From Anaerolineales bacterium (GTDB taxonomy: Bacteria; Chloroflexota; Anaerolineae; Anaerolineales; DRMV01): 64,000 bases of DNA. The stretch lies in the NCBI GenBank assembly GCA_027023425.1, contig JALVVL010000017.1, positions 12,942 to 76,941 of the forward strand. The letters run 5' to 3'. The position numbers and the translations under genes were made by a program. This document shows, in pieces, positions 1-64,000 of this stretch (within the stretch, counting starts at the first letter, position 1; each line of letters begins with the position of its first letter). The notes beneath the pieces were generated by a model that did no database searches, was not told where the DNA came from, and saw only the letters and a program-made list of their open reading frames with translations.

Positions 1-51
1 CTTTACCATCCGTAAATAGCCTTTCCCGAACTGGTACTACGGGGTGGCCCT

Positions 52-72
52 GGGGCGGGAGAACCCCGCCCC
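52..72 (+). terminator. GC-rich hairpin, possible terminator of an off-window upstream gene
   Basis: Stem-loop ggggcggg / agaac / cccgcccc followed by aagtttgtt. It lies about 95 nt upstream of the malic-enzyme start. Confidence 0.35.
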
Positions 73-168
73 AAGTTTGTTGGAAGAGCAACTTATCCCT
101 TGGCAAGGGGTTTTCGCTTCAGGACGGGGTTCCCTGTCAAACCGTGCAGTTTCAACAGGAGGTAAACC

Positions 169-1524
169 ATGCCTTGGCAAAACAAAATCATGCGCACGGT
201 GCGCGTGCGCAATGAACTTGTTCCCGGCACATTGGCGCGTTTGCTGATGGCGGTTGCTGAGAGGAACGGAAGCATCGGCGAAATCCGCCTCATTCGTGAA
301 GGTACAAAAGCCATTGTGCGCGATATCACCATTTACACCGACACGGTTGAGCAGATGGAAGACATAATTGCCGCGATGCGCGCCAACCCCGGCTCGCAAG
401 TGTTGGAGGTGCGCGATGAAGTACTTGAAGTGCATCGCGGCGGCAAAATTGCTATCCGTAGCCGCTACAAACTTGATTCGCTGGCAACCTTACGCCGCGT
501 TTACACCCCGGGTGTAGCCCAAGTTTGCCTGAAAATTGCCGAAGACCCCAAACTTGCATGGCAGTTTACATCAATCAGCCACATGGTCGCCGTGGTTACT
601 GATGGCACTGCTATCCTCGGCTTGGGCGACATTGGCCCAGTAGCCGGTATGCCCGTAATGGAAGGCAAAGCAATGTTGATGGAAAGCCTTGTTGGGCTTT
701 CGGGCGTGCCCATTTTGCTCAACACGAAGGATGTGGATGAAATTGTGCAAGCAGTGGCGGCGATTGCGCCGACGTTTTCGGCAATCCAATTGGAGGACAT
801 TTCGGCGCCGCGCTGTTTTGAAATTGAAGAGCGCCTGCAAGAAATGCTTGACATACCGGTCATGCACGACGACCAGCACGGAACGGCAGTTGTGGTAACC
901 GCGGCGCTCAAAAATGCTTGCCGTTACGCCGGCGTTGACCTTAGCAAGGCTACTATTGGGCAAATTGGGCTTGGAGCGGCGGGAATGGCTATTAGCCGAA
1001 TGTTGATGCATGTCAGCGGTCACCCAGTGCTCGGCGCAGATTTGAGCGAAGATGCCCTAAAGCGCCTTGAATCTTACGGCGGTGTTCGGAGTACTTTGGA
1101 AGAAATCATGGCGAAGGCCGACATTGTGATCGCTACAACTGGTGTACAAGGGCTTATCAAGCCTGAAATGGTGCGCCCCGGGCAGATCATTTTTGCTCTT
1201 TCCAACCCTAACCCCGAAATTGAACCTGACGCGGCTTTGGCAGCGGGCGCGGCGTTTGCCGCTGATGGCAAGTCGGTGAACAATGTGTTGGGCTTCCCCG
1301 GCATTTTCCGCGGAGCAGTGGACACGCACGCCACGGAGATTACGCCCGCGATGTACCTCGCCGCGGTGGATGCGATTGTCTCGCAGACCCCCGAGGGTGA
1401 ATTGTTGCCCAGCCCGCTGACGCGCGAGGTACATCAGGCCGTGGCGCGCGCTGTCGCCGAGCAGGCGTTACGCGATGGCGTTGCTCGTACTGATTATGTT
1501 CCTTACATTTCTGACGAAAAGTAG
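169..1524 (+). CDS. NAD(P)-dependent malic enzyme with N-terminal ACT-like regulatory segment
   Basis: 451-aa ORF with an aggagg RBS upstream of ATG 169. Core motifs are VVTDGTAILGLGDIG, MEGKA and HDDQHGTA, with dinucleotide-binding GLGAAG. The first ~80 aa precede the catalytic core. Confidence 0.85.
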   Translation: MPWQNKIMRTVRVRNELVPGTLARLLMAVAERNGSIGEIRLIREGTKAIVRDITIYTDTVEQMEDIIAAMRANPGSQVLEVRDEVLEVHRGGKIAIRSRYKLDSLATLRRVYTPGVAQVCLKIAEDPKLAWQFTSISHMVAVVTDGTAILGLGDIGPVAGMPVMEGKAMLMESLVGLSGVPILLNTKDVDEIVQAVAAIAPTFSAIQLEDISAPRCFEIEERLQEMLDIPVMHDDQHGTAVVVTAALKNACRYAGVDLSKATIGQIGLGAAGMAISRMLMHVSGHPVLGADLSEDALKRLESYGGVRSTLEEIMAKADIVIATTGVQGLIKPEMVRPGQIIFALSNPNPEIEPDAALAAGAAFAADGKSVNNVLGFPGIFRGAVDTHATEITPAMYLAAVDAIVSQTPEGELLPSPLTREVHQAVARAVAEQALRDGVARTDYVPYISDEK

Positions 1525-1536
1525 AAAGGCGTTGCG

Positions 1537-2598
1537 ATGAAACCTTCTTCGCCAATTCCGGTAGCCGTTTTGGGTGCAACCGGCACAGTAGGCCAACGCT
1601 TTATTGCTCTTTTAGATAAACATCCGTGGTTCAAAGTGGTGGCTTTGGTTAGTTCTGAGAAAAATGCGGGCAAGCGTTATGCTGAGGCCGTCCATTGGCT
1701 TTTGCCTTCTTCAATCCCGGACTGGGCAAAAGGAATGGTGCTCAAATCGGCAACTCCCGAAGCCGTCGGCGAGGCCGTAATTGCATTTTCGGCGCTGCCA
1801 AGCGATGTGGCGCGGGAATTAGAGCCGAAACTCGCCGAGCGCGGAATCTGGGTTTGCTCAAACGCCTCGGCTTTCAGGCGTGAGCCGGATGTTCCCATTC
1901 TTTTGCCAGAAGTCAATGCTGAGCATATTTCCGTGCTTGAGCATCAAAGGCGTAAGCGCGGCTGGAAAGGTGGAATTGTTACCAATTCAAATTGCACAAG
2001 TGCGGGCTTGACGGTGGCGCTCAAGGCCTTGGATAAAGCATTTGGCCTGCGAAAAGTTTTTGTGGTTTCCATGCAGGCTGTTTCGGGGGCTGGTTATCCC
2101 GGCGTGGCTTCGTTGGATATTTTGGGAAACGTTATCCCCTACATCAACGGCGAGGAGGCCAAAGTTGAGTGGGAGCCGCGCAAAATGTTGGGCAGTGTTG
2201 AGGATGGGGTGATTCGTCTGGCGGATTTTGTCGTTTCGGCGCATGCTAATCGTGTTCCTGTTGTGGATGGTCATTTGGTGATTATATCAATGGCTATGCG
2301 AAATCCGCCCAAAAATGCAGAGGAAGCCATCGCCGCAATGGAAAAATATGCACCGCCAGAAATCGCACGTGGGCTTCCTTCAACCCCCACGCCGGTCATA
2401 CTTGTGCGCCGCGAAGCAGACCGCCCCCAACCTCGCTTAGACGCCGCTACGGGGGGCGGCATGACCACCGTGGTTGGCCGGGTGCGGCCAGACCCAATTT
2501 GGGACTTGAAATTTGTGGTTGTCTCCCACAATACAATCCGCGGAGCGGCGGGCGGCGCGATTTACAACGCAGAACTCCTGGTCAGTCAAGTGCTATAA
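1537..2598 (+). CDS. asd: aspartate-semialdehyde dehydrogenase
   Basis: 353 aa. Rossmann motif VAVLGATGTVGQ, active-site Cys motif SNCTS, and SGAGYPG. The start is 13 nt after the malic-enzyme stop. Confidence 0.9.
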   Translation: MKPSSPIPVAVLGATGTVGQRFIALLDKHPWFKVVALVSSEKNAGKRYAEAVHWLLPSSIPDWAKGMVLKSATPEAVGEAVIAFSALPSDVARELEPKLAERGIWVCSNASAFRREPDVPILLPEVNAEHISVLEHQRRKRGWKGGIVTNSNCTSAGLTVALKALDKAFGLRKVFVVSMQAVSGAGYPGVASLDILGNVIPYINGEEAKVEWEPRKMLGSVEDGVIRLADFVVSAHANRVPVVDGHLVIISMAMRNPPKNAEEAIAAMEKYAPPEIARGLPSTPTPVILVRREADRPQPRLDAATGGGMTTVVGRVRPDPIWDLKFVVVSHNTIRGAAGGAIYNAELLVSQVL

Positions 2599-2670
2599 CC
2601 CCCAACGTCTATCTCCTCACACAGGGAACACGGCAGACACGGAGAGAACCTCTGTGTTCCCCGTGTGAAA

Positions 2671-2705
2671 AAGTAGAGGCGAAGTATGCTTCGCCTCTAC
2701 TTTTT
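2671..2705. terminator. bidirectional rho-independent terminator between convergent asd and loader genes
   Basis: Perfect 13-bp stem agtagaggcgaag / tatg / cttcgcctctact, flanked by aaaa upstream and tttttt downstream. It overlaps the last codons of the minus-strand ORF. Confidence 0.6.
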
Positions 2706-4034
2706 TCGTCTCCTTTTAGAGCGTTTCGCGCGAGGCGATTCGTAATAAGGCGGTGCGGTGATCAAAAATATGCGCGAAATGCGAGTATCCAGCATCCGCG
2801 ACCTAAGCCTCGGGTCCATCTCCTCCAACGGCACAGCCGTGGTTATCACGGTTGGCAATTCGGCGTTGTAACGGTAATTGAAAAGTTGATAAAGTTTCTC
2901 GCGCGCCCACGCCGTAGTCGCCTGAGTGCCCAAATCGTCCAACACCAATAGCGGCGCGGTGCGGATTTCCTCAAAACGGCGGTCGTAAGTAACGGTGCTG
3001 TTGGGACTGAAAGTGGCGCGCAAGTGGTCAAGCAAATCGGGAACGGAGACAAAAAGCGGCGGCTCGCCCATGCCAGCGCGGTAATTGGCGATGGCGGCGG
3101 CGAGGTGCGTTTTCCCGTTCCCGTAAGGGCCGGAAAACACTAACCAGCCACGAGGGTCGTTGGCAAACTCGCGGGCGGCGTTGTAAGCCTTGCGAAGGCT
3201 CTCAACGTCCCGCGGGTCAAGTCCCTCCTCCTCGCGCAGGCTAAAATTGCCAAAAGTGTACTTGCCCATCAGGTCTAATGCCGAAAGTTCAGAATGTCCA
3301 ACCTCATCTACCGCGCGGCGGTAATCGGGAGCGTCTATTTTGATCTTCGCAACCACGTCGGGGTCTTGCAGGCGAGATCGCAGGCGCGGCTCAATTTCTT
3401 CCAAAGTGAGGTTGGTGGTTATCACCGTAGGCAAGCGGTTGATGTAACGGAAATTCAAAATCTGGAAAAGTTTTTCTTGTGCCCACGGGGTAGCGTTTTG
3501 AGTGCCGAAATCATCCAAAATCAGCAACGGCACAGAACGAATTTGCTCAAAACGCTTTTCAAATCCCCCCTCGGGGGAATCATAAGCAAAGCGCAGGTTA
3601 TCCAACAAGTCAGGCACGGTGAGGAAGAGCGTAGAAATGCCCTTTTCAACGCAATAATTTGCAATGGCGGCGGCAAGGTGCGTTTTCCCGCATCCGTAGC
3701 CTCCCATTAGCAAAAGCCACCCACTTGGGTTTTCGGCGAATTGGCGGGCAAAATTGTAGGCTGATTCTATGGAACGGGCTTGGCGGGGACCGGTGCCCAT
3801 GCGACCGTGTGGCTTAAAAGTTTCAAAAGTCAAATGCCCCAATTTATCAAGGTGGCTCATAGCAAAAAGACGGCGACGGCGCGCCTCCTCTATTGCTGAG
3901 GTGCGGCAAACGCAAGGCACCAGTTTGCCAAATTGTGGATGGCCGGGGGGGACATCAAGGCGTACATAGCCTACCCCGTGGCATATCGGGCAATTTGGGT
4001 CGCCGGGAAGGCTGGATTTGTTCTGCTCACTCAT
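2697..4034 (-). CDS. helicase-loader-like protein with N-terminal zinc ribbon and two tandem DnaC/DnaI-type AAA+ modules
   Basis: Two Walker A motifs: GGYGCGKTHLAAAIANY (GCGKT codons 3681-3695) and GPYGNGKTHLAAAIANY (GNGKT codons 3108-3122). Two Walker B motifs: LLILDDFG and LLVLDDLG. N-terminal CPICHG..17 aa..CVC (3906-3992). Start chosen at ATG 4034, which overlaps the upstream stop by 8 nt; the ORF track extends to 4145. Confidence 0.8.
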   Translation of the reverse strand: MSEQNKSSLPGDPNCPICHGVGYVRLDVPPGHPQFGKLVPCVCRTSAIEEARRRRLFAMSHLDKLGHLTFETFKPHGRMGTGPRQARSIESAYNFARQFAENPSGWLLLMGGYGCGKTHLAAAIANYCVEKGISTLFLTVPDLLDNLRFAYDSPEGGFEKRFEQIRSVPLLILDDFGTQNATPWAQEKLFQILNFRYINRLPTVITTNLTLEEIEPRLRSRLQDPDVVAKIKIDAPDYRRAVDEVGHSELSALDLMGKYTFGNFSLREEEGLDPRDVESLRKAYNAAREFANDPRGWLVFSGPYGNGKTHLAAAIANYRAGMGEPPLFVSVPDLLDHLRATFSPNSTVTYDRRFEEIRTAPLLVLDDLGTQATTAWAREKLYQLFNYRYNAELPTVITTAVPLEEMDPRLRSRMLDTRISRIFLITAPPYYESPRAKRSKRRRKK

Positions 4035-4731
4035 AGTAGTCTGAGAACTTGTCGGTGAGATACCGTTCACGGTCTTTCGCAGGATCTCCGCTAAAGGCTT
4101 TGCCATCGCGTCCCTCATCTCTCCAGTGTTGCAAAATTGCTTCAATGTAACGCCAGCGGCGGACGTTGTTCGCTATGGCTATGCGAAACGCCTCTTCAAT
4201 CCACTCTGCCGGGTATTCCGCTGCGGCTTCCTCCAATTGCTCAGCAATCAAAGGCGTCAAAGGCCCGATATTTTCCTCATAAAGCCGAAAGATGTTGGGG
4301 CGGTCAAGGTAAACCCGAGGTGGCTCGGCATCGCCATCGGGACGCCAACGACCCGCGCGTATGGCCTCAACCGCCGTTCTGCCTTTAGGGGTGTTCAAAA
4401 AGTAAAGGTCTTCGCCATCGGGAAGGGATACCTTCAACAAAGTACCCCTTTCCACAGCACGGCGCAATGAATCCTCAAGCACACTCACGGCTTCCTCAGG
4501 GTTGTCCGCCAAGCCAGAAACAAAGCCTTCATCCGCTAAAATAGCCTCTCGGGTAAAGTAGCGAAAATTCCCTTCCACCTGACTCAAATACCAAAAAGCG
4601 TACAGCGTGACCTTCAATTCGCCCAAATGGTCAATCTCGGGCACAAGTTGGGTAAAAAACTGCACCGGCAACGAAATAAGGCGCACTTTACCAGTCGGGA
4701 AACCCTGAAACGCCATCAGAACCCCTTGCAT
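4027..4731 (-). CDS. DnaD-domain replication protein (DnaD/DnaB_2-like)
   Basis: The C-terminal segment ...IANNVRRWRYIEAILQHWRDEG... matches the DnaD C-terminal domain pattern. It sits between dnaB and the loader gene. The start is uncertain (ATG 4731, 4716 or 4743). The track start at 4800 lies inside a repeat element. Confidence 0.65.
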   Translation of the reverse strand: MQGVLMAFQGFPTGKVRLISLPVQFFTQLVPEIDHLGELKVTLYAFWYLSQVEGNFRYFTREAILADEGFVSGLADNPEEAVSVLEDSLRRAVERGTLLKVSLPDGEDLYFLNTPKGRTAVEAIRAGRWRPDGDAEPPRVYLDRPNIFRLYEENIGPLTPLIAEQLEEAAAEYPAEWIEEAFRIAIANNVRRWRYIEAILQHWRDEGRDGKAFSGDPAKDRERYLTDKFSDYYE

Positions 4732-4740
4732 TTTAGATGT

Positions 4741-4830
4741 CATTGCGAGCCGCGAAACGGCGAAGCAATCCCCCCTTCGGGTGGCAAGGGACTGCTTCAC
4801 TGCCTCAATGGTTACGCCGCCTCGCAGGGA
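4741..4830. repeat. family-A imperfect palindromic intergenic repeat (cattgcgagcc...gcgaagcaatcccc...gactgcttc...ccgcctcgcag)
   Basis: Shares the cattgcgag, ggcgaagcaatccccc, gactgcttc and ccgcctcgcag blocks, in the same order, with the copy at 7012-7095. Confidence 0.7.
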
Positions 4831-4848
4831 CCCGTCTCTTGCTTGACA

Positions 4849-6294
4849 CTAAGGGTAACCGGGAGAGGACGGCGGGTCAATAAACTGAGCGTATTCTTTT
4901 TTGAATACCAACTCTATCGTGCCCGTAGGGCCATTACGATGCTTTTCTACAATGATTTGGGCAAGGCCGGGGTTCTCCACAACCTCATCTTCCTTTGCGT
5001 AAACCTCAGGACGGTATATGAACATCACCACATCGGCATCCTGTTCCAGCGAGCCCGATTCGCGCAAATCCGAAAGCATGGGACGCCTATCGCCGCGGTG
5101 CTCCACGGCGCGCGAAAGTTGCGCCGCCGCCACCACAGGCACGTTCAACTCCCGCGCCAACACCTTCAGTTCGCGGGAAATTTGCGAAACTTCCTGCACG
5201 CGGTTTTCAACCCGCTTGCCAAGCGTCATCAACTGCAAATAGTCCACCATTATCAAATCCAAGCCGTATTCCAAATGCAAGCGCCGGGCTTTAGTCCGCA
5301 ATTGCAAAGGGGTGATAGCAGGCGTATCATCCAAAAAAATCGGCGCCTGATGAAGGTGGTCAACGGCGGCGGTCACCTTACGCCATTCTTCGTCGTTCAG
5401 CCTGCCGGTGCGCAATTTTTGCGAACTCACTTCAGTTTCCTGCGCTATCAAACGTTGCACCATTTGCTCATTGGACATTTCCAAGGAAAAAAGGGCAACC
5501 CGTTTGCGGTATTTTTGAGCGGCGGTGCGGGCAATGCTCAACAAAAAGCCGGTTTTGCCCATTCCCGGGCGGCCAGCAATTATGATAAAGTCCGAAGGCT
5601 GAAATCCATGCAAAAGGGCGTCAAGGTCTCTAAAGCCAGTAGGGACACCGAGGGCTTCATCTTGATGAGAGCGGAGATGATCAAGGTAGTTGTAGTACGA
5701 CTGCAACACCTCACTCAGGAGTTTGACCCCGCGCACCATGCGCCGCTCACTGACACTGAAGACAACCTTTTCTGCTTCGTCCAGAAGCGCATCAACATGA
5801 AGGTGGCGGGCATGGGCTAAGCGAGCGATCCGCTCAGCCGCCTCAAGCAAACGGCGGCGGACGGCCGCTTCCTCCACCAACTCGGCATAATGCGAAGCGT
5901 GAAGCGATGAGGGGACAGCCGCGGTGAGCCGCGCCAGATAAGCCTCGCCGCCAACCTCCTCAAGCCTCCCACGGCGCTTGAGTTCTTCGGCAATCGTCAA
6001 AGGGTCAACAGGCCGATGGCTCTCACTAAGGCTGACTATAGCCTCCCAAATCCAACGGTGGCGGGTTATGAAGAAATCCTCGGCCTTGATGATGGTGGCA
6101 ACTTCGGCGTACGTTTCGGGGTTGATGATAACCGCGCCCAGCACCGCCTCCTCTGCCTTGGTGTCGTGAAGAGGCGTAGCGGGCTCAGGAGCAGGCTCCG
6201 GCTGTGGCAAATCCTCAGCATAGCCCAAATCCACCGGCGGAGGGGCATCGGGCATATCGGGAGGCGGCGGGGGCGGAAGCATTTCGTCGCTCAT
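4849..6294 (-). CDS. dnaB: replicative DNA helicase DnaB
   Basis: 481 aa. N-terminal domain AEEAVLGAVIINPE, Walker A GRPGMGKT, plus SLEMS and DYLQLM. Its ATG overlaps the upstream stop as ATGA (6291-6294). Confidence 0.95.
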   Translation of the reverse strand: MSDEMLPPPPPPDMPDAPPPVDLGYAEDLPQPEPAPEPATPLHDTKAEEAVLGAVIINPETYAEVATIIKAEDFFITRHRWIWEAIVSLSESHRPVDPLTIAEELKRRGRLEEVGGEAYLARLTAAVPSSLHASHYAELVEEAAVRRRLLEAAERIARLAHARHLHVDALLDEAEKVVFSVSERRMVRGVKLLSEVLQSYYNYLDHLRSHQDEALGVPTGFRDLDALLHGFQPSDFIIIAGRPGMGKTGFLLSIARTAAQKYRKRVALFSLEMSNEQMVQRLIAQETEVSSQKLRTGRLNDEEWRKVTAAVDHLHQAPIFLDDTPAITPLQLRTKARRLHLEYGLDLIMVDYLQLMTLGKRVENRVQEVSQISRELKVLARELNVPVVAAAQLSRAVEHRGDRRPMLSDLRESGSLEQDADVVMFIYRPEVYAKEDEVVENPGLAQIIVEKHRNGPTGTIELVFKKEYAQFIDPPSSPGYP

Positions 6295-6932
6295 TGCTCA
6301 GACTCACCATCGTCATCAGGCGATTCATCCTCAGCATCGCCCAAATCCAATTTGTCAAGGAATTCGGCAAAGACAGAAAGGCTGTCCTCATTCTCGGTCA
6401 CAGGCTCGGTGGCTTCGGGGGAAGTCTCGCCACTCACCGCCGAGACACCGCCGGAAGAAGAGGCTAAATGCTCCTCAGGCTGAGGAGGCTGAGCGGCGGC
6501 TTCTTCCGATTGACCTAAATCTTCATCGGGGGTAATACCGGCTTCGTCCAAAACCTCGCGCGCCACAAAAATAGGCGCGTGCATCCGCACGGCAACGGCA
6601 ATGGCATCGGAAGGGCGCGAATCAATGTTGTAGATTCGTCCCTGATGGCTCAAGACAATGTTGCCGTAAAAAGTGCCTTCCCGCAAGGCGGTAACCTCCA
6701 CCCTATCAACGCGCGCCCCCAACGCCAAGAGGATGTTTTTGAGCAAATCATGCGTCATCGGGCGCGAAAGTTCAACCTCGTGCAAGGCCAGTTGGATGGC
6801 GTTTGCCTCGTATGCTCCAATCCAAATCGGCAAATAGCGCTTGCCGTTGCGCTCGCGCAGCAACAAAACCTGTTGCTGAGAGACAAGGCTCACGCGTATG
6901 CTGTCAATTTCCATTTCCACAAGGTCTGCCAT
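6291..6932 (-). CDS. bifunctional nuclease (BFN/DUF151) family protein with acidic C-terminal tail
   Basis: Motifs LPIWIGAYEANAI, RPMTHDL and RPSDAIAVAVR. aaggagg RBS. The C-terminal ~70 aa are rich in E, D and S. Confidence 0.8.
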   Translation of the reverse strand: MADLVEMEIDSIRVSLVSQQQVLLLRERNGKRYLPIWIGAYEANAIQLALHEVELSRPMTHDLLKNILLALGARVDRVEVTALREGTFYGNIVLSHQGRIYNIDSRPSDAIAVAVRMHAPIFVAREVLDEAGITPDEDLGQSEEAAAQPPQPEEHLASSSGGVSAVSGETSPEATEPVTENEDSLSVFAEFLDKLDLGDAEDESPDDDGESEQ

Positions 6933-6980
6933 TTCTTCCTCCTTGACGACGGCGCATAGCGTCGCACAACCTCACCTTCA

Positions 6981-7123
6981 GAATCTATCCGAAAAATTAT
7001 CGTGGCGGTGCCATTGCGAGCCCTGTAGGGGCGAAGCAATCCCCCTTTTGCTGGTCAGGAGACTGCTTCGGCGGCTCCGCCGCCTCGCAGTGACACACCT
7101 ACAAAGAATTTTCGGATAGGCTC
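6981..7123. repeat. family-A palindromic repeat nested in a longer inverted repeat
   Basis: The core at 7012-7095 matches 4741-4830. The outer arms atctatccgaaaaatt (6983-6998) and aattttcggatag (7107-7119) are reverse complements. Confidence 0.7.
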
Positions 7124-7222
7124 TCAGCCATACTGCCTGCGGCAAAGGACGATTGCAAAAAACCAGCATTTCCGCCGAATTGGTGTCAATTCCGCGGATA
7201 TTGTACCCCAAAAGTGCAAATG

Positions 7223-7942
7223 TTACGCCTGCTCCACCTCAATTTCAGAGGAAGCCTCAAAGGCGTTACGAATGCGTTTCAACTGCTCCGCCGTCAACTT
7301 GCGGCTTTTCAAAAACGGCTTGAGAAACTTTTTCAGGTTCTCAATTTTCAAAGTGGGCACGGGAGCGTTTTCAGCATCCACCTCGGCCTGCGGGTTGGTA
7401 AACACCAATACTGGCGTTATGGGAGGGAGTTCATCGGCATCGTCAAAAATGGCTTTTAGCGCCTTTCGGACGGCTTCAGTCTCGGCTTCAATTTCTAAAT
7501 CGGGGCGGCCAATACCCTCCTGAGCAAACAAACGCAAGTACCACAAAAAAGGGCCGCCATGTTGACGCCATTTGCCTTTGCTGTAAGTGATTTTGCCGCG
7601 CTGGTAGCGGGGGATAAAGACGAAAATCCCAGCCGGGCCAACCAAAAGATGAGAAGCCGGGGTGCTGTAGTGGTAAAGGGTGTATTCGCGGCTCAAGCCT
7701 TTGAGCGCTTTAGTGATTTGTTGATCTATCCGCGGCGGCTTTGCCCATCGGCTACTGAAATAAATTCCAACCTGAGAGAGCAAAAAGCCCACAATGAGGG
7801 CCACAAAAGTCCAAACCACCAATTCGGGGTGAGCAAAGGTGAGGTAAACGCCCGCGCCGAGGATGATGAGCGCGGCCATGCTTGCCCAACGCCCTATGCG
7901 GGCATTGCGAGCGATGAACTTTTCGTTTGTAACAACGCGCAT
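7223..7942 (-). CDS. membrane-anchored NERD (nuclease-related) domain protein
   Basis: 239 aa with two N-terminal TM helices. These are followed by ...EYTLYHYSTPASHLLVGPAGIFVFIPRY..., which resembles the NERD core. ggagga RBS. Confidence 0.55.
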   Translation of the reverse strand: MRVVTNEKFIARNARIGRWASMAALIILGAGVYLTFAHPELVVWTFVALIVGFLLSQVGIYFSSRWAKPPRIDQQITKALKGLSREYTLYHYSTPASHLLVGPAGIFVFIPRYQRGKITYSKGKWRQHGGPFLWYLRLFAQEGIGRPDLEIEAETEAVRKALKAIFDDADELPPITPVLVFTNPQAEVDAENAPVPTLKIENLKKFLKPFLKSRKLTAEQLKRIRNAFEASSEIEVEQA

Positions 7943-7988
7943 AACTCCTCCAAGTAACCTTGATTTGTGAACTCAAAAGCGCCAACCG

Positions 7989-8981
7989 CTACAGGCGTTC
8001 TTCTATCGCCGACCTGAGTTTATCTAAAAGCCCTTGCTCCGCTGCTTCGTGGGCGGCGCGCAAGGCGCTGACCATTGTGGCTGCATCAGAGCGGCCATGC
8101 CCCACAAGCACCAAGCCGTCTATACCCAAAAGCGGCACAGCGCCTATGCGGGAGGGGTCTAACACCTCTTTCACGCGCGCAAACGCCGGTTTAGCGAGCA
8201 ACGCCCCAATTTTGGTGACCGGCGAAGAGAGCAATCCTTCCCTGAGCAAATCTATCAGCAATTTGGTAACTGCCTCGGAGGACTTGAGCAACACATTACC
8301 CGTAAAGCCATCCGTAACCACAACATCGGCCTCGCCGCCAAAAAGTTCCTTGCCTTCCACATTGCCGATAAAGTTCAAGCCGCTTTTTTCCAGCAGCGGG
8401 TAGGTGGCCTTGACCAAATCGTTGCCCTTGCCGGGCTCCTCGCCGTTAGAAAGGAGGCCGACGCGCGGCTCTTTCACCCCCAAAAGATGCTCGGCGTAAA
8501 CCGATCCCAAAACCGCAAACTGCACAAGAAACTCGGGGCGGCATTCGGCATTTGCGCCCACATCCACCACCACGCACATACCCTTGCGAGTAGGAAAAGG
8601 AGCGGCAAGAGCAGGCCTTTTCACGCCTCTGATGCGCCCCAGCCGGAACAAGGCCGTAGCCATAGCCCCGCCCGTGTTACCGGCGGTGACAAACGCATCT
8701 CCTTCACCCGCCTTTAGCAAATCCATCCCAACCGCCATAGAATTTTGGGCTTTGCGGCGTGCGGCGGTGGCAGGTTTGTCGGTCATTTCCAGCACTTCGG
8801 GGGCATGCACTATCCGCACGGAAGCGCCGGAAGTGTCCAAGGCATCCAGTTTGGAGCGCAAAAGTGGCTCCTGCCCAACCAAGATTATTTCATCCCCAAG
8901 GAGGCGCGAAGCCTCAACCGCCGCCTGCACTTCCGGATCGGGATGGTTGTCGCTGCCCATTGCATCTAAAATTATCCGCAT
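7989..8981 (-). CDS. plsX: phosphate acyltransferase PlsX
   Basis: N-terminus MRIILDAMGSDNHP, plus motifs FVTAGNTGG and GHGRS. ATG 8981 is preceded by ggagg. The track start at 9005 is an upstream alternative. Confidence 0.9.
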   Translation of the reverse strand: MRIILDAMGSDNHPDPEVQAAVEASRLLGDEIILVGQEPLLRSKLDALDTSGASVRIVHAPEVLEMTDKPATAARRKAQNSMAVGMDLLKAGEGDAFVTAGNTGGAMATALFRLGRIRGVKRPALAAPFPTRKGMCVVVDVGANAECRPEFLVQFAVLGSVYAEHLLGVKEPRVGLLSNGEEPGKGNDLVKATYPLLEKSGLNFIGNVEGKELFGGEADVVVTDGFTGNVLLKSSEAVTKLLIDLLREGLLSSPVTKIGALLAKPAFARVKEVLDPSRIGAVPLLGIDGLVLVGHGRSDAATMVSALRAAHEAAEQGLLDKLRSAIEERL

Positions 8982-9090
8982 TTTGCTTCCTCCAAAAATT
9001 CGCAACTACCTACCCTGCGCCGAAAACGAAGTTAACAAGAGCAGGATTTCAGTAAGGCTGCCATGCCATGAAGCAACATTACGCCTCTCT

Positions 9091-9194
9091 CGCCCTCACC
9101 ACTCCCCCAGAGCCTTGCTTCGCGGCGGCTCAGCCCCCTCTCCTCTCCCACTGGGAGAGGAGAGGGGGCGCGCAGCGGGGGTAAGGTGAGGGCG
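9091..9194. repeat. family-D 104-bp palindromic repeat (cgccctcacc...ccccctctcctctccca.tgggagaggagaggggg...ggtgagggcg)
   Basis: Near-identical to 42522-42625 in the same orientation. Both the outer and inner arms are self-complementary. Confidence 0.8.
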
Positions 9195-9387
9195 AAAAGC
9201 CACTGCCGCGCTTGTGGGTGGGTAATTACAAAAATTCTGCATTGTTTTGGCAGTATTTCAGAACGCGAAAGCAACAATCCACAGCCGATGCTGGGTTAAG
9301 TGTAACATATCGCGGTAGAATGTAAGCCAAGTCTTGCCGAAGAGCACAGCCATCTCAAAGCAACTTTTTCACCAGGAACGGGTTTTA

Positions 9388-9993
9388 ATGGACAGCACCG
9401 ACTTGGAGCAACTGACCGACAGCCAAATAGTTGAACTGGCGCGCAACGGCAACAAAGAAGCCTTCGGAGTGCTCTATCAGCGTTACGTCCAACGGATTTA
9501 CAGTTATGTTTACTACCGCGTGGGCAACGCACAAGAGGCGGAAGACCTCACTGGCAGGGTCTTCCTAAAAGCATGGCAACACATTGAACGGTATGAAGAG
9601 CGCGGGCTTCCTTTCACGGCCTACCTTTACCGCATTGCGCACAACTTGGTGGCAAACTGGCACCGCGACCAAAGCCGCCGCAAGGAAATCCCCATTGATG
9701 ACACCGCGTGGCAACTGCGCTCTTCGGCAGAGCAACATCCAGAGCATCAACTGCTTGAGCAAGAACGCCACGAACAACTACTCGCCGTAATCCGCAAATT
9801 GCCGCCGGAGCGGCAGGAACTGCTGATTCTGAAATTTGTGGAGCGGCTTTCAAATGCCGAAATAGGGCAAATCATGGGGCGCACCGAGGGAGCGATAAAG
9901 AGCCTTTACCACCGCACCTTGATTGCCTTGAGGGCTGAACTGGCAAAGTTAGAGGAAAAAGAACAGCAGCCCAAGCAAGAACATCGGAGATAA
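9388..9993 (+). CDS. ECF-type RNA polymerase sigma factor (sigma-70 family)
   Basis: Region 2 (FGVLYQRY...YVYYRVGN..AEDLT..VF) and region 4 (LPPERQELLILKFVERLSNAEIGQIMGRTEGAIKSLYHR). ATG 9388 is preferred over the TTG at 9334. Confidence 0.85.
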   Translation: MDSTDLEQLTDSQIVELARNGNKEAFGVLYQRYVQRIYSYVYYRVGNAQEAEDLTGRVFLKAWQHIERYEERGLPFTAYLYRIAHNLVANWHRDQSRRKEIPIDDTAWQLRSSAEQHPEHQLLEQERHEQLLAVIRKLPPERQELLILKFVERLSNAEIGQIMGRTEGAIKSLYHRTLIALRAELAKLEEKEQQPKQEHRR

Positions 9994-9995
9994 AA

Positions 9996-10271
9996 ATGCC
10001 CCGCCTTTGGCGCAACAACCGCGAGCCTAAAGAAGAAGAACTACGCTCTTTGGAAGAGGAACTACGCGCGGCTTTGCGGCCTGTGCAAGCCGATGAAGAA
10101 TTTATACAGCGCTTTGAAGAGCACTTGTTGACGCCGCGCACGCTGGGGGTCTATCAAGCGCGCTCATGGGAGCAAAGTTGGGTTTTGCTCGGCTCAATCA
10201 CCGGCACATTGCTTGGGCTGGCGGTGTTGGGCATCTGGGTGTGGTGGAGAAAAAAGGCAAGGGAAGATTAA
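9996..10271 (+). CDS. putative anti-sigma factor, small single-pass membrane protein
   Basis: Starts 2 nt after the sigma stop. It has a charged N-terminal half and one C-terminal TM (WVLLGSITGTLLGLAVLGIWVWW). There is no zinc anti-sigma motif, so the call rests on position only. Confidence 0.4.
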   Translation: MPRLWRNNREPKEEELRSLEEELRAALRPVQADEEFIQRFEEHLLTPRTLGVYQARSWEQSWVLLGSITGTLLGLAVLGIWVWWRKKARED

Positions 10272-11065
10272 TCCCCCACATGACGCATCAAAGCACGGGC
10301 AACCGTAACAGCATAAACCTCCCGAGCGCCGGCAACGACCAAAGCCGACGCGGCGGCATCCAAGGTAGCGCCGGTAGTCATCACATCATCTACCAAAAGC
10401 AAAGTCCTACCTTCTACCAAATGCGAATGGGGGGCTAAAAAAGCGCCAGCCACGTTTTGCCGACGCTCGGCCGCGCTCAACCCAACCTGCGAGCGGGTTT
10501 CGCGCACGCGAACCAAAGCCTTCCCCAAATACGGCTTGCCAAGACCCAAAGCCAGCGGAAAAGCCAGCGGAAAAGCCAGCAAAGCGGCTTGGTTGTAGCC
10601 GCGCTGTTTTCGCCTCTGCTTGCCGAGTGGAACCGGCAGAACGCCGTCCAAACCCCATCCCGCATCCAGCACCAAAGTAAGCAGTTGAGCGGCAAGCACA
10701 TCGGCAAGCGCCAAATCGCGGCGGTATTTGAGGTGATGCACGGCCTTACGAACACTGCCAGTCATAACCGCCCACGAGCGCGCCGCCCTGAAAGCGGGTG
10801 GGTGCTCTGCGCAAGAGCGGCACACTCTGCGCCCATCAGGCCACAGCACAGGAGAGCCGCCAAGGGGGCCTCCGCAAACCTCACACAGCGGCGGCGGAGG
10901 CTTAGGAGCAGCGGCAAGACAGGCATCGCAAAAACGGGCGCCGACGCGCCCGCAGCCAACGCACTTAGGCGGGAAAAGCCAATCAAGTGCGCTCCAAGGC
11001 AGACGATAAAGCAGGTAAAACAAACGATTTTTGTGTTCGGTTACCCCATTTTCAATTTTCGCCAA
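10268..11065 (-). CDS. comF: ComF family protein (ComFC-like phosphoribosyltransferase)
   Basis: N-terminal Cys clusters CVGCG..CDAC and CEVCG..CRSC. C-terminal PRTase motif LLLVDDVMTTGATL. Apparent TTG start. Confidence 0.8.
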   Translation of the reverse strand: MAKIENGVTEHKNRLFYLLYRLPWSALDWLFPPKCVGCGRVGARFCDACLAAAPKPPPPLCEVCGGPLGGSPVLWPDGRRVCRSCAEHPPAFRAARSWAVMTGSVRKAVHHLKYRRDLALADVLAAQLLTLVLDAGWGLDGVLPVPLGKQRRKQRGYNQAALLAFPLAFPLALGLGKPYLGKALVRVRETRSQVGLSAAERRQNVAGAFLAPHSHLVEGRTLLLVDDVMTTGATLDAAASALVVAGAREVYAVTVARALMRHVGD

Positions 11066-11077
11066 AGTGATGCAGGT

Positions 11078-12028
11078 TTAGAAACCGTTGCCGCCCACAA
11101 ACATTTGAATCACGATCATAACAGCAGGGCCGAGCAACACGATAAAAAGCGCTGGCATAACCAAAAACACCAACGGGAAAAGCATTTTCACCGGTGCCTG
11201 ATGCGCCTTTTCTTCGGCTCGCTGGCGGCGCTTAGTGCGCATGTTTTCCGCCTGAATGAGCAAAACTTTGCCCAAACTCACCCCCAATTGCTCACTTTGG
11301 ATAATCGCGGCCACAAAACTGCTCATTTCGGGCAGGCCAACACGGTCTGCCATATCGCGCAGCGCTTCGCGGCGACTCTTACCGAGTTGAATTTCTCGCA
11401 AAACCCGCCCAAACTCAAAAGCAAGTTCGTTATCCCACTTCTCCACCACCTTGCTCATTGCGCCGTCAAAACCCAAACCAGCGCCCACACAAATGGTGAG
11501 CAGATCCAAGGCGTCGGGCAAAGCCCGCAGGATGTTTTCTTGGCGCCGGCGTATTTTGCTTTTGAGCCAAAGGTCGGGCAAATAGTAACCCAAAACGGCA
11601 AAAATTATGCCAAACAGTAGGGCTTTTGAATGAAAACTCTTGTTGTGTGAGATTCTGAGCAATAAAAACGTTCCCCCGCCAAATACAATCAGCGAGACAA
11701 AGCGCAAGGCAATAAAGGTGCTTGCTTCAAGACCATTGGGACGACCAGCGAGTTCAAGATTGCGCTGGGCGGTTTCTATAGCATTCTGAGGGGTGAATTT
11801 CAGCGCCAACTCCCCGAGCCAACGGCCCAGAGGTTTGAGAACGCGCTCCGAGAAGGGTTGCTCAAGTTCTATTTCTTCCAAGGAATGAATTTCGCGCCCC
11901 GAATCAACGTATTCTGCCAAGCGCGCCTGCAGCGGGTCTTCTTCGGTTTCCCGCTCCTTCAACCCCATTATCGCCAGCAAAATAGCGCCTATAACCAAAA
12001 ACCCTAAAATCAACCAAACAACAAGCAT
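11078..12028 (-). CDS. tadC: Tad pilus inner-membrane platform protein TadC (T2SS-F family)
   Basis: 316 aa with an N-terminal TM, a T2SSF-type helical domain and C-terminal TMs. It is adjacent to tadB and tadA. Confidence 0.8.
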   Translation of the reverse strand: MLVVWLILGFLVIGAILLAIMGLKERETEEDPLQARLAEYVDSGREIHSLEEIELEQPFSERVLKPLGRWLGELALKFTPQNAIETAQRNLELAGRPNGLEASTFIALRFVSLIVFGGGTFLLLRISHNKSFHSKALLFGIIFAVLGYYLPDLWLKSKIRRRQENILRALPDALDLLTICVGAGLGFDGAMSKVVEKWDNELAFEFGRVLREIQLGKSRREALRDMADRVGLPEMSSFVAAIIQSEQLGVSLGKVLLIQAENMRTKRRQRAEEKAHQAPVKMLFPLVFLVMPALFIVLLGPAVMIVIQMFVGGNGF

Positions 12029-12038
12029 TGGCTATACC

Positions 12039-13022
12039 TCAAATGTCAATATCCGCGACTTTCTGCATAGCAATGTAACCAGCGATAATCATCAACAAAC
12101 CCGTTCCAAGAATGCAATAACCAACCGGCTTAAGGGCCGGGTTATCAGGGTGCAACATTTGCCCCATGTAGGAAGGGTTGATGCGGTAAATGATGAAAAA
12201 GAGCAAAATGGGCATAATCGCCAACGCCGTCCCCGAAAAGCGCACCTGCGAAGTAAGCACCCTTATTTCGCCCTTGAGTTTTACCCGCTCGCGGATGGTA
12301 TCGGAAATTGATTCAAGCACATCGGCAAGGTTGCCGCCCACTTCGCGCTGGATGTTGATGGCCGTAATCACAAGGTCAAGGTCGTCGCTGGGGATGCGAC
12401 GAAGCAAATTGTCAAGCGCCACTTCCAGCGGGATGCCGATTTGCACCTCCTGCACCACACGGCGAAACTCGGTGGAAACGGGATACGGCATTTCGCGGCT
12501 CACTGCCTCAAGCGCCTGTAAGGTGGAATAACCGGCCCGCAAGCCATTTACCATCAAGTTCAACAAATCGGGAAGTTGATCGTTGAACATGCGCACACGA
12601 CGCTTCTGACGCCATTTCAAGAAAAAGCCGAGCGAATAGTAGCCCAAGACGAGTCCGGTGACCGTAAAGAGAATACTGCCGCCGCCAATTGCATAGCCGA
12701 GGAGAAGACCGAGCGCAGTTAGCCCTATGCGGACAAACACATATTCCAACGGTTTCAAGCGGACATCGGCACGGGCAAGATCCCGCGAGATTTTCTCCCA
12801 CCAACTGGTCTGCTCCAAGCGGCGGTCTAAGTGCGCCTGCACACCGCTTTCTTCGGCTCTGGTGGCGTCTTGGGCAAATTCATCGTCCTCAAAATAGCCT
12901 TCTAAGCGCTGGTCAACCAATGAGCGATTGGCGCGCATGGTCAAAACAGCGCCTATTATCAACAGCAAAAACGCCAAGCCGCCTCCGGCGATCAAAATGA
13001 GCATAGGATTCAAACCAGCCAT
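12039..13022 (-). CDS. tadB: Tad pilus inner-membrane platform protein TadB (T2SS-F family)
   Basis: 327 aa with the same architecture as TadC. It follows the CpaF ATPase gene. Confidence 0.8.
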   Translation of the reverse strand: MAGLNPMLILIAGGGLAFLLLIIGAVLTMRANRSLVDQRLEGYFEDDEFAQDATRAEESGVQAHLDRRLEQTSWWEKISRDLARADVRLKPLEYVFVRIGLTALGLLLGYAIGGGSILFTVTGLVLGYYSLGFFLKWRQKRRVRMFNDQLPDLLNLMVNGLRAGYSTLQALEAVSREMPYPVSTEFRRVVQEVQIGIPLEVALDNLLRRIPSDDLDLVITAINIQREVGGNLADVLESISDTIRERVKLKGEIRVLTSQVRFSGTALAIMPILLFFIIYRINPSYMGQMLHPDNPALKPVGYCILGTGLLMIIAGYIAMQKVADIDI

Positions 13023-13040
13023 AAACGCACCTCTTGACTA

Positions 13041-14423
13041 TTACTTTCGCCGCGGTGAGCCTATGCCGAACACAGAAGCGGGCAGATGAATGCCGGCAGC
13101 CTCTATTTTATCCATGAATTTAGGCCGCAAGCCGGTGGGGGTTAGACGACCGTAGACTTTGCCGTCTCGGAAACCGCCGTGCTGAAAGACGAACAAATCG
13201 GTCATGGTGATAACGTCGCCTTCCATGCCGGTAACCTCGGTGATAGCAACCACCTTACGGGAGCCATCGCGCATTCTGGATTGATGCACCACCAAATCAA
13301 TAGCCGAAGCAATTTGTTCGCGGATGGCGCGCACGGGCAGTTCCATGCCGGCCATCAAGGTCATCGTTTCCACACGCGAGAGGGTATCGCGCGGGCTGTT
13401 TGAGTGGACAGTGGTCATTGAACCTTCGTGACCGGTGTTCATAGCCTGAAGCATATCCAAAGCCTCAGCGCCGCGCACCTCGCCCACGATAATGCGGTCG
13501 GGGCGCATACGCAAGGCGTTAATCACCAATTGACGAATGGTCACCTCGCCGCGCCCCTCAATGTTCGGCGGGCGAGATTCCAAAGTCACCACATGCTCCT
13601 GCCGCAATTGAAGTTCGGCCGCGTTTTCAATGGTGATAATACGCTCATCCGCGGGGATAAAACTGGAAAGGATGTTCAGAAGGGTGGTTTTACCGGAGCC
13701 AGTACCGCCCGAAATAACGATGTTCAAGCGGGCTTTTACACAAGCCTCAAGGAACTGAACTGCCTCGGGGGTGATAGAGCCGAATCTTATCAAATCATCA
13801 ACCGTAAGCGGCGTTTTGAAGAACTTACGGATGGTGACAACCGGCCCCACAAGCGAAATTGGGGGAATTACGATGTTGACGCGCGAGCCATCGGGCAAAC
13901 GAGCGTCAACGTAAGGGCTGGATTCGTCAACACGACGGCCTAAAGGGGCAACTATGCGCTCAATTATGCGCATCACGTGGTCATCATCCTCAAAAGCAAC
14001 CGGCACCCGCTGAAGTTTGCCCTTGCGCTCCACATAGATGTTCTTAGGCCCATTCACCATAATTTCGGTGATGCTATCGTCATCCAGCAAAGGTTGCAAT
14101 GGACCCAAGCCCAAAATTTCGGCCGCGATGGCCTCAAAAAGGCGCTGGCGCTCAGAGCGAGCAAGTACTATGCTCTCTTCCGCAAGGATCTGCTCAAAAA
14201 GTTCGCGAATAGTGCGCCGCACTTCCTCGGTTTTGCTGATGTCCATAGCAGGGTCAAGTTCGGCAAGCAACCGCTGCTGAACGCGAGTTTTCAAATCAGC
14301 AAAGCCGGACTGCGCGGTTTGCGGAGCGGGTTGGCGGCGCGCATGTAGCCTCCCCCGCTGAAGTGAGGGACGCTGCGAAGCGGCACTTTCAGAACCGCGG
14401 TCAATCTTTTTCAACAAAGACAC
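13041..14423 (-). CDS. tadA: Tad pilus secretion ATPase CpaF/TadA
   Basis: Walker A GGTGSGKTT, Asp box, VGEVRG, and His box TGHEGSMTTVHSN. GTG start with a gggagg RBS. Confidence 0.9.
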   Translation of the reverse strand: MSLLKKIDRGSESAASQRPSLQRGRLHARRQPAPQTAQSGFADLKTRVQQRLLAELDPAMDISKTEEVRRTIRELFEQILAEESIVLARSERQRLFEAIAAEILGLGPLQPLLDDDSITEIMVNGPKNIYVERKGKLQRVPVAFEDDDHVMRIIERIVAPLGRRVDESSPYVDARLPDGSRVNIVIPPISLVGPVVTIRKFFKTPLTVDDLIRFGSITPEAVQFLEACVKARLNIVISGGTGSGKTTLLNILSSFIPADERIITIENAAELQLRQEHVVTLESRPPNIEGRGEVTIRQLVINALRMRPDRIIVGEVRGAEALDMLQAMNTGHEGSMTTVHSNSPRDTLSRVETMTLMAGMELPVRAIREQIASAIDLVVHQSRMRDGSRKVVAITEVTGMEGDVITMTDLFVFQHGGFRDGKVYGRLTPTGLRPKFMDKIEAAGIHLPASVFGIGSPRRK

Positions 14424-14435
14424 CTTTCACCTCCC

Positions 14436-15650
14436 TCACATAGCGGCCACAGATTCCAATTCGGTCAAACGGCGGCGAACCACCTCGGCCATCTTCAGGA
14501 TGGCCCGCGAAACCTGCGCCCCGCGACTCGCCTTGAGCACAGGAACGCCTTTGTTGATGGCAGGCAACACCGCCCGCACATCGCTGGGAATCACGATTTC
14601 CACCGGATGGTGATAAGTATCGCCGACGCGTTGAGGGGTAATGCCAATTCGTTTGTCAAATTTATTCATGGCGATCAAAATTCGCTCAAAGGGAGCGTCG
14701 GCGCGCCGCATCCAATCCAAAAACAGGCGGCCATCCTTAATTGAAGGGATTTCCTGCGAAATCACAAGCACCACCAAATCGCTGGCGTCAAGCGCCGCGA
14801 CTGCAACATCGTTCAAGGAAGAAGGAGTATCCACCACCACATATTCATACATGCCCCGCAAAAAGCGCAAAATCTGCCCAAATTGCTCGCCGTTTACCTT
14901 AGAAGCGTCATCAGGGCGAGTGGGGGCGGCCAAAATGCTAACTCCCGTGCCTTCATGTTGCACCATCACGCTGCTAACTACTTCAGGCTCAAGTTCAGCA
15001 GCGCGCGGAGCAAGGTCAACAATGGTATGACGGCCATGCTCATTCATCACAATAGCCACATCACCAAATTCCATATCACCATCTACAATTGCCGCCGGGG
15101 TATCAGGAGTATGAAGGGCGACAGCAAGGTTTACAGCCAAAGTTGTAGTACCAAGGCCCCCTTTGGGCGAAAAAAGAGTTATCACTTTGCCGGTAGCCGC
15201 TGTTGCCGAGGCCCCGCCATGAGATGCAGATGCGGACGGAACTTGCGAGGCCAATTTCGCCCGCTCCTCGTGTGCAAGAGCACCAGCGCGTCGCACCGCC
15301 CTCACAAGTTCATCAATGTTGGGCGGTTTGGTGAGAAAATCGCGCGCCCCAGCCAGCATAGCGCGGCGCATATACTCAACCTCGCCTTGAACCGACAAAA
15401 TCACAATCTGAGCGTAAGGCAAACGCTCGCGGATTTTCTCGGTCGCCGTGATCCCGTCCATATCGGGCATATTAATGTCCATGACCACGACGTCCGGCTT
15501 CAATCGTTCTGCGAGCGAAATGGCCTCCTTGCCATTTCCGGCAACCCCAACCACCTCAACTGAGGGCTCAAACTGCAAAAGTTTGCGCACGTTCTCACGG
15601 GTTTCAGGTATATCGTCCACAATGAGAACAGAAATTCGTTCCTCAGGCAT
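14436..15650 (-). CDS. response-regulator receiver fused to CpaE/TadZ-type ParA/MinD ATPase
   Basis: REC motifs VLIVDD and VVVMDINMPDMDG (acceptor Asp). Then a MinD-like domain with the deviant P-loop FSPKGGLGTTT. ATG 15650; a GTG at 15659 is the alternative. Confidence 0.8.
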   Translation of the reverse strand: MPEERISVLIVDDIPETRENVRKLLQFEPSVEVVGVAGNGKEAISLAERLKPDVVVMDINMPDMDGITATEKIRERLPYAQIVILSVQGEVEYMRRAMLAGARDFLTKPPNIDELVRAVRRAGALAHEERAKLASQVPSASASHGGASATAATGKVITLFSPKGGLGTTTLAVNLAVALHTPDTPAAIVDGDMEFGDVAIVMNEHGRHTIVDLAPRAAELEPEVVSSVMVQHEGTGVSILAAPTRPDDASKVNGEQFGQILRFLRGMYEYVVVDTPSSLNDVAVAALDASDLVVLVISQEIPSIKDGRLFLDWMRRADAPFERILIAMNKFDKRIGITPQRVGDTYHHPVEIVIPSDVRAVLPAINKGVPVLKASRGAQVSRAILKMAEVVRRRLTELESVAAM

Positions 15651-15692
15651 ACTCCTCACCTCGTTCCAGCGCCTTACAGCAGAAATAAATCA

Positions 15693-16838
15693 TCAACGCT
15701 CTTGGGGCGCCTGTGCCGCTTCGGGCGATTTTTGCGACTGTGGCATCTTGCCAACCGCCGGCTCAAGGTCATAAGGCAAGCGCGCCGGTTGTACAACACC
15801 ATATTTGCCCATGATGTACGAGAGCGTAACCGCATCGGTTGAAATTTGAGCATTGTCATCGGCCGCGCGGAGTGCCAATGTGAGTGACACATGGCGGTCA
15901 AGCAAGTACTTCAGCGTCACCGCATCTTGCGGAGAAACGATCAAGGTAACGATGTCAGGCTTATTGCTCACCTGCATCTCCTCGGTGTTTTCCTCTTCCA
16001 CCTGGCCACGCGCCTGCGGAGGAGGTGTAGGGCGCGGCTTCGCTCCGGGCTTGCCGCCGTTGGGTGCCTCTTCTTCTTGCTTTTTCTTCTGCCCAAGCGG
16101 GAATTCACCCACATAAAGCACTGCCGCGTTGGGAATTATCATCTGAGTAACCAAACGCGGGCGCTGGGGCTCAGAAGGAATCAAGTAAAAAGGCACACCC
16201 AATTTCTCATCCTCGGTACCATGGCCAAGATACACGTCGCTGGCCTCAATTCCGGCCGTTAGTGTTTGACCCTTTTCAGAAGTTTGCGGCGGGTAAACCA
16301 CCCCCACCTTGTCGGGCAAAACGCTTTGAAAGTCGGGGTCAACATCCACAAAGGGGAAAGAAGCGATAATAGCCACATGGTCGCCCGGGCGGACAGCGTA
16401 AGCCACGCCGCTAAGCCGATCCATCGGGATAGAAATAGCCACCGAGCCCGGGGCAATCTGCAAAGCGGCCAATGAACCTTCGGAACTAACCGAAAGTTTT
16501 TCCGCCACATCTGCTTTGGTTAGGAACATGCCTTGCGGCAAATCCCGGACGGCGCGCTTGCCTATCACCTGCTTAGGGTTGGTGACTTGCGAAGCGATCA
16601 CCTTGTCCGCAGGCAACTCCACCTCGGTAAGCATATTTTCGGTGATCTTGGTGCCGCGCTTGATGGGCTGAGCCGCAACCACGACTTTCACCGTTTGAAC
16701 TTGCTGAGCCGCCTTCCCACCACCAGAAGCGCCGGCGTTCGGCTTAGGAGCGGCGTTGCGCTTCATCCAAAACACAAGCGCAAGGACAGCAAATAGCAAA
16801 ATCAGAGCCAGCAAAATCAAAACCCGACCTATTTTCAT
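15693..16838 (-). CDS. cpaB: Flp pilus assembly protein CpaB/RcpC-like
   Basis: N-terminal TM followed by a SAF-like segment (VVVAAQPIKRGTKITENML). First gene of the tad block. aggagg RBS. Contains a low-complexity K/E/P-rich insertion. Confidence 0.7.
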   Translation of the reverse strand: MKIGRVLILLALILLFAVLALVFWMKRNAAPKPNAGASGGGKAAQQVQTVKVVVAAQPIKRGTKITENMLTEVELPADKVIASQVTNPKQVIGKRAVRDLPQGMFLTKADVAEKLSVSSEGSLAALQIAPGSVAISIPMDRLSGVAYAVRPGDHVAIIASFPFVDVDPDFQSVLPDKVGVVYPPQTSEKGQTLTAGIEASDVYLGHGTEDEKLGVPFYLIPSEPQRPRLVTQMIIPNAAVLYVGEFPLGQKKKQEEEAPNGGKPGAKPRPTPPPQARGQVEEENTEEMQVSNKPDIVTLIVSPQDAVTLKYLLDRHVSLTLALRAADDNAQISTDAVTLSYIMGKYGVVQPARLPYDLEPAVGKMPQSQKSPEAAQAPQER

Positions 16839-16988
16839 TTCAACCTCCTACAAGAAAGCCTTCTGCAGACTTTGCTAAAATATACCACACGATGCAGACA
16901 TCTAACATCTACAAAACATTACATTTTTTACTCCCATTTACTCTCCCAATTAGTGTACCATCTAAATTCCCAAATCCCCAACGAAATT

Positions 16989-17801
16989 TTATGTCCCCGG
17001 CACCCACTGAATGCTCGCCAAATGGAAATGGAGCGCAACTGCATAAACTGCAACGGTATACACGACCAAAACAGCAACAAACGCAAAATCGCGGGCATGA
17101 ATTCTCATTTGGCGGTAGTAAGTGCGATGTTTCAGCGCTCCGAAGGCTTTGGCCTCCATTGCAAGCGCGGTGCGCTCAGATTTGCGAATTGCGGAAGCCA
17201 GCAAGGGGATAGCGTAACGCCGCACCTTCGCAAACACCCCGCGCAAGCCACCTTCTCCTCCAACGCCGCGCACTTGATGAGCCATGCGAATAAGCGCCAA
17301 CTCGCGACGCATCAGCGGTAAAAACCTATACGAAATCAAAATCCCATACCCAAAGCGATAGGGCACCTTTAGATTTTGCACCAAACTCAGAGCAAAATCC
17401 GTGGGGTCGGTGGTGGCAATAAAAACCAACGAAACGGCCACAAATACGGCAACCCTAAGCCCAAGACCTAAGCCAGCCATCAATCCTTCGCGGCTGAGGG
17501 TCCAAATTCCCCAATGCCAAATTATATGCGGATTGGAATAACGGCTCAGGTCGGCAAACAAGGCGTTGAAAGCGGCTATCGGCAGCGGCAAAACGGCAAT
17601 CGGCACGCTCCAACGGAGCATCTGCTTGAAAGGAATTTGCCCAAAAAGCCACGCCGTCAGCCAAAGGGCAAGTAGCAACATGCCGGGGATGAAGGGGGCA
17701 AAAGCCGTAGTGGCAGCGGCGGCCACTACGGCAAGCCCCAAAAGTTTCATCGCCGGATTCAGGCTGTGCAATGCAGAAGGGCGGTGAATGTAGGTGAACA
17801 T
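16989..17801 (-). CDS. energy-coupling-factor transporter transmembrane subunit (EcfT/CbiQ family)
   Basis: 270-aa polytopic protein with N-terminal HSLNPAMKLL and the C-terminal ERTALAMEAKAFG signature. No ecfA genes are adjacent. Confidence 0.75.
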   Translation of the reverse strand: MFTYIHRPSALHSLNPAMKLLGLAVVAAAATTAFAPFIPGMLLLALWLTAWLFGQIPFKQMLRWSVPIAVLPLPIAAFNALFADLSRYSNPHIIWHWGIWTLSREGLMAGLGLGLRVAVFVAVSLVFIATTDPTDFALSLVQNLKVPYRFGYGILISYRFLPLMRRELALIRMAHQVRGVGGEGGLRGVFAKVRRYAIPLLASAIRKSERTALAMEAKAFGALKHRTYYRQMRIHARDFAFVAVLVVYTVAVYAVALHFHLASIQWVPGT

Positions 17802-17822
17802 CGGAAAGCGTCGCTAAAACCC

Positions 17823-20800
17823 TCAACGGCCAAGCACAGTAAAAGCCGCGCCATCGGTGTTGCCGCGCACATCGGGGAAAAACGAATCCCACACCACAGC
17901 AGGGCGCGCCTTGAAAGTGCCCGGCGTGGCGGCGCGAGCGTAGTAAACCACCGTGTAAGTACCAGCGGGTAAGTGCATGGCATGAAATAGCACGTGGTCG
18001 TAGTAAACCTCGCGGTGCCCAAAGAACCAACCACCCCACCCGCAGCAACGGAATTTATCAAGCGAGTAATCTTCCTCATCAGGCAAGTACTCGGGGCGTT
18101 TCCCTGAAAGGGGCTCCAAACCAGCGGGCAGGTAATCCGTCAGCACCACGTTGTCCTCGGAATGAGGCACAACTACCGTGAGCCGAACTTGAACCAAATC
18201 ACCAACCTTGGCGGAAGTGACCGGATTATCAAGATCTGAGACAAGGTAATACGCCCTATCTACGCTGAAACCGGCGTAATGCGCCCTGGCTTCATCTGCC
18301 GGAAGGGTGAGTTCCAAATAAGCGGTGTAATAAAGCACCCCATCTCCCTTGCCGCGCTGAATGTCCAGGGTGGTCAACTTGCCCGCGGGCACACGCTTCT
18401 CATCCCAAGTGAGCACTTTGGGGGTCAAAAGGTCAGCCTGCGCCATGTGACCGCTCGTTGCCGGCTTGCCGCCAAGGAAAACGGCATAATCGTAGTTAGC
18501 CACCCCTTCGTGCGAAAAAGCCGCCCAATCGCTCAAGGTGCGCAAAATCGTTGAATCGCTCAAATCCGAGAGCCTCGGCGAGGAATTGTAGCGCCCGGCC
18601 AGCCACCGCACGGCATTCTGGAGGAACGGAGCGCGCGGGTCGGCCTTCAGCAAAGCATCCACCGCAAGCGCAGTGGCAGTAAGCGGTGAACTCCATCGCG
18701 ACCACCACGCGGCCTCGCCCTTATCCCAGTGAGCGGCAGAGGCGGAAACCGTAACGCTGTTCTCAAGCCGAGCGACTATTGGTTTGGTGAAGTCGGCGCC
18801 CATTTTGGCATTTTCGGCAGCGCGCAAAAGCATAGCCCAATCAGCCGTGTTTACCCTATCCGGCGGGGAATTCTTCATCTTCTTAGCAAGTTCGTAAACG
18901 AACGCCGAAACCGGCCTGCCGGAGCGCGCTAACACGTCTACAATGTAAACCTGGTCATCAAGGCTCAGGTACTTCCTTTGTTGAGGACGCACCAAAACCC
19001 TGCTCAGGTATTCGGCGGGTTGGGTAATTTGCGCCGAATCTACCGGAAAGCCAGCCGCTCGGGCTGCCTGAAGCGCATCAAGCGCATAGGCCGTCGGCAT
19101 AACCTCCGACTGGTCATCATCTACGCACCAACCCCAAGTCCCATCCGAGCGGCGGTAGTTCAGCAACGCCTGAAGGCGCTTCAGAGCATCGTCCTTCACC
19201 GGATCGTTTTTGGCGGCCTGCAAATTCAAAGAGGAACGCATCCGCAGAATAGCGACGTCTTTCAACAAGGCAAAAGCATTATAGGGAATGCACTCGGTTG
19301 GCTCTTCCGGCTTGACGCTAAGTTTGGAAGCCACGCTCGCTATCAACGACGCGGCCAAATTTACCCGCAAAGTGTAATGCTCGCCAGTGGGCGGTTGGAC
19401 GTACTCGCGCGCCGCCCCAACTTTTGGCAAAACTCCCGCAAGCCCGACCGTCTCCACAGTCTTGTAGGCAAAAACAGGTATTCCGCCATCGGGCAAAAGC
19501 GTGAGAACCGGTCGCGAAGCGTCGCGATAGCCATTAGCAACCGCTTGCACCTCCAAGTCCACGCGACGCGACGCAAGCGGCACTTCCACCTGCCAAGAAA
19601 CAACGGCTTGGCCTTTCGGCGGGACTTCCACTTTTTGCGAAAGCGGACTTTTCACCGACAAGCCCTTGGCCTTGCTTAGCGTCACCTCGGCGTTGAGCGG
19701 TTTGTCGGTGGAATTGTGCAACACAGCGCTCAAAGTAGCCTCATCGCCTGCAGTGAAAAACGCCGGGGTATGCAAGCGCACAAAGAACGGAAGCGCAACC
19801 TTCAACTCGGAAATCGCCGAGCCCACGCGGCTATCGGCGGTTATGGCGCGAGCGTGCATTACCCAAGTGGTCATGTTGTCGGGCAAAGTAATGCTAACCT
19901 CGGCCTCGCCTTGCTCATTGGTGCGGAGGTCGGCTTTCCAATAGGCCGTGTCGCGGAAAAGTTCACGCACTGTGATCACGCCGCCTTGGTCGGCGCCTTT
20001 GCCGCCGCCCCCCATACCCGACCCAGTGGGCAAAATGCGCATCGCCTTTAGGTTGTAACTCAGTTCATCTTGAGAAAGCGAAACGGTTGTAACCACCCGC
20101 AAAGCCCGCTCGGAGTACATTTTCTCCAACAAATTGTAGTTGTCGGGTGCAAGGGCGAGCAAGGCTTTATCAACCAATGCAAGCGAAACCTCGGCCGAAA
20201 CCGGCTTACCGGCATAGTCGGTAGTGCGCACTTTGAACTTGACCGTTTCACCCGGGGCGGCTTTCGGCTTTTCGGGCGTCACGGTCACATTCAAACGCTG
20301 GGCTTCCAGAGCAACCGGCAAGCGCAAAACGCCAAGGCGGTAATCGGGCGGCCTCTTGGCATCCCCACCGCTCACCTCAACCACCGAAACATAGGCAACC
20401 GGCGCCATCCACGGCTTTACTGGGAGGTCTACCGTGGTGCTCGGCGAATCAATTTTCAGCAAGCGGTAGGAGTAAATTTTGCCCCGCTCTTCCGTCATCA
20501 AAGCGTAAACGGGCGCGGAGAAGGGGCGCGTGACGACAATATGCGCCACGTCGCCGGGGCGGTAAGAGGCGCGGTCGGGAATCAGTGGCAAAGTTTTGGC
20601 TTCACTCTCACCCCACATCAGTGCCTCGTCGGCGCTCAACACCCAAACGCGCATAACGGCTTTGCGCTCGCGGCCGCTGTCATCGGCGGCGGTGGCAACA
20701 ATGCGGTATGTGCCCGCGTGGTCCGGGGTAAAACTTGCCTCGCCGCGGCCATCGGCGTTTGTGGTGAAATCGCCGAGGTCGGCAACCGGCACAACTTCCA

Positions 20801-23800
20801 GCGAATTTTCCCAGCGCAAAACACCAGAAGCATCCAGCCGCTGGACGCTGTGCCATTTTTCTTCAAACACGTCAAGATGCAGGGCGTGGTCGGCGAGCGG
20901 CTCTCCTTGCGGATTGAGCAACACAAAATCTATCCCAAGAGGTTGGTTGACAATACCAAGCCATGAATTGAGTTTCAGGCCGGGGTAAACATTGCTCACG
21001 CGAGAGACTAAAACCGTGTGTCCGTCAGCAGAGTTGCCGCCGCGGTCGGTAACGGTCGCCCAAACCGAAATCTGCTCGTCGCCGTTCTTGAGTTCCTGTG
21101 GGGCGCTCACCGAAAAGGTGAATTTGCCTTGCGCGTCCGTCTTGCCGGTGCCGTTTTGCGATGGGGCGCTGGCGGTGTGTCGCTCGGGCTCCCAATACCA
21201 CAGCCACGGCACGTCCGGCTCGGCGGAGAAAGTGTAGGCGCGGTAGGCGCGCGGCGGCGAGAAATAGAACGGCAGCGTAATCGCTTTCCACGACACATCG
21301 GCATCGGCAACGGCATCTCCGGCGTAGTAGGAAGCCTGCAACGAAACCTCACTTTTCTGTCCCGGCGCCACATCAGCCGGGTTGGGCATCAGCCTAACTT
21401 CAAAAACCGGCTTGTGGTAATTTGCAACGCGGATGAAGCGCGAGCCAAGCCTGGGCACATATTCGCTTTTGGCAGATTTTTGCTCAGGCAACACGTTCAG
21501 GTAATAACCACCCACCGGCGCAGAATCGGAAAGCAAAAAACTGCCATGAAATGTGCCGAGAGACGAAACGGAAACCGTCTGACGGTCTACAACCTTGCCC
21601 GCGTGGCTGAGCGAAACCACCACACGGGTATCGTGTGGAATGGTGTAGTGCAAATCGGCATCTTGACGCAAAATGCCCTTGAAGAAAATTTGCTGGCCCG
21701 GGCGGTACAGGGGGCGGTCGGTGTAGATGAAAGCCACTTTGGAGGAAGGGTTGGCGCCGCGAACATCCCAAAAAGAAATGCTACCGGGCGCTTGGTTGCG
21801 TGTCCAAGCGGCGCTGGCAATGGCAAAATGCTTCGCATCATGCACGAGAGCAAACAAAGGAGCGGACTCCAAGCCGTCAACCAAGGCCACGCCATCACCG
21901 TTGGTAACGGCTGAGCCACTCAACACCACCACCCTGCCTTCATCTTCGGTATCTTTGAGGGTATAAAAATTGACCTTCAGCCCCCCGACCGGCGCGCCAT
22001 CGCTCAGTCCCGTAGCCCAAGCGAGGGCGTTGGCCGGCGAAGCCTTGAAAGTCAAACTTTCGGTGGAAACGGCAATCTGGTAGTAATCAGTAGGCGAGGA
22101 ATACGCTCGCGCTGGCGACTGGGTTACTCCTAAGCAATAAGCCCCCGGCGCCAGCGAGTGACCAACCACTTTCGCAAGGTCAACCGTGAGGTAATGGAAG
22201 CGGCTATCCTTCTTGTCACTTAGGTCAACCCGCATTGAACCAAGCAATTTGGCATTAGGGTTATATTCAGGGTGGCAGACCTCCCAGTCCGCCAAATTGC
22301 TGAGCAAAGCCTGATCATCAAGCGAATACAGAGTGAAGGTGACAGAATCCAAGTTCGCATACCGCAAGTAGAAAATTTGCGGCTGGTCGGCGTGGAAAAT
22401 GCTCAACTGCCCAAGCAACAACGCATCGGCGCTCGGCTCAAGCGGGGCAGTCCTGAAAGTGAAGGTGATCGGAGCATCGGTTTGGTTTCCGTAAACATCG
22501 GCAATGCCGGGCGCAAAGGTCACGGTGTACTCAGTTGCGGGGTCAAAAATTCCTAAATGAACTTCGCGGCCATAAACCTCGTAAGAAATGCCATGCGTAG
22601 GCTCTGGCTGAACGGTTATGTGACCTTCAAGGCTCTTTTCGTCAATGAAAGTGTTAAATTCCACAAAAACCCAGGGCGAATAAACGTCCGAGGCGGTACT
22701 CGGCGTATCTTCAATCCACGGCTTGCCCACAGTGCGGAATTTGCCGTGCACCGGTTTTAGCAGGGCGCTGCCATCAGCCGCGCGGGCATCGGCGTTGACG
22801 CTGACCGTGTAGGTAGTAGCAAGGTCATAAAATTCGTCGGGCTTCAGAGTAAGAATGCTGTGGCTTGAATCCCATTCAGGCGTAAAGTGGGGCACATTTC
22901 CCCCATTAGGGGCCGTCACAACCACCGCCTTGTAGGCATCAGGATTCATTGGAGCGGAGAAGTAAATTTTTATCGGGGCTTTCAACGGGACATAGCGCGC
23001 CAAACCTCTGAGAATATCATCTCCCGAAACGTCAATTATGTTTACCACAACGCTTTCTGTATGAAAGCGCCAAGAAAAACCTTTAGGGAGCACATCCCCT
23101 TCAACCGTGCGCACCCCAGCAGGCAGGGAAACGAGGTAATCCGAGTTGCTCTTGAGGTGATGAGAAGGATGAAAGACGTAAACCGCGCTGCTAACCCAGC
23201 GGCCGCTTCCTTCAACGCTCGGAGTAATGCGAAGGGGCAACGGCGCCGTCGCCTTGTTCTGGGTCAAAGGCACCACCGGCTTGTTGAATACAATTGTGAT
23301 GTCGGCATTCACCGGCACGTTATCGCTGCCGTCAAGCGGGTAAGCCGCATTGACAGCAAAAGCCCGCGCGGTGACGTAGGTGAGGCTAAGGGGAGAAGCC
23401 AGCGAACCACCGTTTTTTGAACGCAAAGCGGTGGTAAATTCCGCGCGGTACTTAGCGCCATTTGGCTTTAGAGGCGTAGCAGGGGTAAAAACAAAAGTCA
23501 AATCATCGCGCCAACTCACCTTGCCCGGCACCGCTTGCCCTTTGGAATCGACAAAACGCCAAGCGGACTGCAGGCTTGCCCTGTCCAACGGCTGGTTGAA
23601 GGTGAAAGCAAGGGTTGGGCGGATGGGCAGAGCCGCAGCAGGCGCGGGTTCCGCGCGCACCAGCGCGAGCCCGCCTGCTTGGGGGGCAATTCGCGTGAAT
23701 GCAGGCATAGCAGTCGCTGTGGCGTGGGCTGCTGTCGGAGAAAGCACGCCGTTAACCGTTTTCCCCAACGATAGAGCGCAAGCAGTTAACGCAAGAGCAA

Positions 23801-23837
23801 AGAAAAAAATGAACAACCCTAAAAAAGACTTTCTCAT
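17823..23837 (-). CDS. alpha-2-macroglobulin family lipoprotein (thioester-less)
   Basis: Signal peptide with lipobox LALTAC, starting from ATG 23837 (gggagg RBS). N-terminal Ig-like modules and long MG-domain-like repeats. A TED-like region follows (LLNYRRSDGTWGWC, alpha/alpha-toroid type). The thioester position reads CIPY (19281-19292) rather than CxEQ. Confidence 0.85.
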   Translation of the reverse strand: MRKSFLGLFIFFFALALTACALSLGKTVNGVLSPTAAHATATAMPAFTRIAPQAGGLALVRAEPAPAAALPIRPTLAFTFNQPLDRASLQSAWRFVDSKGQAVPGKVSWRDDLTFVFTPATPLKPNGAKYRAEFTTALRSKNGGSLASPLSLTYVTARAFAVNAAYPLDGSDNVPVNADITIVFNKPVVPLTQNKATAPLPLRITPSVEGSGRWVSSAVYVFHPSHHLKSNSDYLVSLPAGVRTVEGDVLPKGFSWRFHTESVVVNIIDVSGDDILRGLARYVPLKAPIKIYFSAPMNPDAYKAVVVTAPNGGNVPHFTPEWDSSHSILTLKPDEFYDLATTYTVSVNADARAADGSALLKPVHGKFRTVGKPWIEDTPSTASDVYSPWVFVEFNTFIDEKSLEGHITVQPEPTHGISYEVYGREVHLGIFDPATEYTVTFAPGIADVYGNQTDAPITFTFRTAPLEPSADALLLGQLSIFHADQPQIFYLRYANLDSVTFTLYSLDDQALLSNLADWEVCHPEYNPNAKLLGSMRVDLSDKKDSRFHYLTVDLAKVVGHSLAPGAYCLGVTQSPARAYSSPTDYYQIAVSTESLTFKASPANALAWATGLSDGAPVGGLKVNFYTLKDTEDEGRVVVLSGSAVTNGDGVALVDGLESAPLFALVHDAKHFAIASAAWTRNQAPGSISFWDVRGANPSSKVAFIYTDRPLYRPGQQIFFKGILRQDADLHYTIPHDTRVVVSLSHAGKVVDRQTVSVSSLGTFHGSFLLSDSAPVGGYYLNVLPEQKSAKSEYVPRLGSRFIRVANYHKPVFEVRLMPNPADVAPGQKSEVSLQASYYAGDAVADADVSWKAITLPFYFSPPRAYRAYTFSAEPDVPWLWYWEPERHTASAPSQNGTGKTDAQGKFTFSVSAPQELKNGDEQISVWATVTDRGGNSADGHTVLVSRVSNVYPGLKLNSWLGIVNQPLGIDFVLLNPQGEPLADHALHLDVFEEKWHSVQRLDASGVLRWENSLEVVPVADLGDFTTNADGRGEASFTPDHAGTYRIVATAADDSGRERKAVMRVWVLSADEALMWGESEAKTLPLIPDRASYRPGDVAHIVVTRPFSAPVYALMTEERGKIYSYRLLKIDSPSTTVDLPVKPWMAPVAYVSVVEVSGGDAKRPPDYRLGVLRLPVALEAQRLNVTVTPEKPKAAPGETVKFKVRTTDYAGKPVSAEVSLALVDKALLALAPDNYNLLEKMYSERALRVVTTVSLSQDELSYNLKAMRILPTGSGMGGGGKGADQGGVITVRELFRDTAYWKADLRTNEQGEAEVSITLPDNMTTWVMHARAITADSRVGSAISELKVALPFFVRLHTPAFFTAGDEATLSAVLHNSTDKPLNAEVTLSKAKGLSVKSPLSQKVEVPPKGQAVVSWQVEVPLASRRVDLEVQAVANGYRDASRPVLTLLPDGGIPVFAYKTVETVGLAGVLPKVGAAREYVQPPTGEHYTLRVNLAASLIASVASKLSVKPEEPTECIPYNAFALLKDVAILRMRSSLNLQAAKNDPVKDDALKRLQALLNYRRSDGTWGWCVDDDQSEVMPTAYALDALQAARAAGFPVDSAQITQPAEYLSRVLVRPQQRKYLSLDDQVYIVDVLARSGRPVSAFVYELAKKMKNSPPDRVNTADWAMLLRAAENAKMGADFTKPIVARLENSVTVSASAAHWDKGEAAWWSRWSSPLTATALAVDALLKADPRAPFLQNAVRWLAGRYNSSPRLSDLSDSTILRTLSDWAAFSHEGVANYDYAVFLGGKPATSGHMAQADLLTPKVLTWDEKRVPAGKLTTLDIQRGKGDGVLYYTAYLELTLPADEARAHYAGFSVDRAYYLVSDLDNPVTSAKVGDLVQVRLTVVVPHSEDNVVLTDYLPAGLEPLSGKRPEYLPDEEDYSLDKFRCCGWGGWFFGHREVYYDHVLFHAMHLPAGTYTVVYYARAATPGTFKARPAVVWDSFFPDVRGNTDGAAFTVLGR

Positions 23838-23946
23838 CTTGGCCTCCCAGAGACATTGCAAAGTGAACAAACGTCACTTTGCCACAAAGCGTAAATAAAC
23901 ACAAAGATATCGCTAACGATATTGTACTCCAAATTCCAACCTGCAG

Positions 23947-23952
23947 TATAAT
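23947..23952 (+). promoter_or_regulatory. TATAAT box 6 nt upstream of the kinase ATG (possible leaderless transcript)
   Basis: Sequence gcagTATAATcaacccATG. There is no SD sequence and only a weak -35 (ttgtac, 19-nt spacer). Confidence 0.3.
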
Positions 23953-23958
23953 CAACCC

Positions 23959-25329
23959 ATGTTAAAGCAGCTAACCACCCTGTTTGCTCATACACCTCCC
24001 TTTGCAGTGCTGTTGATAGGAATAGCGATAGGTATTTTTGCGTCCATCCCCGTTGGCATTGGAATACACAAGTATTCTTGCGAGAAAATTATATCCGAAC
24101 TCAAACAGCGGCTTCACAAAAGAATAAGCGCCCGAGTAAAAAAGCGGATTGATGCCCTATACGAACTCACTTACGAACTCGCCACGACGCTGAATTACCG
24201 CCGCGTGCTGGATATGATTCTGGACGTAGCCCTCCAAACATTAGAAGAGGGGGGTGAGAAGATCGTGGGGGCTGTACTCTTATTTGACGAAAACGATTCG
24301 CTTGGAATAGCCACGTCGCGACACCTTCCCCCCTCAGACAAGAAAAAACGATTTGAAGGCAAAAAAGGCGCACTCTCAATAGCCATCACAACCCAAGAAG
24401 CAGTCAGTCTCTTCAACCCATCTCAAGATCCTGAGTTAAAAACCCTAATCGCACTTCAAGAAGCCCAATCTGCTTACCTCCTTCCGTTGGTAGTGGGGTT
24501 AGAAATTTATGGCGTCGTGATATTCGCCGCAAAGGCGCCGGACTTCTTCACCGACGAAAGAGTGGAAATGCTTGGGGTGCTGAGCAAGCAAGCGGCGATA
24601 GCACTACAAAACGCGCGGTTATACGAAACCCTGCAGCGCGAAAAACAACGCCTTGCCGAGAGCGAAGCAGAAGCACGCAAAAAACTTGCTCGCGACCTCC
24701 ACGACGGGCCAACTCAGACCATCGCCGCCATTGCCATGCGCGCGAGTTATGTTTTGCGCTTGATAGACAAAGACCCACAAACGGCCAAAGAAGAAATTGC
24801 CCAAATTGAGCAACTCGCCCGCCAAACCGCAAAAGAAATTCGCCACTTGCTGTTTACATTGAGGCCGCTAATTTTAGAAACCCAAGGCCTACCAGCCGCC
24901 TTGCAAACAATGGCGGCAAAGATGAAAGAGGTCTATGGGCAAAACGTGCTTGTTGAAGTAGACCCAAGAGCAATTGAGTTGATGGACCTCAATCGGCAAA
25001 CCATCGCCTTCTACGTGGCAGAGGAAGCCGTGAACAACGCCCGTAAACACGCCAAAGCCTCACACATCTGGGTGCGGATGCGGCTTGTGCGAGAGGATAT
25101 AGCGCTGTTAGAAGTTCAAGACGATGGCAAAGGGTTTGACGTAAGTGAGGTAGGCTCAAATTACGAACAACGCGGCAGTTTTGGCATGGTGAACATGCGC
25201 GAGCGGGCGGCAATGGTAAGCGGGCACTTAGAAATTCATTCCGAACCTGAAAACGGCACTATCATTCGGCTGTGGATTCCGCTAACCGAGGACGCGGCTC
25301 AGCGCCTCCAAGCAGGAAAGTTGGGGTGA
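23959..25329 (+). CDS. sensor histidine kinase (TM + GAF + HisKA_3 + HATPase_c)
   Basis: N-terminal TM and a GAF-like region. H-box DLHDGPTQ (NarL-type HisKA_3). N box EEAVNNARKHA and G boxes DDGKGF and GSFGMVNMRERA. Confidence 0.85.
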   Translation: MLKQLTTLFAHTPPFAVLLIGIAIGIFASIPVGIGIHKYSCEKIISELKQRLHKRISARVKKRIDALYELTYELATTLNYRRVLDMILDVALQTLEEGGEKIVGAVLLFDENDSLGIATSRHLPPSDKKKRFEGKKGALSIAITTQEAVSLFNPSQDPELKTLIALQEAQSAYLLPLVVGLEIYGVVIFAAKAPDFFTDERVEMLGVLSKQAAIALQNARLYETLQREKQRLAESEAEARKKLARDLHDGPTQTIAAIAMRASYVLRLIDKDPQTAKEEIAQIEQLARQTAKEIRHLLFTLRPLILETQGLPAALQTMAAKMKEVYGQNVLVEVDPRAIELMDLNRQTIAFYVAEEAVNNARKHAKASHIWVRMRLVREDIALLEVQDDGKGFDVSEVGSNYEQRGSFGMVNMRERAAMVSGHLEIHSEPENGTIIRLWIPLTEDAAQRLQAGKLG

Positions 25330-25331
25330 AA

Positions 25332-26114
25332 ATGCCCACTGCCGACGGAATTTACTACTTCGTTTCGGATTTGCGCCAAACGCCGCAAAGCGCGCCCATT
25401 CCCATGGTGTTGGTGCATGGAGCGGGCGGCAACCACCTCTACTGGCCCGCGCACGTCCGCCGCTTGCCCGATTTGCGCGTGCTGGCGGTAGATTTGCCCG
25501 CGCACGGCCAATCCTCAGGCATTGCCGAGCAGGAAATTTCGGCTTACGCCCGCCACTTGGCAGAATGGGCAAAATCAATCGGCATTGAGCGCGCAATTTG
25601 GGTTGGGCACAGCATGGGCGGGGCAATTGCACTCACGTTGGCGTTGGAATATCCAAAAATGACGGCGGCGCTCGGCTTGGTGGCAACGGCGGCGCGCCTG
25701 CCGGTTTCCCCTTATTTGCTGGATGCCACCGCGCACGAGGCTACCATGCCCAGCGCAGCGGAAACGATTATGAAATGGGCTTTCAGCCCGCAAACCCCCG
25801 AAAATTTGCGCACCCAAGCCGCCAAGCGCATGTCCGAAGTGCGCTACTCGGTGCTACACAACGACTTTGTAGCGTGCAATTTGTTTGATGTGAGCGACAG
25901 GCTGGGGGAGATTGAAGCGCCCGCGCTGGTGCTCCACGGAAGCGCCGACAAAATGGTGCCGCTTCGCGAAGGCGAATTTTTGGCAAACAACATCCCCAAC
26001 GCGGAACTGCGCGTTTTCCCCAATGCAGGGCATATGCTAATGCTGGAAAAGCCGCGCGAGGTGAGCGAGGTCTTGCGTGAATTTGGGGTGAGGGTGCAAA
26101 GGGAAAGTTGTTAG
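25332..26114 (+). CDS. alpha/beta-fold hydrolase
   Basis: Oxyanion VLVHGAGG, nucleophile elbow GHSMGG, and C-terminal His in NAGHMLMLE. ATG 25332 is 2 nt after the kinase stop. Confidence 0.75.
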   Translation: MPTADGIYYFVSDLRQTPQSAPIPMVLVHGAGGNHLYWPAHVRRLPDLRVLAVDLPAHGQSSGIAEQEISAYARHLAEWAKSIGIERAIWVGHSMGGAIALTLALEYPKMTAALGLVATAARLPVSPYLLDATAHEATMPSAAETIMKWAFSPQTPENLRTQAAKRMSEVRYSVLHNDFVACNLFDVSDRLGEIEAPALVLHGSADKMVPLREGEFLANNIPNAELRVFPNAGHMLMLEKPREVSEVLREFGVRVQRESC

Positions 26115-26308
26115 GTGGTTGGGTCGTTAGGTCGTTAGGTCGTTAGGGCGTATCTGCGGTTGCAGTGCCGATCTGCGGAATCTGTGGCTTTTATCTCCCA
26201 ATTTGTACCGATCAACCGGCTCACCCGACACCGAAGCACTTGACACTGGAGCACCTGCCACTGGAACACTTGACACCGGAGCACCTGACACTTGGGCACT
26301 TGACACCC
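26113..26308. repeat. composite short-period repeats: (gtcgttagg)x3, (atctgYgg)x3, (cacYtgacac-like ~15-nt units)x5
   Basis: Fills the whole gap between two convergent stop codons. The same motif classes recur at 43573-43642, 47205-47245 and 53662-53715. Confidence 0.7.
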
Positions 26309-26310
26309 AA

Positions 26311-26919
26311 TCACTCTCCCACTTCCCACACAACCGCATTCCTCGGCAGGCGCGGCGGCGGCACTGGGCTTTCGGCAGGATAGCCGATGAAAAGCATCCC
26401 CTGAGGCTCCCACGAAGCGGGCAAAGCAAGGGCGGCGCGCGTTTCGGCTTGCGCGTACAACGGCCAGCACACCCACACACTGCCCAAGCCCTCGGCATGG
26501 GCGGCAAGCATCAACTGCAATGCGAAGGCGGCGACTGACTGAACGGCCATCGTATGCTCAGGCGGAGCGTCGCGGCGTACAACATCCACATCGCGGTTTA
26601 GCAAAAGCGCCACCGGGGCTTCGTCCATGCGGCGGATTGAGCGGGCGACGCGCGCCTCAATCGCCTCCTTGTCCGCTCCCTCAGCCGCCATATCGCGGCG
26701 CATCCGCTCCGTGAGGGCAAAGGCAAGTTTGCGCTTGACCTCGGGCTTGCGCAGGAGCACAATCCGCCACGGCTGGAGGTTGTGCGCCGACGGAGCGTAA
26801 ATGCCGGTATCCAAAATCCGCTCCAGCACCTCATCGGGCACAGGCCGCGGCTGAAACTCGCGCACACTACGCCGCGAGCGCAAAAATTCGTGAAGAGCCT
26901 GCGAGGGTAATTTCGTCAT
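26311..26919 (-). CDS. nitroreductase-family FMN protein (FbiB C-terminal-domain-like)
   Basis: 202 aa with N-terminal RRSVREF and APSAHNLQPW motifs. gggagg RBS. It lies in a cluster with cofE and an F420-dependent reductase. Confidence 0.7.
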   Translation of the reverse strand: MTKLPSQALHEFLRSRRSVREFQPRPVPDEVLERILDTGIYAPSAHNLQPWRIVLLRKPEVKRKLAFALTERMRRDMAAEGADKEAIEARVARSIRRMDEAPVALLLNRDVDVVRRDAPPEHTMAVQSVAAFALQLMLAAHAEGLGSVWVCWPLYAQAETRAALALPASWEPQGMLFIGYPAESPVPPPRLPRNAVVWEVGE

Positions 26920-26934
26920 TCGGCAATCCTCCCG

Positions 26935-27654
26935 CTAAGCCTCAGCATCCGGCGGGTAAACCTCAAAGAGCAAAGATTCATCTTTCGGCCCGCGGTAAAC
27001 GCAAAGCCCAACGCGGGGAGAGTTGACAAACGGCAAAAAGGCGTTGGGCTTTTCCCAAGCCGGATGTTGGCGGGCATGTTCATCGCAATACGCCTCTTGA
27101 GGCCATGCGTCGGTGTAGAGCCATTCCGCAGGTTTGCCGCAGACGCGACAAGGCTTGAAAGGCTTGTAATTGCGCGCCAACAGCCTCACCCCGCCAGCCG
27201 GCACATCCCCCGAATATGCCGCAAGCGGCGTGACGCGCAAGACACTCGGCCAAACCTCATCGTAGGAATATTGCACCGTTTCGCCAACCGTGAGCACATC
27301 CTCAAGCGGCACATCCATCGGTTGGACATGGGCGTATTCGTCCAACACCAATTCCACGGGGGAAGGGTTGGGACGGCGGCCGTAAACCGCTTCGCCTATC
27401 GTGAACTGGCTATAATGCCCACAGCAGTCCACCCAAATGTGGCGGAGGTACTCGTCCAAATCTGCCAAGGTCGCCGAGCGGGGAATTTCCAGCGCCAGCC
27501 AGTAGATTTCGGGGAAGTAGTCGTCCTCAACGAAGATTAGAAACAGCGGCTCATCGCCCTGCTCACGCCCGCGACAGCCGAGCAGATGGGCTTTCATTTC
27601 ATCTTTGGAGAGGGAAGCGCCGCAAACGAAGCATTTGCCCGTTGTTGCTTGCAT
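26935..27654 (-). CDS. hypothetical protein, pRiA4b ORF-3-like fold with terminal Cys/His clusters
   Basis: The pattern LFLIFVEDDYFPEIYWLALEIPRSATLADLDEYLRHIW...GH.SQF...YG ... VQYSYDEVW resembles the PF07929-type family (from memory). It also carries CFVCG...C and CRVCG...CDEH. Confidence 0.4.
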   Translation of the reverse strand: MQATTGKCFVCGASLSKDEMKAHLLGCRGREQGDEPLFLIFVEDDYFPEIYWLALEIPRSATLADLDEYLRHIWVDCCGHYSQFTIGEAVYGRRPNPSPVELVLDEYAHVQPMDVPLEDVLTVGETVQYSYDEVWPSVLRVTPLAAYSGDVPAGGVRLLARNYKPFKPCRVCGKPAEWLYTDAWPQEAYCDEHARQHPAWEKPNAFLPFVNSPRVGLCVYRGPKDESLLFEVYPPDAEA

Positions 27655-27675
27655 AGTTCACCTCAGAGAGCGCGT

Positions 27676-28449
27676 TCAGCGGAAAAGGTCTTTTTCCCGC
27701 GGGCGGATGAGTTCGCGGAACGACGATTCACGAAGCGGATAAGGAAAACCGCGCACATGCACTGCGGGAATCGCTTCATCCGCCTGCCCCATCACCAGCG
27801 AAGCGGCGGCGGCGAGTTCGTCTGCCGCGCCAATTTGGGTGATGCGGAGTTCACGCCCGAGCAAGTCATACCTGCCGCGCAGGTCAACCAGCGCAGGCAC
27901 GCCGCTGACGCCAATGGCAACGCCCATTGTGCCCAAGCGCCAAGCCCGACCATGCGAATCATTGATTATCACACCAAGCCGCCTACCAGTGGCGGCTTCT
28001 AACCGAGAACGCAGGCGCGCCGCCGATTCATCGGGGTTTTCGGGCAAAAGGAGCACGCAGTCCTCGCTGCCGCAGGCGTTGGAATGATCAATACCCGCGT
28101 TGGCGCAGACAAAGCCGCGCTTGTGCTCCACAATCAACACGCCGGGCACGGCGCGGAGCACCTCTGCACTTTCGCGCAAAATCAATTCCACCAAGCGCGG
28201 GTCTTTTTGGGTAAGCGCCGCCAACTCCCGCGCTTTGGGTGAAGGGGAGACGGCGTTCAAATCCACCATGCGGCCTTCGGCGCGCGAGACAATTTTCTGC
28301 GCCACCACGACCACATCGCCGTCGCGCCACAAAACGCCGGAGCGCTCCGCGGCTCCCAAAATCAGCGCCGCGAGGTCATCTCCCCTTTCCACCAAGGGAA
28401 TGCCAAGGAGCGGCGTGAGCACAAGCGGTTGGGGATGCCGCGCCGTCAC
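27676..28449 (-). CDS. cofE: coenzyme F420-0:L-glutamate ligase CofE
   Basis: Motifs GIPLVERGDDLAALI, VVVAQKIVSRAEGR and FVCANAGIDHSN. Its GTG start overlaps the upstream stop (GTGA). Confidence 0.85.
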   Translation of the reverse strand: MTARHPQPLVLTPLLGIPLVERGDDLAALILGAAERSGVLWRDGDVVVVAQKIVSRAEGRMVDLNAVSPSPKARELAALTQKDPRLVELILRESAEVLRAVPGVLIVEHKRGFVCANAGIDHSNACGSEDCVLLLPENPDESAARLRSRLEAATGRRLGVIINDSHGRAWRLGTMGVAIGVSGVPALVDLRGRYDLLGRELRITQIGAADELAAAASLVMGQADEAIPAVHVRGFPYPLRESSFRELIRPREKDLFR

Positions 28450-29114
28450 GATTGCCCCAATCCGACTATACGAACCCCCGCGGATTTTGCGCCGTAGGCT
28501 TTGTTGATGTAAATCAAGAGGCTGGTCAAGCCCTCCACAACGGGGGTATTTTCAATTGGGCCGGCGTCAATTGGGCGAAATCCTGCGGCTTCAACCAATT
28601 CCATCACGCGGCGGCGGTTTGCCTTGCCCCTGCCCGCCACCAAAACATCGTGGTCGGAAGGTTCGCCTTCCCAAAGCACGCCGTGGGCGATGTTTTGGAA
28701 CGCGTCCACCACCGCTACATCGTCGCCGAGGATTTGCTGTGCTTCAAGGGCGGCGCTTCCGGCTTCAGGCAGCCAAACTTTGGTAACTTTGGGGGGCTTT
28801 AGCGGCACGGTAACGTCCACCAAAATTTTGCCGTGGAGGGCATCGCGGACGGCTTCCAGCGTGGTGCGATGGGCGGCGTAAGGCACGGTGAGGATTACGA
28901 TTTCGCCGCGGAGCGCGGCTTCGTAGTTTTCAGCGCCGAAAACGGGGGCGTCGGGGTTGCCCAAGCGGGTGCGGATGGCATCCGCAGCGGAGCGAGCGCG
29001 TTCAAGGCTCCGAGAGCCGATGTAAATTGTGTAGCCCGCCTTTGCCCAACGGTAAGCCAGCCCGCCACCCTCGCGCCCAGTCCCCCCGAGGATTGCCAAA
29101 ACCGGTTTGGTCAT
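28446..29114 (-). CDS. npdG: NADPH-dependent F420 reductase (NpdG/Fno family)
   Basis: Rossmann motif LAILGGTGREGGGLA, a 222-aa size typical of the family, and a ggagg RBS. Confidence 0.8.
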   Translation of the reverse strand: MTKPVLAILGGTGREGGGLAYRWAKAGYTIYIGSRSLERARSAADAIRTRLGNPDAPVFGAENYEAALRGEIVILTVPYAAHRTTLEAVRDALHGKILVDVTVPLKPPKVTKVWLPEAGSAALEAQQILGDDVAVVDAFQNIAHGVLWEGEPSDHDVLVAGRGKANRRRVMELVEAAGFRPIDAGPIENTPVVEGLTSLLIYINKAYGAKSAGVRIVGLGQS

Positions 29115-29130
29115 GTTGCCTCCACGAGAT

Positions 29131-29296
29131 CAAATTAAAACATAGAAGACACAGAAAATTACAGAGAACACAGAATTTTTCTTTGCGCCTCTGGGCGAGG
29201 CAATGCCTCGCCCCTACTCTGCGCCTCTGCGTTAATCTTGGCGCCCTTTGTGCCCTTGGCGTTAATCTCCGTATCTTCTGTGCAATCTGCGGCTTC
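29131..29296. repeat. family-C modular repeat, inverted orientation relative to 51775-52250
   Basis: The reverse complement contains aacgcagaggcgcagagtaggggcgaggcattgcctcgcccagaggcgcaaaga...ctgtgttctctgtaattttctgtgtc. This matches modules of the 51.8-kb array. Confidence 0.7.
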
Positions 29297-29336
29297 AACG
29301 CCCGCCATTTTACCACTCCGTGCTATACTTTTGCAC

Positions 29337-30284
29337 ATGGATTACTACCTAAGCGCAGACATAGGCGGCACACAGTTGCGCGCGGCCTCCTTTGCGGCAG
29401 AAGGGGCGAAGCCGCTGCGCCGCGCCGCTCTGCCCACCAGCGGCGACGAGCCGGTGCTGGAGCGGCTCAAACGGCTGTTGCACTCTGTCCAGCCCAATGG
29501 CGGTACTTTGCTCGGCATCGGGGTCGCTTCACCGGGCCCGCTGGATCCGGTACGCGGGGTGGTGCTGGAAGCGCCCAACATTCCCGGCTGGCGCAACTTG
29601 CCGCTGAAAGCCCTGCTTGAAGACGAATTCGGCGCGCCGGTGGTTGTGGATAACGACGCCAACTTGGCCGCCTTGGGCGAATGGCGCTACGGTGCGGGCC
29701 GAGGTCATCACCACCTGCTCTACCTCACCATCAGCACGGGCATCGGCGCGGGGGTGATTGTAGGCGACCGCCTGATGCACGGCACGCGCGGCTTGGCCGC
29801 GGAACTTGGGCATGTGACTGTGGTGCCGAATGGCCCCTTATGCGGCTGCGGCAAGCGCGGGCATCTGGAAGCCGTGGCCTCGGGCACGGCCATCGCCCGC
29901 ATGGCAGCGGAAGCACTGGCGGCAGGGGAAAATTCCTCGCTGGCGGAACTGCCGCACCCTCCCACCGCCGCGGATGTGGCCGCGGCTGCACAGGCCGGCG
30001 ACCCGCTGGCGCGGCGCATCTTCGCCGAAGCCGGAACCCACCTCGGGCGGGCTTTGGCCGGCTTCCTGCACATTTTCAACCCCAGCGTGGTCATCCTTGG
30101 CGGCGGGGTGGTGCAGGCCGGCGACGTGCTGCTACGCCCGCTGGAAGAGACGATGCGCGCCGAGGTGATGTCGCCCGCTTACCTTGAAGGGCTAAAAATC
30201 ACAACAGCGGAATTGGGCGATAATGCCGGATTATTGGGGGCATTGACGGCAATTCGCGAAGCAACGTATGAGGCGCATTCATAG
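29337..30284 (+). CDS. ROK family sugar kinase (glucokinase-like)
   Basis: Starts MDYYLSADIGGTQLR (ATPase phosphate-1 motif). ROK zinc motif CGCGKRGHLE, plus GGGV. The track start at 29238 lies in repeat DNA. Confidence 0.8.
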   Translation: MDYYLSADIGGTQLRAASFAAEGAKPLRRAALPTSGDEPVLERLKRLLHSVQPNGGTLLGIGVASPGPLDPVRGVVLEAPNIPGWRNLPLKALLEDEFGAPVVVDNDANLAALGEWRYGAGRGHHHLLYLTISTGIGAGVIVGDRLMHGTRGLAAELGHVTVVPNGPLCGCGKRGHLEAVASGTAIARMAAEALAAGENSSLAELPHPPTAADVAAAAQAGDPLARRIFAEAGTHLGRALAGFLHIFNPSVVILGGGVVQAGDVLLRPLEETMRAEVMSPAYLEGLKITTAELGDNAGLLGALTAIREATYEAHS

Positions 30285-30363
30285 CAAAGCGCCAACCAAA
30301 GCCCAAAGCGCACAATTTTACATCCCCCTAACCACGTCCTAACAACAAATTCTCACAATGTTA

Positions 30364-30510
30364 GGAGTTACGCAGTTCTCCCGCTTCATGTCACCGCGGG
30401 GCGGTCGTAGACCGCCGAAGCGGTCTACCCCACTGGGGGATGGCTTCGCCGCCTATAGCGGCTCGCCATGAGATGAAAACGAGCACTTCTATGGGCAACC
30501 GCATAACTCC
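30364..30510. repeat. family-B ~140-bp repeat with terminal inverted repeats (ggagttacgcag ... gcataactcc)
   Basis: Aligns along its length with 52750-52882. Shared blocks are gtcaccgc, gatggcttcgcc, gcggctcgccatga and gaaaacgagca. Confidence 0.75.
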
Positions 30511-30536
30511 TACATTTATGGCTTTTTCCTGTCAGA

Positions 30537-33464
30537 CTACCGCACCGCCACCAGCACCGCCCGCACCATCCGGCGGAAGGGATAGTCTCCCGTGGCCGGG
30601 TCGTAGCCCTCACAAGTCACTAAGGTCAGAACATCATACTTTTCATGCTTCAACAGCATGTGGTGCGCCGCCCAACTTCGCGCCGATAAGCGCTTGTTCT
30701 CCCGCACTTCGTACACATACACCCGACCCCAGGCGTGGATTTCAATCCGGTCGCCATAGCGCAGGTCTTTGAGGTGCAGGAACGGCCCCGGGGTATTGTC
30801 CGCGTTCCACACATGCGCCGTCAGCACCGTGTTCCCGGCCCAAGTGGGGAAGGCCGTACCTTCCAACCAGCCCACTGCATTACCCAACCACGACACATCC
30901 CAGCCATTTTCCGTCAGGGGCACGCCCACGATGGGCAGGCCAAGCCCCAAGGATGGAATCGTCAGCCGCATGTCCATCCCAGCATAGGCTTTAGTGGCCG
31001 GCTGCTGCGGCAAAGTCGTGACCACCCCGCGCGGGAAACCGGTTTTAGGCGGCGCGGGATGTTGCACCACAAAATCATAGATGCTGTCATGGCCGCCGTT
31101 GAGGTGGTTGCCTACAAGATCAGTGATGGACGTAGTGCCGCACACGAAGAGGCGATAGGTGCCGTCAGGCAGGGGCACACCGTTGTTGATATGCGCCGTG
31201 GCCGTGAAGGTGGCGCTGTCGTAGGTCACGCTGTTCACGGTGATTCGGGTATCGTCGGCCTGCACACCGCCTGCGCAGGAGACGGTATCAAAAGCATCGT
31301 TCTTCCCCCGTTCCACCAGCAGGTAGTTGGCCGGATTGGTCACATCGTTGGGGCCGGTGTTGCCCGGCGGGTCATTCACGGCCTCGCTGAAATGCACTTG
31401 GAACGAAGTGAAACCTTGGGTGTAAGCAGAAGTTACAGGGGGACTGACAACTGTGGGCCCAGCCGCATCGTAAGTAACCGTATTGTCGGTGCTGGTGCTG
31501 GCATTGTTGGGGTTGCCGTCCCAATCAGCCACGCGGTTGGCCGCAATGGAAGCCGTCACGGTGCCCGCACCGCTCATACCGCTGACGGCGATATCAAAAG
31601 TCGTATGGTCATAAGGGCTAATCTCGGTAACAGTCGCCGAAAGTGTACCCGAGACTGTACCGCCCAAAGTAACATCAGAGGCATCAAAGGTTGCCGGATC
31701 CACAAAGGGAGTAAATACCGCTGTGAAATGGATGGGGCCTACGTTGGTCGGGTCGGGTTGAGTGGCGGCCTGATTCACGGTCACAGTAAGGGGTGCACGA
31801 CGCACTTCATAAGCCCCAATGTCGCAATGGCTGCCCTGGGGGCGGGCCACGCCGCGCTGGTCGGTGGACGGGCATTCATTGTCCGCCCCGGCGTCTATGG
31901 CGGGAGAGCCAGATTTGAGCGGAAAGACTTGCCGTCCAGGGCCTCCAAAGTCGGTGAGCGCACCTAATTGAGGGTCTTTGCCAATGATGTTGCCGTTGAC
32001 ACCGTCAGTTAAGCCGCAAGCGTGGGCACTGTCCTCAATCAGATTATGGCTTGAAGTATCAGCAATAGCGCTATTAGGGCCGAAGTTGACACAATCTCCA
32101 CCAGAACCGCTGTTGGCGATAATAACATTGATGAGCACTGGCTTGCTTTGGCCGGAGTTGTACATCCCATCACCATCACCACCGTGGGCCGAATTGTTAG
32201 AGAAGGTGACGTTTGTCAATACAGGGCTGCTGTCAAAATTTTCGATACCCCCACCATAATCATAGGCTGAATTACCAAAAAACGTGACGTTCGTCAGTCT
32301 GGGGTTGCTCTTGTAGTTGGAGAGCCCGCCTCCGCTGCCGAATAGTAAGAAATCAGTAAAGAAGCCAACCGCCGCATTGTGCATGAAGGTTACGTTCGTT
32401 AAAACAGGGCTACCCTCAACGCTAAGCATCCCACCACCAAAAGCGGCAGAATTCCCGGAGAAGGTCACATCTGTCAGTGTAAGGCTGCCGCCGTAATTGG
32501 AAATCCCGCCCCCATCACCATCGCCATAAACCGAATTTCCGGAGAAAGTCACATTTTTTAGGGTAAGGTTACTGCCGCCACTGGCTATTCCGCCGCCGTC
32601 ATAGAGGGCGTCATTATTGGAAAAGATAACATTTGTCAATTGAGGGCTTCCCCCACCGATGATCATCCCGCCGCCCGCCTCCTCGGCCTCGTTGCGGGAA
32701 AAGGTAACTTCCGTCAAAATAGGACTGCCCTCCTCTTCATACATCCCGCCGCCATCAAGGTAGGCGTGGTTATCAGAGAAAGTCACATGCGTAAGTTTAT
32801 GGCTACTGTAAACGCTGAAGATTCCGGCGCCATCGTAGGCCAAATTGCCAGAGAAGGTGACGTTCCGCAGCGTAAGGCTGCTGTGCTCGCTGTGTAGCCC
32901 GCCGCCCTCGCGTTTGGGGGAATAAAAATCTTCATCATTAGCCTGTCCCGCGGTGATAGTGAAGCCGTCCAGCACGGCGCCGTTGTTCACATGGATAGCG
33001 GTAAGGACATGATAAGCGTTGTTCCCAGCGAGGTCCAGAATGCTGGTGACCACACCGTGGGCATCGGTGGTGTCATTTTGGTCAATGTCCCCGCTGAGGA
33101 CAGTGATGTTGTGCTCTGGGTCGCGCTGGTCGCGGGCGGTTTCCGTGCCCGCGAAGCCGCCGTAAAGCGCCACCCCGTTCTTGAGCCGGAAGGTGCTGTT
33201 GCGGTCATCATTCGTCTGCCCGGCGCCTTCGTCCGGGTAGTACACGCCGGCTGCCACCCAAATTTCGGTGCAGCCGGCGTCGGCCAGCGCGTCCTGCAAG
33301 GTGGTGTAGGCATCGGCCCAACTGGTACCGTTGTTGGCACCGGTAGCGTCGGCCTTCACATAACAAATCGGCCCGGCCGCGCGCACCGCCGGTGCGGGCA
33401 ACAGGGCCAAGATGACGCTCAACACGAGCGCCGCACGGATCAGGCGTTGGAAAAAGGTTTGCAT
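30537..33464 (-). CDS. secreted parallel-beta-helix (Pmp/PbH1-like) protein with Ig-like modules and a C-terminal sortase domain, paralogue 1
   Basis: Signal peptide from MQTFFQRLIRAALVLSVILALLPAPAVRAAG. About 10 units of the L(T/K)NVTFSGNSA..GGG type, then DQRGVARPQGSHCDIGAYE. C-terminal His (VLTAH), Cys (TLVTC, 30612-30614) and Arg (PFRRMV), with sortase-like spacing of 67 and 13 aa. PPKTGF lies at 31035-31052. Confidence 0.8.
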   Translation of the reverse strand: MQTFFQRLIRAALVLSVILALLPAPAVRAAGPICYVKADATGANNGTSWADAYTTLQDALADAGCTEIWVAAGVYYPDEGAGQTNDDRNSTFRLKNGVALYGGFAGTETARDQRDPEHNITVLSGDIDQNDTTDAHGVVTSILDLAGNNAYHVLTAIHVNNGAVLDGFTITAGQANDEDFYSPKREGGGLHSEHSSLTLRNVTFSGNLAYDGAGIFSVYSSHKLTHVTFSDNHAYLDGGGMYEEEGSPILTEVTFSRNEAEEAGGGMIIGGGSPQLTNVIFSNNDALYDGGGIASGGSNLTLKNVTFSGNSVYGDGDGGGISNYGGSLTLTDVTFSGNSAAFGGGMLSVEGSPVLTNVTFMHNAAVGFFTDFLLFGSGGGLSNYKSNPRLTNVTFFGNSAYDYGGGIENFDSSPVLTNVTFSNNSAHGGDGDGMYNSGQSKPVLINVIIANSGSGGDCVNFGPNSAIADTSSHNLIEDSAHACGLTDGVNGNIIGKDPQLGALTDFGGPGRQVFPLKSGSPAIDAGADNECPSTDQRGVARPQGSHCDIGAYEVRRAPLTVTVNQAATQPDPTNVGPIHFTAVFTPFVDPATFDASDVTLGGTVSGTLSATVTEISPYDHTTFDIAVSGMSGAGTVTASIAANRVADWDGNPNNASTSTDNTVTYDAAGPTVVSPPVTSAYTQGFTSFQVHFSEAVNDPPGNTGPNDVTNPANYLLVERGKNDAFDTVSCAGGVQADDTRITVNSVTYDSATFTATAHINNGVPLPDGTYRLFVCGTTSITDLVGNHLNGGHDSIYDFVVQHPAPPKTGFPRGVVTTLPQQPATKAYAGMDMRLTIPSLGLGLPIVGVPLTENGWDVSWLGNAVGWLEGTAFPTWAGNTVLTAHVWNADNTPGPFLHLKDLRYGDRIEIHAWGRVYVYEVRENKRLSARSWAAHHMLLKHEKYDVLTLVTCEGYDPATGDYPFRRMVRAVLVAVR

Positions 33465-33524
33465 AGCAGCCCCCGATAAGGCATCCTGCTTCCCCCGCGG
33501 GTGCTTCGGCAAAGCCTCAGCACC

Positions 33525-33561
33525 GCGCCCCGCTCTCTCCCCTTGGGAGAGAGCGGGGCGC
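33525..33561. repeat. perfect GC-rich hairpin related to the family-D core
   Basis: gcgccccgctctctcccc / ttgg / gagagagcggggcgc. It lies between the two paralogues, 120 nt downstream of paralogue 2, in the 5' region of paralogue 1. No U-tract follows it. Confidence 0.6.
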
Positions 33562-33683
33562 AGCCGCCGAGCATGAGCGATGCGGCGGGGGATAAGTAAA
33601 GGTGTTCAGACATAACAGCGCTACTTTCATCGTCAACCGATTTTTTCTTCTTCAAACAGTGTTCTCAACGGCGGGCCAAGGGA

Positions 33684-36587
33684 CTACCGCACCGCCACCA
33701 GCACCGCCCGCACCATCCGGCGGAAGGGGTAGTCTCCCGTGGCCGGGTCGTAGCCCTCGCAGGTCACTAAGGTCAGAACATCATACTTTTCATGCTTCAA
33801 CAGCATGTGGTGCGCCGCCCAACTTCGTGCCGGTAAGCGCTTGTTCTCCCGCACTTCGTACACATACACCCGGCCCCAGGCGTGGATTTCAATCCGGTCG
33901 CCATAGTGCAGGTCTTTGAGGTGCAGGAACGGCCCCGGGGTATTGTCCGCGTTCCACACATGCGCCGTCAGCACCGTGTTCCCGGCCCAAGTGGGGAAGG
34001 CCGTACCTTCCAACCAGCCCACTGCATTACCCAACCACGACACATCCCAGCCATTTTCCGTCAGGGGCACGCCCACGATGGGCAGGCCAAGCCCCAAGGA
34101 TGGAATCGTCAGCCGCATGTCCATCCCAGCATAGGCTTTAGTGGCCGGCTGCTGCGGCAAAGTCGTGACCACCCCGCGCGGGAAACCGGTTTTAGGCGGC
34201 GCGGGATGTTGCACCACAAAGTCATAGATGCTGTCATGGCCGCCGTTGAGGTGGTTGCCCACAAGATCAGTGATGGACGTAGTGCCGCACACGAAGAGGC
34301 GATAGGTGCCGTCAGGCAGGGGCACACCGTTGTTGATGTGCACCGTGGCCGTGAAAGTGGCGCTGTCGTAGGTCACGCTGTTCACGGGGATTCGGGTGTC
34401 GTCGGCCTGCACACCGCCTGCGCAGGAGACGGTATCAAAAGCATCGTTCTTCCCCCGTTCCACCAGCAGGTAGTTGGCCGGGTTGGTCACATCGTTGGGA
34501 TCGGTGTTACCGGGCGGGTCATTCACGGCCTCGCTGAAATGCACTTGGAACGAAGTGAAACCTTGGGTGTAAGCAGAAGTTACAGGGGGACTGACAACTG
34601 TAGGCCCAGCAGCATCGTAAGTAACCGTATTGTCGGTGCTGGTGCTGGCATTGTTGGGGTTGCCGTCCCAATCAGCCACGCGGTTGGCCGCAATGGAAGC
34701 CGTCACGGTGCCCGCACCGCTCATACCGCTGATGGCGATATCAAAAGTCGTATGGTCATAAGGGCTAATCTCGGTAACAGTCGCCGAAAGTGTACCCGAG
34801 ACTGTACCGCCCAAAGTAACATCAGAGGCTTCAAAGGTTGCCGGATCCACAAAGGGGGTAAATACCGCTGTGAAATGGATGGGGCCTACGTTGGTCGGGT
34901 CGGGTTGAGTGGCGGCCTGATTCACGGTCACAGTAAGGGGTGCACGACGCACTTCATAAGCCCCAATGTCGCAATGGCTGCCCTGGGGGCGGGCCACGCC
35001 GCGCTGGTCGGTGGACGGGCATTCATTGTCCGCCCCGGCGTCTATGGCGGGAGAGCCAGATTTGAGGGGAAAGACTTGCCGTCCAGGGCCTCCAAAGTCG
35101 GTGAGCGCACCTAATTGAGGGTCTTTGCCAATGATGTTGCCGTTGACACCGTCAGTCAGACCGCAGGCATGGGCACTGTCTTCAATCAAGTTGTGGCCTG
35201 AATTCGTGGAGATCGTGGCATTAGAGTCATTGGCGCAATCCCCGCCGGAAGGACTGTTCGCGATGATAACGTTGGTCAGTACGGGAGTGCTGTTGCCCCC
35301 ATTGAAGATCCCACCGCCGTTATTAGCTGAATTATCAGAGAATGTCACGTTAGTTAATACAGGACTGCTGTCGTAATTACCACTATAGGTGTAGAATCCA
35401 CCGCCATTACCATACGCCGAATTGCCAGAAAAGGTGACGTTCTTCAATATAGGACTTCTGTGATAACTATAGTTGTAAATTCCTCCTCCATCTTCGTAAA
35501 GAGCCGAATTGTCAGAAAAAGTGACATTTATGAGAAATAGCCCGCCATCATTGTTAAACAAGCCACCACCCCCATAATACGCCGAGTTATTCGTGAAAAT
35601 AACCTCCCTCAATGTGGGGTTACCCCAAAAGTTGTACATCCCCCCGCCATCAGTGATCTCAGCCGAATTGCCGGAGAAAGAAACGCCTATCAGTATAGGA
35701 TTGCCAGAGTCATTATACATCCCACCCCCTTCATAAGCCAAATTATCTGAGAAGGTCACATTCGTCAGCTTAAGACTACTTTCAATACTATACACCCCAC
35801 CACCAGCGCCGTTATGAGCAGAGTTGCTCCCAAAAGTAACGTCTACCAGCGTAGGATTACCACCCCAAATGTACATTCCCCCACCGCTGCGGTTAGCTGA
35901 ATTATTAGAGAAAGTAATGTGTGTTAACGTGGGAGTGCCATTATTATTGTATATCCCACCCCCATCATAAGCCAAGTTGCCGGCAAAGGTAACATCCCGC
36001 AGTGTAGGGTCGCTGCGATTGTTGTACATCCCGCCACCCACGCTATTGGGATAATTTCCATTGGCCTGTCCGGCGGTAATAATGACACCGTCTAGGATAG
36101 TGCCGCTGTATGCCCCGCTGCCGGTGACCACATGGTAAGCGTTACCCCCACTGATGTTGTTGGTGTCAACGACCACACCGTGGGCATCGGTGGTGTCATT
36201 TTGGTCAATGTCCCCGCTGAGGACGGTGATGTTGTGCTCTGGGTCGCGCTGGTCGCGGGCGGTTTCCGTGCCCGCAAAGCCACCGTAAAGTGCCACGCCG
36301 TTCTTGAGCCGGAAGGTGCTGTTGCGGTCGTCGTTCGTCTGCCCTGCGCCTTCATCCGGGTAGTACACGCCGGCTGCCACCCAGATTTCGGTGCAGCCGG
36401 CGTCGGCCAGTGCGTCCTGCAAGGTGGTGTAGGCGTCGGCCCAACTGGTGCCGTTGTTGGCACCGGTAGCGTCGACCTTCACGTAACAAATTGGCCCGGC
36501 CGCGCGCGCCGCGGGCGCGGGCAACAGGGCTAAGATGACGCTCAACACGAGCGCCGCACGGATCAGGCGTTGGAAGAAAGTGTTCAT
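33684..36587 (-). CDS. secreted parallel-beta-helix protein with C-terminal sortase domain, paralogue 2
   Basis: Same architecture as 30537-33464, starting at MNTFFQRLIRAALVL (ATG 36587). The last ~495 aa differ from paralogue 1 at only 7 positions. PPKTGF lies at 34182-34199 and the TLVTC Cys codon at 33759-33761. Confidence 0.8.
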   Translation of the reverse strand: MNTFFQRLIRAALVLSVILALLPAPAARAAGPICYVKVDATGANNGTSWADAYTTLQDALADAGCTEIWVAAGVYYPDEGAGQTNDDRNSTFRLKNGVALYGGFAGTETARDQRDPEHNITVLSGDIDQNDTTDAHGVVVDTNNISGGNAYHVVTGSGAYSGTILDGVIITAGQANGNYPNSVGGGMYNNRSDPTLRDVTFAGNLAYDGGGIYNNNGTPTLTHITFSNNSANRSGGGMYIWGGNPTLVDVTFGSNSAHNGAGGGVYSIESSLKLTNVTFSDNLAYEGGGMYNDSGNPILIGVSFSGNSAEITDGGGMYNFWGNPTLREVIFTNNSAYYGGGGLFNNDGGLFLINVTFSDNSALYEDGGGIYNYSYHRSPILKNVTFSGNSAYGNGGGFYTYSGNYDSSPVLTNVTFSDNSANNGGGIFNGGNSTPVLTNVIIANSPSGGDCANDSNATISTNSGHNLIEDSAHACGLTDGVNGNIIGKDPQLGALTDFGGPGRQVFPLKSGSPAIDAGADNECPSTDQRGVARPQGSHCDIGAYEVRRAPLTVTVNQAATQPDPTNVGPIHFTAVFTPFVDPATFEASDVTLGGTVSGTLSATVTEISPYDHTTFDIAISGMSGAGTVTASIAANRVADWDGNPNNASTSTDNTVTYDAAGPTVVSPPVTSAYTQGFTSFQVHFSEAVNDPPGNTDPNDVTNPANYLLVERGKNDAFDTVSCAGGVQADDTRIPVNSVTYDSATFTATVHINNGVPLPDGTYRLFVCGTTSITDLVGNHLNGGHDSIYDFVVQHPAPPKTGFPRGVVTTLPQQPATKAYAGMDMRLTIPSLGLGLPIVGVPLTENGWDVSWLGNAVGWLEGTAFPTWAGNTVLTAHVWNADNTPGPFLHLKDLHYGDRIEIHAWGRVYVYEVRENKRLPARSWAAHHMLLKHEKYDVLTLVTCEGYDPATGDYPFRRMVRAVLVAVR

Positions 36588-36681
36588 GGCTGCCCCCAGC
36601 GGAATCCTCCGAAAGTGTTCTTTGAGACGGGCTATGTAAAAATTATACCGCAAAAACGGCGCCCCATTGCGACTTTCAGAA

Positions 36682-36690
36682 TGTTATAAT
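36682..36690 (+). promoter_or_regulatory. extended -10 promoter element (TGtTATAAT) upstream of the methylase gene
   Basis: tgttataat lies 33 nt upstream of ATG 36723. A second TATAAT on the opposite strand (36642-36647) faces paralogue 2. Confidence 0.4.
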
Positions 36691-36722
36691 CATGCTATCT
36701 CACCTCACAAAAGGCGGTTTTC

Positions 36723-37649
36723 ATGCCCCAGAGTGCGCCTCCCTCTAAAGAACCATTGGCTCCATACCTTCCTGCCATCACCCAGAGGGTATTCTCACCC
36801 GTGTCACCGCCGTTGAAGTGGGCTGGGGGGAAAGCGGCTTTGCTCCCGCAAATGCGAAAGCACTTTCCCGAAGTTTTTGGGCGTTACCATGAGCCGTTTC
36901 TTGGAGGCGGGGCAGTATTTTTTTATTTATCCCCGCAACGCGGCGCTAAGGCTTTTCTCTCTGACCTCAACGAAGAACTCATCAATTTTTACCTTGTGCT
37001 TCGTGAGCAGGTGGATGATTTACTCAAGGAAGTGCGGGCATTGCACGAAACTTACCTCCGGCTTGGCGAAACAGAACGCGAGAAATTGTATTATGAATGG
37101 CGCAACGCCGACCGCACTCCGGAATTCAAAAAATGGTCTCCCTTGCGGCGGGCAGTTAGGTTTTATTTCCTCAACAAAACCGCCTTCAACGGTCTTTATC
37201 GTATCAACCGACAAGGCTTGTTCAATGTACCGTGGGGTGGATACAAACGCCCCGCGCTTTACCGCCCACAATTGTTGCGCGATGCCGCGGCTGTTTTGCG
37301 AAAGTTTGCCGTTTTTCTAAAAGCCACATCGTTTGAAATTGTGTTGGACAACGCCCAAAGCGGCGATTTTGTCTATTTTGACCCTCCCTATGCGCCTGTA
37401 TCAGCGACGGCATCCTTCACCACCTACACTTCAGGCGGTTTTGGAGAGGCAGAACAACGGCATCTGGCGAGCGTATGCCACGAGTTAGACCGCCGCGGCG
37501 TCATGTTTTTGCTTTCCAACAGCGATTTGCCGTGGGTGCGAGCGCTCTACACGGGCTTTGCTGTATTCACCGTGCAGGCTCGCCGCAATATCAACAGCAA
37601 AGGCGACAAACGGGGCCCGGTCAATGAAATTCTCGTGCGCAATTACTGA
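36723..37649 (+). CDS. Dam-family (alpha-class, D12) N6-adenine DNA methyltransferase
   Basis: N-terminal LKWAGGKAALLPQM, motif I EPFLGGGAVFF, and catalytic DPPY (37380-37391). Confidence 0.85.
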   Translation: MPQSAPPSKEPLAPYLPAITQRVFSPVSPPLKWAGGKAALLPQMRKHFPEVFGRYHEPFLGGGAVFFYLSPQRGAKAFLSDLNEELINFYLVLREQVDDLLKEVRALHETYLRLGETEREKLYYEWRNADRTPEFKKWSPLRRAVRFYFLNKTAFNGLYRINRQGLFNVPWGGYKRPALYRPQLLRDAAAVLRKFAVFLKATSFEIVLDNAQSGDFVYFDPPYAPVSATASFTTYTSGGFGEAEQRHLASVCHELDRRGVMFLLSNSDLPWVRALYTGFAVFTVQARRNINSKGDKRGPVNEILVRNY

Positions 37650-37664
37650 AACAGGAGCATCGCA

Positions 37665-38996
37665 ATGACCCAACGCGACAAAGCATGGGAAGCCATTTTT
37701 GAGGGGGAGCACATTCCACAAACGCTGGAGAAGCAAGGCTGGGCAACGATCACGACAGAGGTCATCCGCAAAAAGTATCACAAAGAACCACGGCTTTTAG
37801 CAAAAACCGATGCCTATGAGGCGCTTCCCGAAGTGTTCCGCAAAAACGACGCGGCGCTGCTTTCGCTGACTAATGAAGAGTATGCCATCCTCCGCTTAGG
37901 GAACAAAGGCAAACCTCTTTTTCCGAAACTGCCGCCTGTGATTGGCAGGCCGACGCATATACTCATTGAAGATTGCGCTCGGCGTATCGTGACCCTGCCG
38001 TGGGAGGAACATTTCACCAGCGAGTCTCAAGCCATTGATGCCGCACTGGCGGCACACATTTTACAGAATTTTGTGGGCGACGAAAGACTTGTGCTCACTA
38101 TACGGGGGCGAAGGTGGTTTCAGAAATCCTTGCCTCTGCGTTTCTCACTCAAAGGCAGGGTGACCGAGTTTCCTTTGAAAGCGCGCGGTTTCCAAATAGA
38201 GGTGGACGGGGGCTATGAGTCTCCCCGCCATGTGTACCTTCTGGAAGCCAAAAACAAAGCCCACAAAACTTTCAACTTGCGACAGGTAATGTTTCCCTAC
38301 CTATTTTGGAAAGATTATCTACGCGGGCGAAATACCACTAAAACCGTCCGTCCCATTTACATGGTTTACACCGCGCACAATTATTTCCTCTACGAATTCA
38401 CCGTAGAAAAAGAAGATGTGCTCAACTCGCTTCATGTTGTGCGCGCAGGATGGTATGTGCTTGGTGCACCGCCGCTAACCTTAGCCTACATTAGAGAAAT
38501 AGTGCAAACTCACACACCGGCAGATGTTCGGAATGTTCCGTTTCCTCAGGCCGACTCGTTCCTGCGGCTGTATGATATTTTGGAGGAAGTCAAACGCAAA
38601 GGTGCGCTCACTGCAAACGAGATTGCCGAACACCAAGAGTTTACCCTGCGTCAGGGCAACTATTATGCCTCGGCAGCGCGATGGCTTGGCTGGCTGGGAA
38701 AACGGGGAAACGCTTTCGTAATCAGCAAGGATGGCAAGAGGCTTTTGGCCTCTGCCCTCAACGAAAGGCCAAGGCTGATTTTGCAACGGCTGGCACAGCG
38801 CCCGGTTTTCCACGAGGCGCTGCAGTGGTGGGCAACCACTGCCAAATTGCCCACAAAGGGGCAAATTGAACAATGGATTGTTCAAGCCATTGAGAGCAAA
38901 CAGATCAAAGCGCTATCCCAAAGCACCATTCCGCGTCGGGCGAGCACCGTCGCCGGATGGCTCCAAATCCTTGCCGCATGGGTGCGAACACCATGA
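37665..38996 (+). CDS. putative restriction endonuclease (PD-(D/E)xK core) with C-terminal helix-rich, wHTH-like region
   Basis: Motif FQIEVD(181)GGY...12 aa...LLE(194)AK(196) at 38205-38252. It starts 16 nt after the methylase stop with an acaggagc RBS. I recognise no family, so the call rests on the motif plus its position next to the methylase. Confidence 0.5.
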   Translation: MTQRDKAWEAIFEGEHIPQTLEKQGWATITTEVIRKKYHKEPRLLAKTDAYEALPEVFRKNDAALLSLTNEEYAILRLGNKGKPLFPKLPPVIGRPTHILIEDCARRIVTLPWEEHFTSESQAIDAALAAHILQNFVGDERLVLTIRGRRWFQKSLPLRFSLKGRVTEFPLKARGFQIEVDGGYESPRHVYLLEAKNKAHKTFNLRQVMFPYLFWKDYLRGRNTTKTVRPIYMVYTAHNYFLYEFTVEKEDVLNSLHVVRAGWYVLGAPPLTLAYIREIVQTHTPADVRNVPFPQADSFLRLYDILEEVKRKGALTANEIAEHQEFTLRQGNYYASAARWLGWLGKRGNAFVISKDGKRLLASALNERPRLILQRLAQRPVFHEALQWWATTAKLPTKGQIEQWIVQAIESKQIKALSQSTIPRRASTVAGWLQILAAWVRTP

Positions 38997-40684
38997 AAAC
39001 CCACTGGCACATCGCCCCTCCGCCCCCGCCGGAGGCCGAAGAAGCCCTGCGCCGCTTTCCGCCCATTTTGCGGCAGGTGCTCTATCAGCGCGGCTTCCGC
39101 ACTTACGACGACGCGCGCGCTTTCCTGGAAGCCCGCCCTCCCGAAGGCACGCAAGACCCCTTCACCATCCGCGACATGGACGCCACCGTAGACCGCCTCG
39201 CGGCCGCGGTGCAGCGCGGCGAGCCCATCGCGGTTTACGGCGACTACGACGTGGATGGCGTCACCGCCACTGCCCTGCTCACCCAGGCCCTGCGCCGCCT
39301 GGGCGCAACCGTCCGCCCCTACATCCCCAACCGCTTTGATGAAGGCTATGGGCTGAACTTCGGGGCATTGGACACCCTGCACGCGGAGGGCGTGCAGGTG
39401 GTGGTCACGGTAGATTGCGGCATCCGCTCGGTGGCCGAAGCCGAACACGCCCGCGACCTTGGCCTTGACCTCATCGTCAGCGACCACCACATCCCCGGCG
39501 AGGAACTGCCGCCCGCCCTCGCGGTGGTCAACCCCAAACGCAGCGACGACACCTACCCCGAAAAATATCTCGCGGGCGTGGGGCTGGCCTACAAAATCGC
39601 GCAGGCCCTCTACCTGCGCCTGCGCCCGCAAGAAGCCGAGACCGTGCGCGACGCGCTGGATTTGGTCGCCTTGGGCAGCGTGGCCGACCTCGCGCCCCTG
39701 CAAGGCGAAAATCGCACCCTCGTGCGCGAAGGCCTGCACCGGCTGCGCAGCCCCCGCCGTCAGGGGCTGTTTTCCCTCATTCAGGTTTCGGGGCTGAAGC
39801 CCGAGCGCCTCACCGCCACCCACATCGGCTTCATGCTCGGGCCGCGCCTCAACGCCGCCGGACGCCTTGAATCGGCCCTCGCCGCGCTGGAACTGCTGCT
39901 CACCGACGATTACATGGAAGCCGGACGCCTCGCCATGCAACTGGATGCCCAAAACCGCGAACGCCAGCGCCAGACCCGCGAAGTGCAGGAAAAGGCCGAG
40001 GAACTCGCCATCCGTGACGGCGAGGTGCCCCTGCTGCTCTTTGCCGCGCACCCCGACTTCAACCCGGGCGTGGTCGGGCTGGCGGCTTCCCGCCTGGTGG
40101 AACGCTACTACCGCCCGGCCATGGTGGGGCAGCGCGGCGAAGAATTTACCCGCGCCTCGTGCCGCAGCATCCCCGAATTCCACATCACCCGCGCCTTGGA
40201 AGCCTGCGGCCACCTGCTGGAGCACTATGGCGGCCACGCGGCCGCGGCGGGCTTCACCGTGCGCAACGACCACCTGCCCGCGCTGCTGGAATGCCTGCAC
40301 GCGCAGGCCGAAGCCGCGCTCGGCGGGCTGGATTTGCGCCCCACCCTGCGCGCCGACGCGGAAGTGCGCCTGCGCGACCTGAACGCGCAGGTGCTCGCCG
40401 ATTTCCGCTGGCTGGAACCCACGGGCTACGGCAACCCGCGGCCGCGCTTCGTGGCGCGCGGGGTGAAAGTGCTCAGCAGCCGCACCGTGGGCAGAGAAGG
40501 CCAGCACCTCAAACTGATTCTGGAAGACGGCGGCACCCGCCACGAGGCCATCGCCTTCCGGCAGGGCGAGTGGGCGGAAAAGATGCCGCCCGCGGTGGAT
40601 ATTTTGTTCACCTACGAGTGGAACGAATACAACGGCCAGCGCCGCCCCCAGTTGAACATCAAAGATCTGCGCCCGAGCGAGTGA
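38993..40684 (+). CDS. recJ: single-stranded-DNA-specific exonuclease RecJ
   Basis: DHH motifs VYGDYDVDGVTA, VVTVDCG and IVSDHH. DHHA1 motif GGHAAAAGF. ATG 38993 overlaps the preceding stop as ATGA. Confidence 0.9.
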   Translation: MKTHWHIAPPPPPEAEEALRRFPPILRQVLYQRGFRTYDDARAFLEARPPEGTQDPFTIRDMDATVDRLAAAVQRGEPIAVYGDYDVDGVTATALLTQALRRLGATVRPYIPNRFDEGYGLNFGALDTLHAEGVQVVVTVDCGIRSVAEAEHARDLGLDLIVSDHHIPGEELPPALAVVNPKRSDDTYPEKYLAGVGLAYKIAQALYLRLRPQEAETVRDALDLVALGSVADLAPLQGENRTLVREGLHRLRSPRRQGLFSLIQVSGLKPERLTATHIGFMLGPRLNAAGRLESALAALELLLTDDYMEAGRLAMQLDAQNRERQRQTREVQEKAEELAIRDGEVPLLLFAAHPDFNPGVVGLAASRLVERYYRPAMVGQRGEEFTRASCRSIPEFHITRALEACGHLLEHYGGHAAAAGFTVRNDHLPALLECLHAQAEAALGGLDLRPTLRADAEVRLRDLNAQVLADFRWLEPTGYGNPRPRFVARGVKVLSSRTVGREGQHLKLILEDGGTRHEAIAFRQGEWAEKMPPAVDILFTYEWNEYNGQRRPQLNIKDLRPSE

Positions 40685-40705
40685 CGCAAAAGCATACGAA
40701 GGCAC

Positions 40706-41410
40706 TCAGTCCACAAACCGATACTTCAGCAACGTCCAAAGCGCAATCAGGCCATCTTTGGCCTTGATTTTTTTGCCTTCGCTGTAATCGCGAGGGTTGA
40801 ATGCAATGGGGACTTCAAAAATGCGGTAATGCCGTTTGAGCACCTTGGCGGTAAACTCCGGCTCAAAATCAAACCCGCGGGCGCGCAAAGGCATGTTTTC
40901 TACCACTTCGCGCTTGAAAACTTTGTAGCCCGTTTCCATATCGGAAAGGATGGTGTTGTAGAGCAGGTTGGTGATGAAAGTGAGGATTTTATTCGCCACC
41001 ATGTTCCAGAAAAGGATTGGGCGGCGCGGCGCACCGAGGAAGCGCGAGCCGTAAACCACATCTGCCATTCCCTCATAAATCGGTTGCAACAAAGTGGGGT
41101 AATGGCGCGGGTCGTATTCAAGGTCGGCGTCTTGGATGATGATGATGTCGCCGGTTGCGTGCTGAAACGCCGTCCGCAAGGCCGCGCCTTTCCCCATATT
41201 TTTCTCGTGGAAAAAGACCTTCACCTGAGGATAACGGCGCTGTAGATCCTCCAAAATAGCGCGCGTGCCATCCTGCGAGCCATCATCAACCACAATAACC
41301 TCAGACGGAATGCCCGTTGCCAGCACGCGGTTCACCGTTTCGGCAACGGTTTTTTCTTCGTTGTACACGGGTATCACAACGCTGATGCTGTAGTCGGGTT
41401 TGGCTTCCAT
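40706..41410 (-). CDS. family-2 glycosyltransferase (polyprenol-phosphate sugar synthase-like)
   Basis: Motifs SVVIPVYNEE, VDDGSQDGT and QDADLEYDP. ATG 41410 has an aaggtgga RBS. The track start is 41467. Confidence 0.8.
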   Translation of the reverse strand: MEAKPDYSISVVIPVYNEEKTVAETVNRVLATGIPSEVIVVDDGSQDGTRAILEDLQRRYPQVKVFFHEKNMGKGAALRTAFQHATGDIIIIQDADLEYDPRHYPTLLQPIYEGMADVVYGSRFLGAPRRPILFWNMVANKILTFITNLLYNTILSDMETGYKVFKREVVENMPLRARGFDFEPEFTAKVLKRHYRIFEVPIAFNPRDYSEGKKIKAKDGLIALWTLLKYRFVD

Positions 41411-41530
41411 GCTCCACCTTGTAGAATGGAATGCCGCAACTATAACGGCAAGCAAGGATGGCGTCAAGGCAATTTGCGAGCAAATCCAGGGAAAGGCCGA
41501 CTATCCGCCCAAGAGCGGTAAAATAGAGGC

Positions 41531-42451
41531 ATGGACGAGATACGAGTTGTTTTCATGGGTTCACCCGAATTTGCCGTGCCCGTGCTGCGGGCGCTGGCGA
41601 AGGAATACAATGTGGTGGGCGTGGTTACGCAGCCCGACAAGGCCGCGGGGCGCGGCCGCAACTTGAAAGCGCCGCCGGTCAAACAAGCGGCGTTGGAACT
41701 TGGCTTGCCGGTTATGCAACCGCGCCGCCTCCGCAAGCCCGAAGCGTTTGCCCAACTCGCTGAGTGGAAACCCGATCTAATCGTGGTCACCGCTTATGGG
41801 CAAATTCTCCGCCCGAATGTGCTGGAACTGCCGCATTACGGCTGCGTGAACGTGCACGCGTCGTTGTTGCCGCGCTGGCGCGGCGCATCCCCAATCCAGC
41901 ACGCTATCCTCAACGGCGACTCCGAAACCGGCATCACCATCATGCTCATGGATGAAGGGATGGACACCGGGCCAATCCTCAGCCAGCGCGCCATCCCCAT
42001 CCTGCCGGATGAAACCGCGGGCGAACTGAGCAAGCGCCTTTCCGAACTCGGCGCGCAACTGCTGCTGGAGACTTTGCCCAAGTACCTCAGCGGCGAAATC
42101 ACACCCCAACCGCAGGACGATTCGCAAGCCACCTACGCGCCGCTGCTCAAGAAAGAGGATGGACGGCTTGATTTCACCCGTCCAGCGGAGGAATTGGCGC
42201 GGCAAGTGCGCGCCTTCAACCCTTGGCCTGCAGCGTTCACCGAATGGCGAGGACAGCCGTTCAAGATTTTGCGCGCCCACGCCGCCGACGGCGAAGCGCC
42301 CGCCGGCAAGCGCCTTGTTCACGAAAAGAAGCCTGCCTTCGGCACGGCTTCGGGCATCCTTGTGTTGGACGAGGTACAGCCAGCGGGCAAAAAGCCAATG
42401 GCAGGCGAGGTGTTTTTGCGAGGCGCGCGCGGCTGGGCTGAGGCTGAATAA
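41531..42451 (+). CDS. fmt: methionyl-tRNA formyltransferase
   Basis: N-terminus RVVFMGSPEFAVP, motif NVHASLLPRWRGASPIQ, and a C-terminal OB-like domain. Confidence 0.92.
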   Translation: MDEIRVVFMGSPEFAVPVLRALAKEYNVVGVVTQPDKAAGRGRNLKAPPVKQAALELGLPVMQPRRLRKPEAFAQLAEWKPDLIVVTAYGQILRPNVLELPHYGCVNVHASLLPRWRGASPIQHAILNGDSETGITIMLMDEGMDTGPILSQRAIPILPDETAGELSKRLSELGAQLLLETLPKYLSGEITPQPQDDSQATYAPLLKKEDGRLDFTRPAEELARQVRAFNPWPAAFTEWRGQPFKILRAHAADGEAPAGKRLVHEKKPAFGTASGILVLDEVQPAGKKPMAGEVFLRGARGWAEAE

Positions 42452-42521
42452 CTCACGTTACGCAGCGGTGATTGACAGGTAACAATTTCACCCTATGAAA
42501 CCGTTGAACTTCCGGCTTTTT

Positions 42522-42625
42522 CGCCCTCACCACTCCCCCAAAGCCTTGCTTCGCGGCGGCTCAGCCCCCTCTCCTCTCCCAGTGGGAGAGGAGAGGGGGC
42601 GCGCAGCGGGGGCAAGGTGAGGGCG
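42522..42625. repeat. family-D 104-bp palindromic repeat, second copy
   Basis: Differs from 9091-9194 at only a few positions. Confidence 0.8.
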
Positions 42626-42686
42626 CTTAGATATTTAGATATGTGGATGCTCAATTGCGTAACATGAGTAAATAAGGCAGGCACAC

Positions 42687-43580
42687 ATGCGCATTTTGGT
42701 AATCGGGCGCGGGTTTGTGGCGCAGTCGGTCATCCGTCATTTGACGGAAGCAGGGCACGCGGTGCGGGTGCTTGTGCCCGCTGGTGAAGCGGCGGGCATA
42801 ATCCCCACAGGCGTAAGCGTGGATGCGGTAGTTGCTTCGGCGCACGACGTGCGCGGCATCCGCGCTGCGCTGGTGGGCATAGACGCGGCGATCTTCATCC
42901 CCGGCCCTGTCGTGCCGCCCGCCGATGCCGACCTGCTCAAGCCAATCCAAGCCGCCCGCGCGCTGGCTGAAGCCGCGGCGGATGCCGAACTGCCCCACAT
43001 TTTGCACCTCAGCACGCTCGGCGCAGAGCCCGGTTCGGCTTACCCATTTGCCAAAACCGCCGGTGTTGCCGAGGTAACCCTGAAGCGTAGCGGTGTGCCG
43101 CTCACCATCCTCCGCACGGGCATACCATTCGGCAAAAATGACAATTTCACCACCGCCATCGCCCGCTTGCTATCGGCAACGCCGATTTTGCCGCTTCCCA
43201 AGGGCGGCGCTACCACCCTGCACCCCATTTGGGTAGAAGACCTCGCCGCGGCAATGGCGCTCAGCGTTGAAACTCCGCCTCTCACAGGGCAAAAAACGCT
43301 GGAAATCGGCGGAGCGGAGCACCTCACGCTCCGCGAAATTGTGGAAACGGTAGCTGCCGCGGCCGGTAAGAAACGCCCAATCCTGAATGTGTCGTTTGTG
43401 ACGGCGCGCAGGCTTACCAACGCGGCGCTTCGCTTTCGCCCCGACTTGCCGCTTTCGCCCCATTGGCTTGATTACCTCGCCGCCGACCGCACCGCGCCGG
43501 TGGATACTTTGCCGCGCGAGTTTGGGTTGCTCCCCGAGCGGTTGGGCGGTAAGGTAAAAGCGTGGATAACAAGGTCGTAG
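42687..43580 (+). CDS. NAD(P)H-binding atypical SDR (NmrA/NDUFA9-like)
   Basis: N-terminal Rossmann motif MRILVIGRGFVAQ. The 297-aa size and C-terminal part resemble complex-I NDUFA9-like proteins. Confidence 0.6.
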   Translation: MRILVIGRGFVAQSVIRHLTEAGHAVRVLVPAGEAAGIIPTGVSVDAVVASAHDVRGIRAALVGIDAAIFIPGPVVPPADADLLKPIQAARALAEAAADAELPHILHLSTLGAEPGSAYPFAKTAGVAEVTLKRSGVPLTILRTGIPFGKNDNFTTAIARLLSATPILPLPKGGATTLHPIWVEDLAAAMALSVETPPLTGQKTLEIGGAEHLTLREIVETVAAAAGKKRPILNVSFVTARRLTNAALRFRPDLPLSPHWLDYLAADRTAPVDTLPREFGLLPERLGGKVKAWITRS

Positions 43581-43642
43581 GGGCGTGAGGCCGTTGGGTC
43601 GTAGGGGCGTGAGGTCGTTGAGTCGTTGAGTCGTTGGGTCGT
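43573..43642. repeat. short-period tandem repeat (ggtcgtaggggcgtgaggYcgtt x2, then gagtcgtt units)
   Basis: The TAG stop of the preceding gene lies inside the first unit. It is related to 26113-26150. Confidence 0.65.
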
Positions 43643-43659
43643 ATTTACGGGATACAAAA

Positions 43660-44562
43660 ATGCGCAAAATAACACTCCACGGCACCACTTTTGAGATCCG
43701 CTTCATAGACACCCCGCAGGAAATGCGGCTGGTGGAAGACTTGCAAGACGTGGTGTGGCCCGGCAGCGAGCGCGACATCGTGCCTGACCACATCCTCCTG
43801 CCAATCGCCCGCAGCGGCGGGGTTGTCCTCGGCGCTTTTCCGCTGGAGGAGCACCCCAAAGCCCCGCTCGCGGGGTTCGTGTACGGCTTCCCGTGCATGG
43901 AGCAAGAGGATGGAGAATGGCATTTCCAGCACTGCTCGCACCAAATGGGCGTGCATCCGGCGTATCGCGGCTTGGGGTTGAGTTACTGGCTAAAGCGCGC
44001 CCAGTGGCAATGGGTTCGGCATCAGGGGCTTGACCGGATCGTGTGGACTTACGACCCATTGCTCAGCCGCAATGCCCACCTCAACATCCGCAAACTCGGC
44101 GGGATCTGCCGCACTTATTACCGTGAATACTACGGCCCAATGCGGGATGGGCTAAACGCGGGTCTGCCCTCCGACCGATTTGTGCTGGAACTTTGGGTGA
44201 ACAGCAACCGCACGTTGAGCCGAATGCGCGATGAGCCGCCACAGGCGCTGGATTTGGCGCACTACATGAGCGCGGGCGCAATCATCCTAAACCCAAGCGG
44301 CTTGCGCGCCGATGGCGTGGTTGAGCCGCCTGCCACATGGCGCGAGCCAGAGGGCGACTTGGCGCTGGTGGAAATTCCGGTGGATTTTCTGGCGCTAAAA
44401 GCGGCGGACATGGAAACGGCGCGGCGCTGGCGTTTCCAAACGCGCGAAATTTTTGAAACGCTGTTCGCGCGCGGCTACATCGTCACCGATTTCGTGCATT
44501 TGCCCGGCAAGCACGGGCGCAGTTTCTACGTGCTTTCCCACGGGGAGGCAACCTTAGGATGA
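43660..44562 (+). CDS. GNAT-superfamily acyltransferase (COG3375-like)
   Basis: 300 aa. The segment HQMGVHPAYRGLGLSYWLKRAQWQW is consistent with the GNAT acyl-CoA-binding beta-alpha motif. Family assignment is from memory. Confidence 0.5.
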   Translation: MRKITLHGTTFEIRFIDTPQEMRLVEDLQDVVWPGSERDIVPDHILLPIARSGGVVLGAFPLEEHPKAPLAGFVYGFPCMEQEDGEWHFQHCSHQMGVHPAYRGLGLSYWLKRAQWQWVRHQGLDRIVWTYDPLLSRNAHLNIRKLGGICRTYYREYYGPMRDGLNAGLPSDRFVLELWVNSNRTLSRMRDEPPQALDLAHYMSAGAIILNPSGLRADGVVEPPATWREPEGDLALVEIPVDFLALKAADMETARRWRFQTREIFETLFARGYIVTDFVHLPGKHGRSFYVLSHGEATLG

Positions 44563-46079
44563 CGGCGCCGCGCAAACCGCGCTTCACCTCAAAAACTGCC
44601 AGCGCGCTGGTTTTGAGCCTGCTGCTGGTTCTGGGGCTGTATGCGAGGTGCTTCATGTGCTGGACAAGCCCTCTGCCATTTGGGGATGGAGGGCTGTTTT
44701 TCAAAATGATTGAAGCGCTAATCAGACACAAATTTGCCCTGCCGGCTTATGTGAACTACAACGGCGAGGCAATCCCGTTTGCCTACCCGCCTTTTGGAAT
44801 TTACGCGGCGGCATTTCTGCACGCTCTTTTTGGGGGAAGTATCCTCGGCGTAATGAAAATTGTGCCTGCTGTGGTCAGCACATTTTCAATTTTGCCGGTT
44901 TACGGCATCGGCAAAGAAACCTTAGGCGAAAAGGAAGCGCTTTTGGCAGCAACCTTTTTTGCTTTTTACACTCCCGGCTACAACTGGGTAGTCATGGGTG
45001 GCGGCGTCACCCGCGCTTGGGGCTACTTTTGGGCGCTGATGGCTTTGTTTGCCTATTTTCGCTACAGGAACACCCGCAGCAATCACTGGCTACTGGCAAC
45101 TGGTGCTTTTGCAGGCTTGACGGGGCTATCGCACCCCGGCACGGTTTTTTGGCTGGCTTTGATGCTGGGCACCATCATGCTGGCCGATGCCACATTTCCC
45201 TTCCGTAAACGCATTGTGGTTTTGCTGGAAACCGGGGCTGTTGGCCTCCTCACACTTTCACCGTGGGCAGTTACGATAATTTCACGAAAACAAATGCCAG
45301 CGCTGTTGAATGCGCTCCACACTGGGCATTCAAATTGGTATGCAGGGGCTGTTGTGCTTTTCCCGTGGGGGATAAAACTCATACTGACGCCTTGGGTTGA
45401 TAGTTGGAGCGGCGCTTTTTCTTTGGTGGGGCTTTGGAACGAGAAATATCCTCAGCGGTGGTGGCTTGCGGGGGCGCTTTTGTTTACCTTTGTGGCGGCG
45501 CCGAGGGCGGCTACGCGATTCGCCGCTGTGTGGATCGCTCTACTCGCGGCTATCGGCACAGAATTGGCCCTGCGCTCCATCAAAAGCAAAAAAGCCGCTT
45601 TTGGATTGATCGTCGTTGTCGGGCTTTATCTCTCCCTTAGCGCCAGTATAGCCACTTTGAACCTTGCCCGGCTTTCTGTTTTGCCCCAACAAGTGGCGGG
45701 AATGGACTGGGCAAATCAACACTTAAAGACCGGAGCAAGCATTCTGGTGCTCCCGCAACGGGAAGGTTGGGGGAACAATTACCTTGGTGAGTGGATGCCA
45801 GCATTGACCAATTTCCGTGTGGCTTGCTTGCCGCAAGGTACGGAATGGACAGGAGAGTTTGAAAAGCGGGTACAAGCCGCCAAAACATTGTGGCAGGCTT
45901 CACGCGGCGGGGCAAAAGGTTTGCGCACGTGGCTGGAGCGCGCACCCTGCAAGCCGCAATTCGTGTGGCTGGCCGATTTGCCCGAGCAAGCGCTTTTAGT
46001 AAACTCGCTTGCTGATGACGAGCACTTTCACCTGCTCTATGCAGACAAACACAATGCCTTTTTCGCAATAGTCCACTGA
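44559..46079 (+). CDS. polytopic membrane protein, GT-C (ArnT/PMT-like) glycosyltransferase candidate
   Basis: 506 aa with about 10 or more hydrophobic helices in the first 370 aa and a soluble C-terminal domain. ATGA overlap with the upstream GNAT gene. Confidence 0.45.
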   Translation: MTAPRKPRFTSKTASALVLSLLLVLGLYARCFMCWTSPLPFGDGGLFFKMIEALIRHKFALPAYVNYNGEAIPFAYPPFGIYAAAFLHALFGGSILGVMKIVPAVVSTFSILPVYGIGKETLGEKEALLAATFFAFYTPGYNWVVMGGGVTRAWGYFWALMALFAYFRYRNTRSNHWLLATGAFAGLTGLSHPGTVFWLALMLGTIMLADATFPFRKRIVVLLETGAVGLLTLSPWAVTIISRKQMPALLNALHTGHSNWYAGAVVLFPWGIKLILTPWVDSWSGAFSLVGLWNEKYPQRWWLAGALLFTFVAAPRAATRFAAVWIALLAAIGTELALRSIKSKKAAFGLIVVVGLYLSLSASIATLNLARLSVLPQQVAGMDWANQHLKTGASILVLPQREGWGNNYLGEWMPALTNFRVACLPQGTEWTGEFEKRVQAAKTLWQASRGGAKGLRTWLERAPCKPQFVWLADLPEQALLVNSLADDEHFHLLYADKHNAFFAIVH

Positions 46080-46093
46080 AACCGGAGATACTG

Positions 46094-47212
46094 ATGCAAA
46101 TCAAGAGAGCGAGCATTTACCACATCCGCATGCCCCTGCAGCACCCGTTTGAGACTTCATTCGGGCGGATAACGCATCGCGAGGCTATCATTGTTGAAGC
46201 CGAGGATGAGCACGGCACAATCGGCTGGGGAGAATGCCCTGCCGACCACGACCCGGGCTTTTCGTGCGAAACCGCCATCACGGCTTGGCACATTCTAAGC
46301 GACTTCCTCGTTCCCGCGGCTATGAAGTCGCCCTTAGAGGATGAAAACCCCGCCGTGGACTTCCAACGGCGCGTCGCCGCGGTGCGCGGCCATCAAATGG
46401 CTAAAGCCGGTCTGGAAATGGCGCTTTGGGATTTGCTGGGCAAGCGCACAGGCAGTTCACTCCAATCCATGCTCGGCGGCAAAGCGCAATCCGTGCCGGT
46501 TGGCGTTTCAATTGGCCTACAGGAAAACACTGATGCCCTCCTCAGGCGGGTTGAAAATTTCATCAAGCAGGGCTACCGCCGCATCAAACTCAAAATCAAG
46601 CCCGGCAACGACGTGCAACTCGTCGCCGCGGTGCGCCGCGCTTTCCCTGAAATCCCCTTGCAGGTTGACGCCAACAGCGCCTACACGCTTGAAACTGCCA
46701 ATGCGCTCAGGTCATTGGATGATTTCAACCTGCTTTTGATTGAACAGCCGCTCGCCGAGGATGATTTGTGGGACCATCACACCCTCCAAGCCCAACTCCG
46801 CACGCCGATTTGCCTTGATGAAAGCATCAAATCGCCGCGTCACGCCCGTCAGGCGTTGGAAATGGACGCAGCGCGCGTCATCAACATCAAACAAGCGCGC
46901 GTCGGCGGGCTGTTGAACGCCCTCGCCATCCACGACTTGTGCTATCATCAAAACATCCCCGTTTGGTGCGGCGGAATGCTGGAAACCGGCATTGGGCGCG
47001 CCGCCAACCTCGCGCTGGCTTCGCTCCCTAACTTCCGCCTGCCCGGCGACATTTCCGCGACCGACCGCTACTATGACCGCGACATCACCCGCGAGCGCTT
47101 TACCCTCAACCCCGACGGCACAATCACCGTGCCCACTGGTGCGGGATTGGGAGTAACGGTTGACCGCGCCGCCCTCGCGGCGTATACGCTCGCAGCGCGA
47201 ACCATTGCCTAA
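46094..47212 (+). CDS. enolase-superfamily o-succinylbenzoate synthase / N-acylamino-acid racemase family protein
   Basis: N-terminal capping-domain pattern (IYHIRMPLQHPFETSFG...GWGEC). Barrel motifs KLKI, QVDAN, IEQPL and LDES (metal ligands D/E/D). Confidence 0.8.
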   Translation: MQIKRASIYHIRMPLQHPFETSFGRITHREAIIVEAEDEHGTIGWGECPADHDPGFSCETAITAWHILSDFLVPAAMKSPLEDENPAVDFQRRVAAVRGHQMAKAGLEMALWDLLGKRTGSSLQSMLGGKAQSVPVGVSIGLQENTDALLRRVENFIKQGYRRIKLKIKPGNDVQLVAAVRRAFPEIPLQVDANSAYTLETANALRSLDDFNLLLIEQPLAEDDLWDHHTLQAQLRTPICLDESIKSPRHARQALEMDAARVINIKQARVGGLLNALAIHDLCYHQNIPVWCGGMLETGIGRAANLALASLPNFRLPGDISATDRYYDRDITRERFTLNPDGTITVPTGAGLGVTVDRAALAAYTLAARTIA

Positions 47213-47251
47213 TCTGCGCAATCTGCGGTTTAAATCCCTGCGGAGGGAAAA

Positions 47252-47893
47252 ATGCCCACAATTTACGACGTCTCGGTTCCAGTTCAGCCCGGCAAAACGC
47301 CGATTTGGCCCGGCGACCCCGCCTTCCGGATGGAACGCTTTTTGAAAATGGAAGACGGTGAGCCTGCCAACGTCACCAAGTTCTCAGGATGCGTCCACCT
47401 CGGCACGCACGTTGACGCGCCTTATCATTTCATCCCTGACGGGGCAACGGTGGAAAGCCTGCCATTGGATGCTTTGGTGGGGGAAGCCTACGTGCTGGAT
47501 TTCACCAATTTGACAGGGCACATAACCGCTGAGGCGCTGAAAGCCGCCAACATACCCGAAGGTGCGACCCGTCTGCTGTTCAAAACGCGCAATTCCCAAT
47601 GGTGGGTAAATGGAGATCCCGAATTTCACCGCGAGTTTACCGCCCTCACCGCCGACGGCGCGGAATACCTTGTCCGCCGCGGCATACGCCTTGTGGGCAA
47701 CGATTACCTTTCCATCGCGCCATACGACGACCCCGGCCCAACCCACCGCATTCTGCTGAAAGCAGGCGTGGTTGTGATTGAAACTTTAGACCTTTCGGCT
47801 GTGCCTGCGGGGCGTTACACCCTCTATTGCCTGCCGCTAAAACTCGTGGGGAGCGAGGGAGCGCCCGCGCGCACCATCCTCATTGCCGAATAG
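47252..47893 (+). CDS. cyclase-family amidohydrolase (kynurenine-formamidase-like)
   Basis: Metal motif HLGTHVDAPYHF, 213 aa, ggaggg RBS. Confidence 0.8.
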   Translation: MPTIYDVSVPVQPGKTPIWPGDPAFRMERFLKMEDGEPANVTKFSGCVHLGTHVDAPYHFIPDGATVESLPLDALVGEAYVLDFTNLTGHITAEALKAANIPEGATRLLFKTRNSQWWVNGDPEFHREFTALTADGAEYLVRRGIRLVGNDYLSIAPYDDPGPTHRILLKAGVVVIETLDLSAVPAGRYTLYCLPLKLVGSEGAPARTILIAE

Positions 47894-47903
47894 CGCCAAA
47901 CCG

Positions 47904-48746
47904 ATGCCCACCCTTTACCTCGTCGCCACGCCGATAGGCAATTTGGAAGACATCACCCTGCGCGCCTTGCGGATTTTGCGCGAAGTTCCCACCATCGCGG
48001 CAGAAGACACCCGCCGCACGCGCCAACTGCTTTCCCATTACGGCATTTCCAAGCATCTCATCAGTTACCACGAACACAACAAACGCCAACGCGAGGCGCT
48101 CTTGCTGGAAAAACTCGCCGAGGGCGATGTGGCGCTGGTTTCCGATGCTGGCACGCCGCTCATCAACGACCCGGGGGCAGAATTGGTGCGCGCCGCCCTC
48201 GCCGCGGGGCACCGCGTTGTGCCCATCCCCGGCGCGAGCGCGCCCATAGCGGCGCTGATTGCCTCTGGATTGCCCGCTGATGCTTTTCTTTACCTTGGAT
48301 ACCTGCCGCGCAAAAGCAAAGAGCGCCGCGCTGTGCTCCAATCCGTTGCCGAATTGCCCTACACGCTAATCTTTTTGGAAACACCGCACCGCCTTACCGC
48401 CGCCCTTGCCGACCTCGCCGCCGTGCTCGGCGCGGAGCGCCCAATTGCCGTTGCCCGCGAACTCACCAAACAGCACGAGGAAATCCTGCGCGGCACAATC
48501 GGCGAAATGGTCGCGCACTTTGCTGAAACTGAGCCGCGCGGCGAATTTACGCTTGTGGTCGGCGGCGCGCCGGCGGAAAGCAAAACTTGGAGCGCCGAGC
48601 AAGTGGAAACCGCGATTGCAGAAGGGCTAAAGGCAGGCGAAAGCCCATCCTCATTGGCGCGCCGCATCGCCGCTCAAAGTGGCTGGCGGCGCAATCGGGT
48701 GTATGAAAAAATTTTGCAAAGCCAATCTTCCAATTCAAAGCCTTGA
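47904..48746 (+). CDS. rsmI: 16S rRNA (cytidine1402-2'-O)-methyltransferase RsmI
   Basis: N-terminus TLYLVATPIGNLEDITLRALRIL, plus SDAGTPLINDPG. ATG 47904; the track start at 47883 is a TTG. Confidence 0.88.
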   Translation: MPTLYLVATPIGNLEDITLRALRILREVPTIAAEDTRRTRQLLSHYGISKHLISYHEHNKRQREALLLEKLAEGDVALVSDAGTPLINDPGAELVRAALAAGHRVVPIPGASAPIAALIASGLPADAFLYLGYLPRKSKERRAVLQSVAELPYTLIFLETPHRLTAALADLAAVLGAERPIAVARELTKQHEEILRGTIGEMVAHFAETEPRGEFTLVVGGAPAESKTWSAEQVETAIAEGLKAGESPSSLARRIAAQSGWRRNRVYEKILQSQSSNSKP

Positions 48747-48756
48747 GGAGAAAACC

Positions 48757-51159
48757 ATGTCCTTCATACACACCTTGCTTACCCCTCCCCTGAAGTTTGT
48801 CTTGAGGCGCTTGAGCAAAAAACGATTGCCACCGGCTGAAGGGGAATTTGTCTTTGACGGTTTGCACGGCAGGGTGGAAATCATCCGTGACCGGTGGGGC
48901 GTGCCGCACATTTACGCTGATAACGCCGCTGATGGATTTTTCGGTCAAGGTTTTATGCATGCCCGTGATCGCTTGTTTCAAATGGAAGTGGCGCGCAGGC
49001 TGGCAAAGGGCACTTTAAGCGAAATTTTTGGTGAAATGGCGCTGGAAACGGACAAAATGGTGCGTACCTTTGGCTTTTTACGCCTTGCTCGTGAGGATTT
49101 GGAGCACATAAGCGATGAATTGGCCGAGGTTGTGCAGGCTTATGCGGCCGGTGTAAACGCTTTTATCAACCGGATGAAGCCTTATTACGAAATCAGTTTT
49201 TCGCTTTTGCGGCTTGAGCCTGAAGAATGGAAGGCGGAGGATACGCTTGCCATCATGCGTTTGATGGTTTGGGAACTTTCGCATGGCTGGCAAGGCGAAT
49301 TAGTGCGGGCTGAACTGGCTGAGGCGGTTGGCGAAGAGCACGCTGCTGATTGGGAAATTCACTATCCAGAAAACAACCCTCTTACTTTGCCTGACGGCAT
49401 AGAGTTCAACAGGCTGGACCCTGATGGCAAACTGCATCGCGCCCGCGGCCCTTTCCTTGTACGCAATCAAGGGAGCAACACATGGGTAATTTCCGCTGAA
49501 CGCAGTGCCACCGGTGGCGTGGTGCTGGCAAACGATATGCACCTGAAAATAGGTCTCCCGGGGGTCTGGTATGAAAACCACTTGATTACCAGCACGATGA
49601 AGGTGACTGGGGTCAGCATCCCCGGTTTGCCAACTGTGCAAGTTGGGCACAATGAGCGCATTGCTTGGGGAATGACTTTGGCATATACCGACGCTGAAGA
49701 TTTGTTTGTGGAACGGTTTGATCCTAAAAATCCCACGCGCTATCTTTACAAAGGCGAATGGCGCGAGGCAACTGTAGTGGAAGAAAAGATACCGGTCAAG
49801 GGAAAGGCCGAGCCGGTCACCGAAACGGTGCTCATCACGCATCACGGCCCGGTAATTTCGCCTGTTCTGGATTACGGCCCCGAAATGCGAAAAACGGCAG
49901 AATTCGTGGAGCGGTTGGCCGTGCAATCTATGGCGCTTCGGCCAGCGGAAATAATTCGTGGTTGGTGGGCGCTCAACAAGGCCGCCAATTGGGATGATTT
50001 TGTGGAGGCAATGCGCTGGATTTCCGCACCGCAACTTTCAGTGAGTTACGCCGATGTGGACGGCAATATCGGTTATTGGATGAGCGGCGCAGTCCCCATC
50101 CGTGCCAAGGGCGATGGCAGAGTGCCTGTGCCGGGGTGGACGGGGGAATATGAATGGGTTGGCGAAGTGCCGTTTGAGGAAATGCCGCACGCGCTAAACC
50201 CCGAACGCGGTTACATCATCAACACTAACAATAAAGTGGTCGGGGATGACTATCCTTACTACCTTGGCAACATTTGGATGAACGGTTACCGTTCTCGGCG
50301 GTTGGAACAGTACATAAACGCCAAACAAAAATTGACCTTGGATGACCACGCTGCCATGCAAGTGGATGTCAGGTCGCTGCCGGGGGAAGAATTTGTGGAA
50401 GCCATTGCCGATTTCCAAAGCGACGACCCGGAGGTTGCCCTTGCCCTGCGTTTGCTCCGTGAATGGGATTTCAACCTCACCCCCGATTCTGTTGGCGGGG
50501 CAGTGTACGAAGTGGTGCGCTACACTTTGGTGCGCAATTTGCTCCTTCCGTCTGTGGATGAGGAATTGGCGTATCGGATTATGGGCAAAGGCTTTCACCC
50601 GCTTATGCTTTACACCTCGGAATTTTACGGGTATGACACGGTAAGCCTGTTGCGGTTTCTGCGCTCGCCCCAAAATTGGTGGGTGGAGCGCGCAGGTGGT
50701 TATCAGCAGTGGCTTGAAGAGAGTTTCAAAGAGGCTATAATTTGGCTATACGAAAACTATGGCGATAGACCCAATAAGTGGAAATGGGGCGACTTGCACA
50801 AACTCCCCCTTGTGCATTTGATAGGGGCTCAACCGCCGCTGAACAAAATTTTCAACCTGCCTCCGCTACGAATCGGCGGCGACCCAGACACCCCCTGCCA
50901 AACCGGCATTGTGCCCGATGCACCTTACGAGGCGACAAGTTTTGCTCCTTCGCACCGAAGCATTGTGGATTTGAAGGATTGGGACAACTCGCGATTGGTG
51001 ATTTTGGCCGGGCAATCAGGTAGGATTGCCAGCCCGCACTATGCGGATATGGTGCCTTTGTGGTACGGAAAACGCCATCATCCCATGCTTTGGTCGCGCG
51101 AGGCGGTTGAAGCGCACAGCGAGGGCAGAATCATTTTGAAGCCAAATCAGGAACCATAG
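48757..51159 (+). CDS. penicillin/AHL acylase family Ntn-hydrolase (peptidase S45)
   Basis: A pro-peptide junction is followed by GSNTWVISA, carrying the beta-subunit N-terminal Ser nucleophile. About 800 aa. gaggag RBS before ATG 48757. Confidence 0.85.
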   Translation: MSFIHTLLTPPLKFVLRRLSKKRLPPAEGEFVFDGLHGRVEIIRDRWGVPHIYADNAADGFFGQGFMHARDRLFQMEVARRLAKGTLSEIFGEMALETDKMVRTFGFLRLAREDLEHISDELAEVVQAYAAGVNAFINRMKPYYEISFSLLRLEPEEWKAEDTLAIMRLMVWELSHGWQGELVRAELAEAVGEEHAADWEIHYPENNPLTLPDGIEFNRLDPDGKLHRARGPFLVRNQGSNTWVISAERSATGGVVLANDMHLKIGLPGVWYENHLITSTMKVTGVSIPGLPTVQVGHNERIAWGMTLAYTDAEDLFVERFDPKNPTRYLYKGEWREATVVEEKIPVKGKAEPVTETVLITHHGPVISPVLDYGPEMRKTAEFVERLAVQSMALRPAEIIRGWWALNKAANWDDFVEAMRWISAPQLSVSYADVDGNIGYWMSGAVPIRAKGDGRVPVPGWTGEYEWVGEVPFEEMPHALNPERGYIINTNNKVVGDDYPYYLGNIWMNGYRSRRLEQYINAKQKLTLDDHAAMQVDVRSLPGEEFVEAIADFQSDDPEVALALRLLREWDFNLTPDSVGGAVYEVVRYTLVRNLLLPSVDEELAYRIMGKGFHPLMLYTSEFYGYDTVSLLRFLRSPQNWWVERAGGYQQWLEESFKEAIIWLYENYGDRPNKWKWGDLHKLPLVHLIGAQPPLNKIFNLPPLRIGGDPDTPCQTGIVPDAPYEATSFAPSHRSIVDLKDWDNSRLVILAGQSGRIASPHYADMVPLWYGKRHHPMLWSREAVEAHSEGRIILKPNQEP

Positions 51160-51171
51160 CAGGGACTTGTT

Positions 51172-51774
51172 ATGTCGCTCGTCAAAAAACTTTTCGCGAA
51201 AACGCCAATGGCGCGTTCAACGCGCGCTTACGAATTTGGTTTGGCGCGCCTGCCGCAACTTCCCACCGGTGGAGTATTGGAAATAGGCACAGGGCAGGGC
51301 TATGGCGCGGCGTTTTTGAGCCGCGCTTTCCCGGAACGGCAGGTTATCGCGATTGACATCACCTACGGATGCTTCAAGCCTGACCGGTTGGAATTTGGAG
51401 CGCACCGGCCTTGGTTTGTGCAAGCAAGCGCGCCTTACTTGCCCTTTGCGGATGGTGTGTTTGCCTTGGCAACGGCAATTATGACCTTTCACTGCTTGCC
51501 GGAGCCGCAACGGGTGTTTGGCGAAGTCTTCCGCGTGTTGAAAAAAGGCGGCGTGTTCTTGATGGCCGATGTGGATGGCAATCACCGCATCGCACCGTGG
51601 TTTGAGCGGGTGGAACACTGGGGCGGCATCAGCCCTATCACCCGCGCCTACCCACCTGCGGAAATTGAGAAACTGGGCGCAGAGGCAGGTTTCCCACCCC
51701 CGCGAACCTTTCGCCGCAAGCCGCGGGGCTTTATGATTTGGTATATTTTTCAAAAACAAAAAAGCCCTTTGTAG
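51172..51774 (+). CDS. class I SAM-dependent methyltransferase
   Basis: Motif I VLEIGTGQGYGA, and post-I and post-II acidic residues. Confidence 0.7.
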   Translation: MSLVKKLFAKTPMARSTRAYEFGLARLPQLPTGGVLEIGTGQGYGAAFLSRAFPERQVIAIDITYGCFKPDRLEFGAHRPWFVQASAPYLPFADGVFALATAIMTFHCLPEPQRVFGEVFRVLKKGGVFLMADVDGNHRIAPWFERVEHWGGISPITRAYPPAEIEKLGAEAGFPPPRTFRRKPRGFMIWYIFQKQKSPL

Positions 51775-52250
51775 GGTAACGCAGAGGCGCAGAGTAGGGG
51801 CGAGGCATCGCCTCGCCCAGAGGCGCAAAGAGAAAACCACAGATTACACAGATTAGCACAGATTTTTGCTGTGTTCTCTGCAAATTTCTGTGTCCTCTGT
51901 GGTTTCTCCTTCAATCGGTGTAAATCTGTGTCAATCGGTGGATGAGAACGCAAAGGACGCCAAGGGTAACGCAAAGACGCAGAGGAAACAAAGAGCACAA
52001 AGAGAAAACCGCAGATTACACAGATTAGCACAGATTTTTGCTGTGTTCTCTGCAAATTTCTGTGTCCTCTGTGGTTTCTCCTTCAATCGGTGAAAATCTG
52101 TGTCAATCTGTGGATAAGAAACCACAGATTACACAGATTAGCACAGATTTTTCTGTGTTCTCTGTAAATTTCTGTGTCCTCTGTGGTTTCTCCTTCAATC
52201 GGTGTAAATCTGTGTCAATCGGTGGATGGTGACGCTAAGGATGCCAAGGA
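51775..52250. repeat. family-C modular repeat array: three ~110-bp self-complementary units plus flanking acgcagagg / gccaagg modules
   Basis: Units lie at 51834-51943, 52006-52115 and 52119-52227. Each has the form aaaccRcagattacacagattagcacagattttt..ctgtgttctctg.aaatttctgtgtcctctgtggtttctccttcaatcggtg.aaatctgtgtcaatc.gtggat. Confidence 0.85.
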
Positions 52251-52258
52251 GCAAAAAC

Positions 52259-52747
52259 ATGGATGACTATCGCAAAATCCCCCTACGGGCAAATAAGCAT
52301 ATTGGCTTAGTGGCGCATGATGGCAGGAAGCGCGACCTGTTGGAATGGGTCATTTTCAACAAGGGCACGTTGAGCCAGCACCGTCTTTATGCTACGGGTA
52401 CAACCGGCGCGCTGATTCACCGCGAAACCGGTTTGGAAGTAACCCGCTTGCGTAGTGGCCCTTTTGGCGGCGATCAGCAAATGGGGGCGCTGATAGCAGA
52501 AGGTGAAATTGATATTTTGGTGTTCTTTTGGGACCCATTGGAGCCTCAGCCGCACGATCCGGATGTGAAAGCATTGTTGCGGATAGCAGTGCTGTACAAC
52601 ATCCCTACCGCTTCTAACCGCTCCACTGCGGATTTCTTGATTTCTTCGCCGCTTTTTTCAGAGCCGTATACGCGCTTGATCCCCAACTATGACGCGCGCA
52701 TTAAGCGGCCATCGTTTCTTGTTGGGTTGCTTGGGAATGATCATTGA
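52259..52747 (+). CDS. mgsA: methylglyoxal synthase
   Basis: Motifs [22 protein letters not shown] and [11 protein letters not shown] 52259; the track start at 52226 lies in repeat DNA. Confidence 0.88.
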
Positions 52748-52749
52748 CA

Positions 52750-52882
52750 GGAGTTACGCAGTTTGCCTGCTTTGTGTCACCGCTTCGGCGGTCTCCTCTA
52801 TTGTTTGGGAGATGGCTTCGCCACCTACGGCGGCTCGCCATGACGCGAAAACGAGCATTTCTACGAGCAACTGCGTAAGTTC
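52750..52882. repeat. family-B repeat, second copy
   Basis: ggagttacgcag...gtcaccgc...gatggcttcgcc...gcggctcgccatga...gaaaacgagca...ctgcgtaagttc. Same orientation as 30364-30510. Confidence 0.75.
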
Positions 52883-53154
52883 TAAGTGGCAGTGTAAGTT
52901 CTAAGTGGTAATTGATGTGAGGAGTTTGAGAGGATTTGCAGTAAAATGGCTATACGAAATGGCGCTGAGGAGCATGCCAGCATAGCCATCTAAAGCACTT
53001 CAACCATCTCCTTTTTCTATGAATCGCACCCAAATAATTACCACCAAAACACAAATTTTGCTCCACAATTCGCCCAAAGGGATACCCAAATCCGAAAAAC
53101 TGGATTACAATAAATTTGCTCATAAGCACTGATTCTCTAACATGGAGGTAAACC

Positions 53155-53571
53155 ATGGCATACGTAATCACTGCTCTCTGTCTGCGCGACGGCGCATGCA
53201 CCGAGGTCTGTCCGGTGGAAGCCATTGTCCCCGGTAAGCCGGTGGAAGAATGGCCTCTCTACTACATTGATCCCGACACCTGCATTGACTGCGGCGCGTG
53301 CGTGCCCGAATGCCCCTTGGAAGCGATCTTCCCCGAAGACGAAGTGCCTTCCGACTATGAAGCCAAAGGCGGCGAACGCCTCAACATGCCCAAGGGTACC
53401 GAAGGCTTTGATGAGGTTTACGACGGCACCGACCACAACGGCAACCCCGTACACCTTGAGGCCACCCGCACCCTTGAGGCCGGGGAAATCGTTGACCTCA
53501 CCCCCGCTATTGAATGGAACCGCGCATTCTTTGAAGAAGGGCCGGGCTACAGCGCCCTTGAAGAAGACTAA
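53155..53571 (+). CDS. ferredoxin (3Fe-4S + 4Fe-4S type) with C-terminal extension
   Basis: Cluster motifs CLRDGACTEVCP and CIDCGACVPECP. ggagg RBS. Confidence 0.85.
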   Translation: MAYVITALCLRDGACTEVCPVEAIVPGKPVEEWPLYYIDPDTCIDCGACVPECPLEAIFPEDEVPSDYEAKGGERLNMPKGTEGFDEVYDGTDHNGNPVHLEATRTLEAGEIVDLTPAIEWNRAFFEEGPGYSALEED

Positions 53572-53594
53572 GCACAACAACTGTGCTAAAATTT

Positions 53595-53619
53595 GGGCGG
53601 TCGCAAGGCCGCCCGTTTT
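53595..53619 (+). terminator. rho-independent terminator after ferredoxin gene
   Basis: gggcggtc / gcaa / ggccgccc (8-bp stem with one G-U pair and a GCAA loop), followed by gtttt. Confidence 0.55.
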
Positions 53620-53661
53620 GCTTTAAAGGGCGAATCGCGGTTTAGGAATTGCGGTTTACTA

Positions 53662-53715
53662 CACTGGAACACCTGACACCGGCACACCTGACACTGGAAC
53701 ACCCAACACCGGACA
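53662..53715. repeat. short-period repeat (cacctgacac / cactggaac units)
   Basis: Same motif class as 26224-26308. It ends 6 nt before the mutL ATG. Confidence 0.6.
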
Positions 53716-53721
53716 TCCCCC

Positions 53722-55515
53722 ATGCCCATCCATCCCCTCCCACCCGAACTGATTTCACAAATAGCCGCCGGCGAAGTGGTAGAACGCCCCGCCTCGGTGG
53801 TCAAAGAATTGCTGGAAAACAGCCTTGATGCCGAAGCAACCGCCATCACCATCACAGTGCGCGGCGCAGGCAAAACACTAATTGAAGTTGCCGACAACGG
53901 CTGTGGCATCCCCGCTGAGGAATTGCCGTTGGCAGTTGCGCGCCACGCCACCAGCAAACTTCAAACCGCCGAAGACCTGTTCCGCATCCGCACTTTGGGC
54001 TTTCGCGGTGAGGCATTGGCGTCAATTGCTTCCGTCTCCCGCTTCACAATTACGTCGTGTGCGCGCGGAGCAAGCATGGGGGCGCGGCTTCGCGTAGAAG
54101 GCGGCCGCATAATCGGCGGTGTTGAACCTGTGGGCGCTCCTACCGGCACAACAGTGCGCGTGGAAGACCTGTTCTACAACGTCCCAGCCCGCCGCAAATT
54201 CCTCAAATCCGACGCGACCGAAAAGCGCCGCATTGACGCGTTAGTGACACGCTACGCTCTCGCCTACCCCCATGTCCGCTTTAGGCTCACGCAAGACGGC
54301 AAACTCAGCCTGCAGACCGCAGGCAACGGTGAGCGCCGAGACGTGCTCGCCGCGCTTTACGGCGCGGAAATCGCCCGCCGCATGTTGCCAGTGGAAGACA
54401 GCGCCCCTGAAATCCAAATCAGCGGCTTCATCAGCCCGCCTGACATCACCCGCGGCCGCCGCAGCGAAATCATCTTTTTCGTCAACGGCCGCCCCGTGCA
54501 AGACTCCACCCTGAGCGCCGCTCTGCTCAGGGCGTACCACACCTTGCTCATGGTGGGGCGCTACCCAATTGCAGTGCTGTTCATCCAACTGCCGCCCGAA
54601 GATGTGGATGTGAACGTGCACCCAACCAAAGCGGAAGTGCGCTTCCGCAACCCCGACGCCGTATTTCGCGCCGTGCAACACGCCGCGCGGCGCGCTCTGC
54701 TCGCCTACACGCCCATTCCCGATTTGGAACTGCCCCCCGCCCCCAAAGCACCACGCCCCGAATGGCTCGGCGACGGTCAGCCCACCCAAACCCGTTGGGA
54801 AAGCCCGCCCTTCCCCCAAACCCAAGCGCCCAATGCAGGGGAAAGGGCTTCCGCCGCGCCGCAACCCCTTCCCCAAACCGAAGCGCCAAGCGAACAAAGC
54901 GCCGAGCGCCAGCCCATGCTTCCGGGGAGCAAAATCCCGCTCCTGCGCCCAATTGGGCAAATTGCGGCGACCTACATAGTTGCCGAGGGGCCGGATGGGC
55001 TTTATTTGATTGACCAGCACGCGGCGCATGAGCGCGTTTTGTTTGAAAAATTGATGGCGCAGCGGGAAAGCGGCGTTGCATCGCAAGCATTGCTTGAGCC
55101 GGTTACGGTTCACCTGCCGCCCCAACAGGCGCGCACGCTGGAAGAGCAATTGCCATATCTTGAACGCTGGGGCTTTGAGGTAGAGCCTTTCGGCCCGGGG
55201 ACTTTCCGCGTGCGCGCCATGCCCGCCATTCTCGCCAAATACAGCCCAAGCGAGGCGCTGCGCGCGCTGGTGGAGGATTTTGAGGAAGATGAAACGCCCC
55301 TGCAGGGGGAAATTGAGGCGCGGATTATCGCTCGCGTTTGCAAACGGCTGGCAGTCAAAGGCGGGCAAGTGCTTTCGCCGCAGGAACAGGAAGCCCTGAT
55401 TCGCGATTTAGAAGCCTGCCAAAACCCGCGCTCATGCCCACACGGGCGACCGACCATGATTCACATCAGCGTTGCCACGCTTGAAAAGCAGTTTGGAAGG
55501 CTGGGGGCAAAATAA
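53722..55515 (+). CDS. mutL: DNA mismatch repair protein MutL (endonuclease-type)
   Basis: GHKL ATPase motifs ELLENSLDA, DNGCGI and GFRGEAL. The C-terminal endonuclease motif DQHAAHERVLFE indicates a MutH-independent type. Confidence 0.92.
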   Translation: MPIHPLPPELISQIAAGEVVERPASVVKELLENSLDAEATAITITVRGAGKTLIEVADNGCGIPAEELPLAVARHATSKLQTAEDLFRIRTLGFRGEALASIASVSRFTITSCARGASMGARLRVEGGRIIGGVEPVGAPTGTTVRVEDLFYNVPARRKFLKSDATEKRRIDALVTRYALAYPHVRFRLTQDGKLSLQTAGNGERRDVLAALYGAEIARRMLPVEDSAPEIQISGFISPPDITRGRRSEIIFFVNGRPVQDSTLSAALLRAYHTLLMVGRYPIAVLFIQLPPEDVDVNVHPTKAEVRFRNPDAVFRAVQHAARRALLAYTPIPDLELPPAPKAPRPEWLGDGQPTQTRWESPPFPQTQAPNAGERASAAPQPLPQTEAPSEQSAERQPMLPGSKIPLLRPIGQIAATYIVAEGPDGLYLIDQHAAHERVLFEKLMAQRESGVASQALLEPVTVHLPPQQARTLEEQLPYLERWGFEVEPFGPGTFRVRAMPAILAKYSPSEALRALVEDFEEDETPLQGEIEARIIARVCKRLAVKGGQVLSPQEQEALIRDLEACQNPRSCPHGRPTMIHISVATLEKQFGRLGAK

Positions 55516-55570
55516 AAGCCAAAGCAGGCTATTTTTACAAATTTTTTACGGCTTGAGAACCCGCTCGTTA

Positions 55571-55598
55571 TTGACAAAAAGTGCTTAGTCCGGATAAT
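55571..55598 (+). promoter_or_regulatory. sigma-70-type promoter upstream of cstA
   Basis: TTGACA (55571-55576), a 16-nt spacer, then GATAAT (55593-55598). This would give a leader of about 220 nt. Confidence 0.45.
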
Positions 55599-55821
55599 GA
55601 AAGAAAAGCCCCGGCGCGCAACGCGCGCTGGGAGGTAGGGTTTTTAATTGCAAGATTCATCTTTTTATCCAAACCCAATACCAAAAGGAGGTGCACACCC
55701 CAAAACACAATTCTCAATTTTCCCCCTCGGCAAAGCCGCGAAAGCGGCATAGCCAAACACATACAGGTAGCATTGTTTCCGCACGATAGGTTCCCCCACA
55801 CAGAAAGGAGGAAGGACTCCA

Positions 55822-57594
55822 ATGGCCGCAATTGTACTTATCGTTGCAATAGCAATAGTTGTAATTGGCTACCAAGCATACGCCGCAAAGATGGACAAAG
55901 AGGTCATTCAGGCCAATCCCAAAAAGGCCACACCGGCTACACTTTACAACGACGGTGTGGACTTTATGCCTGCGAGCGGCAGCGTGCTGTTTGGGTATCA
56001 ATTCAAGTCCATCGCCGCCCTTGGCCCAATAGTCGGCCCGATAGTAGCCGTGCAGTGGGGCTGGCTGCCGACGTTCCTGTGGCTGATGTTGGGGGTGTTT
56101 TTCATTGGGTGGGTTCAGGACTACGCGTCGGCGATGATGGCTATGCGAAACGACGGCCTAACCATGGGCGGCCTCGCCTACAAATTCATTTCGCCACGCG
56201 CTCGCGGCATCCTGCTTGCATTCCTCTACTTCTACCTCTTGCTCATCATGGGCGCATTTGGCGCTGTGGTGGCCGGCCTGCTCGCTATTCCGGTTGTGCC
56301 CGTTGGCCTTTTCATCCTCACCCTCGCTGGCGTCTTAGCCGGGCAGATGACCTACCGCTGGAAAATGGACCTGGTGATGACCACAGTCATTACCGTGCTC
56401 ATCGCACTAATCGGCATCTGGCTCGGCACCATGCCTTGGGCGAAGAACTTAGTGAACAGCATCAACAGCCTTGCTGGCACCGGCCCCAAACACATCCTCT
56501 ACAACACCCCCTACGGGCCAATGACTTGGCCGCAATTCTTCTGGGGCATCGTGGCGTTGGCATTCTGCTACCTCGGCTCGGTGCTGGCAATTTGGCGCTT
56601 TGCCCAACCCGTGAACTATGTTTCGTTCTGGTTCGTGGCGCTGGGCTTGCTTGGCTCCATCCTCGGCGTTTTCGTCGCCGCCATTTTCAAAACCACAAAT
56701 GTAGCATTTCAAATTCCGGCCTACGTTACATGGAATCAGCCCAAGTTAGGCTGGTTATGGCCGATCTTGTTCGTGACAGTTTCATGCGGGGCAATTTCAG
56801 GCTGGCACTCACTGGTATCCACAGCGGGCACGGCGAGGCAGTTGGAAAAAGAAACCGACGCCCTGCCGGTTGGCGCTGGAGCAATGTTCACCGAGGCCAT
56901 CTTGGCAACAATGGCGCTCATCTTCGCCGCAACGGCGCTCACCAAAGGCAACACCGTGCTTTATGACGCCAATCATATGTACTTCCTCAAAGTGAAAGCA
57001 GGGGCGATCTGGGCCTATGGCATGTCCCGCTTCCTCTCGTGGATACCGGGGATCTCGCCCTCAATGGGTGCGGCAATCGGCGCCATCTTCCTCGCCGTGA
57101 TGGCGCTTACGGTTATGCAACTGGTGCTCCGCTTTATGCGCGTTGCCTCGGCCGAACTGGTCGGCGATAAAATCCCCGCCTTCAAGAACCCCCACGTCGG
57201 CACCATCGTCGCCATCCTGTTCACCTTCCTCATCCTGTGGACTGCATTCTGGCAAAGGATTTGGGTGCTGTTCGGCGGGGCTAACCAGTTATTCGCCGGG
57301 CTGGCGCTTTTGCTGATCACCATCTGGCTGGCAAACGAAGGCAAAAAGCATGGTTGGGTCTTCTGGCCGATGGTGTTTATGTATGTAACCACCGTGACGG
57401 CGCTGCTGGTGACAGCGTGGAAATCGTTCCGTCACATGATGACGGCCAACATCAGCGCCGCATTTGCGTTTGGAGATTTGGTAGCAGGCGTAATAGCGCT
57501 CTTCCTCGCCTTAGCGGCGGTCATACTGGCATATGACGGGTTCAAGTCGCTCGCCAAAGCACGAGCCAAAGCCGCATCCCACGCAGGAAACTAA
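55822..57594 (+). CDS. cstA: carbon starvation protein A (CstA family peptide/pyruvate transporter)
   Basis: 590-aa polytopic protein. N-terminal pattern ...GYQAYAAKMDKEV...ATPA...NDGVDFMP, plus FGYQFKSIAALGPIVGP. aaaggagg RBS. Confidence 0.88.
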   Translation: MAAIVLIVAIAIVVIGYQAYAAKMDKEVIQANPKKATPATLYNDGVDFMPASGSVLFGYQFKSIAALGPIVGPIVAVQWGWLPTFLWLMLGVFFIGWVQDYASAMMAMRNDGLTMGGLAYKFISPRARGILLAFLYFYLLLIMGAFGAVVAGLLAIPVVPVGLFILTLAGVLAGQMTYRWKMDLVMTTVITVLIALIGIWLGTMPWAKNLVNSINSLAGTGPKHILYNTPYGPMTWPQFFWGIVALAFCYLGSVLAIWRFAQPVNYVSFWFVALGLLGSILGVFVAAIFKTTNVAFQIPAYVTWNQPKLGWLWPILFVTVSCGAISGWHSLVSTAGTARQLEKETDALPVGAGAMFTEAILATMALIFAATALTKGNTVLYDANHMYFLKVKAGAIWAYGMSRFLSWIPGISPSMGAAIGAIFLAVMALTVMQLVLRFMRVASAELVGDKIPAFKNPHVGTIVAILFTFLILWTAFWQRIWVLFGGANQLFAGLALLLITIWLANEGKKHGWVFWPMVFMYVTTVTALLVTAWKSFRHMMTANISAAFAFGDLVAGVIALFLALAAVILAYDGFKSLAKARAKAASHAGN

Positions 57595-57606
57595 ACGACA
57601 ACATTT

Positions 57607-57629
57607 GGGGAGGGCGCAACGCCCTCCCC
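57607..57629 (+). terminator. GC hairpin after cstA (weak terminator candidate)
   Basis: ggggagggcg / caa / cgccctcccc. The T-run appears only 10 nt downstream. Confidence 0.35.
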
Positions 57630-57660
57630 AACCGAGTTTATTTTGCCGGAGGAAAGCAAA

Positions 57661-57939
57661 ATGACCGAAGAAGAAAAGCGCTCGTTCTTCTCTAAAATTG
57701 TGCGCAACCTGCAAGATGTGATCTACGGCATGGCCTCGCACGATATGGCAAGGCAGGCGCTGAAGACGCGCGGCAGTATGGAACACCTGTTCATCCTGAT
57801 CACAATGGGCGACCTGCTGGGCGTGCCCATTCTACCGCCGTATTACTCGCTGCGGCTGCTGCCCTATGTCGTGCCACAAATCAGCACTTGGAAGCGCCGC
57901 ATGTTGCGCGAGCGCGATCTCACCGACGCGTTAGCCTAA
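57661..57939 (+). CDS. small conserved-looking hypothetical protein (92 aa) preceding the ArsA-like pair
   Basis: ATG 57661 with a ggaggaaag RBS. It has an amphipathic N-terminus, a central hydrophobic Pro-rich segment (LFILITMGDLLGVPILPPYYSLRLLPYVV) and a basic tail. I recognise no family. Confidence 0.4.
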   Translation: MTEEEKRSFFSKIVRNLQDVIYGMASHDMARQALKTRGSMEHLFILITMGDLLGVPILPPYYSLRLLPYVVPQISTWKRRMLRERDLTDALA

Positions 57940-57956
57940 CCACAACGAGGTGTCGT

Positions 57957-58946
57957 ATGTCACTGGCAAAAGTTTTCCGCGAAAATCCCAACCGCCGCTA
58001 CATCATGTTTGGCGGCAAAGGCGGCTTAGGCAAAACCACCTTTTCGGCAGCCACCGGCTATTGGCTGGCCAAGCAAGGCAAAAAAGTGCTGGTGTTCTCG
58101 GTAGACCCGCAAGCCTCCCTTTCCGACATCTTCCAGCGCGACATTTACGGCAAAGGGGCAGTGGAAATAATGCCCAACCTGTACGCACAGGAAATTGACG
58201 CCGACCAACACATCCGCGAATACCAAGACGAAATCCGCCAAAAAATTCGCGATATGTACGGCTTTGAAAAAATACCGGATGAAATTGAGTCGTACATCCA
58301 AGCGGCATCGGCCGAGCCCGCAATGGAAGAATCGGCCATCTTTGACCAAGTGGTAGACATCGTGGTAGCGGGCGGATACGACTACTACATCTACGACTTA
58401 GTGCCTTTAGGCCACGCGCTCTACTACCTCAGCATGGCAAGCGTTTACGACCAATGGATAAGCAAAATCACCAAACTGAGGGAGGAAATGCGTGAATACG
58501 AACAAATGGCAGCGCGGGTGAGCCGCAAAAAAGAGACCCAAGAAGACCTGATTTTGAAAGAATTGCAAGACATCCGCTACCGCATTTCCACCTCATCAAG
58601 CATACTCACCGACCGCGAAAAAACGGCCTTTTTCTTCGTGCTCATACCCGAAGAAATGATTTTGATAGACACCCAAAAAGCCTCAAAACTGTTTGAGCGC
58701 TACCAAGTGCCGATAAGCGGCTACATAGTGAACCGCGTGATCCCCGAGCGAGTGGTCAAATCGGAACACGCACCAGCGTACCTAAAGAACCGCTACGAAA
58801 TGCAAAAGAAATACCTGAAGAAAATTCACGAAATGTTCGGCGACTCGGTGCTGGCCGAAATTGAGGAAATGGAGCGCGATATCACCGGCCTTGAAATGAT
58901 AGAGCGGATGGCCCACGCCATGTTCGGAGAGGAGACGCTGGAATGA
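57957..58946 (+). CDS. ArsA/Get3-family P-loop ATPase, subunit 1 (Cys-free, degenerate switch II)
   Basis: Deviant Walker A FGGKGGLGKTT, then VDPQASLSD, and switch-II position YDLVPLGH instead of DTAPTGH. There are no Cys residues. ATG 57957 follows gagg. Confidence 0.8.
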   Translation: MSLAKVFRENPNRRYIMFGGKGGLGKTTFSAATGYWLAKQGKKVLVFSVDPQASLSDIFQRDIYGKGAVEIMPNLYAQEIDADQHIREYQDEIRQKIRDMYGFEKIPDEIESYIQAASAEPAMEESAIFDQVVDIVVAGGYDYYIYDLVPLGHALYYLSMASVYDQWISKITKLREEMREYEQMAARVSRKKETQEDLILKELQDIRYRISTSSSILTDREKTAFFFVLIPEEMILIDTQKASKLFERYQVPISGYIVNRVIPERVVKSEHAPAYLKNRYEMQKKYLKKIHEMFGDSVLAEIEEMERDITGLEMIERMAHAMFGEETLE

Positions 58947-59932
58947 ACGCGCTACAACCCTCTATCACCATGAAACAATTCGTAGAAAGCAAGCCGGGGC
59001 TAAAGTATGTGTTCTTCGGCGGCAAAGGGGGCGTTGGCAAAACCGTGATGGCTGGCGCCGCCGCCGTGGCTTTAGCCCAGCAAGGGAAACGCGTCTTGTT
59101 GGCATCCACCAACCCAGTTCACAGCCTTTCGGGGATGCTCAACCAAGACGTGTTCGGCAAAGAAACGCCCGTGGAAGGAGTTCCCAACCTCTGGGCATAC
59201 GAAATTGACACCCGCGACACCATAGAACGCTCAAAACAAGAAATCAAAGAAAAAATTGAATGGTTCCTCAAATACGCCGAAATCAAAGGGCGCGCCGACG
59301 AATTCGTTGAATCGGCCACAATGAACCCGGCCTTTGAGGAATCGGCCATGTTTGAAAACATGATAGACCTGATGTTCGCGGACGAATACGAAGTGTATGT
59401 GTTTGACACCGCGCCAACCGCGAACGCCCGCCGCTTGCTCGGCATGTCCTCGGTGTACTCACTGTGGGTAAACAAAATGCTCCAAAGCCGCAAAGAAGCG
59501 CAGGAAATGAAACTGCGCCTTTCGTTTTCCAAAAAGAAAGAGGAAGAAGACCCACTGATGGACTACCTCCTCAAATTCCGCGACCGGATGGAGCGCGCCA
59601 AAGTGTTGCTCACCGACCCTGAAAAGACGGCCTTCTTCTTCGTCACCCTGCCAGAGGCGTTGCCGATAGCGGTAATCAAACGCTTCATCAACTGGTTCCA
59701 TGAGTTCGGCATACCGGTTGGCGGGGTGATAGTGAACATGCTGATAGACGCAAGTGAGGTGAGCGACCAAGCGGACGAATTCATCCTCAACCGCATCAAA
59801 ATGCAAGCAGAGTACATGAAGGAAATAGAAGAAGAATTTGGCGACATGGTCCGGGCGATAATACCGCTCTTTGAAACCGAAGTGCGCGGCATAGAAATGC
59901 TAAAACGCATGGCAGGACTGCTATTTGCGTGA
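58943..59932 (+). CDS. ArsA/Get3-family P-loop ATPase, subunit 2 (Cys-free)
   Basis: FGGKGGVGKTV, STNPVHSLSG and FDTAPTANARRLL. There are no Cys residues. ATGA overlap with subunit 1. Confidence 0.8.
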   Translation: MNALQPSITMKQFVESKPGLKYVFFGGKGGVGKTVMAGAAAVALAQQGKRVLLASTNPVHSLSGMLNQDVFGKETPVEGVPNLWAYEIDTRDTIERSKQEIKEKIEWFLKYAEIKGRADEFVESATMNPAFEESAMFENMIDLMFADEYEVYVFDTAPTANARRLLGMSSVYSLWVNKMLQSRKEAQEMKLRLSFSKKKEEEDPLMDYLLKFRDRMERAKVLLTDPEKTAFFFVTLPEALPIAVIKRFINWFHEFGIPVGGVIVNMLIDASEVSDQADEFILNRIKMQAEYMKEIEEEFGDMVRAIIPLFETEVRGIEMLKRMAGLLFA

Positions 59933-59935
59933 CCC

Positions 59936-59966
59936 AAAAGCCCCCTTCTTGGTGAAGGGGGCTTTT
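59936..59966. terminator. rho-independent terminator after the ArsA-like pair
   Basis: aaaagccccctt / cttggtg / aagggggctttt. The 12-bp stem includes A- and T-runs and could work in both directions. Confidence 0.6.
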
Positions 59967-60151
59967 GTAACGCACGAAACTATCACAAAAATATGATGTT
60001 TTCTCCCGTTTTTTACCGTTTTTTTACACCGAAGGCGCCAAGCAAGCCCTTGCGAAAAGCAAAATAGTACTAAAATGATAAAGGAGTATCGTGCTTGGGG
60101 CGGCAAGCCCCACAAACATCCATTCCAACACCTTACGAAGGAGGAGCGAAT

Positions 60152-61483
60152 ATGCGACGGAAACTTTACATCCTTATAGGCATCCTGTTGGTTGCCGGAA
60201 TGGTGCTGGCGGCATGCGGCAAGGCAACGCCGACCAGCGCTCCAGCACCCAAGGCGAGCGAATCTTCTCAAAACAACGCGCCCGCCAAGACCAGCGCCCC
60301 CAGCGCCAAGGAAATCACAGTCACTATCGGGTTTACCCAATCCAAGACGGGCAAATACAACGAAGAATCCACTCGCCAAAGCGATGGCTTAGACTTGTGG
60401 ATCAAGCAAATCAACGATCAGGGTGGCATTAAGTTGAGCGACGGCACGGTTGTGAAATTCAAAGCCGTGTCCTACGATGACGAAAGCAGCGGCGACAAAG
60501 TACAACAACTCTACACCCGCCTTATCACCAAAGACAAGGCCGACTTCCTCATCAGCCCTTACTCCAGTGGTTTGACCTCCTCGGCCGCGATCATCTCCGA
60601 GCAATACGGCAAGATCATGCTCGCGACCGGTGCGGCCTCCGACTCCATTTTCAAGAAGGGCTATGAGCGGGTCTATCAACTCTACACACCGGCCAGCCAC
60701 TACCTCACCGGTGCGGTTGACCTGCTGCAGAGCCTTGACCCCAATGTAAAGAAAGTGGCCTTCATTTACGAAAACAGCAAATTCTCCACCGCCGTGGTCA
60801 AAGCCGCAAAGGAATACGCCGAAAAGAAAGGCTACGACGTAGTGATGTTTGAAGGCTACGACAAAGGCACAACCGACTTCGGCTCCTTCATCAACAAGAT
60901 TCAAGATAGCGGCGCCGAGGCCGTGATGGGCGGCGGTCACTTCCAAGACGGCTCCACGCTGGCACGCCAAATCTACGAGAAGAAACTGCCCATCAAGTAC
61001 CTCGCTCTGCTGGTTGCCCCGCCTGACCCGAGTTTTGCCGATTTGGGCGACGCTGCTCTGGGCGTGGTTGGCCCCAGCCAATGGGAAGCCAGCGCGAATT
61101 ACTCACCTGAATCCGCCAAGGCCGCCGGCCTCACTTGGTTCGGCCCCACCAGCGCCGACTTCGTGAAAGCCTACAAAGCCGCCTACAACGAAGACCCCGA
61201 CTACCACTCCGCCGGTGGCTATGTGGCCGGTCTGGTGCTCCAAAAAGCCATCATGGACGCCGGTTCGGTTGACCCCGCCAAAGTCAAAGCCGCACTGGAC
61301 AAAATGGACATCCTGACCTTCTTCGGCCACATCAAGTTCAACACCACCGACGCTCACGGCCTGCAAATCGGCCACGAAATGATCTACATCCAGTGGCAGA
61401 AGAAAGACGGCAAACTGGTGAAAGAAGTTGTGTGGCCGAAAGAAGGTGCCACGGCCGCTCCGCTTTACCCCTTGAAACACTAA
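60152..61483 (+). CDS. ABC transporter substrate-binding lipoprotein (Leu/Ile/Val-binding, type I PBP family)
   Basis: Signal peptide with lipobox LAAC, starting from ATG 60152 (gaaggaggag RBS). An S/A/P-rich linker precedes a LivJ-like domain. liv permease genes lie downstream. Confidence 0.85.
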   Translation: MRRKLYILIGILLVAGMVLAACGKATPTSAPAPKASESSQNNAPAKTSAPSAKEITVTIGFTQSKTGKYNEESTRQSDGLDLWIKQINDQGGIKLSDGTVVKFKAVSYDDESSGDKVQQLYTRLITKDKADFLISPYSSGLTSSAAIISEQYGKIMLATGAASDSIFKKGYERVYQLYTPASHYLTGAVDLLQSLDPNVKKVAFIYENSKFSTAVVKAAKEYAEKKGYDVVMFEGYDKGTTDFGSFINKIQDSGAEAVMGGGHFQDGSTLARQIYEKKLPIKYLALLVAPPDPSFADLGDAALGVVGPSQWEASANYSPESAKAAGLTWFGPTSADFVKAYKAAYNEDPDYHSAGGYVAGLVLQKAIMDAGSVDPAKVKAALDKMDILTFFGHIKFNTTDAHGLQIGHEMIYIQWQKKDGKLVKEVVWPKEGATAAPLYPLKH

Positions 61484-61499
61484 AATCCCTGTAAGCCAA

Positions 61500-61537
61500 G
61501 CCTCCCCCAGAGGAAATTCCTCTGAGGGAGGCTTTTT
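61500..61537 (+). terminator. rho-independent terminator/attenuator after the binding-protein gene
   Basis: gcctcccccagagg / aaatt / cctctgagggaggc followed by ttttt. Confidence 0.6.
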
Positions 61538-61578
61538 ATTCCCCTTCACCTCCCCATCCTCACCATGGAGAGCGCACT

Positions 61579-62439
61579 ATGATGGATGCACTGATTCGTT
61601 CCCTAATTGACGGCTTGCTGTTGGGGTTTGTGTATGGCATTGCCGCCATGGGGCTAACGCTCATTTGGGGTGTAATGAACGTGATCAACCTTTCCCATGG
61701 CTCGCTAATAGCCTTGGGGATGTTCAGCGTGTACTACCTGTTTGTAGGATTAGGGATACACCCTTACATCGCCCTGGTGTTAACGGCTGTTTTAGGGCTA
61801 ATTTTCGGAGTTATCATCTATTTCATAGCCGTGCACCGCGTAATCAATGCTCCAGAATTATCTACCCTGCTGGCAACATACTCGGTAAACATGATGATAC
61901 TGGGTATAGGAACGGCGATCTTCACAACCACGCCGCGCAACATTCCGCTTGACTTGGGAAGCATCCAATTCGGCGAGACGGTTGTGACAATGACAAGGCT
62001 TATAGCGGCAGTAATTTCAGTCGGTGTAGCCGTAGGCTTATTTCTATTCCTCAAGTACACCCGTCCGGGGCGTTACATACGCGCCGTAACCGATAACCGC
62101 GACGCGGCTGAAATAGTGGGAGTTCCCTCGGCGCAGGTATTAGCCCTTACTTTTGGATTGGGTACATTGCTTGCCGCGGTTTCCGGTGGCCTAATTGCCA
62201 CCTTTTTCCCCTTCACCATCCTTTCCGGCGAAACATACGAACTCAAAAGTTTCGTGATCGGTGTGCTCGGCGGGCTTGGCAACCCTGTTGGCTCGTTGTT
62301 CGGCGGCCTGATTTTAGGCCTAATTGAAGGGTTGGTGCCAATGGCAATGCCCACCACATGGACACCCGTCCTTGAGTTTGTACTCTTTGTGCTCATCCTG
62401 CTCGTCGCACCCAACGGCCTATTTGGAGGGGAAGAATGA
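61579..62439 (+). CDS. livH: branched-chain amino acid ABC transporter permease (LivH family)
   Basis: 286-aa polytopic protein. N-terminus LIDGLLLGFVYGIAAMGLTLIWGV is typical of LivH. Confidence 0.85.
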   Translation: MMDALIRSLIDGLLLGFVYGIAAMGLTLIWGVMNVINLSHGSLIALGMFSVYYLFVGLGIHPYIALVLTAVLGLIFGVIIYFIAVHRVINAPELSTLLATYSVNMMILGIGTAIFTTTPRNIPLDLGSIQFGETVVTMTRLIAAVISVGVAVGLFLFLKYTRPGRYIRAVTDNRDAAEIVGVPSAQVLALTFGLGTLLAAVSGGLIATFFPFTILSGETYELKSFVIGVLGGLGNPVGSLFGGLILGLIEGLVPMAMPTTWTPVLEFVLFVLILLVAPNGLFGGEE

Positions 62440-63410
62440 GCAAAAAATTCTTCCAACACGCGAGCCTATGGCTAAGCCTCGGTACGGTGTTAGTGATAGG
62501 GCTATGGCCTATCGTAACCCATAACGCATTGAACCGAGAAACCGCCTTTACGGTGCTCAGCGCCGTGGCCTTGGCTTCAAGCCTCAACATACTGCTCGGC
62601 TACACAGGGTACGTAAGTTTCGGCCATGTGGTCTTCTTTGGATTTGGCGGATATGTAGGGTTCTACACGATCAACGTCTTGGGCTGGAACATCTGGATGG
62701 CCATGCTGGCGGGCGGCTTAGCGGCCGCGCTTTTGGCTTACCTGTTAGGCGTAGCCATCTTGCGGCTTAGAGGCGCTTATTTTGCCCTCGCCACCATCGG
62801 CATAAACGAAGCCGTGCGCGCCTTCATCAACAACTTTGCCCCCTTTGGCGGCCCCACAGGCATGACCTTGAATTTCAAAATCTACAAAGCCTATGGCGGC
62901 GCAATGCACGCCTTGCAACTGGTCTTCTACATCATGGTGGGGCTTACCATCATAGTGACCATCCTAAGTTACTGGGTTCGCACCTCCAAATTTGGCCTCG
63001 GGCTACTGGCAATTCGCGAAGATGAGGATGCCGCCGAAGTAATGGGCGTAATCACCCCAAGCGCAAAGAACTGGGCGTTTGTGCTCTCAGCCATTATTCC
63101 GGGGATGGTAGGAGCAATTTACTTTTTCAAAAACGGCACAATTGAACCCGGCCTTGCCTTCCCGCTGCGCACTTCAATTGAGATGATAGTGATGATAATG
63201 CTCGGTGGTCAAGGCACGGTGTTGGGGCCAATTTTGGGAGCGGCAGGCTACGAAACAATGCGCGACTACCTGCTCGTAAGCCCTCTCTTCAAAAATTTAC
63301 AACTGGCCATTTCCGGCGTCCTGTTGCTTCTCATCGTACTCTTCATCCCTCGCGGGCTGGTCGGCTGGCTGCGCCAGCGCTACCCTAAAGTGCGGAGGTG
63401 GTTGATATGA
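62436..63410 (+). CDS. livM: branched-chain amino acid ABC transporter permease (LivM family)
   Basis: Motifs LLGYTGYVSFGHVVFFGFGGY and LRLRGAYFALATIG. ATGA overlap with livH. Confidence 0.85.
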   Translation: MSKKFFQHASLWLSLGTVLVIGLWPIVTHNALNRETAFTVLSAVALASSLNILLGYTGYVSFGHVVFFGFGGYVGFYTINVLGWNIWMAMLAGGLAAALLAYLLGVAILRLRGAYFALATIGINEAVRAFINNFAPFGGPTGMTLNFKIYKAYGGAMHALQLVFYIMVGLTIIVTILSYWVRTSKFGLGLLAIREDEDAAEVMGVITPSAKNWAFVLSAIIPGMVGAIYFFKNGTIEPGLAFPLRTSIEMIVMIMLGGQGTVLGPILGAAGYETMRDYLLVSPLFKNLQLAISGVLLLLIVLFIPRGLVGWLRQRYPKVRRWLI

Positions 63411-64000
63411 TTCTCCAAGTTCAAGGAGTAACCAAGCGCTTCGGCGGCCTGCAGGCGCTAACCCAAGTGACTTTTGACCTGCCGGAAGGCCAAATCTTGG
63501 GTCTAATTGGCCCCAACGGCGCCGGCAAAACCACCCTTTTCAACGTAATTGACGGCGTTTACAAACCAGATGAAGGACGAGTAATCTTTTTAGGCGAAGA
63601 TGTAACAGGGAAAAAACCTTATTACCTCGCCAAAAAAGGCTTAGCGCGCACTCACCAGATTGTACGTCCCCTCAACGAACTCACCGTGCGGGAAAACGTA
63701 ATGGTAGGGGCATGTTTCGGGCACGCGAGCGCAAATTTGAGCACCGCGGCCAAAATAGCCGATGAAGTGCTTGACCTGCTTGGCCTCGCGCCAAAAGCGA
63801 ATGCACTGGCCGGAAGCCTCAACGTGGCTCAGAAAAAACGGTTAGAGATGGCGCGCGCCATCGCCTCACAGCCTAAACTGCTCCTCTTGGACGAGGTGCT
63901 GGCCGGCCTCAACCCTTCCGAAATCGCAAGCATGGTAAAAACCGTGCGCGCGGTCCGCGATCGCGGCATCACCATCATCATGATAGAACACGTTATGAGC
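63407..64000 (+). CDS. livG: ABC transporter ATP-binding protein (LivG-like), 3'-truncated by window end
   Basis: My own translation from ATG 63407: MILQVQGVTKRFGGLQAL..GLIGPNGAGKTT (Walker A)..LNVAQKKRLEMARA (signature-like)..LLLLDEVLAGL (Walker B). ATGA overlap with livM. The ORF is still open at 64000. Confidence 0.85.
   Translation, partial: MILQVQGVTKRFGGLQALTQVTFDLPEGQILGLIGPNGAGKTTLFNVIDGVYKPDEGRVIFLGEDVTGKKPYYLAKKGLARTHQIVRPLNELTVRENVMVGACFGHASANLSTAAKIADEVLDLLGLAPKANALAGSLNVAQKKRLEMARAIASQPKLLLLDEVLAGLNPSEIASMVKTVRAVRDRGITIIMIEHVMS

What the first reader, a model, noticed from the sequence alone, without database searches (positions are those of the whole stretch)
2697..4034. Helicase-loader homologue with two complete DnaC/DnaI AAA+ modules in one polypeptide plus an N-terminal zinc ribbon
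Residues ~95-275 and ~285-465 (numbered on the 482-aa track ORF) are clear internal paralogues at roughly 50% identity by eye. Each carries Walker A (GCGKTHLAAAIANY / GNGKTHLAAAIANY), Walker B (LLILDDFG / LLVLDDLG) and the PRLRSR segment. They are preceded by CPICHG...CVC, which resembles the DnaI N-terminal Zn domain. Known DnaC/DnaI loaders have one AAA+ module and oligomerise on hexameric DnaB. A covalent tandem would give a trimer-of-dimers pseudo-hexamer and allow the two sites to specialise. Both sites look catalytically intact.
Basis: partly seen in the sequence, partly recalled or inferred. Interest (0 to 1): 0.55.

Follow-up and report, generated by a model that had tools for sequence, protein, structure and literature searches.

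The report
Helicase loader with duplicated ATPase module
This gene encodes the DNA-replication helicase loader of an Anaerolineae (Chloroflexota) bacterium, and unlike every studied DnaC/DnaI loader it carries two ATPase modules in one chain, the second of which has lost residues needed to hydrolyse ATP, a conserved natural variant that I did not find described in the literature I could search.

Summary
The minus-strand ORF ending at 2697 encodes a zinc ribbon followed by two DnaC/DnaI-type AAA+ modules. The modules are 52% identical (E=3e-64), and Pfam and NCBIfam each report two matched stretches. It is not a frameshift or assembly fusion. The best 80 species-representative genome hits, all Anaerolineales-type and including Anaerolinea thermophila, encode the same full-length two-module protein. 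In 74 of those 80 loci the gene order is nuclease, dnaB, dnaD-like, loader. Members are also labelled Dehalococcoidia, while Ktedonobacteria relatives have one module.

Both modules keep the Walker A Lys, the Walker B Asp, the RxxxR arginine coupler/finger motif and the four ssDNA-contact positions. The C-terminal module, however, has Ala at the sensor I position (E. coli DnaC N203) and Tyr at sensor II (R237). Mutating either residue abolishes E. coli DnaC ATPase activity. Sensor I Asn is missing from 68 of 82 diverse C-modules (the query included), and no tandem member keeps all hydrolysis-linked residues in both modules.

The zinc ribbon is real but shows no detectable similarity to the DnaI N-terminal domain. 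The true start is probably ATG 4106 (469 aa), which overlaps the dnaD-like gene by 80 nt. The trimer-of-dimers stoichiometry is untested, and a four-module variant in the same gene slot argues against a strict pseudo-hexamer. Verdict: a new variant of a known kind, of moderate interest.

The parts
2697..4106 (-).
   Evidence: ORF list; GAGG-N6-ATG at 4106; leader conserved in homologues and in other genomes
4011..4106 (-). N-terminal leader (res 1-32, MAKPLAEILRK...SPTSSQT). Its first 80 nt (4027-4106) lie inside the 3' end of the dnaD-like gene, in another frame
   Evidence: Homologue leaders; AF2 gives a short helix at 5-13 with low pLDDT; the overlap is conserved
3903..3992 (-). Four-Cys zinc ribbon CPICHGVGY-x16-CVCR (res 39-68; CxxCxGxG...CxC)
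   Evidence: C65 and C67 are invariant and C39 and C42 are >=90% conserved. The motif is in 115/116 near relatives and 70/84 diverse representatives with enough N-terminus. AF2 gives two short strands, pLDDT 74-82. No DnaI_N hit
3297..3869 (-). N-terminal AAA+ module (res 80-270), with a complete catalytic set
   Evidence: Pfam and NCBIfam stretch 1; module HMM; best PDB sequence matches are DnaI 2W58, 2QGZ, 5HE8 and DnaC 3ECC
3681..3704 (-). Walker A of the N-module, GGYGCGKT (K141)
   Evidence: Lys in 201/201 N-modules; coordinates checked
3504..3527 (-). Walker B of the N-module, LLILDDFG (D198, D199)
3411..3413 (-). Sensor I Asn232 of the N-module (equivalent of E. coli DnaC N203)
   Evidence: Asn in 169/201 N-modules (49/81 diverse representatives) and 20/24 single-module relatives
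3372..3386 (-). Box VII of the N-module, R241-L-R-S-R245 (RxxxR: proposed arginine coupler plus arginine finger)
   Evidence: R245 column is Arg in 196/201 and R241 column in 183/201. The RxxxR spacing is as in DnaC R216/R220. The 18-residue distance to sensor II compares with 17 in E. coli DnaC (inference)
3318..3320 (-). Sensor II Arg263 of the N-module (APDYR; proposed equivalent of E. coli DnaC R237)
   Evidence: Arg in 175/201, the rest mostly gaps
2733..3296 (-). C-terminal AAA+ module (res 271-458), 52% identical to the N-module, with a degenerate hydrolysis set
   Evidence: best PDB sequence match is E. coli DnaC 6QEL, E=3e-15
3108..3131 (-). Walker A of the C-module, GPYGNGKT (K332)
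   Evidence: Lys in 200/201 C-modules
2928..2951 (-). Walker B of the C-module, LLVLDDLG (D390, D391)
2835..2837 (-). Ala424 at the sensor I position of the C-module (aligned to E. coli DnaC N203)
   Evidence: Ungapped phmmer alignment to 6QEL_G. Asn in only 14/201 C-modules (14/81 representatives); Ala 104, Ser 31
2796..2810 (-). Box VII of the C-module, R433-L-R-S-R437
   Evidence: R437 column is Arg in 198/201. The coupler column is Arg in 158/201 overall but only 38/81 representatives
2742..2744 (-). Tyr455 at the sensor II position of the C-module (APPYY)
   Evidence: This column is R120/H33/T16/Y13 in C-modules, and R in 68/81 diverse representatives, so the loss is specific to the query's clade
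2700..2732 (-). Basic C-terminal tail RAKRSKRRRKK
   Evidence: Translation; Arg/Lys-rich tails are common in homologues; AF2 pLDDT <50
4027..4800 (-). Upstream DnaD-domain protein (257 aa), the probable initiation adaptor
   Evidence: Pfam DnaB_2 PF07261 at 43.6 bits; TIGR01446 DnaD_dom at 48.2 bits; adjacent to the loader in 80/80 loci
4849..6294 (-). Replicative helicase DnaB (481 aa), the presumed client
   Evidence: TIGR00665 at 552 bits against a cutoff of 385; found in the 78 of 80 loci whose upstream sequence reaches it
6291..6932 (-). Bifunctional-nuclease-domain protein, first gene of the conserved cluster
   Evidence: PF02577 at 144 bits; present in 74/80 loci
2667..2706 (.). 18-bp hairpin with flanking T/A runs: a probable bidirectional terminator that closes the operon

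Best explanation
This is the resident DnaC/DnaI-type loader for the replicative helicase of an Anaerolineae bacterium, encoded in a conserved dnaB - dnaD-like - loader operon. Its AAA+ unit, together with the preceding TFxNF linker, has been duplicated inside the gene. One chain therefore carries one N-terminal zinc-ribbon domain and two ATPase modules joined by a flexible linker.

Shown: the two-module architecture, its conservation across many species, its synteny, and the residue pattern of each module.

Inferred mechanism: the zinc-ribbon region docks the loader on DnaB. Both modules bind ATP, because Walker A and B are intact in both. Both donate an arginine finger to a neighbouring site, and both contact ssDNA through the conserved R / F-Y / T-S / W tetrad. 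Together they build a DnaC-like AAA+ spiral.

Only the N-module site keeps the full hydrolysis set of sensor I Asn, arginine coupler and sensor II Arg. The C-module site, with Ala and Tyr at the two sensor positions, probably holds ATP as a structural or assembly nucleotide with little or no turnover. The loader would then be hard-wired with unequal live and degenerate sites, as happens in ORC/Cdc6, clamp loaders and many two-module AAA+ proteins.

Three chains per DnaB hexamer (six modules, three docking domains) is the simplest stoichiometry, but it has not been shown.
For: Architecture: two PF01695 and PRK08116 stretches; halves 52% identical, E=3e-64. AF2 gives two well-folded AAA+ cores, each with two helices between strands 2 and 3 (pLDDT mostly 80-95), joined by a linker with pLDDT <50. 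The best single-module structural match is E. coli DnaC 6QEM_G, TM 0.64, rmsd 2.5 A.

Real and conserved: the best 120 of more than 8000 homologues are 376-488 aa, all but one covering at least 89% of the query. There are 81 complete tandem representatives down to 33% identity. The best 80 species-genome hits are all full length and include Anaerolinea thermophila, Brevefilum, Longilinea and Thermanaerothrix. Some clusters are labelled Dehalococcoidia.

Loader role: the order BFN-DnaB-DnaD-like-loader holds in 74/80 loci, and the rest are cut by contig ends. Brezellec et al. 2016 already counted one resident dna[CI] lineage in Chloroflexi.

Asymmetry: sensor I Asn is present in 169/201 N-modules, 14/201 C-modules and 20/24 single-module relatives. 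The query C-module has Ala at the N203 position and Tyr at sensor II. N203A and R237D abolish E. coli DnaC ATPase. None of 82 tandem proteins (81 representatives plus the query) keeps sensor I, coupler and sensor II in both modules.

Both modules engaged: Walker A Lys 201/201 and 200/201; finger Arg 196/201 and 198/201; the four ssDNA-contact positions are at least 93% conservatively retained in each module.

Old duplication: the N and C modules of one protein are sisters in only 2 of 82 cases in an NJ tree, which has large pure-N and pure-C clades.
Against: There is no biochemical or structural evidence for this family, so function rests on homology and synteny. AF2 gives no confident inter-module interface (pTM 0.52), leaving cis or trans pairing of sites and stoichiometry open.

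The arginine-finger assignment needs a 4-residue gap relative to E. coli DnaC. The ungapped phmmer alignment puts R437 opposite R216, not R220.

The asymmetry is not uniform. In some lineages the N-module is the degenerate one (for example P0253 and P0244). 32 of 81 diverse N-modules lack the Asn, and Ser or Thr at the sensor I position might still support hydrolysis.

HMMs trained on the query clade place the N-module as more N-like than its partner in only 54/81 distant proteins. A single origin of the duplication is therefore likely but not proven.

A four-module variant does not fit a 3x2 hexamer.
Confidence: 0.72

Rival explanations
1. The protein is a symmetric covalent dimer with two fully active ATP sites, and three copies form a trimer-of-dimers pseudo-hexamer equivalent to six DnaC protomers.
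For: Walker A, Walker B and the RLRSR motif are intact in both modules. The ssDNA tetrad is kept in both. Six modules from three chains would match the DnaC6:DnaB6 geometry of 6QEM (established knowledge).
Against: The C-module has Ala at sensor I and Tyr at sensor II, and the equivalent E. coli DnaC mutants have no ATPase activity. The loss is systematic across the family. The four-module variant in the same slot does not divide into six. AF2 gives no fixed dimer-like packing.
Confidence: 0.12
2. The protein is the same loader, but six chains bind each DnaB hexamer, one zinc-ribbon domain per DnaB subunit. That gives twelve AAA+ modules arranged as two tiers or as an extended open filament on ssDNA, and the second module serves as a regulatory or DNA-binding extension.
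For: Known loaders dock one N-terminal domain per DnaB subunit (DnaC6:DnaB6). Initiator-clade AAA+ proteins form open spirals that can extend. Variants with three or four modules exist, so module number is not fixed at a divisor of six. Foldseek aligns the whole model to two-module p97/NSF-type chains (E about 1e-11).
Against: The Foldseek matches to two-tier AAA+ proteins have TM 0.24-0.37 and rmsd 12-17 A, so the arrangement does not match. There is no direct evidence for either stoichiometry.
Confidence: 0.2
3. The tandem is an artefact: a frameshift or assembly error has fused two adjacent single-module genes.
For: None found.
Against: The continuous ORF is conserved in independent assemblies. 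All of the best 80 species genomes and 201 full-length proteins show it, in the same register. The halves are only 52% identical, so repeat collapse is not an issue. An identical-length protein was called independently in ENA data (P0001).
Confidence: 0.01
4. The protein is a mobile-element ATPase, either an IS21 IstB-type transposition helper or a prophage replication protein, and not the chromosomal loader.
For: The best Pfam name is IstB_IS21. Single-module DnaC-like genes are common in phages (883 phage records match).
Against: The NCBIfam IstB equivalog scores 144.6, below its cutoff of 200. There is no IstA transposase nearby; the neighbours are dnaB, a dnaD-like gene and asd. The chromosomal synteny is conserved in 74/80 species. 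GC content is even across the region. The listed top phage hits are all single-module, about 714 nt.
Confidence: 0.02

Closest known systems
E. coli DnaC (PDB 6QEL/6QEM) and Aquifex aeolicus DnaC (3ECC)
   Same: It has an initiator-clade AAA+ fold with Walker A and B, sensor I, RxxxR coupler/finger and sensor II. The ssDNA tetrad positions K143, F146, S177 and Y179 are kept as R, F/Y, T/S and W. It is the best structural match (TM 0.64, rmsd 2.5 A) and the best sequence match for the C-module.
   Different: DnaC has one AAA+ module and a helical N-terminal helicase-binding domain with no zinc. Here there are two modules, a zinc ribbon, and a DnaD-like partner. The NCBIfam DnaC equivalog scores 130.6, far below its cutoff of 357.
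Firmicute DnaI (Geobacillus 2W58, B. subtilis 4M4W, S. aureus 5HE8, S. pyogenes 2QGZ)
   Same: These are the best PDB sequence matches for the N-module (E about 1e-17). Like DnaI, this protein has a zinc-containing N-terminal region ahead of the AAA+ part and works in a DnaD-containing system.
   Different: DnaI has a single AAA+ module. There is no detectable similarity to the DnaI_N domain. The DnaI equivalog scores 149, below its cutoff of 228.
NCBIfam PRK08116 / PRK06835 'ATP-binding protein' (Clostridia-type DnaC-like proteins)
   Same: This is the only curated model passed (PRK08116, 244 bits against a cutoff of 189). The PRK06835 alignment starts at the zinc ribbon, so the Zn-plus-AAA+ layout is shared.
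   Different: Those models describe proteins of 269-330 aa with one module. Here each module matches separately.
Single-module Chloroflexota relatives (Ktedonobacteria such as Thermosporothrix hazakensis 'DnaC'; short Zn+AAA+ proteins such as P0226)
   Same: They belong to the same lineage, 43-57% identical to either query module. They have the same zinc ribbon and a full catalytic set, with sensor I Asn in 20/24.
   Different: They have one module. The Ktedonobacteria forms carry a 200-350 aa N-terminal extension.
AAA+ assemblies with hard-wired unequal sites (ORC/Cdc6, clamp loaders, two-module p97/NSF/Pex1-Pex6)
   Same: The concept is shared: some sites bind ATP for assembly while others hydrolyse, and in the second group two AAA+ modules sit in one chain. 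This comparison rests on established knowledge. Foldseek aligns both modules to p97-type chains.
   Different: They belong to different clades or use separate subunits. The geometry does not match (TM 0.24-0.37). None of them is a bacterial helicase loader.

Membership tests
DnaC/DnaI-type helicase loaders (AAA+ initiator clade, Pfam PF01695) | PF01695 ATPase domain above the gathering score | tested here: met
   137.5 bits against 24.1, with two stretches
DnaC/DnaI-type helicase loaders (AAA+ initiator clade, Pfam PF01695) | Full catalytic set: Walker A Lys, Walker B acid, sensor I Asn, Arg finger, sensor II Arg | tested here: met
   Met by the N-module (K141, D198/D199, N232, R245, R263). 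The C-module lacks sensor I (A424) and sensor II (Y455)
DnaC/DnaI-type helicase loaders (AAA+ initiator clade, Pfam PF01695) | Initiator-specific two-helix insertion between strands 2 and 3, and ssDNA-contact residues | tested here: met
   AF2 helices 164-176/181-190 and 355-364/374-382. The tetrad equivalents are conserved in both modules. The contact role itself is inferred
DnaC/DnaI-type helicase loaders (AAA+ initiator clade, Pfam PF01695) | Resident chromosomal gene with conserved context linked to the replicative helicase | tested here: met
   dnaB - dnaD-like - loader in the 78 of 80 loci whose upstream sequence reaches dnaB
DnaC/DnaI-type helicase loaders (AAA+ initiator clade, Pfam PF01695) | One AAA+ module per polypeptide (all characterised members) | tested here: not met
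   Two modules; three- and four-module relatives also exist
DnaC/DnaI-type helicase loaders (AAA+ initiator clade, Pfam PF01695) | Binds DnaB and loads it on ssDNA | not testable with these tools
   Needs biochemistry or a multimer structure
DnaI (NCBIfam PRK08939 equivalog; Pfam DnaI_N) | Equivalog score above cutoff, and the DnaI N-terminal zinc domain | tested here: not met
   149 bits, below the cutoff of 228. No DnaI_N hit at E<=10 and no hit to any DnaI N-terminal-domain structure
DnaC (NCBIfam PRK07952 equivalog) | Equivalog score above cutoff | tested here: not met
   130.6 bits, below the cutoff of 357
NCBIfam PRK08116 subfamily | Score above the curated cutoff | tested here: met
   244 bits against 189, summed over two stretches
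IS21 IstB transposition helper | Equivalog score above cutoff and an adjacent IstA transposase | tested here: not met
   144.6 bits, below the cutoff of 200. The neighbours are the dnaD-like gene and asd, with no transposase
Two-tier (type II) AAA+ ATPases such as p97/NSF | Two AAA+ modules that stack as two rings, with classic-clade features | tested here: inconclusive
   Two modules are present, but Foldseek TM is 0.24-0.37 and rmsd 12-17 A. AF2 pTM is 0.52, so the inter-module geometry is undefined. By sequence the modules belong to the initiator clade

The most novel reading that the evidence does not exclude
The loader may be an obligately asymmetric machine. Three chains, each with one docking domain, one hydrolytic site and one permanently ATP-bound 'glue' site, would load a DnaB hexamer. 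That would match the three-fold (trimer-of-dimers) symmetry of the DnaB N-terminal collar. It would also separate, in a natural protein, the assembly role of ATP from its release role. Recurrent module amplification (two, three or four modules) would then mean the family tunes filament length and not ring closure.
Probability: 0.25. Interest if true: 0.7.

Novelty: new variant of a known kind. Interest (0 to 1): 0.5.

Why it matters
How loader ATP sites divide the work between assembling on DnaB and ssDNA and then letting go is still studied with engineered point mutants of homo-oligomeric DnaC. In those proteins every site changes at once. This lineage offers a natural loader in which two sites are covalently linked and have diverged. 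One keeps the full hydrolysis set, and the other keeps only the binding, finger and DNA-contact residues. That makes site-specific questions directly testable with a cultured organism's protein (Anaerolinea thermophila).

The finding also shows that the 'one domestication in Chloroflexi' recorded in the DciA/DnaC survey is architecturally distinct from DnaC and DnaI. In addition, it corrects a widespread gene-start miscall and documents a conserved 80-nt dual-coding overlap with the dnaD-like gene.

The limits are clear. The fold, family and general role are all familiar, and no new chemistry is implied.

Tried and rejected
1. Frameshift or assembly fusion was rejected.
2. An IstB or mobile-element origin was rejected.
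3. A phage origin for the tandem form was checked. tblastn against 50,697 phage records gave 883 hits, but every listed top hit is a single module of about 714 nt matched by both halves of the query.
4. Homology of the zinc ribbon to DnaI_N was not found by Pfam or PDB searches of the first 104 residues at E<=10.
5. The AF2 model was meant to show how the two modules pack. pTM 0.52 and a disordered linker mean it does not, and coordinates or PAE were not available to me.
6. Foldseek on the whole model was dominated by p97-type chains with poor TM scores. It was useful only for the DnaC single-module match.
7. I tested whether loss of sensor I in one module goes with loss of the arginine coupler in the same or the partner module, to infer which modules touch. 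The only significant associations found were within the N-module, and they are confounded by phylogeny and alignment, so no conclusion on geometry was drawn.
8. HMMs of the query clade's N- and C-modules were used to test deep orthology. They gave only weak separation (54/81), so a single origin of the duplication is not claimed as shown.
9. Seven literature searches found no description of a tandem DnaC/DnaI loader. The library covers only open-access papers and bioRxiv.
10. Rfam and tRNA scans of the whole window found nothing.
Full report
**What is there.** The minus strand carries an open frame from 4145 to 2697. It encodes a short leader, a four-Cys knuckle (CPICHGVGY-x16-CVCR), and two copies of a roughly 190-residue unit. 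The protein ends in a Lys/Arg-rich tail. The two units align over 182 residues at 52% identity, E=3e-64.

Pfam IstB_IS21 (PF01695, the domain shared by DnaC and DnaI) scores 137.5 bits with two stretches. NCBIfam PRK08116 scores 244 bits (cutoff 189), again with two stretches.

**Gene start.** ATG 4106 is the better candidate for three reasons:
- It is preceded by GAGG-N6.
- The added leader MAKPLAEILRK..SPTSSQT matches the M..KIDETLKKLA..S.ASSQTSSNT leader seen in many homologues.
- tblastn aligns the leader from query residue 1-5 in many other genomes.

With this start the loader gene overlaps the 3' end of the upstream gene by 80 nt, in a different frame. The same 80-nt overlap is present in Anaerolinea thermophila. 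Overlaps of 50-77 nt are seen by tblastn in most related loci.

**Not an artefact.** The best 120 of more than 8000 homologues are 376-488 aa, and all but one cover at least 89% of the query. An exhaustive HMMER search of 1.84 billion cluster representatives found 823 clusters at E<=1e-30. Among the best 150 were 81 complete two-module proteins, down to 33% identity.

A scan of one genome per GTDB species found at least 592 relatives. The best 80 are all full-length two-module genes in Anaerolineales-type genomes. They include Anaerolinea thermophila, Brevefilum, Longilinea and Thermanaerothrix. More distant tandem clusters are labelled Dehalococcoidia or Chloroflexota, and some include Tara Oceans sequences.

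Single-module relatives of the same lineage occur in Ktedonobacteria (Thermosporothrix hazakensis 'DnaC', with a long N-terminal extension) and in some unclassified Chloroflexota. The listed top hits in the phage collection are single-module only.

**Context.** Upstream on the same strand lie three genes:
- a DnaD-domain protein (4027-4800)
- the replicative helicase DnaB (4849-6294; TIGR00665, 552 bits)
- a bifunctional-nuclease-domain protein (6291-6932)

This order is found in 74 of 80 related loci, and the other six are cut by contig ends. An 18-bp hairpin with T-runs at 2667-2706 closes the operon against the convergent asd gene. GC content is even across the region. There is no transposase nearby, and the IstB equivalog model is not passed.

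Brezellec et al. 2016 recorded one resident dna[CI] lineage in Chloroflexi, with Anaerolinea thermophila in their data set, but said nothing about a duplication. This gene is that loader.

**The two modules are not equivalent.** I aligned 201 N-modules, 201 C-modules and 24 single-module relatives. I then read the columns that correspond to the E. coli DnaC residues defined by Puri et al.:
- Walker A K112
- Walker B E170
- sensor I N203
- arginine coupler R216
- arginine finger R220
- sensor II R237
- ssDNA tetrad K143, F146, S177, Y179

The phmmer alignment of the C-module to 6QEL fixes most of these equivalences directly. K332 aligns to K112 and D390/D391 to D169/E170. A424 aligns to N203. 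R/F/T/W align to K143/F146/S177/Y179.

Positions conserved in both modules:

| Position | N-modules | C-modules |
|---|---|---|
| Walker A Lys | 201/201 | 200/201 |
| First Walker B Asp | 201/201 | 199/201 |
| Last Arg of RLRSR | 196/201 | 198/201 |
| Four ssDNA-contact positions (conservative residues) | at least 95% | at least 93% |

Sensor I Asn behaves differently:

| Group | Sensor I Asn, all sequences | Sensor I Asn, 50%-identity representatives |
|---|---|---|
| N-modules | 169/201 | 49/81 |
| C-modules | 14/201 | 14/81 |
| Single-module relatives | 20/24 | 20/24 (all are representatives) |

In the query and its close relatives the C-module has Ala at this position. The query C-module also has Tyr at the sensor II position. 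That column is R/H/T/Y among close relatives but mostly Arg in distant ones, so the sensor II loss is specific to this clade.

The arginine coupler is Arg in 63/81 N-modules, 38/81 C-modules and 23/24 single-module proteins. None of 82 tandem proteins (81 representatives plus the query) keeps sensor I Asn, coupler Arg and sensor II Arg in both modules. The commonest pattern is an intact N-module with a C-module lacking sensor I.

In E. coli DnaC, N203A and R237D each abolish ATPase, and the sensor I mutant is the most defective in loading. The statement that both sites look catalytically intact is therefore not supported. The C-site most likely binds ATP but turns it over poorly or not at all.

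**Caveats on the residue assignments.**
- The ungapped phmmer alignment places the last Arg of RLRSR opposite R216, not R220. I assign it as the finger for three reasons. The RxxxR spacing reproduces the coupler/finger pair. The distance to sensor II (18 residues) matches E. coli (17). It is the near-invariant Arg. This remains an inference that a structural superposition would settle.
- The asymmetry is not uniform. In some lineages the N-module is the more divergent one (P0253, P0244), and some N-modules also lack the Asn.

**Age of the duplication.** Among representatives, N-to-N identity between proteins averages 0.40 and C-to-C averages 0.35. N-to-C identity within a protein averages 0.38. 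C-modules therefore evolve faster.

In a neighbour-joining tree the two modules of one protein are sisters in only 2 of 82 cases, and there are large pure-N and pure-C clades. The duplication thus predates the radiation of these lineages.

A test with HMMs trained on the query clade separates distant N- and C-modules only weakly (54/81). A single origin is likely but not shown.

Re-duplication does occur. P0128 has halves that are 86% identical. P0121 is an 827-aa protein with one zinc ribbon and four modules that are 38-62% identical to each other. It sits in the same DnaB - DnaD-like - loader slot on a 64-kb contig.

**Structure.** AF2 on a 102-sequence alignment gives mean pLDDT 80.2. It shows two canonical AAA+ cores, each with the two-helix insertion between strands 2 and 3 that is typical of the initiator clade. 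It also shows a small two-stranded zinc knuckle.

The linker at 264-270 has pLDDT below 50, and pTM is 0.52. No inter-module packing is predicted.

Foldseek's best single-module match is E. coli DnaC in the DnaBC-ssDNA complex (6QEM_G, TM 0.64, rmsd 2.5 A). Whole-chain matches to p97-type proteins have TM 0.24-0.37 and do not indicate a shared arrangement.

**Zinc ribbon.** The CxxCxGxG...CxC motif is present in 115/116 close relatives and 70/84 diverse representatives that have enough N-terminus. Most of the remainder carry a CxxCxGxG...CPNNP variant.

It shows no detectable similarity to the DnaI N-terminal domain in Pfam or in the PDB. The only faint echo is the DnaJ CxxCxGxG knuckle. A helicase-docking role is a reasonable analogy with DnaI, but it has not been shown.

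**Most likely mechanism (inferred).**
1. The N-terminal region docks the loader on DnaB, and the DnaD-like protein links the complex to the origin.
2. ATP binds to both modules, and both arginine fingers drive head-to-tail assembly of a DnaC-like spiral. In that spiral both modules touch ssDNA.
3. Hydrolysis, and hence release, is controlled mainly at the N-module sites, while the C-module sites act as stable assembly nucleotides.

Three chains per DnaB hexamer is the simplest arrangement. Six chains with twelve modules, or open filaments, are not excluded, and the four-module variant argues against a strict closed pseudo-hexamer.

**Novelty.** The family sits in databases as 'ATP-binding protein' or 'DnaC'. 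Seven full-text searches found no description of a tandem DnaC/DnaI loader, within the limits of an open-access library. I rate it a new variant of a known kind. The fold and role are familiar. The covalent duplication with unequal sites is new, and it is useful for dissecting how loader ATP sites divide their work.

Noticed in passing
window 4027-4106 (- strand); L061 5983-6062: The dnaD-like gene and the loader gene overlap out of frame by 80 nt. The same overlap is present in Anaerolinea thermophila, and tblastn overlaps of 50-77 nt occur in most of 80 related loci. Both frames are conserved, so this is a dual-coding stretch. It probably couples translation of the two genes and explains why gene callers truncate the loader to ATG 4034.
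   Followed up: partly
window 2667-2706: An 18-bp perfect hairpin (GAAAAAGTAGAGGCGAAG-TATG-CTTCGCCTCTACTTTTTT) has A/T runs on both sides. It lies between the convergent asd gene (1537-2598, +) and the loader stop codon. It is likely a bidirectional terminator, and its stem overlaps the codons of the loader's basic tail.
   Followed up: no
L081 5001-7484 (protein P0121): This 827-aa relative has one zinc ribbon and four AAA+ modules (38-62% identical to each other; the last one lacks sensor I Asn and sensor II Arg). It occupies the same DnaB - DnaD-like - loader slot. The DnaB there carries an intein. A further relative, P0128, has halves that are 86% identical. Module number in this family is therefore not fixed.
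   Followed up: partly
proteins P0227, P0234, P0242, P0250, P0261, P0270 (Ktedonobacteria, e.g. Thermosporothrix hazakensis): These single-module relatives carry a 200-350 aa N-terminal extension ahead of the zinc ribbon. They begin with the same MERL/MESLxDIL leader as the tandem proteins. The extension was not identified.
   Followed up: no
L011 (CAXMRF010000036.1): A full-length tandem loader with the typical Anaerolineae gene order sits on a contig of a MAG labelled 'uncultured Nitrosomonadaceae bacterium'. This is probably a binning or labelling error and not a true occurrence outside Chloroflexota.
   Followed up: no
window 1-64000: No tRNA gene and no Rfam family reached threshold anywhere in the 64-kb window. 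GC content rises to 0.60-0.625 at about 26-32 kb and 38-44 kb, against 0.53-0.55 around the loader.
   Followed up: no
window 6291-6294: The stop of the bifunctional-nuclease-domain gene (6291-6932) overlaps the start of dnaB (4849-6294) by 4 nt. This nuclease gene precedes dnaB in 74/80 related loci, a conserved pairing whose meaning is unknown.
   Followed up: no

Follow-up and report, generated by a model that had tools for sequence, protein, structure and literature searches.

Two Tandem Genes Encoding Secreted Proteins

Two tandem paralogous genes of a bacterium of the Anaerolineae (Chloroflexota), here called A and B, lie on the minus strand of the window, that is, of the whole 64,000-nucleotide stretch of DNA that was analysed (Table 1). 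An earlier reading made without database searches (the sequence-only reading) had described two open reading frames of about 970 residues with one shared architecture, and both exist. Alternative upstream starts are a TTG at 33512 for gene A (991 aa) and a TTG at 36653 for gene B (989 aa). Sequences identical to both products are present, without a name, in a public protein collection. Scans for promoters and terminators gave background level only, and the neighbours of the two loci are unrelated genes, with no pilin genes nearby.

Table 1. Features of genes A and B in window coordinates.
Feature	Position	Strand	Basis or remark
Gene A, secreted protein with C-terminal motif and sortase cassette	30537..33464 (including stop)	-	975 aa from likely ATG at 33464
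A, signal peptide MQTFFQRLIRAALVLSVILALLPAPAVRA, predicted Sec	33378..33464	-	Hydropathy 2.16 and AxA-type site; cleavage likely after VRA
A, beta-helix core, PMP-type repeats of about 25-27 aa	32055..33047	-	Pfam Beta_helix, Chlam_PMP, TIGR01376; repeat spacing
A, choice-of-anchor Q domain	31803..31976	-	NF041518
A, first module, putatively beta-rich	31443..31802	-	Sequence only; no Pfam match; similar modules repeated in L040 protein
A, pre-motif beta-sandwich module with conserved Cys pair	31068..31442	-	AlphaFold2 pLDDT 87-97, all-beta
A, sorting motif PPKTGF	31035..31052	-	Atypical variant of [L/I/V]-P-x-T-G-F; predicted scissile bond between T and G
A, linker, 23 aa (x-P-G-x-V-T-x-L-P-x-Q-P-A-x-K-A-Y...)	30966..31034	-	Column conservation; HMM alignment to class C lid
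A, sortase catalytic domain	30540..30965	-	His 30813-30815, Cys 30612-30614, Arg 30573-30575; ends at last residue
Gene B, tandem paralogue of gene A with the same architecture	33684..36587	-	967 aa from likely ATG at 36587
B, sorting motif PPKTGF	34182..34199	-	
B, conserved linker	34113..34181	-	
B, sortase catalytic domain	33687..34112	-	His 33960-33962, Cys 33759-33761, Arg 33720-33722

The product of gene A is predicted to begin with a Sec signal peptide, as judged from its hydropathy and AxA-type site, and the N-termini of homologues are equivalent. In a profile search both reading frames match the models for the POMP repeat, for Chlam_PMP and for Beta_helix, which bears out the beta-helix proposed earlier. 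By repeat spacing its period is about 25-27 residues, longer than the suggested 23 or so. Despite the PMP repeats, the profile search found no autotransporter domain in the window proteins, whose C-terminus is instead a sortase. The choice-of-anchor-type module of the sequence-only reading corresponds to NF041518 (choice_anch_Q), which scores 84.1 and 83.2 bits in the two proteins against a cut-off of 25; as the model name indicates, this domain is defined by its co-occurrence with varied anchors. Of two modules previously called Ig-like, the first corresponds to the putatively beta-rich module at 31443..31802, and the second (aa 691-815) is a confidently predicted beta-sandwich in the AlphaFold2 model. 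The consensus of this second module, NYLL...SC...YRLFVCGTTS, is found in most members of the wider family described below and is absent from the minimal member, L029. Nine cysteines were counted, a number consistent with four disulfide pairs and a free catalytic Cys. No segment of transmembrane grade follows the signal peptide, in agreement with the sequence-only reading, the highest 19-residue hydropathy being 1.38 versus 2.16 for the signal peptide itself.

Purifying selection acts on both genes (dN/dS 0.08-0.16), and on this ground pseudogene status or decay was rejected as the main reading of the window copies. In the cassette formed by motif, linker and sortase domain, A and B differ by 2 non-synonymous changes in 175 codons (dN/dS 0.13). 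Their beta-helix cores have diverged, with a dS of 2.1 versus 0.04-0.24 in the flanks.

The Fused Sortase Domain

The Pfam Sortase model PF04203 (peptidase C60) matches the C-terminus of each protein over its full length (model positions 1-125 of 125), with 65.5 and 64.0 bits (GA 26.6) and E-values of 4.9e-18 and 1.5e-17, and it also matches 53 of 53 complete homologues scanned. An AlphaFold2 model of aa 801-991 (pLDDT 88.6), when searched against the PDB with Foldseek, gave a best E-value of 3.4e-11 and 133 hits at E<=1e-3; among the 50 hits listed, all are sortases, with TM scores of 0.55-0.80 on the target, in agreement with the eight-stranded beta-barrel of the sortase fold. In the window copies the triad has canonical spacing: Cys, which lies in a TLxTC sequence, follows His by 67 residues, and Arg follows Cys by 13. 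The protein ends 11 residues past the catalytic Arg. The codons proposed for His and Cys were correctly placed, and the three residues on whose conservation the original claim of a sortase had been made to depend are invariant in at least 120 homologues (His 122/122, Cys 120/120 and Arg 120/120 in the homologue alignment). The triad is likewise intact in 145/145 representatives. Taken together, the full-length Pfam match, a predicted fold that matches sortases among the listed hits and the invariant triad indicate that the fused domain is real, and it looks catalytically competent. As to class, the NCBIfam sortase models A-F and GN all fall far below their cut-offs in the window proteins, class F scoring best at 42 bits versus 166 and the class_C_sortase model reaching 40.8 versus 160.

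A Conserved Motif and Linker

The sequence-only reading had placed the enzyme where a sorting signal would be expected and had seen no LPXTG substrate in the window. The first statement holds for the hydrophobic helix and basic tail, both of which are absent from the window copies, but not for the motif, which is kept just upstream of the sortase domain and separated from it by a 23-residue polar linker. The second was mistaken, since the window proteins themselves carry PPKTGF, a form of the family's LPxTGF motif (consensus [L/I/V]PxTGF). Three parts make up the cassette: a motif of LPxTGF type, the conserved 23-residue linker, and a sortase domain that has neither lid nor anchor and resembles class C most. 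The cassette forms the C-terminal end of the protein in every member. Because an LPXTG-type motif is kept directly upstream of the sortase domain, enzyme and putative substrate are contained in one chain.

[L/I/V]PxTGF occurs in 85/86 copies across 78 genomic loci, and the corresponding cassette in 147 of 148 independent representatives (50% identity). In the homologue alignment, the individual positions are conserved as P 117/118, T 114/118, G 117/118 and F 115/118. At the first position the residue varies: among 145 representatives it is L in 115, I in 16 and V in 6, and elsewhere in the family it also takes N, S, A or M. The linker sequence is conserved between motif and sortase domain in the homologue alignment, and the motif precedes the catalytic His by 74-78 residues, with the Thr-to-His distance inside that range in 143/145 representatives. 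Fixed spacing and a conserved linker are what would be expected of an intramolecular fit, and a substrate acting in trans would need neither. In a profile alignment the motif comes to lie only a few residues from the DPF lid of a class C sortase. The two AlphaFold2 models do not place the motif in the active site with confidence, the pLDDT of motif and linker being moderate or low (72-78 and 63-72). Across 313 non-identical cassettes, motif position 1 covaries with column 953 in the pre-Cys loop (z of about 26); nearest-neighbour and cluster analysis attributed this mostly to clade structure, and it is not counted as support here.

The window copies are unusual in having Pro at motif position 1, a residue found there in 0/145 representatives and confined to these copies and a 91%-identical relative (L001). 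Processing of the window copies is therefore of uncertain efficiency, Pro having replaced Leu. In this lineage the pre-Cys loop is also lengthened by an insertion of 2 residues, and this may make room for the Pro.

Distribution and Passengers

The survey of passenger-sortase fusions that the sequence-only reading had proposed shows the architecture to be widespread. Proteins that end in the cassette make up at least 1,524 clusters at 50% identity, and the cassette is found at no fewer than 595 loci in reference genomes, the best 80 of which all belong to Anaerolineae/Chloroflexota. There are several paralogues per genome, often in tandem. In the 53 complete members the passenger domains are very varied, surface-type or secreted and including some enzymes, a diversity which suggests that the cassette acts like a portable sorting module. 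Pilin-type domains were detected in none of the 53. Complete members have a signal peptide and, by the hydropathy-based test for membrane anchors applied to window proteins and homologues alike, no transmembrane-grade hydrophobic segment after it. The minimal member L029 looks much like a common anchored sortase whose stalk contains the motif. No invariant Lys is present in the cassette or the pre-motif module, the best candidate being K841 (67/119).

The sequence-only reading had found no stand-alone sortase in the window, and a stand-alone (motif-less) sortase is likewise absent from the 1.19 Mb made up of the 78 loci and the window, a sample too small to speak for whole genomes. A single convincing classical signal, LPNTGF-TM-RRLR, occurs in that sequence, in the protein L040 of a related genome, and its presence suggests that a trans-acting sortase activity of the same specificity probably also exists. 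As for precedent, of which the sequence-only reading knew none, a full-text literature search did not find a description of an LPXTG-sortase fusion.

A Proposed Self-Sorting Mechanism

These observations shift the reading from an enzyme oddly placed to a self-contained sorting cassette. We lean towards the view, somewhat better than evenly favoured, that each protein is a passenger joined to a self-contained, single-turnover sorting module, in which the fused sortase cuts its own LPxT|GF site and transfers the passenger to an amine of the envelope. Here we infer the cleavage itself, its action in cis and the acceptor of the window-type proteins alike. The passenger-cassette protein would be exported by Sec and its signal peptide removed. 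The fixed-length linker would then hold the motif at the position of the class C pseudo-substrate lid, from which it could enter the active site of the same chain, and attack by Cys on the Thr-Gly bond would leave the passenger-Thr thioester on a now separate sortase domain. An envelope amine, for example of a peptidoglycan stem peptide or other surface polymer, would resolve the thioester. In the end the passenger would be covalently attached and the sortase domain, with GF as its new start, discarded, so that one enzyme molecule would be spent per substrate molecule.

A broader proposal, which we put forward tentatively and at a little under even chances, is that the family constitutes a natural 'autosortase', a single-chain, single-turnover ligation module that dispenses with both a membrane-anchored sortase and the retention of the substrate in the membrane and that serves as the main surface-display route of Anaerolineae.

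Alternative Explanations

It is conceivable, though in our judgement unlikely, that LPxTGF is an uncleaved pseudo-substrate lid and that the family consists of giant secreted or surface sortases that are targeted by their N-terminal domains and act in trans on substrates of the LPxTGF-TM-tail type. The motif does stand at the class C lid position, the substrate that such enzymes would require has a conventional example in L040, and L029 has the look of an anchored sortase. Known lids, however, carry DP[FWY] rather than a complete cleavable LPxTG, and retention of the four specificity positions and the Phe at 97-99% would be difficult to understand in a mimic that must escape cleavage. Several enzyme copies per genome with unrelated passengers would also be a strange arrangement for providing a housekeeping activity, and there is no membrane anchor to hold the enzyme beside membrane-embedded substrates. 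Equally improbable is a role in polymerisation, in which the passenger Thr would be joined to another member, at the amine of a Lys or of the mature N-terminus, to form covalent fibres, as in class C pili, or a surface or sheath layer. Anaerolineae are filamentous, paralogues are multiple and often tandem, and the closest solved relatives by fold and sequence profile are the pilus-polymerising class C sortases, all of which would suit such a role. Against this, no Lys is invariant in the cassette or pre-motif module, pilin-type domains are missing from the complete members, and very heterogeneous passengers, enzymes included, do not fit a regular polymer.

The trans-acting activity that the L040 signal implies raises the further possibility, with a rather slim chance of being correct, that a separate housekeeping sortase cuts the motif, the fused domain either being freed to do something else as a soluble enzyme or merely replacing retention by helix and tail. 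The invariant triad and the fixed spacing between motif and domain instead point to functional coupling, and the absence of a stand-alone sortase from the 1.19 Mb is weak evidence in the same direction. Finally, the window copies alone could be decayed members in which the change from L to P at motif position 1 abolished processing and left the cassette a non-functional relic. The rarity of this Pro is what such a reading has in its favour, but it sits poorly with an intact triad, with the strong purifying selection on the cassette in both copies and with the range of other residues (I, V, N, S, A, M) accepted at position 1 in the rest of the family, and the loop insertion of the same lineage may offset the Pro; we regard decay as highly improbable.

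Significance

Sortase biology is usually pictured with two components, an enzyme anchored in the membrane and distinct substrates whose sorting signals keep them there. If self-sorting is correct, a large natural family whose members are enzyme and substrate at once, and have the motif in the place of the lid, would represent a third use of sortase chemistry and would bear on the origin of class C lids. In the autosortase proposal, every secreted protein would bring along a dormant thioester-forming enzyme for a single use. The protein would thereby become covalently attached to the envelope of a monoderm phylum that is poorly understood, or to other amine-bearing targets. Anaerolineae are common in sediments, in digesters and in wastewater. 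The proposal, if true, would open up their almost unknown surface biology and account for the small number of sortase substrates that motif-based predictors find in them. The cassette could also be a source of small self-ligating tags for protein engineering, which might work without calcium, and the autosortase would be the natural counterpart to the engineered cis-sortase ligation tags. The hypothesis lends itself to a direct test, since the cassette has only about 170 residues and Ornatilinea apprima can be grown in culture.

Comparison with Known Systems

A membrane anchor beside the catalytic domain is typical of sortases, though not universal. Class C sortases (A. oris SrtC1, 2xwg; S. 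pneumoniae SrtC, 2w1j/2w1k; E. faecalis Ebp SrtC, 24rr) are the best match to the family both in fold (Foldseek 3e-11) and in sequence profile (1.6e-15). The two share the His/Cys/Arg triad, and in both an N-terminal extension brings a Pro-containing segment to the active site, some 72 residues ahead of His. In class C this segment is the DP[FWY] lid, which lies 71-73 aa before His and overlays a bound LPAT peptide (PMC3493515), whereas the family has a complete LPxTGF-x-P-G in its place. Class C sortases have a C-terminal transmembrane domain (PMC3493515); in the family, by contrast, no membrane anchor adjoins the sortase domain on either its C- or N-terminal side, the domain is fused to a large passenger and pilin genes are not nearby.

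With the canonical sorting signal (LPXTG, hydrophobic helix and basic tail), the family shares, in its consensus, an LPXTG-type motif (PPKTG in the window copies) and a portable, C-terminal location on varied secreted, surface-type proteins. The canonical signal is processed by a separate membrane sortase, while in the family the enzyme itself replaces helix and tail. Standard predictors of sorting signals scan the last 50 residues (PMC12617251) and would thus miss a motif that lies about 170 residues from the C-terminus. The chlamydial Pmp autotransporters have PMP repeats in common with the window proteins, but not the C-terminal autotransporter beta-barrel. Autotransporter beta-domains, T9SS C-terminal domains and PEP-CTERM/exosortase systems also resemble the family in being modular C-terminal elements on varied passengers; these are recognised by or inserted into separate machinery and none is known to include a transpeptidase, as the family cassette does.

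Parallels in layout exist among engineered sortase fusions, which include STEPL and self-cleaving sortase tags. STEPL, reportedly introduced by Warden-Rothman et al. in 2013, is said to place passenger, LPXTG, linker and sortase in that order, with cleavage in cis and transfer to an added amine nucleophile, which suggests that the same order can work in cis. Release of proteins from the fused sortase by addition of triglycine is described for this method in PMC11237011. STEPL is man-made, combining the SrtA of S. aureus with a flexible Gly-Ser linker, whereas the family described here is natural and has a conserved, structured linker.

Two tandem proteins end in a sortase domain

Genes A and B are real minus-strand reading frames for secreted beta-helix proteins. 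Their longest readings begin at TTG codons and give 991 and 989 aa, while the ATGs at 33464 and 36587 are the likely starts, giving 975 and 967 aa. Unless noted, residue numbers count from the TTG at 33512 (gene A, 991-aa reading). Identical sequences of both proteins already exist, without a name, in a public protein collection. NCBIfam models recognise a choice-of-anchor Q domain (84 bits; cut-off 25) and PMP/POMP repeats in both, in line with the beta-helix proposed by the sequence-only reading, whose repeat period of about 23 aa has to be revised to about 25-27 residues.

The Pfam Sortase model is matched in full (1-125 of 125) at both C-termini, scoring 65.5 and 64.0 bits (gathering score 26.6). 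An AlphaFold2 model of residues 801-991 (mean pLDDT 88.6, pTM 0.83) retrieves only sortases from the PDB (133 at E<=1e-3), where class C leads at 3e-11, ahead of classes E and A, and a profile search of PDB sequences returns the same class order. The sortase domain read from the sequence is thus confirmed, its His and Cys codons were correctly placed, and the triad is conserved among 120 database homologues of the last 209 residues (column counts: His 122/122, Cys 120/120, Arg 120/120). The predicted lack of a transmembrane (TM) segment also holds, as no hydrophobic segment lies downstream of the signal peptide (maximum 19-residue hydropathy 1.38 versus 2.16 in the signal peptide). The nine cysteines of each protein are consistent with four disulfide pairs and one unpaired, catalytic Cys.

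Coordinates of the features (L029 and L040, loci of relatives, in their own numbering; all others in the window)
Feature	Position	Strand	Remarks
RcpC/CpaB-type Flp/Tad pilus assembly protein	15693-16838	-	SAF domain
Bacterial alpha-2-macroglobulin, 2,015 aa	17823-23870	-	Big_5 x4, MG2, A2M_BRD, A2M, bMG10
Tandem paralogues A and B	30537-36653	-	mosaic relationship
Gene A	30537-33464	-	
Catalytic Arg codon, gene A	30573-30575	-	
DPATGD strings	30594-30611; 33741-33758	-	between catalytic Cys and Arg, inside the sortase domain
Catalytic Cys codon, gene A	30612-30614	-	
Pre-Cys loop insertion	30654-30665	-	residues about 950-952
Catalytic His codon, gene A	30813-30815	-	
Gene B	33684-36587	-	
Dam-type N6-adenine methyltransferase, then directly a 443-aa DUF6996/DUF6997/DUF7226 protein	36723-38996	+	directly upstream of gene B
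L029 protein	9686-10507	+	274 aa
L040 small protein	14281-14823	-	180 aa

The sorting motif is retained, at constant spacing from the active site

Both proteins carry PPKTGF about 25 residues before the sortase domain's first strand, behind a beta-sandwich module modelled by AlphaFold2 with pLDDT 87-97. Homologues have a canonical sorting motif here: their aligned columns read L 90/118 (I 11), P 117/118, x, T 114/118, G 117/118 and F 115/118. They continue into a linker with the conserved consensus x-P-G-x-V-T-x-L-P-x-Q-P-A-x-K-A-Y. Among 86 sortase copies from 78 genomic loci of species-representative genomes, 85 have [LIVM]PxTGF 70-74 residues upstream of a GN[TS]V.T[GA]H signature. When 1.84 billion 50%-identity representatives were searched independently, 147 of the best 148 matches had the cassette of motif, linker and sortase. 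In 145 of these representatives, motif position 1 is L 115 times, I 16, V 6 and N 5, with S, M and A once each; Phe follows the motif Gly in 144/145, and Thr and His lie 74-78 residues apart in 143/145. It had been proposed from the sequence that the enzyme replaces the sorting signal. Because the motif is kept upstream at fixed spacing, what the sortase replaces is just the basic tail and the hydrophobic helix before it.

A second xPxTG-like string, DPATGD, lies within the sortase domain. In relatives it often reads NPFTGD or NPLTGN, and its conservation is only moderate (P 48/121, T 58/121, G 61/120).

A large family with diverse passengers

A 291-position profile of the pre-motif module, motif, linker and sortase matches 1,524 clusters at E<=1e-30. 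In the best 150, proteins of 301 to 2,735 aa, the best-scoring match ends no more than about 20 residues from the C-terminus except in P0127, a protein of 1,215 aa with eight copies of the beta-sandwich module and no motif or sortase at its end, so the module also exists outside the cassette. At least 595 loci in GTDB species-representative genomes encode a relative; the best 80 all belong to Anaerolineales, Anaerolineae or Chloroflexota, including the cultured Ornatilinea apprima P3M-1. Within these best 80, 13/60 assemblies contribute two to four loci each, and eight loci hold two sortase copies. One database homologue, P0075, is labelled 'Candidatus Bathyarchaeota archaeon' at NCBI and probably comes from a mis-binned contig; all other members are from Chloroflexota.

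Complete members have signal-peptide-like N-termini and lack later TM-grade segments. In 53 that were scanned, the domains include Sortase (53/53), PMP repeats (18), other Ig-like domains, Listeria-Bacteroides repeats, beta-propellers, GEVED, lamin-tail, DUF11, phosphatase/nuclease domains and a proprotein-convertase P-domain. The cassette behaves as a portable module for C-terminal sorting. The beta-sandwich module is common, not obligatory. The smallest complete member, at locus L029, consists of a signal/anchor segment, about 70 Gly-rich residues, LPATGF, linker and sortase, which makes motif, linker and sortase the irreducible unit. Its hydrophobic N-terminal segment of about 23 residues is long enough for an uncleaved membrane anchor, and the protein may be an anchored, stand-alone-like form of the enzyme with the motif still in its stalk. 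Locus L040 encodes a small protein in which an N-terminal TM segment and a low-complexity spacer precede a classical sorting signal (LPNTGF, TM helix, RRLRSAPAR). It follows, 3.7 kb downstream, a sortase-fused protein of 2,892 aa; conventional LPxTGF substrates thus coexist with fused ones.

Database labels for the family are 'sortase', 'LPXTG-site transpeptidase family protein' or 'hypothetical'. The full-text literature searched, which leaves most subscription journals and hence a possible prior mention outside its scope, describes no natural LPXTG-sortase fusion and no Anaerolineae sortases. Standard substrate surveys look for the motif in the last 50 residues only (PMC12617251) and would miss these proteins.

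A mosaic pair with an altered motif

In ATG numbering, the beta-helix cores (141-470) of A and B have a saturated dS of about 2.1, against 0.24 for residues 1-140, 0.10 for 471-800 and 0.04 for 801-975. Past the stop codon the similarity is lost. This mosaic fits either an exchanged core or ends homogenised by gene conversion. Whichever its origin, both genes are under purifying selection (dN/dS 0.08-0.16 throughout).

Pro at motif position 1 occurs in 0/145 representatives and elsewhere only at L001, 91% identical. A 2-residue insertion in the pre-Cys loop (three columns in the larger homologue alignment) is likewise confined to A, B and L001. The nearest LPKTGF relative, L002 (72% identical), lacks it. 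This loop corresponds to the SrtA beta6/beta7 specificity loop. The pattern, a single event, is suggestive of enzyme and motif having changed together in the PPKTGF lineage. Family-wide motif/sortase covariation was discarded as support, its signal being dominated by clade structure.

Proposed mechanism and alternatives

On balance, self-processing by the fused sortase with transfer of the passenger, that is, everything N-terminal of the cassette, seems probable. In the most likely mechanism, the protein would be exported by Sec and lose its signal peptide, and the motif would enter the active site of its own chain's sortase domain, whose Cys would attack the Thr-Gly bond. The sortase domain, now separate, would carry the passenger as a thioester; the passenger would pass to a cell-envelope amine, and the sortase domain would be discarded after one use. 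Coupling in cis is argued for by the near-invariant motif, by the fixed spacing and conserved linker, both needless for a trans substrate, by the equivalence of the motif to the lid position, by the lack of a membrane anchor to unite enzyme and substrate, and by the presence of one enzyme per passenger across many paralogues.

Two observations counsel caution about cis coupling. The motif is not confidently fixed by AlphaFold2 (pLDDT 72-78 in one model, 63-72 in the other), and the small LPNTGF-TM-RRLR protein of one related genome makes it probable that these genomes also have an activity of this specificity in trans. It is unlikely that the motif is an uncleaved lid on a trans-acting enzyme, and similarly doubtful that the cassette is a protein-protein polymerisation module. 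Cleavage of the motif by a separate sortase is less probable still, and decay of the A and B copies is very improbable given the purifying selection on both.

Other genes in the window

The alpha-2-macroglobulin has a lipoprotein-like signal (LALTAC) and lacks the CxEQ thioester motif. The methyltransferase and its neighbour are possibly a restriction-modification pair. As for the RcpC/CpaB-type protein, a Tad-type pilus locus may lie upstream (about 4-16 kb).

Relation to known sortases

Profile, fold and triad all assign the domain to the sortase superfamily, outside every curated class: NCBIfam sortase class models all score 18-42 bits against cut-offs of 140-166, and none passed. Its nearest solved relatives are class C sortases, yet the family, when checked, lacks the DP[F/W/Y] lid, C-terminal TM helix and pilin-gene linkage that define that class. 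In GBS SrtC1 and SrtC2 the catalytic His comes 71-73 residues after the Asp-Pro-aromatic of the lid, which is a pseudo-substrate and overlays the LPAT peptide bound to SrtA (PMC3493515). In the family, the LPxTG Pro lies 78-79 residues and the conserved x-P-G about 72 residues before His, and P-x-T-G-F-x-P-G aligns by profile onto the lid S-N-P-G-L-D-P-F of the E. faecalis Ebp class C sortase. A genuine substrate motif is thus found no more than a few residues from the position where related enzymes keep a substrate mimic in their own active site. The engineered STEPL design has the same order of parts as the cassette and reportedly functions in cis; one account of its use mentions triglycine elution (PMC11237011). 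The chemistry and the parts are already known; their combination in one anchor-less chain, with the motif in the place of the lid, is not.

What the first reader, a model, noticed from the sequence alone, without database searches (positions are those of the whole stretch)
30540..31052. LPXTG-like PPKTGF motif directly upstream of the fused sortase barrel: candidate cis/trans self-processing
In both copies the junction reads ...VVQHPAPPKTGFPRGVVTTLPQQPATKAYAGMDMRLTIPSLG.... PPKTGF lies at 31035-31052 and 34182-34199. P-K-T-G is the core of an LPXTG cleavage site, and only the first position deviates. A ~25-aa Pro/Thr-rich linker then leads straight into the sortase fold. My inference is that the domain cleaves T|G in its own chain or in its paralogue. 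This would form a passenger-thioacyl intermediate and transfer the ~800-aa passenger to a cell-wall or protein amine, releasing the enzyme. That would be formally analogous to Hedgehog/intein-type C-terminal autoprocessing. Two near-identical sortase ends next to each other would also allow reciprocal trans-processing.
Basis: inference. Interest (0 to 1): 0.8.

Follow-up and report, generated by a model that had tools for sequence, protein, structure and literature searches.

The report
Surface proteins carrying their own sortase
Two neighbouring genes encode secreted adhesin-like proteins that end in a sortase enzyme placed directly after the enzyme's own cutting signal, and this layout recurs in more than 1,500 Anaerolineae (Chloroflexota) protein clusters, suggesting an undescribed way in which a surface protein cuts and attaches itself.

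Summary
PPKTGF lies at 31035-31052 and 34182-34199 (minus strand), 23 residues upstream of a sortase domain with His, Cys and Arg intact.

In 312 distinct homologous modules, the P, T, G and F of [L/I/V]-P-x-T-G-F are as conserved as the catalytic residues. The motif always sits 62-65 residues before the GTAFPTW block.

The module is always the extreme C-terminus of signal-peptide proteins of 280-2735 aa. Their passengers are unrelated adhesin-type domains. There is no C-terminal membrane anchor and no conserved partner gene.

AlphaFold2 gives LPATGFAPG a pLDDT of 96 after a floppy hinge of 63. The segment occupies the sequence position of the class C sortase "lid", a known pseudo-substrate.

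The family has at least 1521 clusters at 50% identity and at least 582 genomic copies. The best 78 loci are all Chloroflexota, mainly Anaerolineae. It fails every NCBIfam sortase-class cut-off, and nine literature searches found no description.

The best reading is a self-contained, single-use "autosortase" cassette. Cleavage, cis versus trans action, and the acceptor nucleophile remain untested. The window copies have Pro instead of Leu at position 1, and this variant is kept under purifying selection.

The parts
30537..33464 (-). Gene 1 (975 aa plus stop). Layout: signal peptide, PMP/beta-helix repeats, choice-of-anchor Q, Ig-like domains, PPKTGF, ordered linker, sortase.
33684..36587 (-). 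Gene 2 (967 aa plus stop), a tandem paralogue with the same architecture. Identity to gene 1 is mosaic: about 93% for aa 1-150, 45-55% for aa 150-450, and about 99% from aa 500 to the end.
33378..33464 (-). Predicted Sec signal peptide of gene 1 (MQTFFQRLIRAALVLSVILALLPAPAVRA|AG). It is the only strongly hydrophobic segment of the protein.
   Evidence: (Kyte-Doolittle peak 2.16 here; next highest 1.38, inside the sortase barrel). The cleavage site is inferred from the AxA pattern.
36501..36587 (-). Predicted Sec signal peptide of gene 2.
31803..31976 (-). Choice-of-anchor Q domain of gene 1 (NF041518, 84 bits against a cut-off of 25).
31035..31052 (-). PPKTGF of gene 1. This is the lineage variant of the family motif [L/I/V]-P-x-T-G-F, and the presumed scissile bond is T|G.
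30966..31034 (-). Conserved, ordered 23-residue connector of gene 1 (PRGVVTTLPQQPATKAYAGMDMR) between the motif and strand beta1.
30540..30965 (-). Sortase barrel of gene 1. Catalytic residues: His 30813-30815, Cys 30612-30614 (TLVTC), Arg 30573-30575.
34182..34199 (-). PPKTGF of gene 2.
34113..34181 (-). Conserved connector of gene 2.
33687..34112 (-). Sortase barrel of gene 2. Catalytic residues: His 33960-33962, Cys 33759-33761, Arg 33720-33722.

Best explanation
The last ~170 residues of each protein form a self-contained, single-use sorting cassette, which I call an 'autosortase'. It consists of the sorting signal, an ordered connector and the sortase barrel.

Proposed mechanism:
1. The protein is exported by Sec and its N-terminal signal peptide is removed. 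This is inferred.
2. The [L/I/V/P]-P-x-T-G-F segment lies docked on the sortase barrel of the same chain. It occupies the place where class C sortases hold their pseudo-substrate lid. Order and position in the sequence are shown; occupancy of the active-site groove is inferred.
3. The catalytic Cys attacks the T-G bond. The ~790-residue adhesin-like passenger becomes a thioacyl adduct on the enzyme, which now starts at Gly-Phe. This is inferred from sortase chemistry.
4. An amine resolves the thioester. The amine could be a peptidoglycan stem peptide, a lysine of another envelope protein, or a further subunit. The passenger ends up covalently attached and the spent enzyme is released. This step is inferred and the acceptor is unknown.

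Each passenger therefore brings its own enzyme. This replaces both the membrane anchor of a canonical sorting signal and a separate membrane sortase. The window copies are a lineage variant with Pro at the first motif position.
For: 1. Conservation. In 76 aligned homologues, P, T and G are invariant and F is 97%. In 83 genomic copies from different species, 81 have xPxTGF at a fixed distance. Among 147 representatives that are at most 50% identical to each other, 143 have xPxTGF and 4 have LPxSGF. In 312 distinct modules the motif is as conserved as His, Cys and Arg.

2. Variation at position 1 (L, I, V, M, N, A, S, P) is like that of real sorting signals. P, T and G, the residues needed for recognition and scission, do not vary.

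3. Modularity. The module is always at the extreme C-terminus of proteins of 280-2735 aa. The passengers differ: DUF285, malectin with InlB-B repeats, PMP beta-helix, cadherin, Big_5 and Big_12. Most proteins have N-terminal signal peptides. The window proteins also carry a 'choice-of-anchor' domain.

4. There is no hydrophobic anchor after the motif. No conserved neighbouring gene appears in 78 loci. No separate sortase is present in the loci held.

5. AlphaFold2. In the window module, residues 41-60 have pLDDT 93-95. In P0039, the block that is exactly LPATGFAPGx has pLDDT 96, against 63 for the ten residues before it.

6. The nearest solved relatives are class C sortases. The profile alignment puts LPxTGF within about 3 residues of the class C lid DPF, with the same spacing to beta1. 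That lid overlays the LPAT substrate in crystal structures (PMC3493515).

7. The first motif position covaries best with the beta6/beta7 loop (z = 5.6). Its next partners include residues next to the catalytic Cys and His.

8. Enzyme and motif are almost never lost separately: 1 Cys-to-Tyr change and about 8 degenerate motifs in 312 modules.

9. The window lineage is under purifying selection. Module dN/dS is 0.14 against a 91%-identical orthologue, and PPKTGF is kept through three synonymous changes.
Against: - No cleavage has been observed and no proteomic data are available.
- I had no model coordinates, so I could not show that the motif sits in the active-site groove rather than elsewhere on the barrel.
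- The lid position is equally what an uncleaved pseudo-substrate would occupy.
- The covariation rests on few independent events.
- A canonical LPNTGF + TM + RRLR protein exists in one Anaerolineales genome. Conventional sortase substrates therefore exist in this group, and presumably some enzyme acting on them in trans.
- The window copies have Pro, not Leu, at position 1. I know of no characterised sortase that accepts this.
- After cis cleavage, the new Gly N-terminus stays tethered next to the thioester and could simply re-ligate.
Confidence: 0.55

Rival explanations
1. The motif is a pseudo-substrate lid. LPxTGF occupies the groove as an uncleaved, or reversibly cleaved, auto-inhibitory lid, as DP[FWY] does in class C sortases. 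The enzyme works in trans on other proteins, such as canonical LPxTGF-TM-tail substrates. The large N-terminal part serves as a stalk or targeting region that positions a secreted sortase in the envelope.
For: The nearest structures and profiles are class C sortases. The motif aligns to the lid region. Lids are documented pseudo-substrates (PMC3493515). A canonical LPNTGF + TM + basic-tail protein lies 4 kb from a fusion gene in L025.
Against: A lid does not need an intact scissile T-G; class C lids have none. Here P, T and G are as invariant as the catalytic triad. The 'stalks' are unrelated adhesin-type domain sets of 70 to 2,500 aa, which is typical of sortase cargo rather than of enzyme scaffolds. 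The N-termini look like cleavable signal peptides with AxA sites, not signal anchors. Only one canonical substrate was found in about 1.1 Mb of loci.
Confidence: 0.2
2. Self-cleaving release only. The sortase domain cuts T|G in its own chain and water resolves the thioester. The cassette would then be an autoproteolytic maturation or release device with no transpeptidation to an acceptor.
For: The architecture and conservation evidence is the same as for the main explanation. From general knowledge, sortases hydrolyse their acyl intermediates when no nucleophile is available. No acceptor could be identified.
Against: A whole sortase fold with an invariant Arg is an expensive way to make one cut. 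The passengers are adhesin-like proteins, which normally need anchoring. The choice-of-anchor domain marks proteins that usually end in an anchoring signal.
Confidence: 0.12
3. The motif is an ordinary sorting signal cut by a separate housekeeping membrane sortase. The fused sortase domain has another role, or none.
For: Canonical LPxTGF signals exist in the group, which implies that some enzyme acts on them in trans.
Against: There is no membrane-retention segment after the motif. The fused domain keeps His, Cys and Arg in at least 310 of 312 modules and is under purifying selection. Motif and domain keep a fixed 62-65-residue spacing with an ordered connector, which a foreign enzyme would not require. 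No separate sortase is present in the loci held.
Confidence: 0.06
4. The PPKTG in the window is a chance resemblance to LPXTG.
For: One such pentapeptide in about 1000 aa is not improbable by itself. The first position is not Leu.
Against: The motif is position-specifically conserved across hundreds of diverged homologues. In the closest orthologue it is retained through synonymous changes.
Confidence: 0.01

Closest known systems
Canonical sortase / LPXTG cell-wall sorting (classes A-F; peptidase family C60)
   Same: Both have the sortase beta-barrel with the His-Cys-Arg triad (TLxTC, and Arg in the last strand). Both have an [L/I/V]PxTG signal at the C-terminal end of secreted adhesin-like proteins.
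   Different: Here the enzyme and its signal are in one polypeptide. The signal is followed by the enzyme instead of a transmembrane helix and basic tail. The enzyme has no membrane anchor of its own. The domain scores far below every NCBIfam class cut-off (about 42 bits against 160-166).
Class C (pilin-polymerising) sortases and their pseudo-substrate lid
   Same: These are the closest solved structures and profile matches. In both, a loop just N-terminal to beta1 sits on the barrel. The spacing from the aromatic residue to the beta1 'IP' motif is 25-26 residues in both.
   Different: The lid motif is DP[FWY] and has no scissile bond; here it is a true LPxTG. Class C enzymes have a C-terminal membrane anchor and lie in pilin gene clusters; these proteins have neither.
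Dedicated one-enzyme/one-target sortase pairs of Gram-negative bacteria (NCBIfam TIGR03784 'class GN / marine sortase' with an adjacent target gene)
   Same: Both show a one-to-one relationship between a sortase and a single substrate.
   Different: In the Gram-negative pairs, enzyme and target are separate adjacent genes. The window domain scores only 18-20 bits against a cut-off of 158. The description of the adjacent target gene rests on my knowledge of the TIGRFAMs entries and was not tested here.
Engineered self-cleaving sortase fusion tags (e.g. BISOP, PMC2901362)
   Same: A sortase and an LPXTG site in one chain give self-cleavage, so the reaction is chemically feasible within a fusion.
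   Different: These tags are artificial. The enzyme is N-terminal to the site, so it keeps the tag and releases the cargo with a new Gly N-terminus. Here the site precedes the enzyme, so the cargo becomes the acyl donor.
Hedgehog/intein (HINT) C-terminal autoprocessing domains and type V autotransporters
   Same: The logic is the same: a C-terminal domain of the same chain converts a peptide bond into a (thio)ester, hands the N-terminal passenger to a nucleophile, and is then discarded.
   Different: The fold and chemistry are unrelated. In HINT domains the nucleophilic Cys is the residue at the scissile bond, whereas here it is about 140 residues downstream in a sortase active site. This is an analogy only.

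Membership tests
Sortase superfamily (Pfam PF04203, peptidase C60) | Domain match above Pfam's gathering score | tested here: met
   65.5 and 64.0 bits against a cut-off of 26.6. Foldseek probability 1.00 to many sortase structures.
Sortase superfamily (Pfam PF04203, peptidase C60) | Catalytic His, Cys (TLxTC) and Arg are present | tested here: met
   His, Cys and Arg are present in both copies. They are invariant or nearly so in the family.
Sortase superfamily (Pfam PF04203, peptidase C60) | Transpeptidase or cleavage activity at the sorting motif | not testable with these tools
   This needs biochemistry.
Class C sortase | NCBIfam class_C_sortase model above its cut-off | tested here: not met
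   40.8 and 39.3 bits against a cut-off of 160.
Class C sortase | Lid with a DP[F/W/Y] motif | tested here: not met
   The equivalent segment reads [L/I/V]PxTGF-[AP]-P-G.
Class C sortase | C-terminal transmembrane anchor | tested here: not met
   There is no hydrophobic segment after the barrel, and the protein ends at the last strand.
Class C sortase | Location in a pilin gene cluster | tested here: not met
   No conserved neighbouring gene in 78 loci or in the window.
Class F sortase (also classes A, B, D, E and GN) | NCBIfam class model above its cut-off | tested here: not met
   Class F scores 42 bits against a cut-off of 166. Class E scores 30.6 against 160, class D 27.7 against 165, and class GN 19.5 against 158.
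Canonical LPXTG cell-wall sorting signal (substrate side) | LPXTG pentapeptide near the C-terminal end of a secreted protein | tested here: inconclusive
   The family consensus is LPxTG. The window copies read PPKTG. The motif lies about 165 residues from the C-terminus, not about 35.
Canonical LPXTG cell-wall sorting signal (substrate side) | Hydrophobic membrane-spanning segment and basic tail after the motif | tested here: not met
   The motif is followed by the connector and the sortase barrel. The highest hydropathy after the motif is 1.38. Compare the true signal in L025.
Proposed 'autosortase' cassette (this family) | xPxTGF at 62-65 residues before GTAFPTW, followed by an ordered connector and a C-terminal sortase with an intact triad, in a signal-peptide protein | tested here: met

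The most novel reading that the evidence does not exclude
Anaerolineae use a previously undescribed protein-sorting mode. Each surface protein carries a disposable C-terminal sortase. This enzyme isomerises its own LPxTG peptide bond into a thioester in cis, in a Hedgehog-like manner. It then ligates the passenger to an envelope amine or a foreign amine. The acceptor could be the cell wall, the filament sheath, another subunit to form covalent polymers, or even a substrate surface as a form of covalent adhesion. The cassette would then be a natural, portable, self-ligating tag.
Probability: 0.45. Interest if true: 0.88.

Novelty: new variant of a known kind. Interest (0 to 1): 0.8.

Why it matters
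Sortase-mediated sorting has always been described as a two-component process: a membrane-anchored enzyme acts on membrane-retained substrates. A large family fuses substrate signal and enzyme into one secreted chain. It has at least 1521 clusters at 50% identity and at least 582 genomic copies, and it includes cultured Leptolinea and Ornatilinea.

If self-processing is confirmed, three things follow.
- It would add a third autoprocessing logic, beside HINT domains and autotransporters, for delivering passengers.
- It would explain how monoderm filamentous Chloroflexota decorate their poorly understood envelope.
- It would provide a compact genetically encoded cassette of about 170 aa for self-catalysed, site-specific protein ligation, with natural specificity variants (LPxTGF, NPxTGF, VPxTGF, PPxTGF).

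It also bears on the origin of the class C lid. The lid may be a degenerate relative of a true in-cis substrate segment.

Tried and rejected
1. Chance occurrence was rejected by the family alignments.

2. I looked for a conserved partner gene (a second sortase, an acceptor protein or a pilin). All-against-all clustering of ORFs from 78 loci plus the window found nothing recurrent beyond the fusion gene and its antisense shadow ORFs. An HMM of the module found only fragments of the same family.

3. I looked for natural 'split' forms with passenger and sortase as separate genes. The short hits are contig-truncated genes or decayed remnants. One example is L081 5262-5777, which lacks a signal peptide and has the TC(E) deleted.

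4. I looked for a conserved lysine or another obvious acceptor in the conserved Ig-like domain or the connector. None is invariant; Lys in K-A-Y is present in only 58%.

5. I considered whether the 3-residue beta6/beta7 insertion of the window lineage is tied to Pro at position 1. It is not unique to that lineage: P0200 has a longer loop of similar length together with a canonical Leu.

6. Covariation as proof of contact is suggestive only. The signal collapses to few independent events when sequences are clustered coarsely.

8. Nine literature searches found only engineered sortase-LPXTG fusions and no natural ones. The library lacks most subscription journals, so this is absence of evidence only.
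Full report
**What is in the window**

Two tandem minus-strand genes occupy 30537-33464 (975 aa) and 33684-36587 (967 aa). The same gene calls appear in the public metagenome assembly that carries this stretch, ENA ERZ23491667, scaffold_283.

Each gene encodes the following, in order:
- an N-terminal Sec-type signal peptide, which is the only strongly hydrophobic segment;
- Chlamydia-PMP/right-handed beta-helix repeats and a choice-of-anchor Q domain;
- Ig-like domains;
- a 23-residue connector;
- a C-terminal sortase domain (PF04203, 65.5 and 64 bits against a cut-off of 26.6) with His, Cys (TLVTC) and Arg in place.

The protein ends with the last strand of the barrel, so there is no C-terminal membrane anchor.

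**Is the motif more than chance?**

In one sequence it would not be. Across the family it clearly is.

- A search with the last 208 residues returned 297 homologues, mostly labelled Chloroflexi or Anaerolineae. Nearly all that extend far enough upstream carry a canonical LPxTGF at the same place.
- In an alignment of 76 homologues, P, T and G are invariant and F is 97%. Position 1 is L59 / I9 / V3 / N3 / P2, and the two Pro are the window copies.
- One genome per species gave at least 582 confirmed copies. The best 78 loci are all Chloroflexota, mostly Anaerolineales, and include the cultured Leptolinea tardivitalis and Ornatilinea apprima.
- In those loci, 81 of 83 copies have xPxTGF. The motif sits 62-65 residues before the GTAFPTW block.
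- A profile search of 1.84 billion representatives found 1521 clusters at E ≤ 1e-30. In the top 150, which are at most 50% identical to each other, the module is always the extreme C-terminus of proteins of 280-2735 aa. Of 147 examined, 143 have xPxTGF and 4 have LPxSGF.
- Pooling 312 distinct modules gives P 307, T 304 (plus 5 Ser), G 310 and F 305. This is indistinguishable from His 312, Cys 310 and Arg 312.

**The window variant**

Pro at position 1 is rare. It is also found in the closest orthologue, L001, a 91%-identical Anaerolineales MAG. There, three of the six motif codons differ synonymously, and the module has dN/dS of 0.14. PPKTGF is therefore a maintained lineage variant and not decay.

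**Anatomy that bears on mechanism**

1. The passengers are unrelated sets of extracellular adhesin-type domains: DUF285, malectin with InlB-B repeats, PMP beta-helix, cadherin with HYDIN-Ig, Big_5 and Big_12. Some are short 70-100-aa passengers behind a signal peptide. The cassette is therefore a portable C-terminal module, sitting where such proteins normally carry a sorting signal. The choice-of-anchor domain in the window proteins points the same way.

2. No conserved neighbouring gene and no separate sortase appear in 78 loci or the window.

3. The connector after Gly is itself conserved: F-[AP]-P-G-x-V-T-x-L-P-x-Q-P-x-x-K-A-Y.

4. AlphaFold2 models have mean pLDDT of 90. In the window module, residues 41-60 score 93-95. 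In homologue P0039, the block that is exactly LPATGFAPGx scores 96, while the ten residues before it score 63. The motif is therefore predicted as an ordered part of the sortase module, with the hinge immediately upstream of it.

5. The nearest solved relatives by profile and by fold are class C pilin sortases. The profile alignment to chain 24rr_A places LPxTGF within about three residues of that enzyme's DPF, with the same 25-26-residue spacing to the beta1 'IP' motif. Class C lids (DP[FYW]) are known to overlay the LPAT substrate in the groove and act as pseudo-substrates (PMC3493515). A segment at this sequence position can therefore reach the active site in cis.

6. The first motif position covaries most strongly with a beta6/beta7-loop residue (z = 5.6, rank 17 of about 14,500 pairs). 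Its next-ranked partners are a second beta6/beta7-loop residue, position 47, and residues next to the catalytic Cys and His. The NPxTGF clade has its own loop and a TCQQ signature, and VPxTGF goes with Met at loop position 138. From established knowledge (recalled, not tested here), the beta6/beta7 loop is the specificity element for that substrate position in SrtA and SrtB. The independent events behind this covariation are few, so I treat it as suggestive.

7. Enzyme and motif are almost never lost separately. There is one Cys-to-Tyr change (P0099) and about eight degenerate motifs among 312 modules. Many genomes hold several copies, so free-riding dead enzymes would be tolerated if trans-processing sufficed. 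Their rarity favours a requirement in cis. This last step is inference.

**Most likely mechanism (confidence about 0.55)**

The cassette is a single-use 'autosortase'. After export, the sortase of each chain cleaves its own docked T|G bond. It then holds the passenger as a thioacyl intermediate and passes it to an amine acceptor, releasing an enzyme that starts at GF.

Shown: the architecture, the conservation, the ordered docking, the lid-equivalent position, and the absence of an anchor or partner gene. Inferred: the cleavage, the thioester, the transfer and the identity of the acceptor.

**Rivals**

- (a) The motif is an uncleaved pseudo-substrate lid and the enzyme acts on other proteins (0.2). 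This is supported by the class C resemblance and by a canonical LPNTGF + TM + RRLR protein found 4 kb from a fusion gene in L025. It is weakened by the invariance of the scissile T-G and by the cargo-like passengers.
- (b) Self-cleavage is followed by hydrolysis only (0.12).
- (c) A separate housekeeping sortase does the processing (0.06). This fits poorly with the missing retention segment, the fixed spacing and the conserved catalytic triad.
- (d) Chance (about 0.01).

**Comparison with what is known**

The domain is a member of the sortase superfamily. It fails every NCBIfam class model by a wide margin: class F 42 against a cut-off of 166, class C 41 against 160, class E 31 against 160, class D 28 against 165, and class GN 19.5 against 158. 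It also fails three defining class C features: the DP[FWY] lid, the C-terminal anchor and the pilin cluster.

On the substrate side, it has the pentapeptide but lacks the membrane segment and basic tail of a canonical sorting signal.

Engineered sortase-LPXTG self-cleaving tags (PMC2901362) show that the chemistry works inside a fusion, but they have the opposite domain order.

Nine full-text searches found no description of natural fusions. The databases name these proteins only 'sortase' or 'LPXTG-site transpeptidase family protein'. I therefore rate this a new variant of a known kind. The chemistry is sortase chemistry. The fused, anchor-less, one-enzyme-per-substrate organisation appears undescribed.

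**Limits**

- No model coordinates were available, and two fold libraries were offline.
- No complete genome could be scanned for stand-alone sortases.
- The literature library lacks most subscription journals.

Noticed in passing
window 30537-33464 vs 33684-36587: The two paralogues are mosaic. Identity is about 93% over aa 1-150, only 45-55% over the PMP/beta-helix repeats (aa 150-450), and about 99% from aa 500 to the end (1415 of the last 1440 nt are identical). This suggests gene conversion of the flanks, or diversification confined to the repeat region.
   Followed up: partly
L025 14344-14886 (-): A 180-aa protein has an N-terminal membrane segment and a textbook sorting signal, ...ALPNTGF-ADDVGAPGLIIAALALVIVIFLV-RRLRSAPAR. 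It lies 4 kb from a 2892-aa fusion gene. Canonical LPxTGF substrates therefore coexist with the fusions in Anaerolineales.
   Followed up: partly
P0002, P0119 (homologues): P0002 carries the motif plus half of the connector duplicated in tandem (LPSTGFRHGEVTQLPKQPAA twice). P0119 carries two successive motifs (LPETGF...LPKTGF).
   Followed up: no
P0099; L081 5262-5777; L037 5428-5826: Decayed family members are rare. P0099 has Tyr in place of the catalytic Cys but keeps LPATGF. L081 has a remnant with no signal peptide or passenger and with the TC(E) deleted, sitting after a his operon. In L037 a signal peptide is fused directly to the C-terminal half of the barrel.
   Followed up: partly
window 17823-23870 (-): A 2015-aa bacterial alpha-2-macroglobulin (MG2, bait region, A2M and bMG10 domains plus four Big_5 domains). 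It is another very large secreted protein about 7 kb from the pair.
   Followed up: partly
window 36723-38996 (+): A D12-class N6-adenine DNA methyltransferase is followed by a DUF6996/DUF6997/DUF7226 protein, directly next to gene 2. This may be a restriction-modification pair.
   Followed up: no
window 26311-29114 (-): A cofactor F420 cluster: a nitroreductase-family protein, an unassigned 239-aa Cys-rich protein with no Pfam hit, F420-0:gamma-glutamyl ligase and an F420-dependent NADP oxidoreductase.
   Followed up: partly
homologues with NPxTGF (e.g. P0041, P0053, P0075): This sub-clade uses Asn at motif position 1. It has its own beta6/beta7 loop (T-x-W-L-T-K/R-H-E) and TCQQ after the catalytic Cys. 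That pattern resembles a coupled change of signal and enzyme specificity.
   Followed up: partly
L011, L012, L013, L016, L023: Further loci hold two fusion genes side by side, so tandem duplication of these genes recurs, though only in a minority of loci.
   Followed up: no
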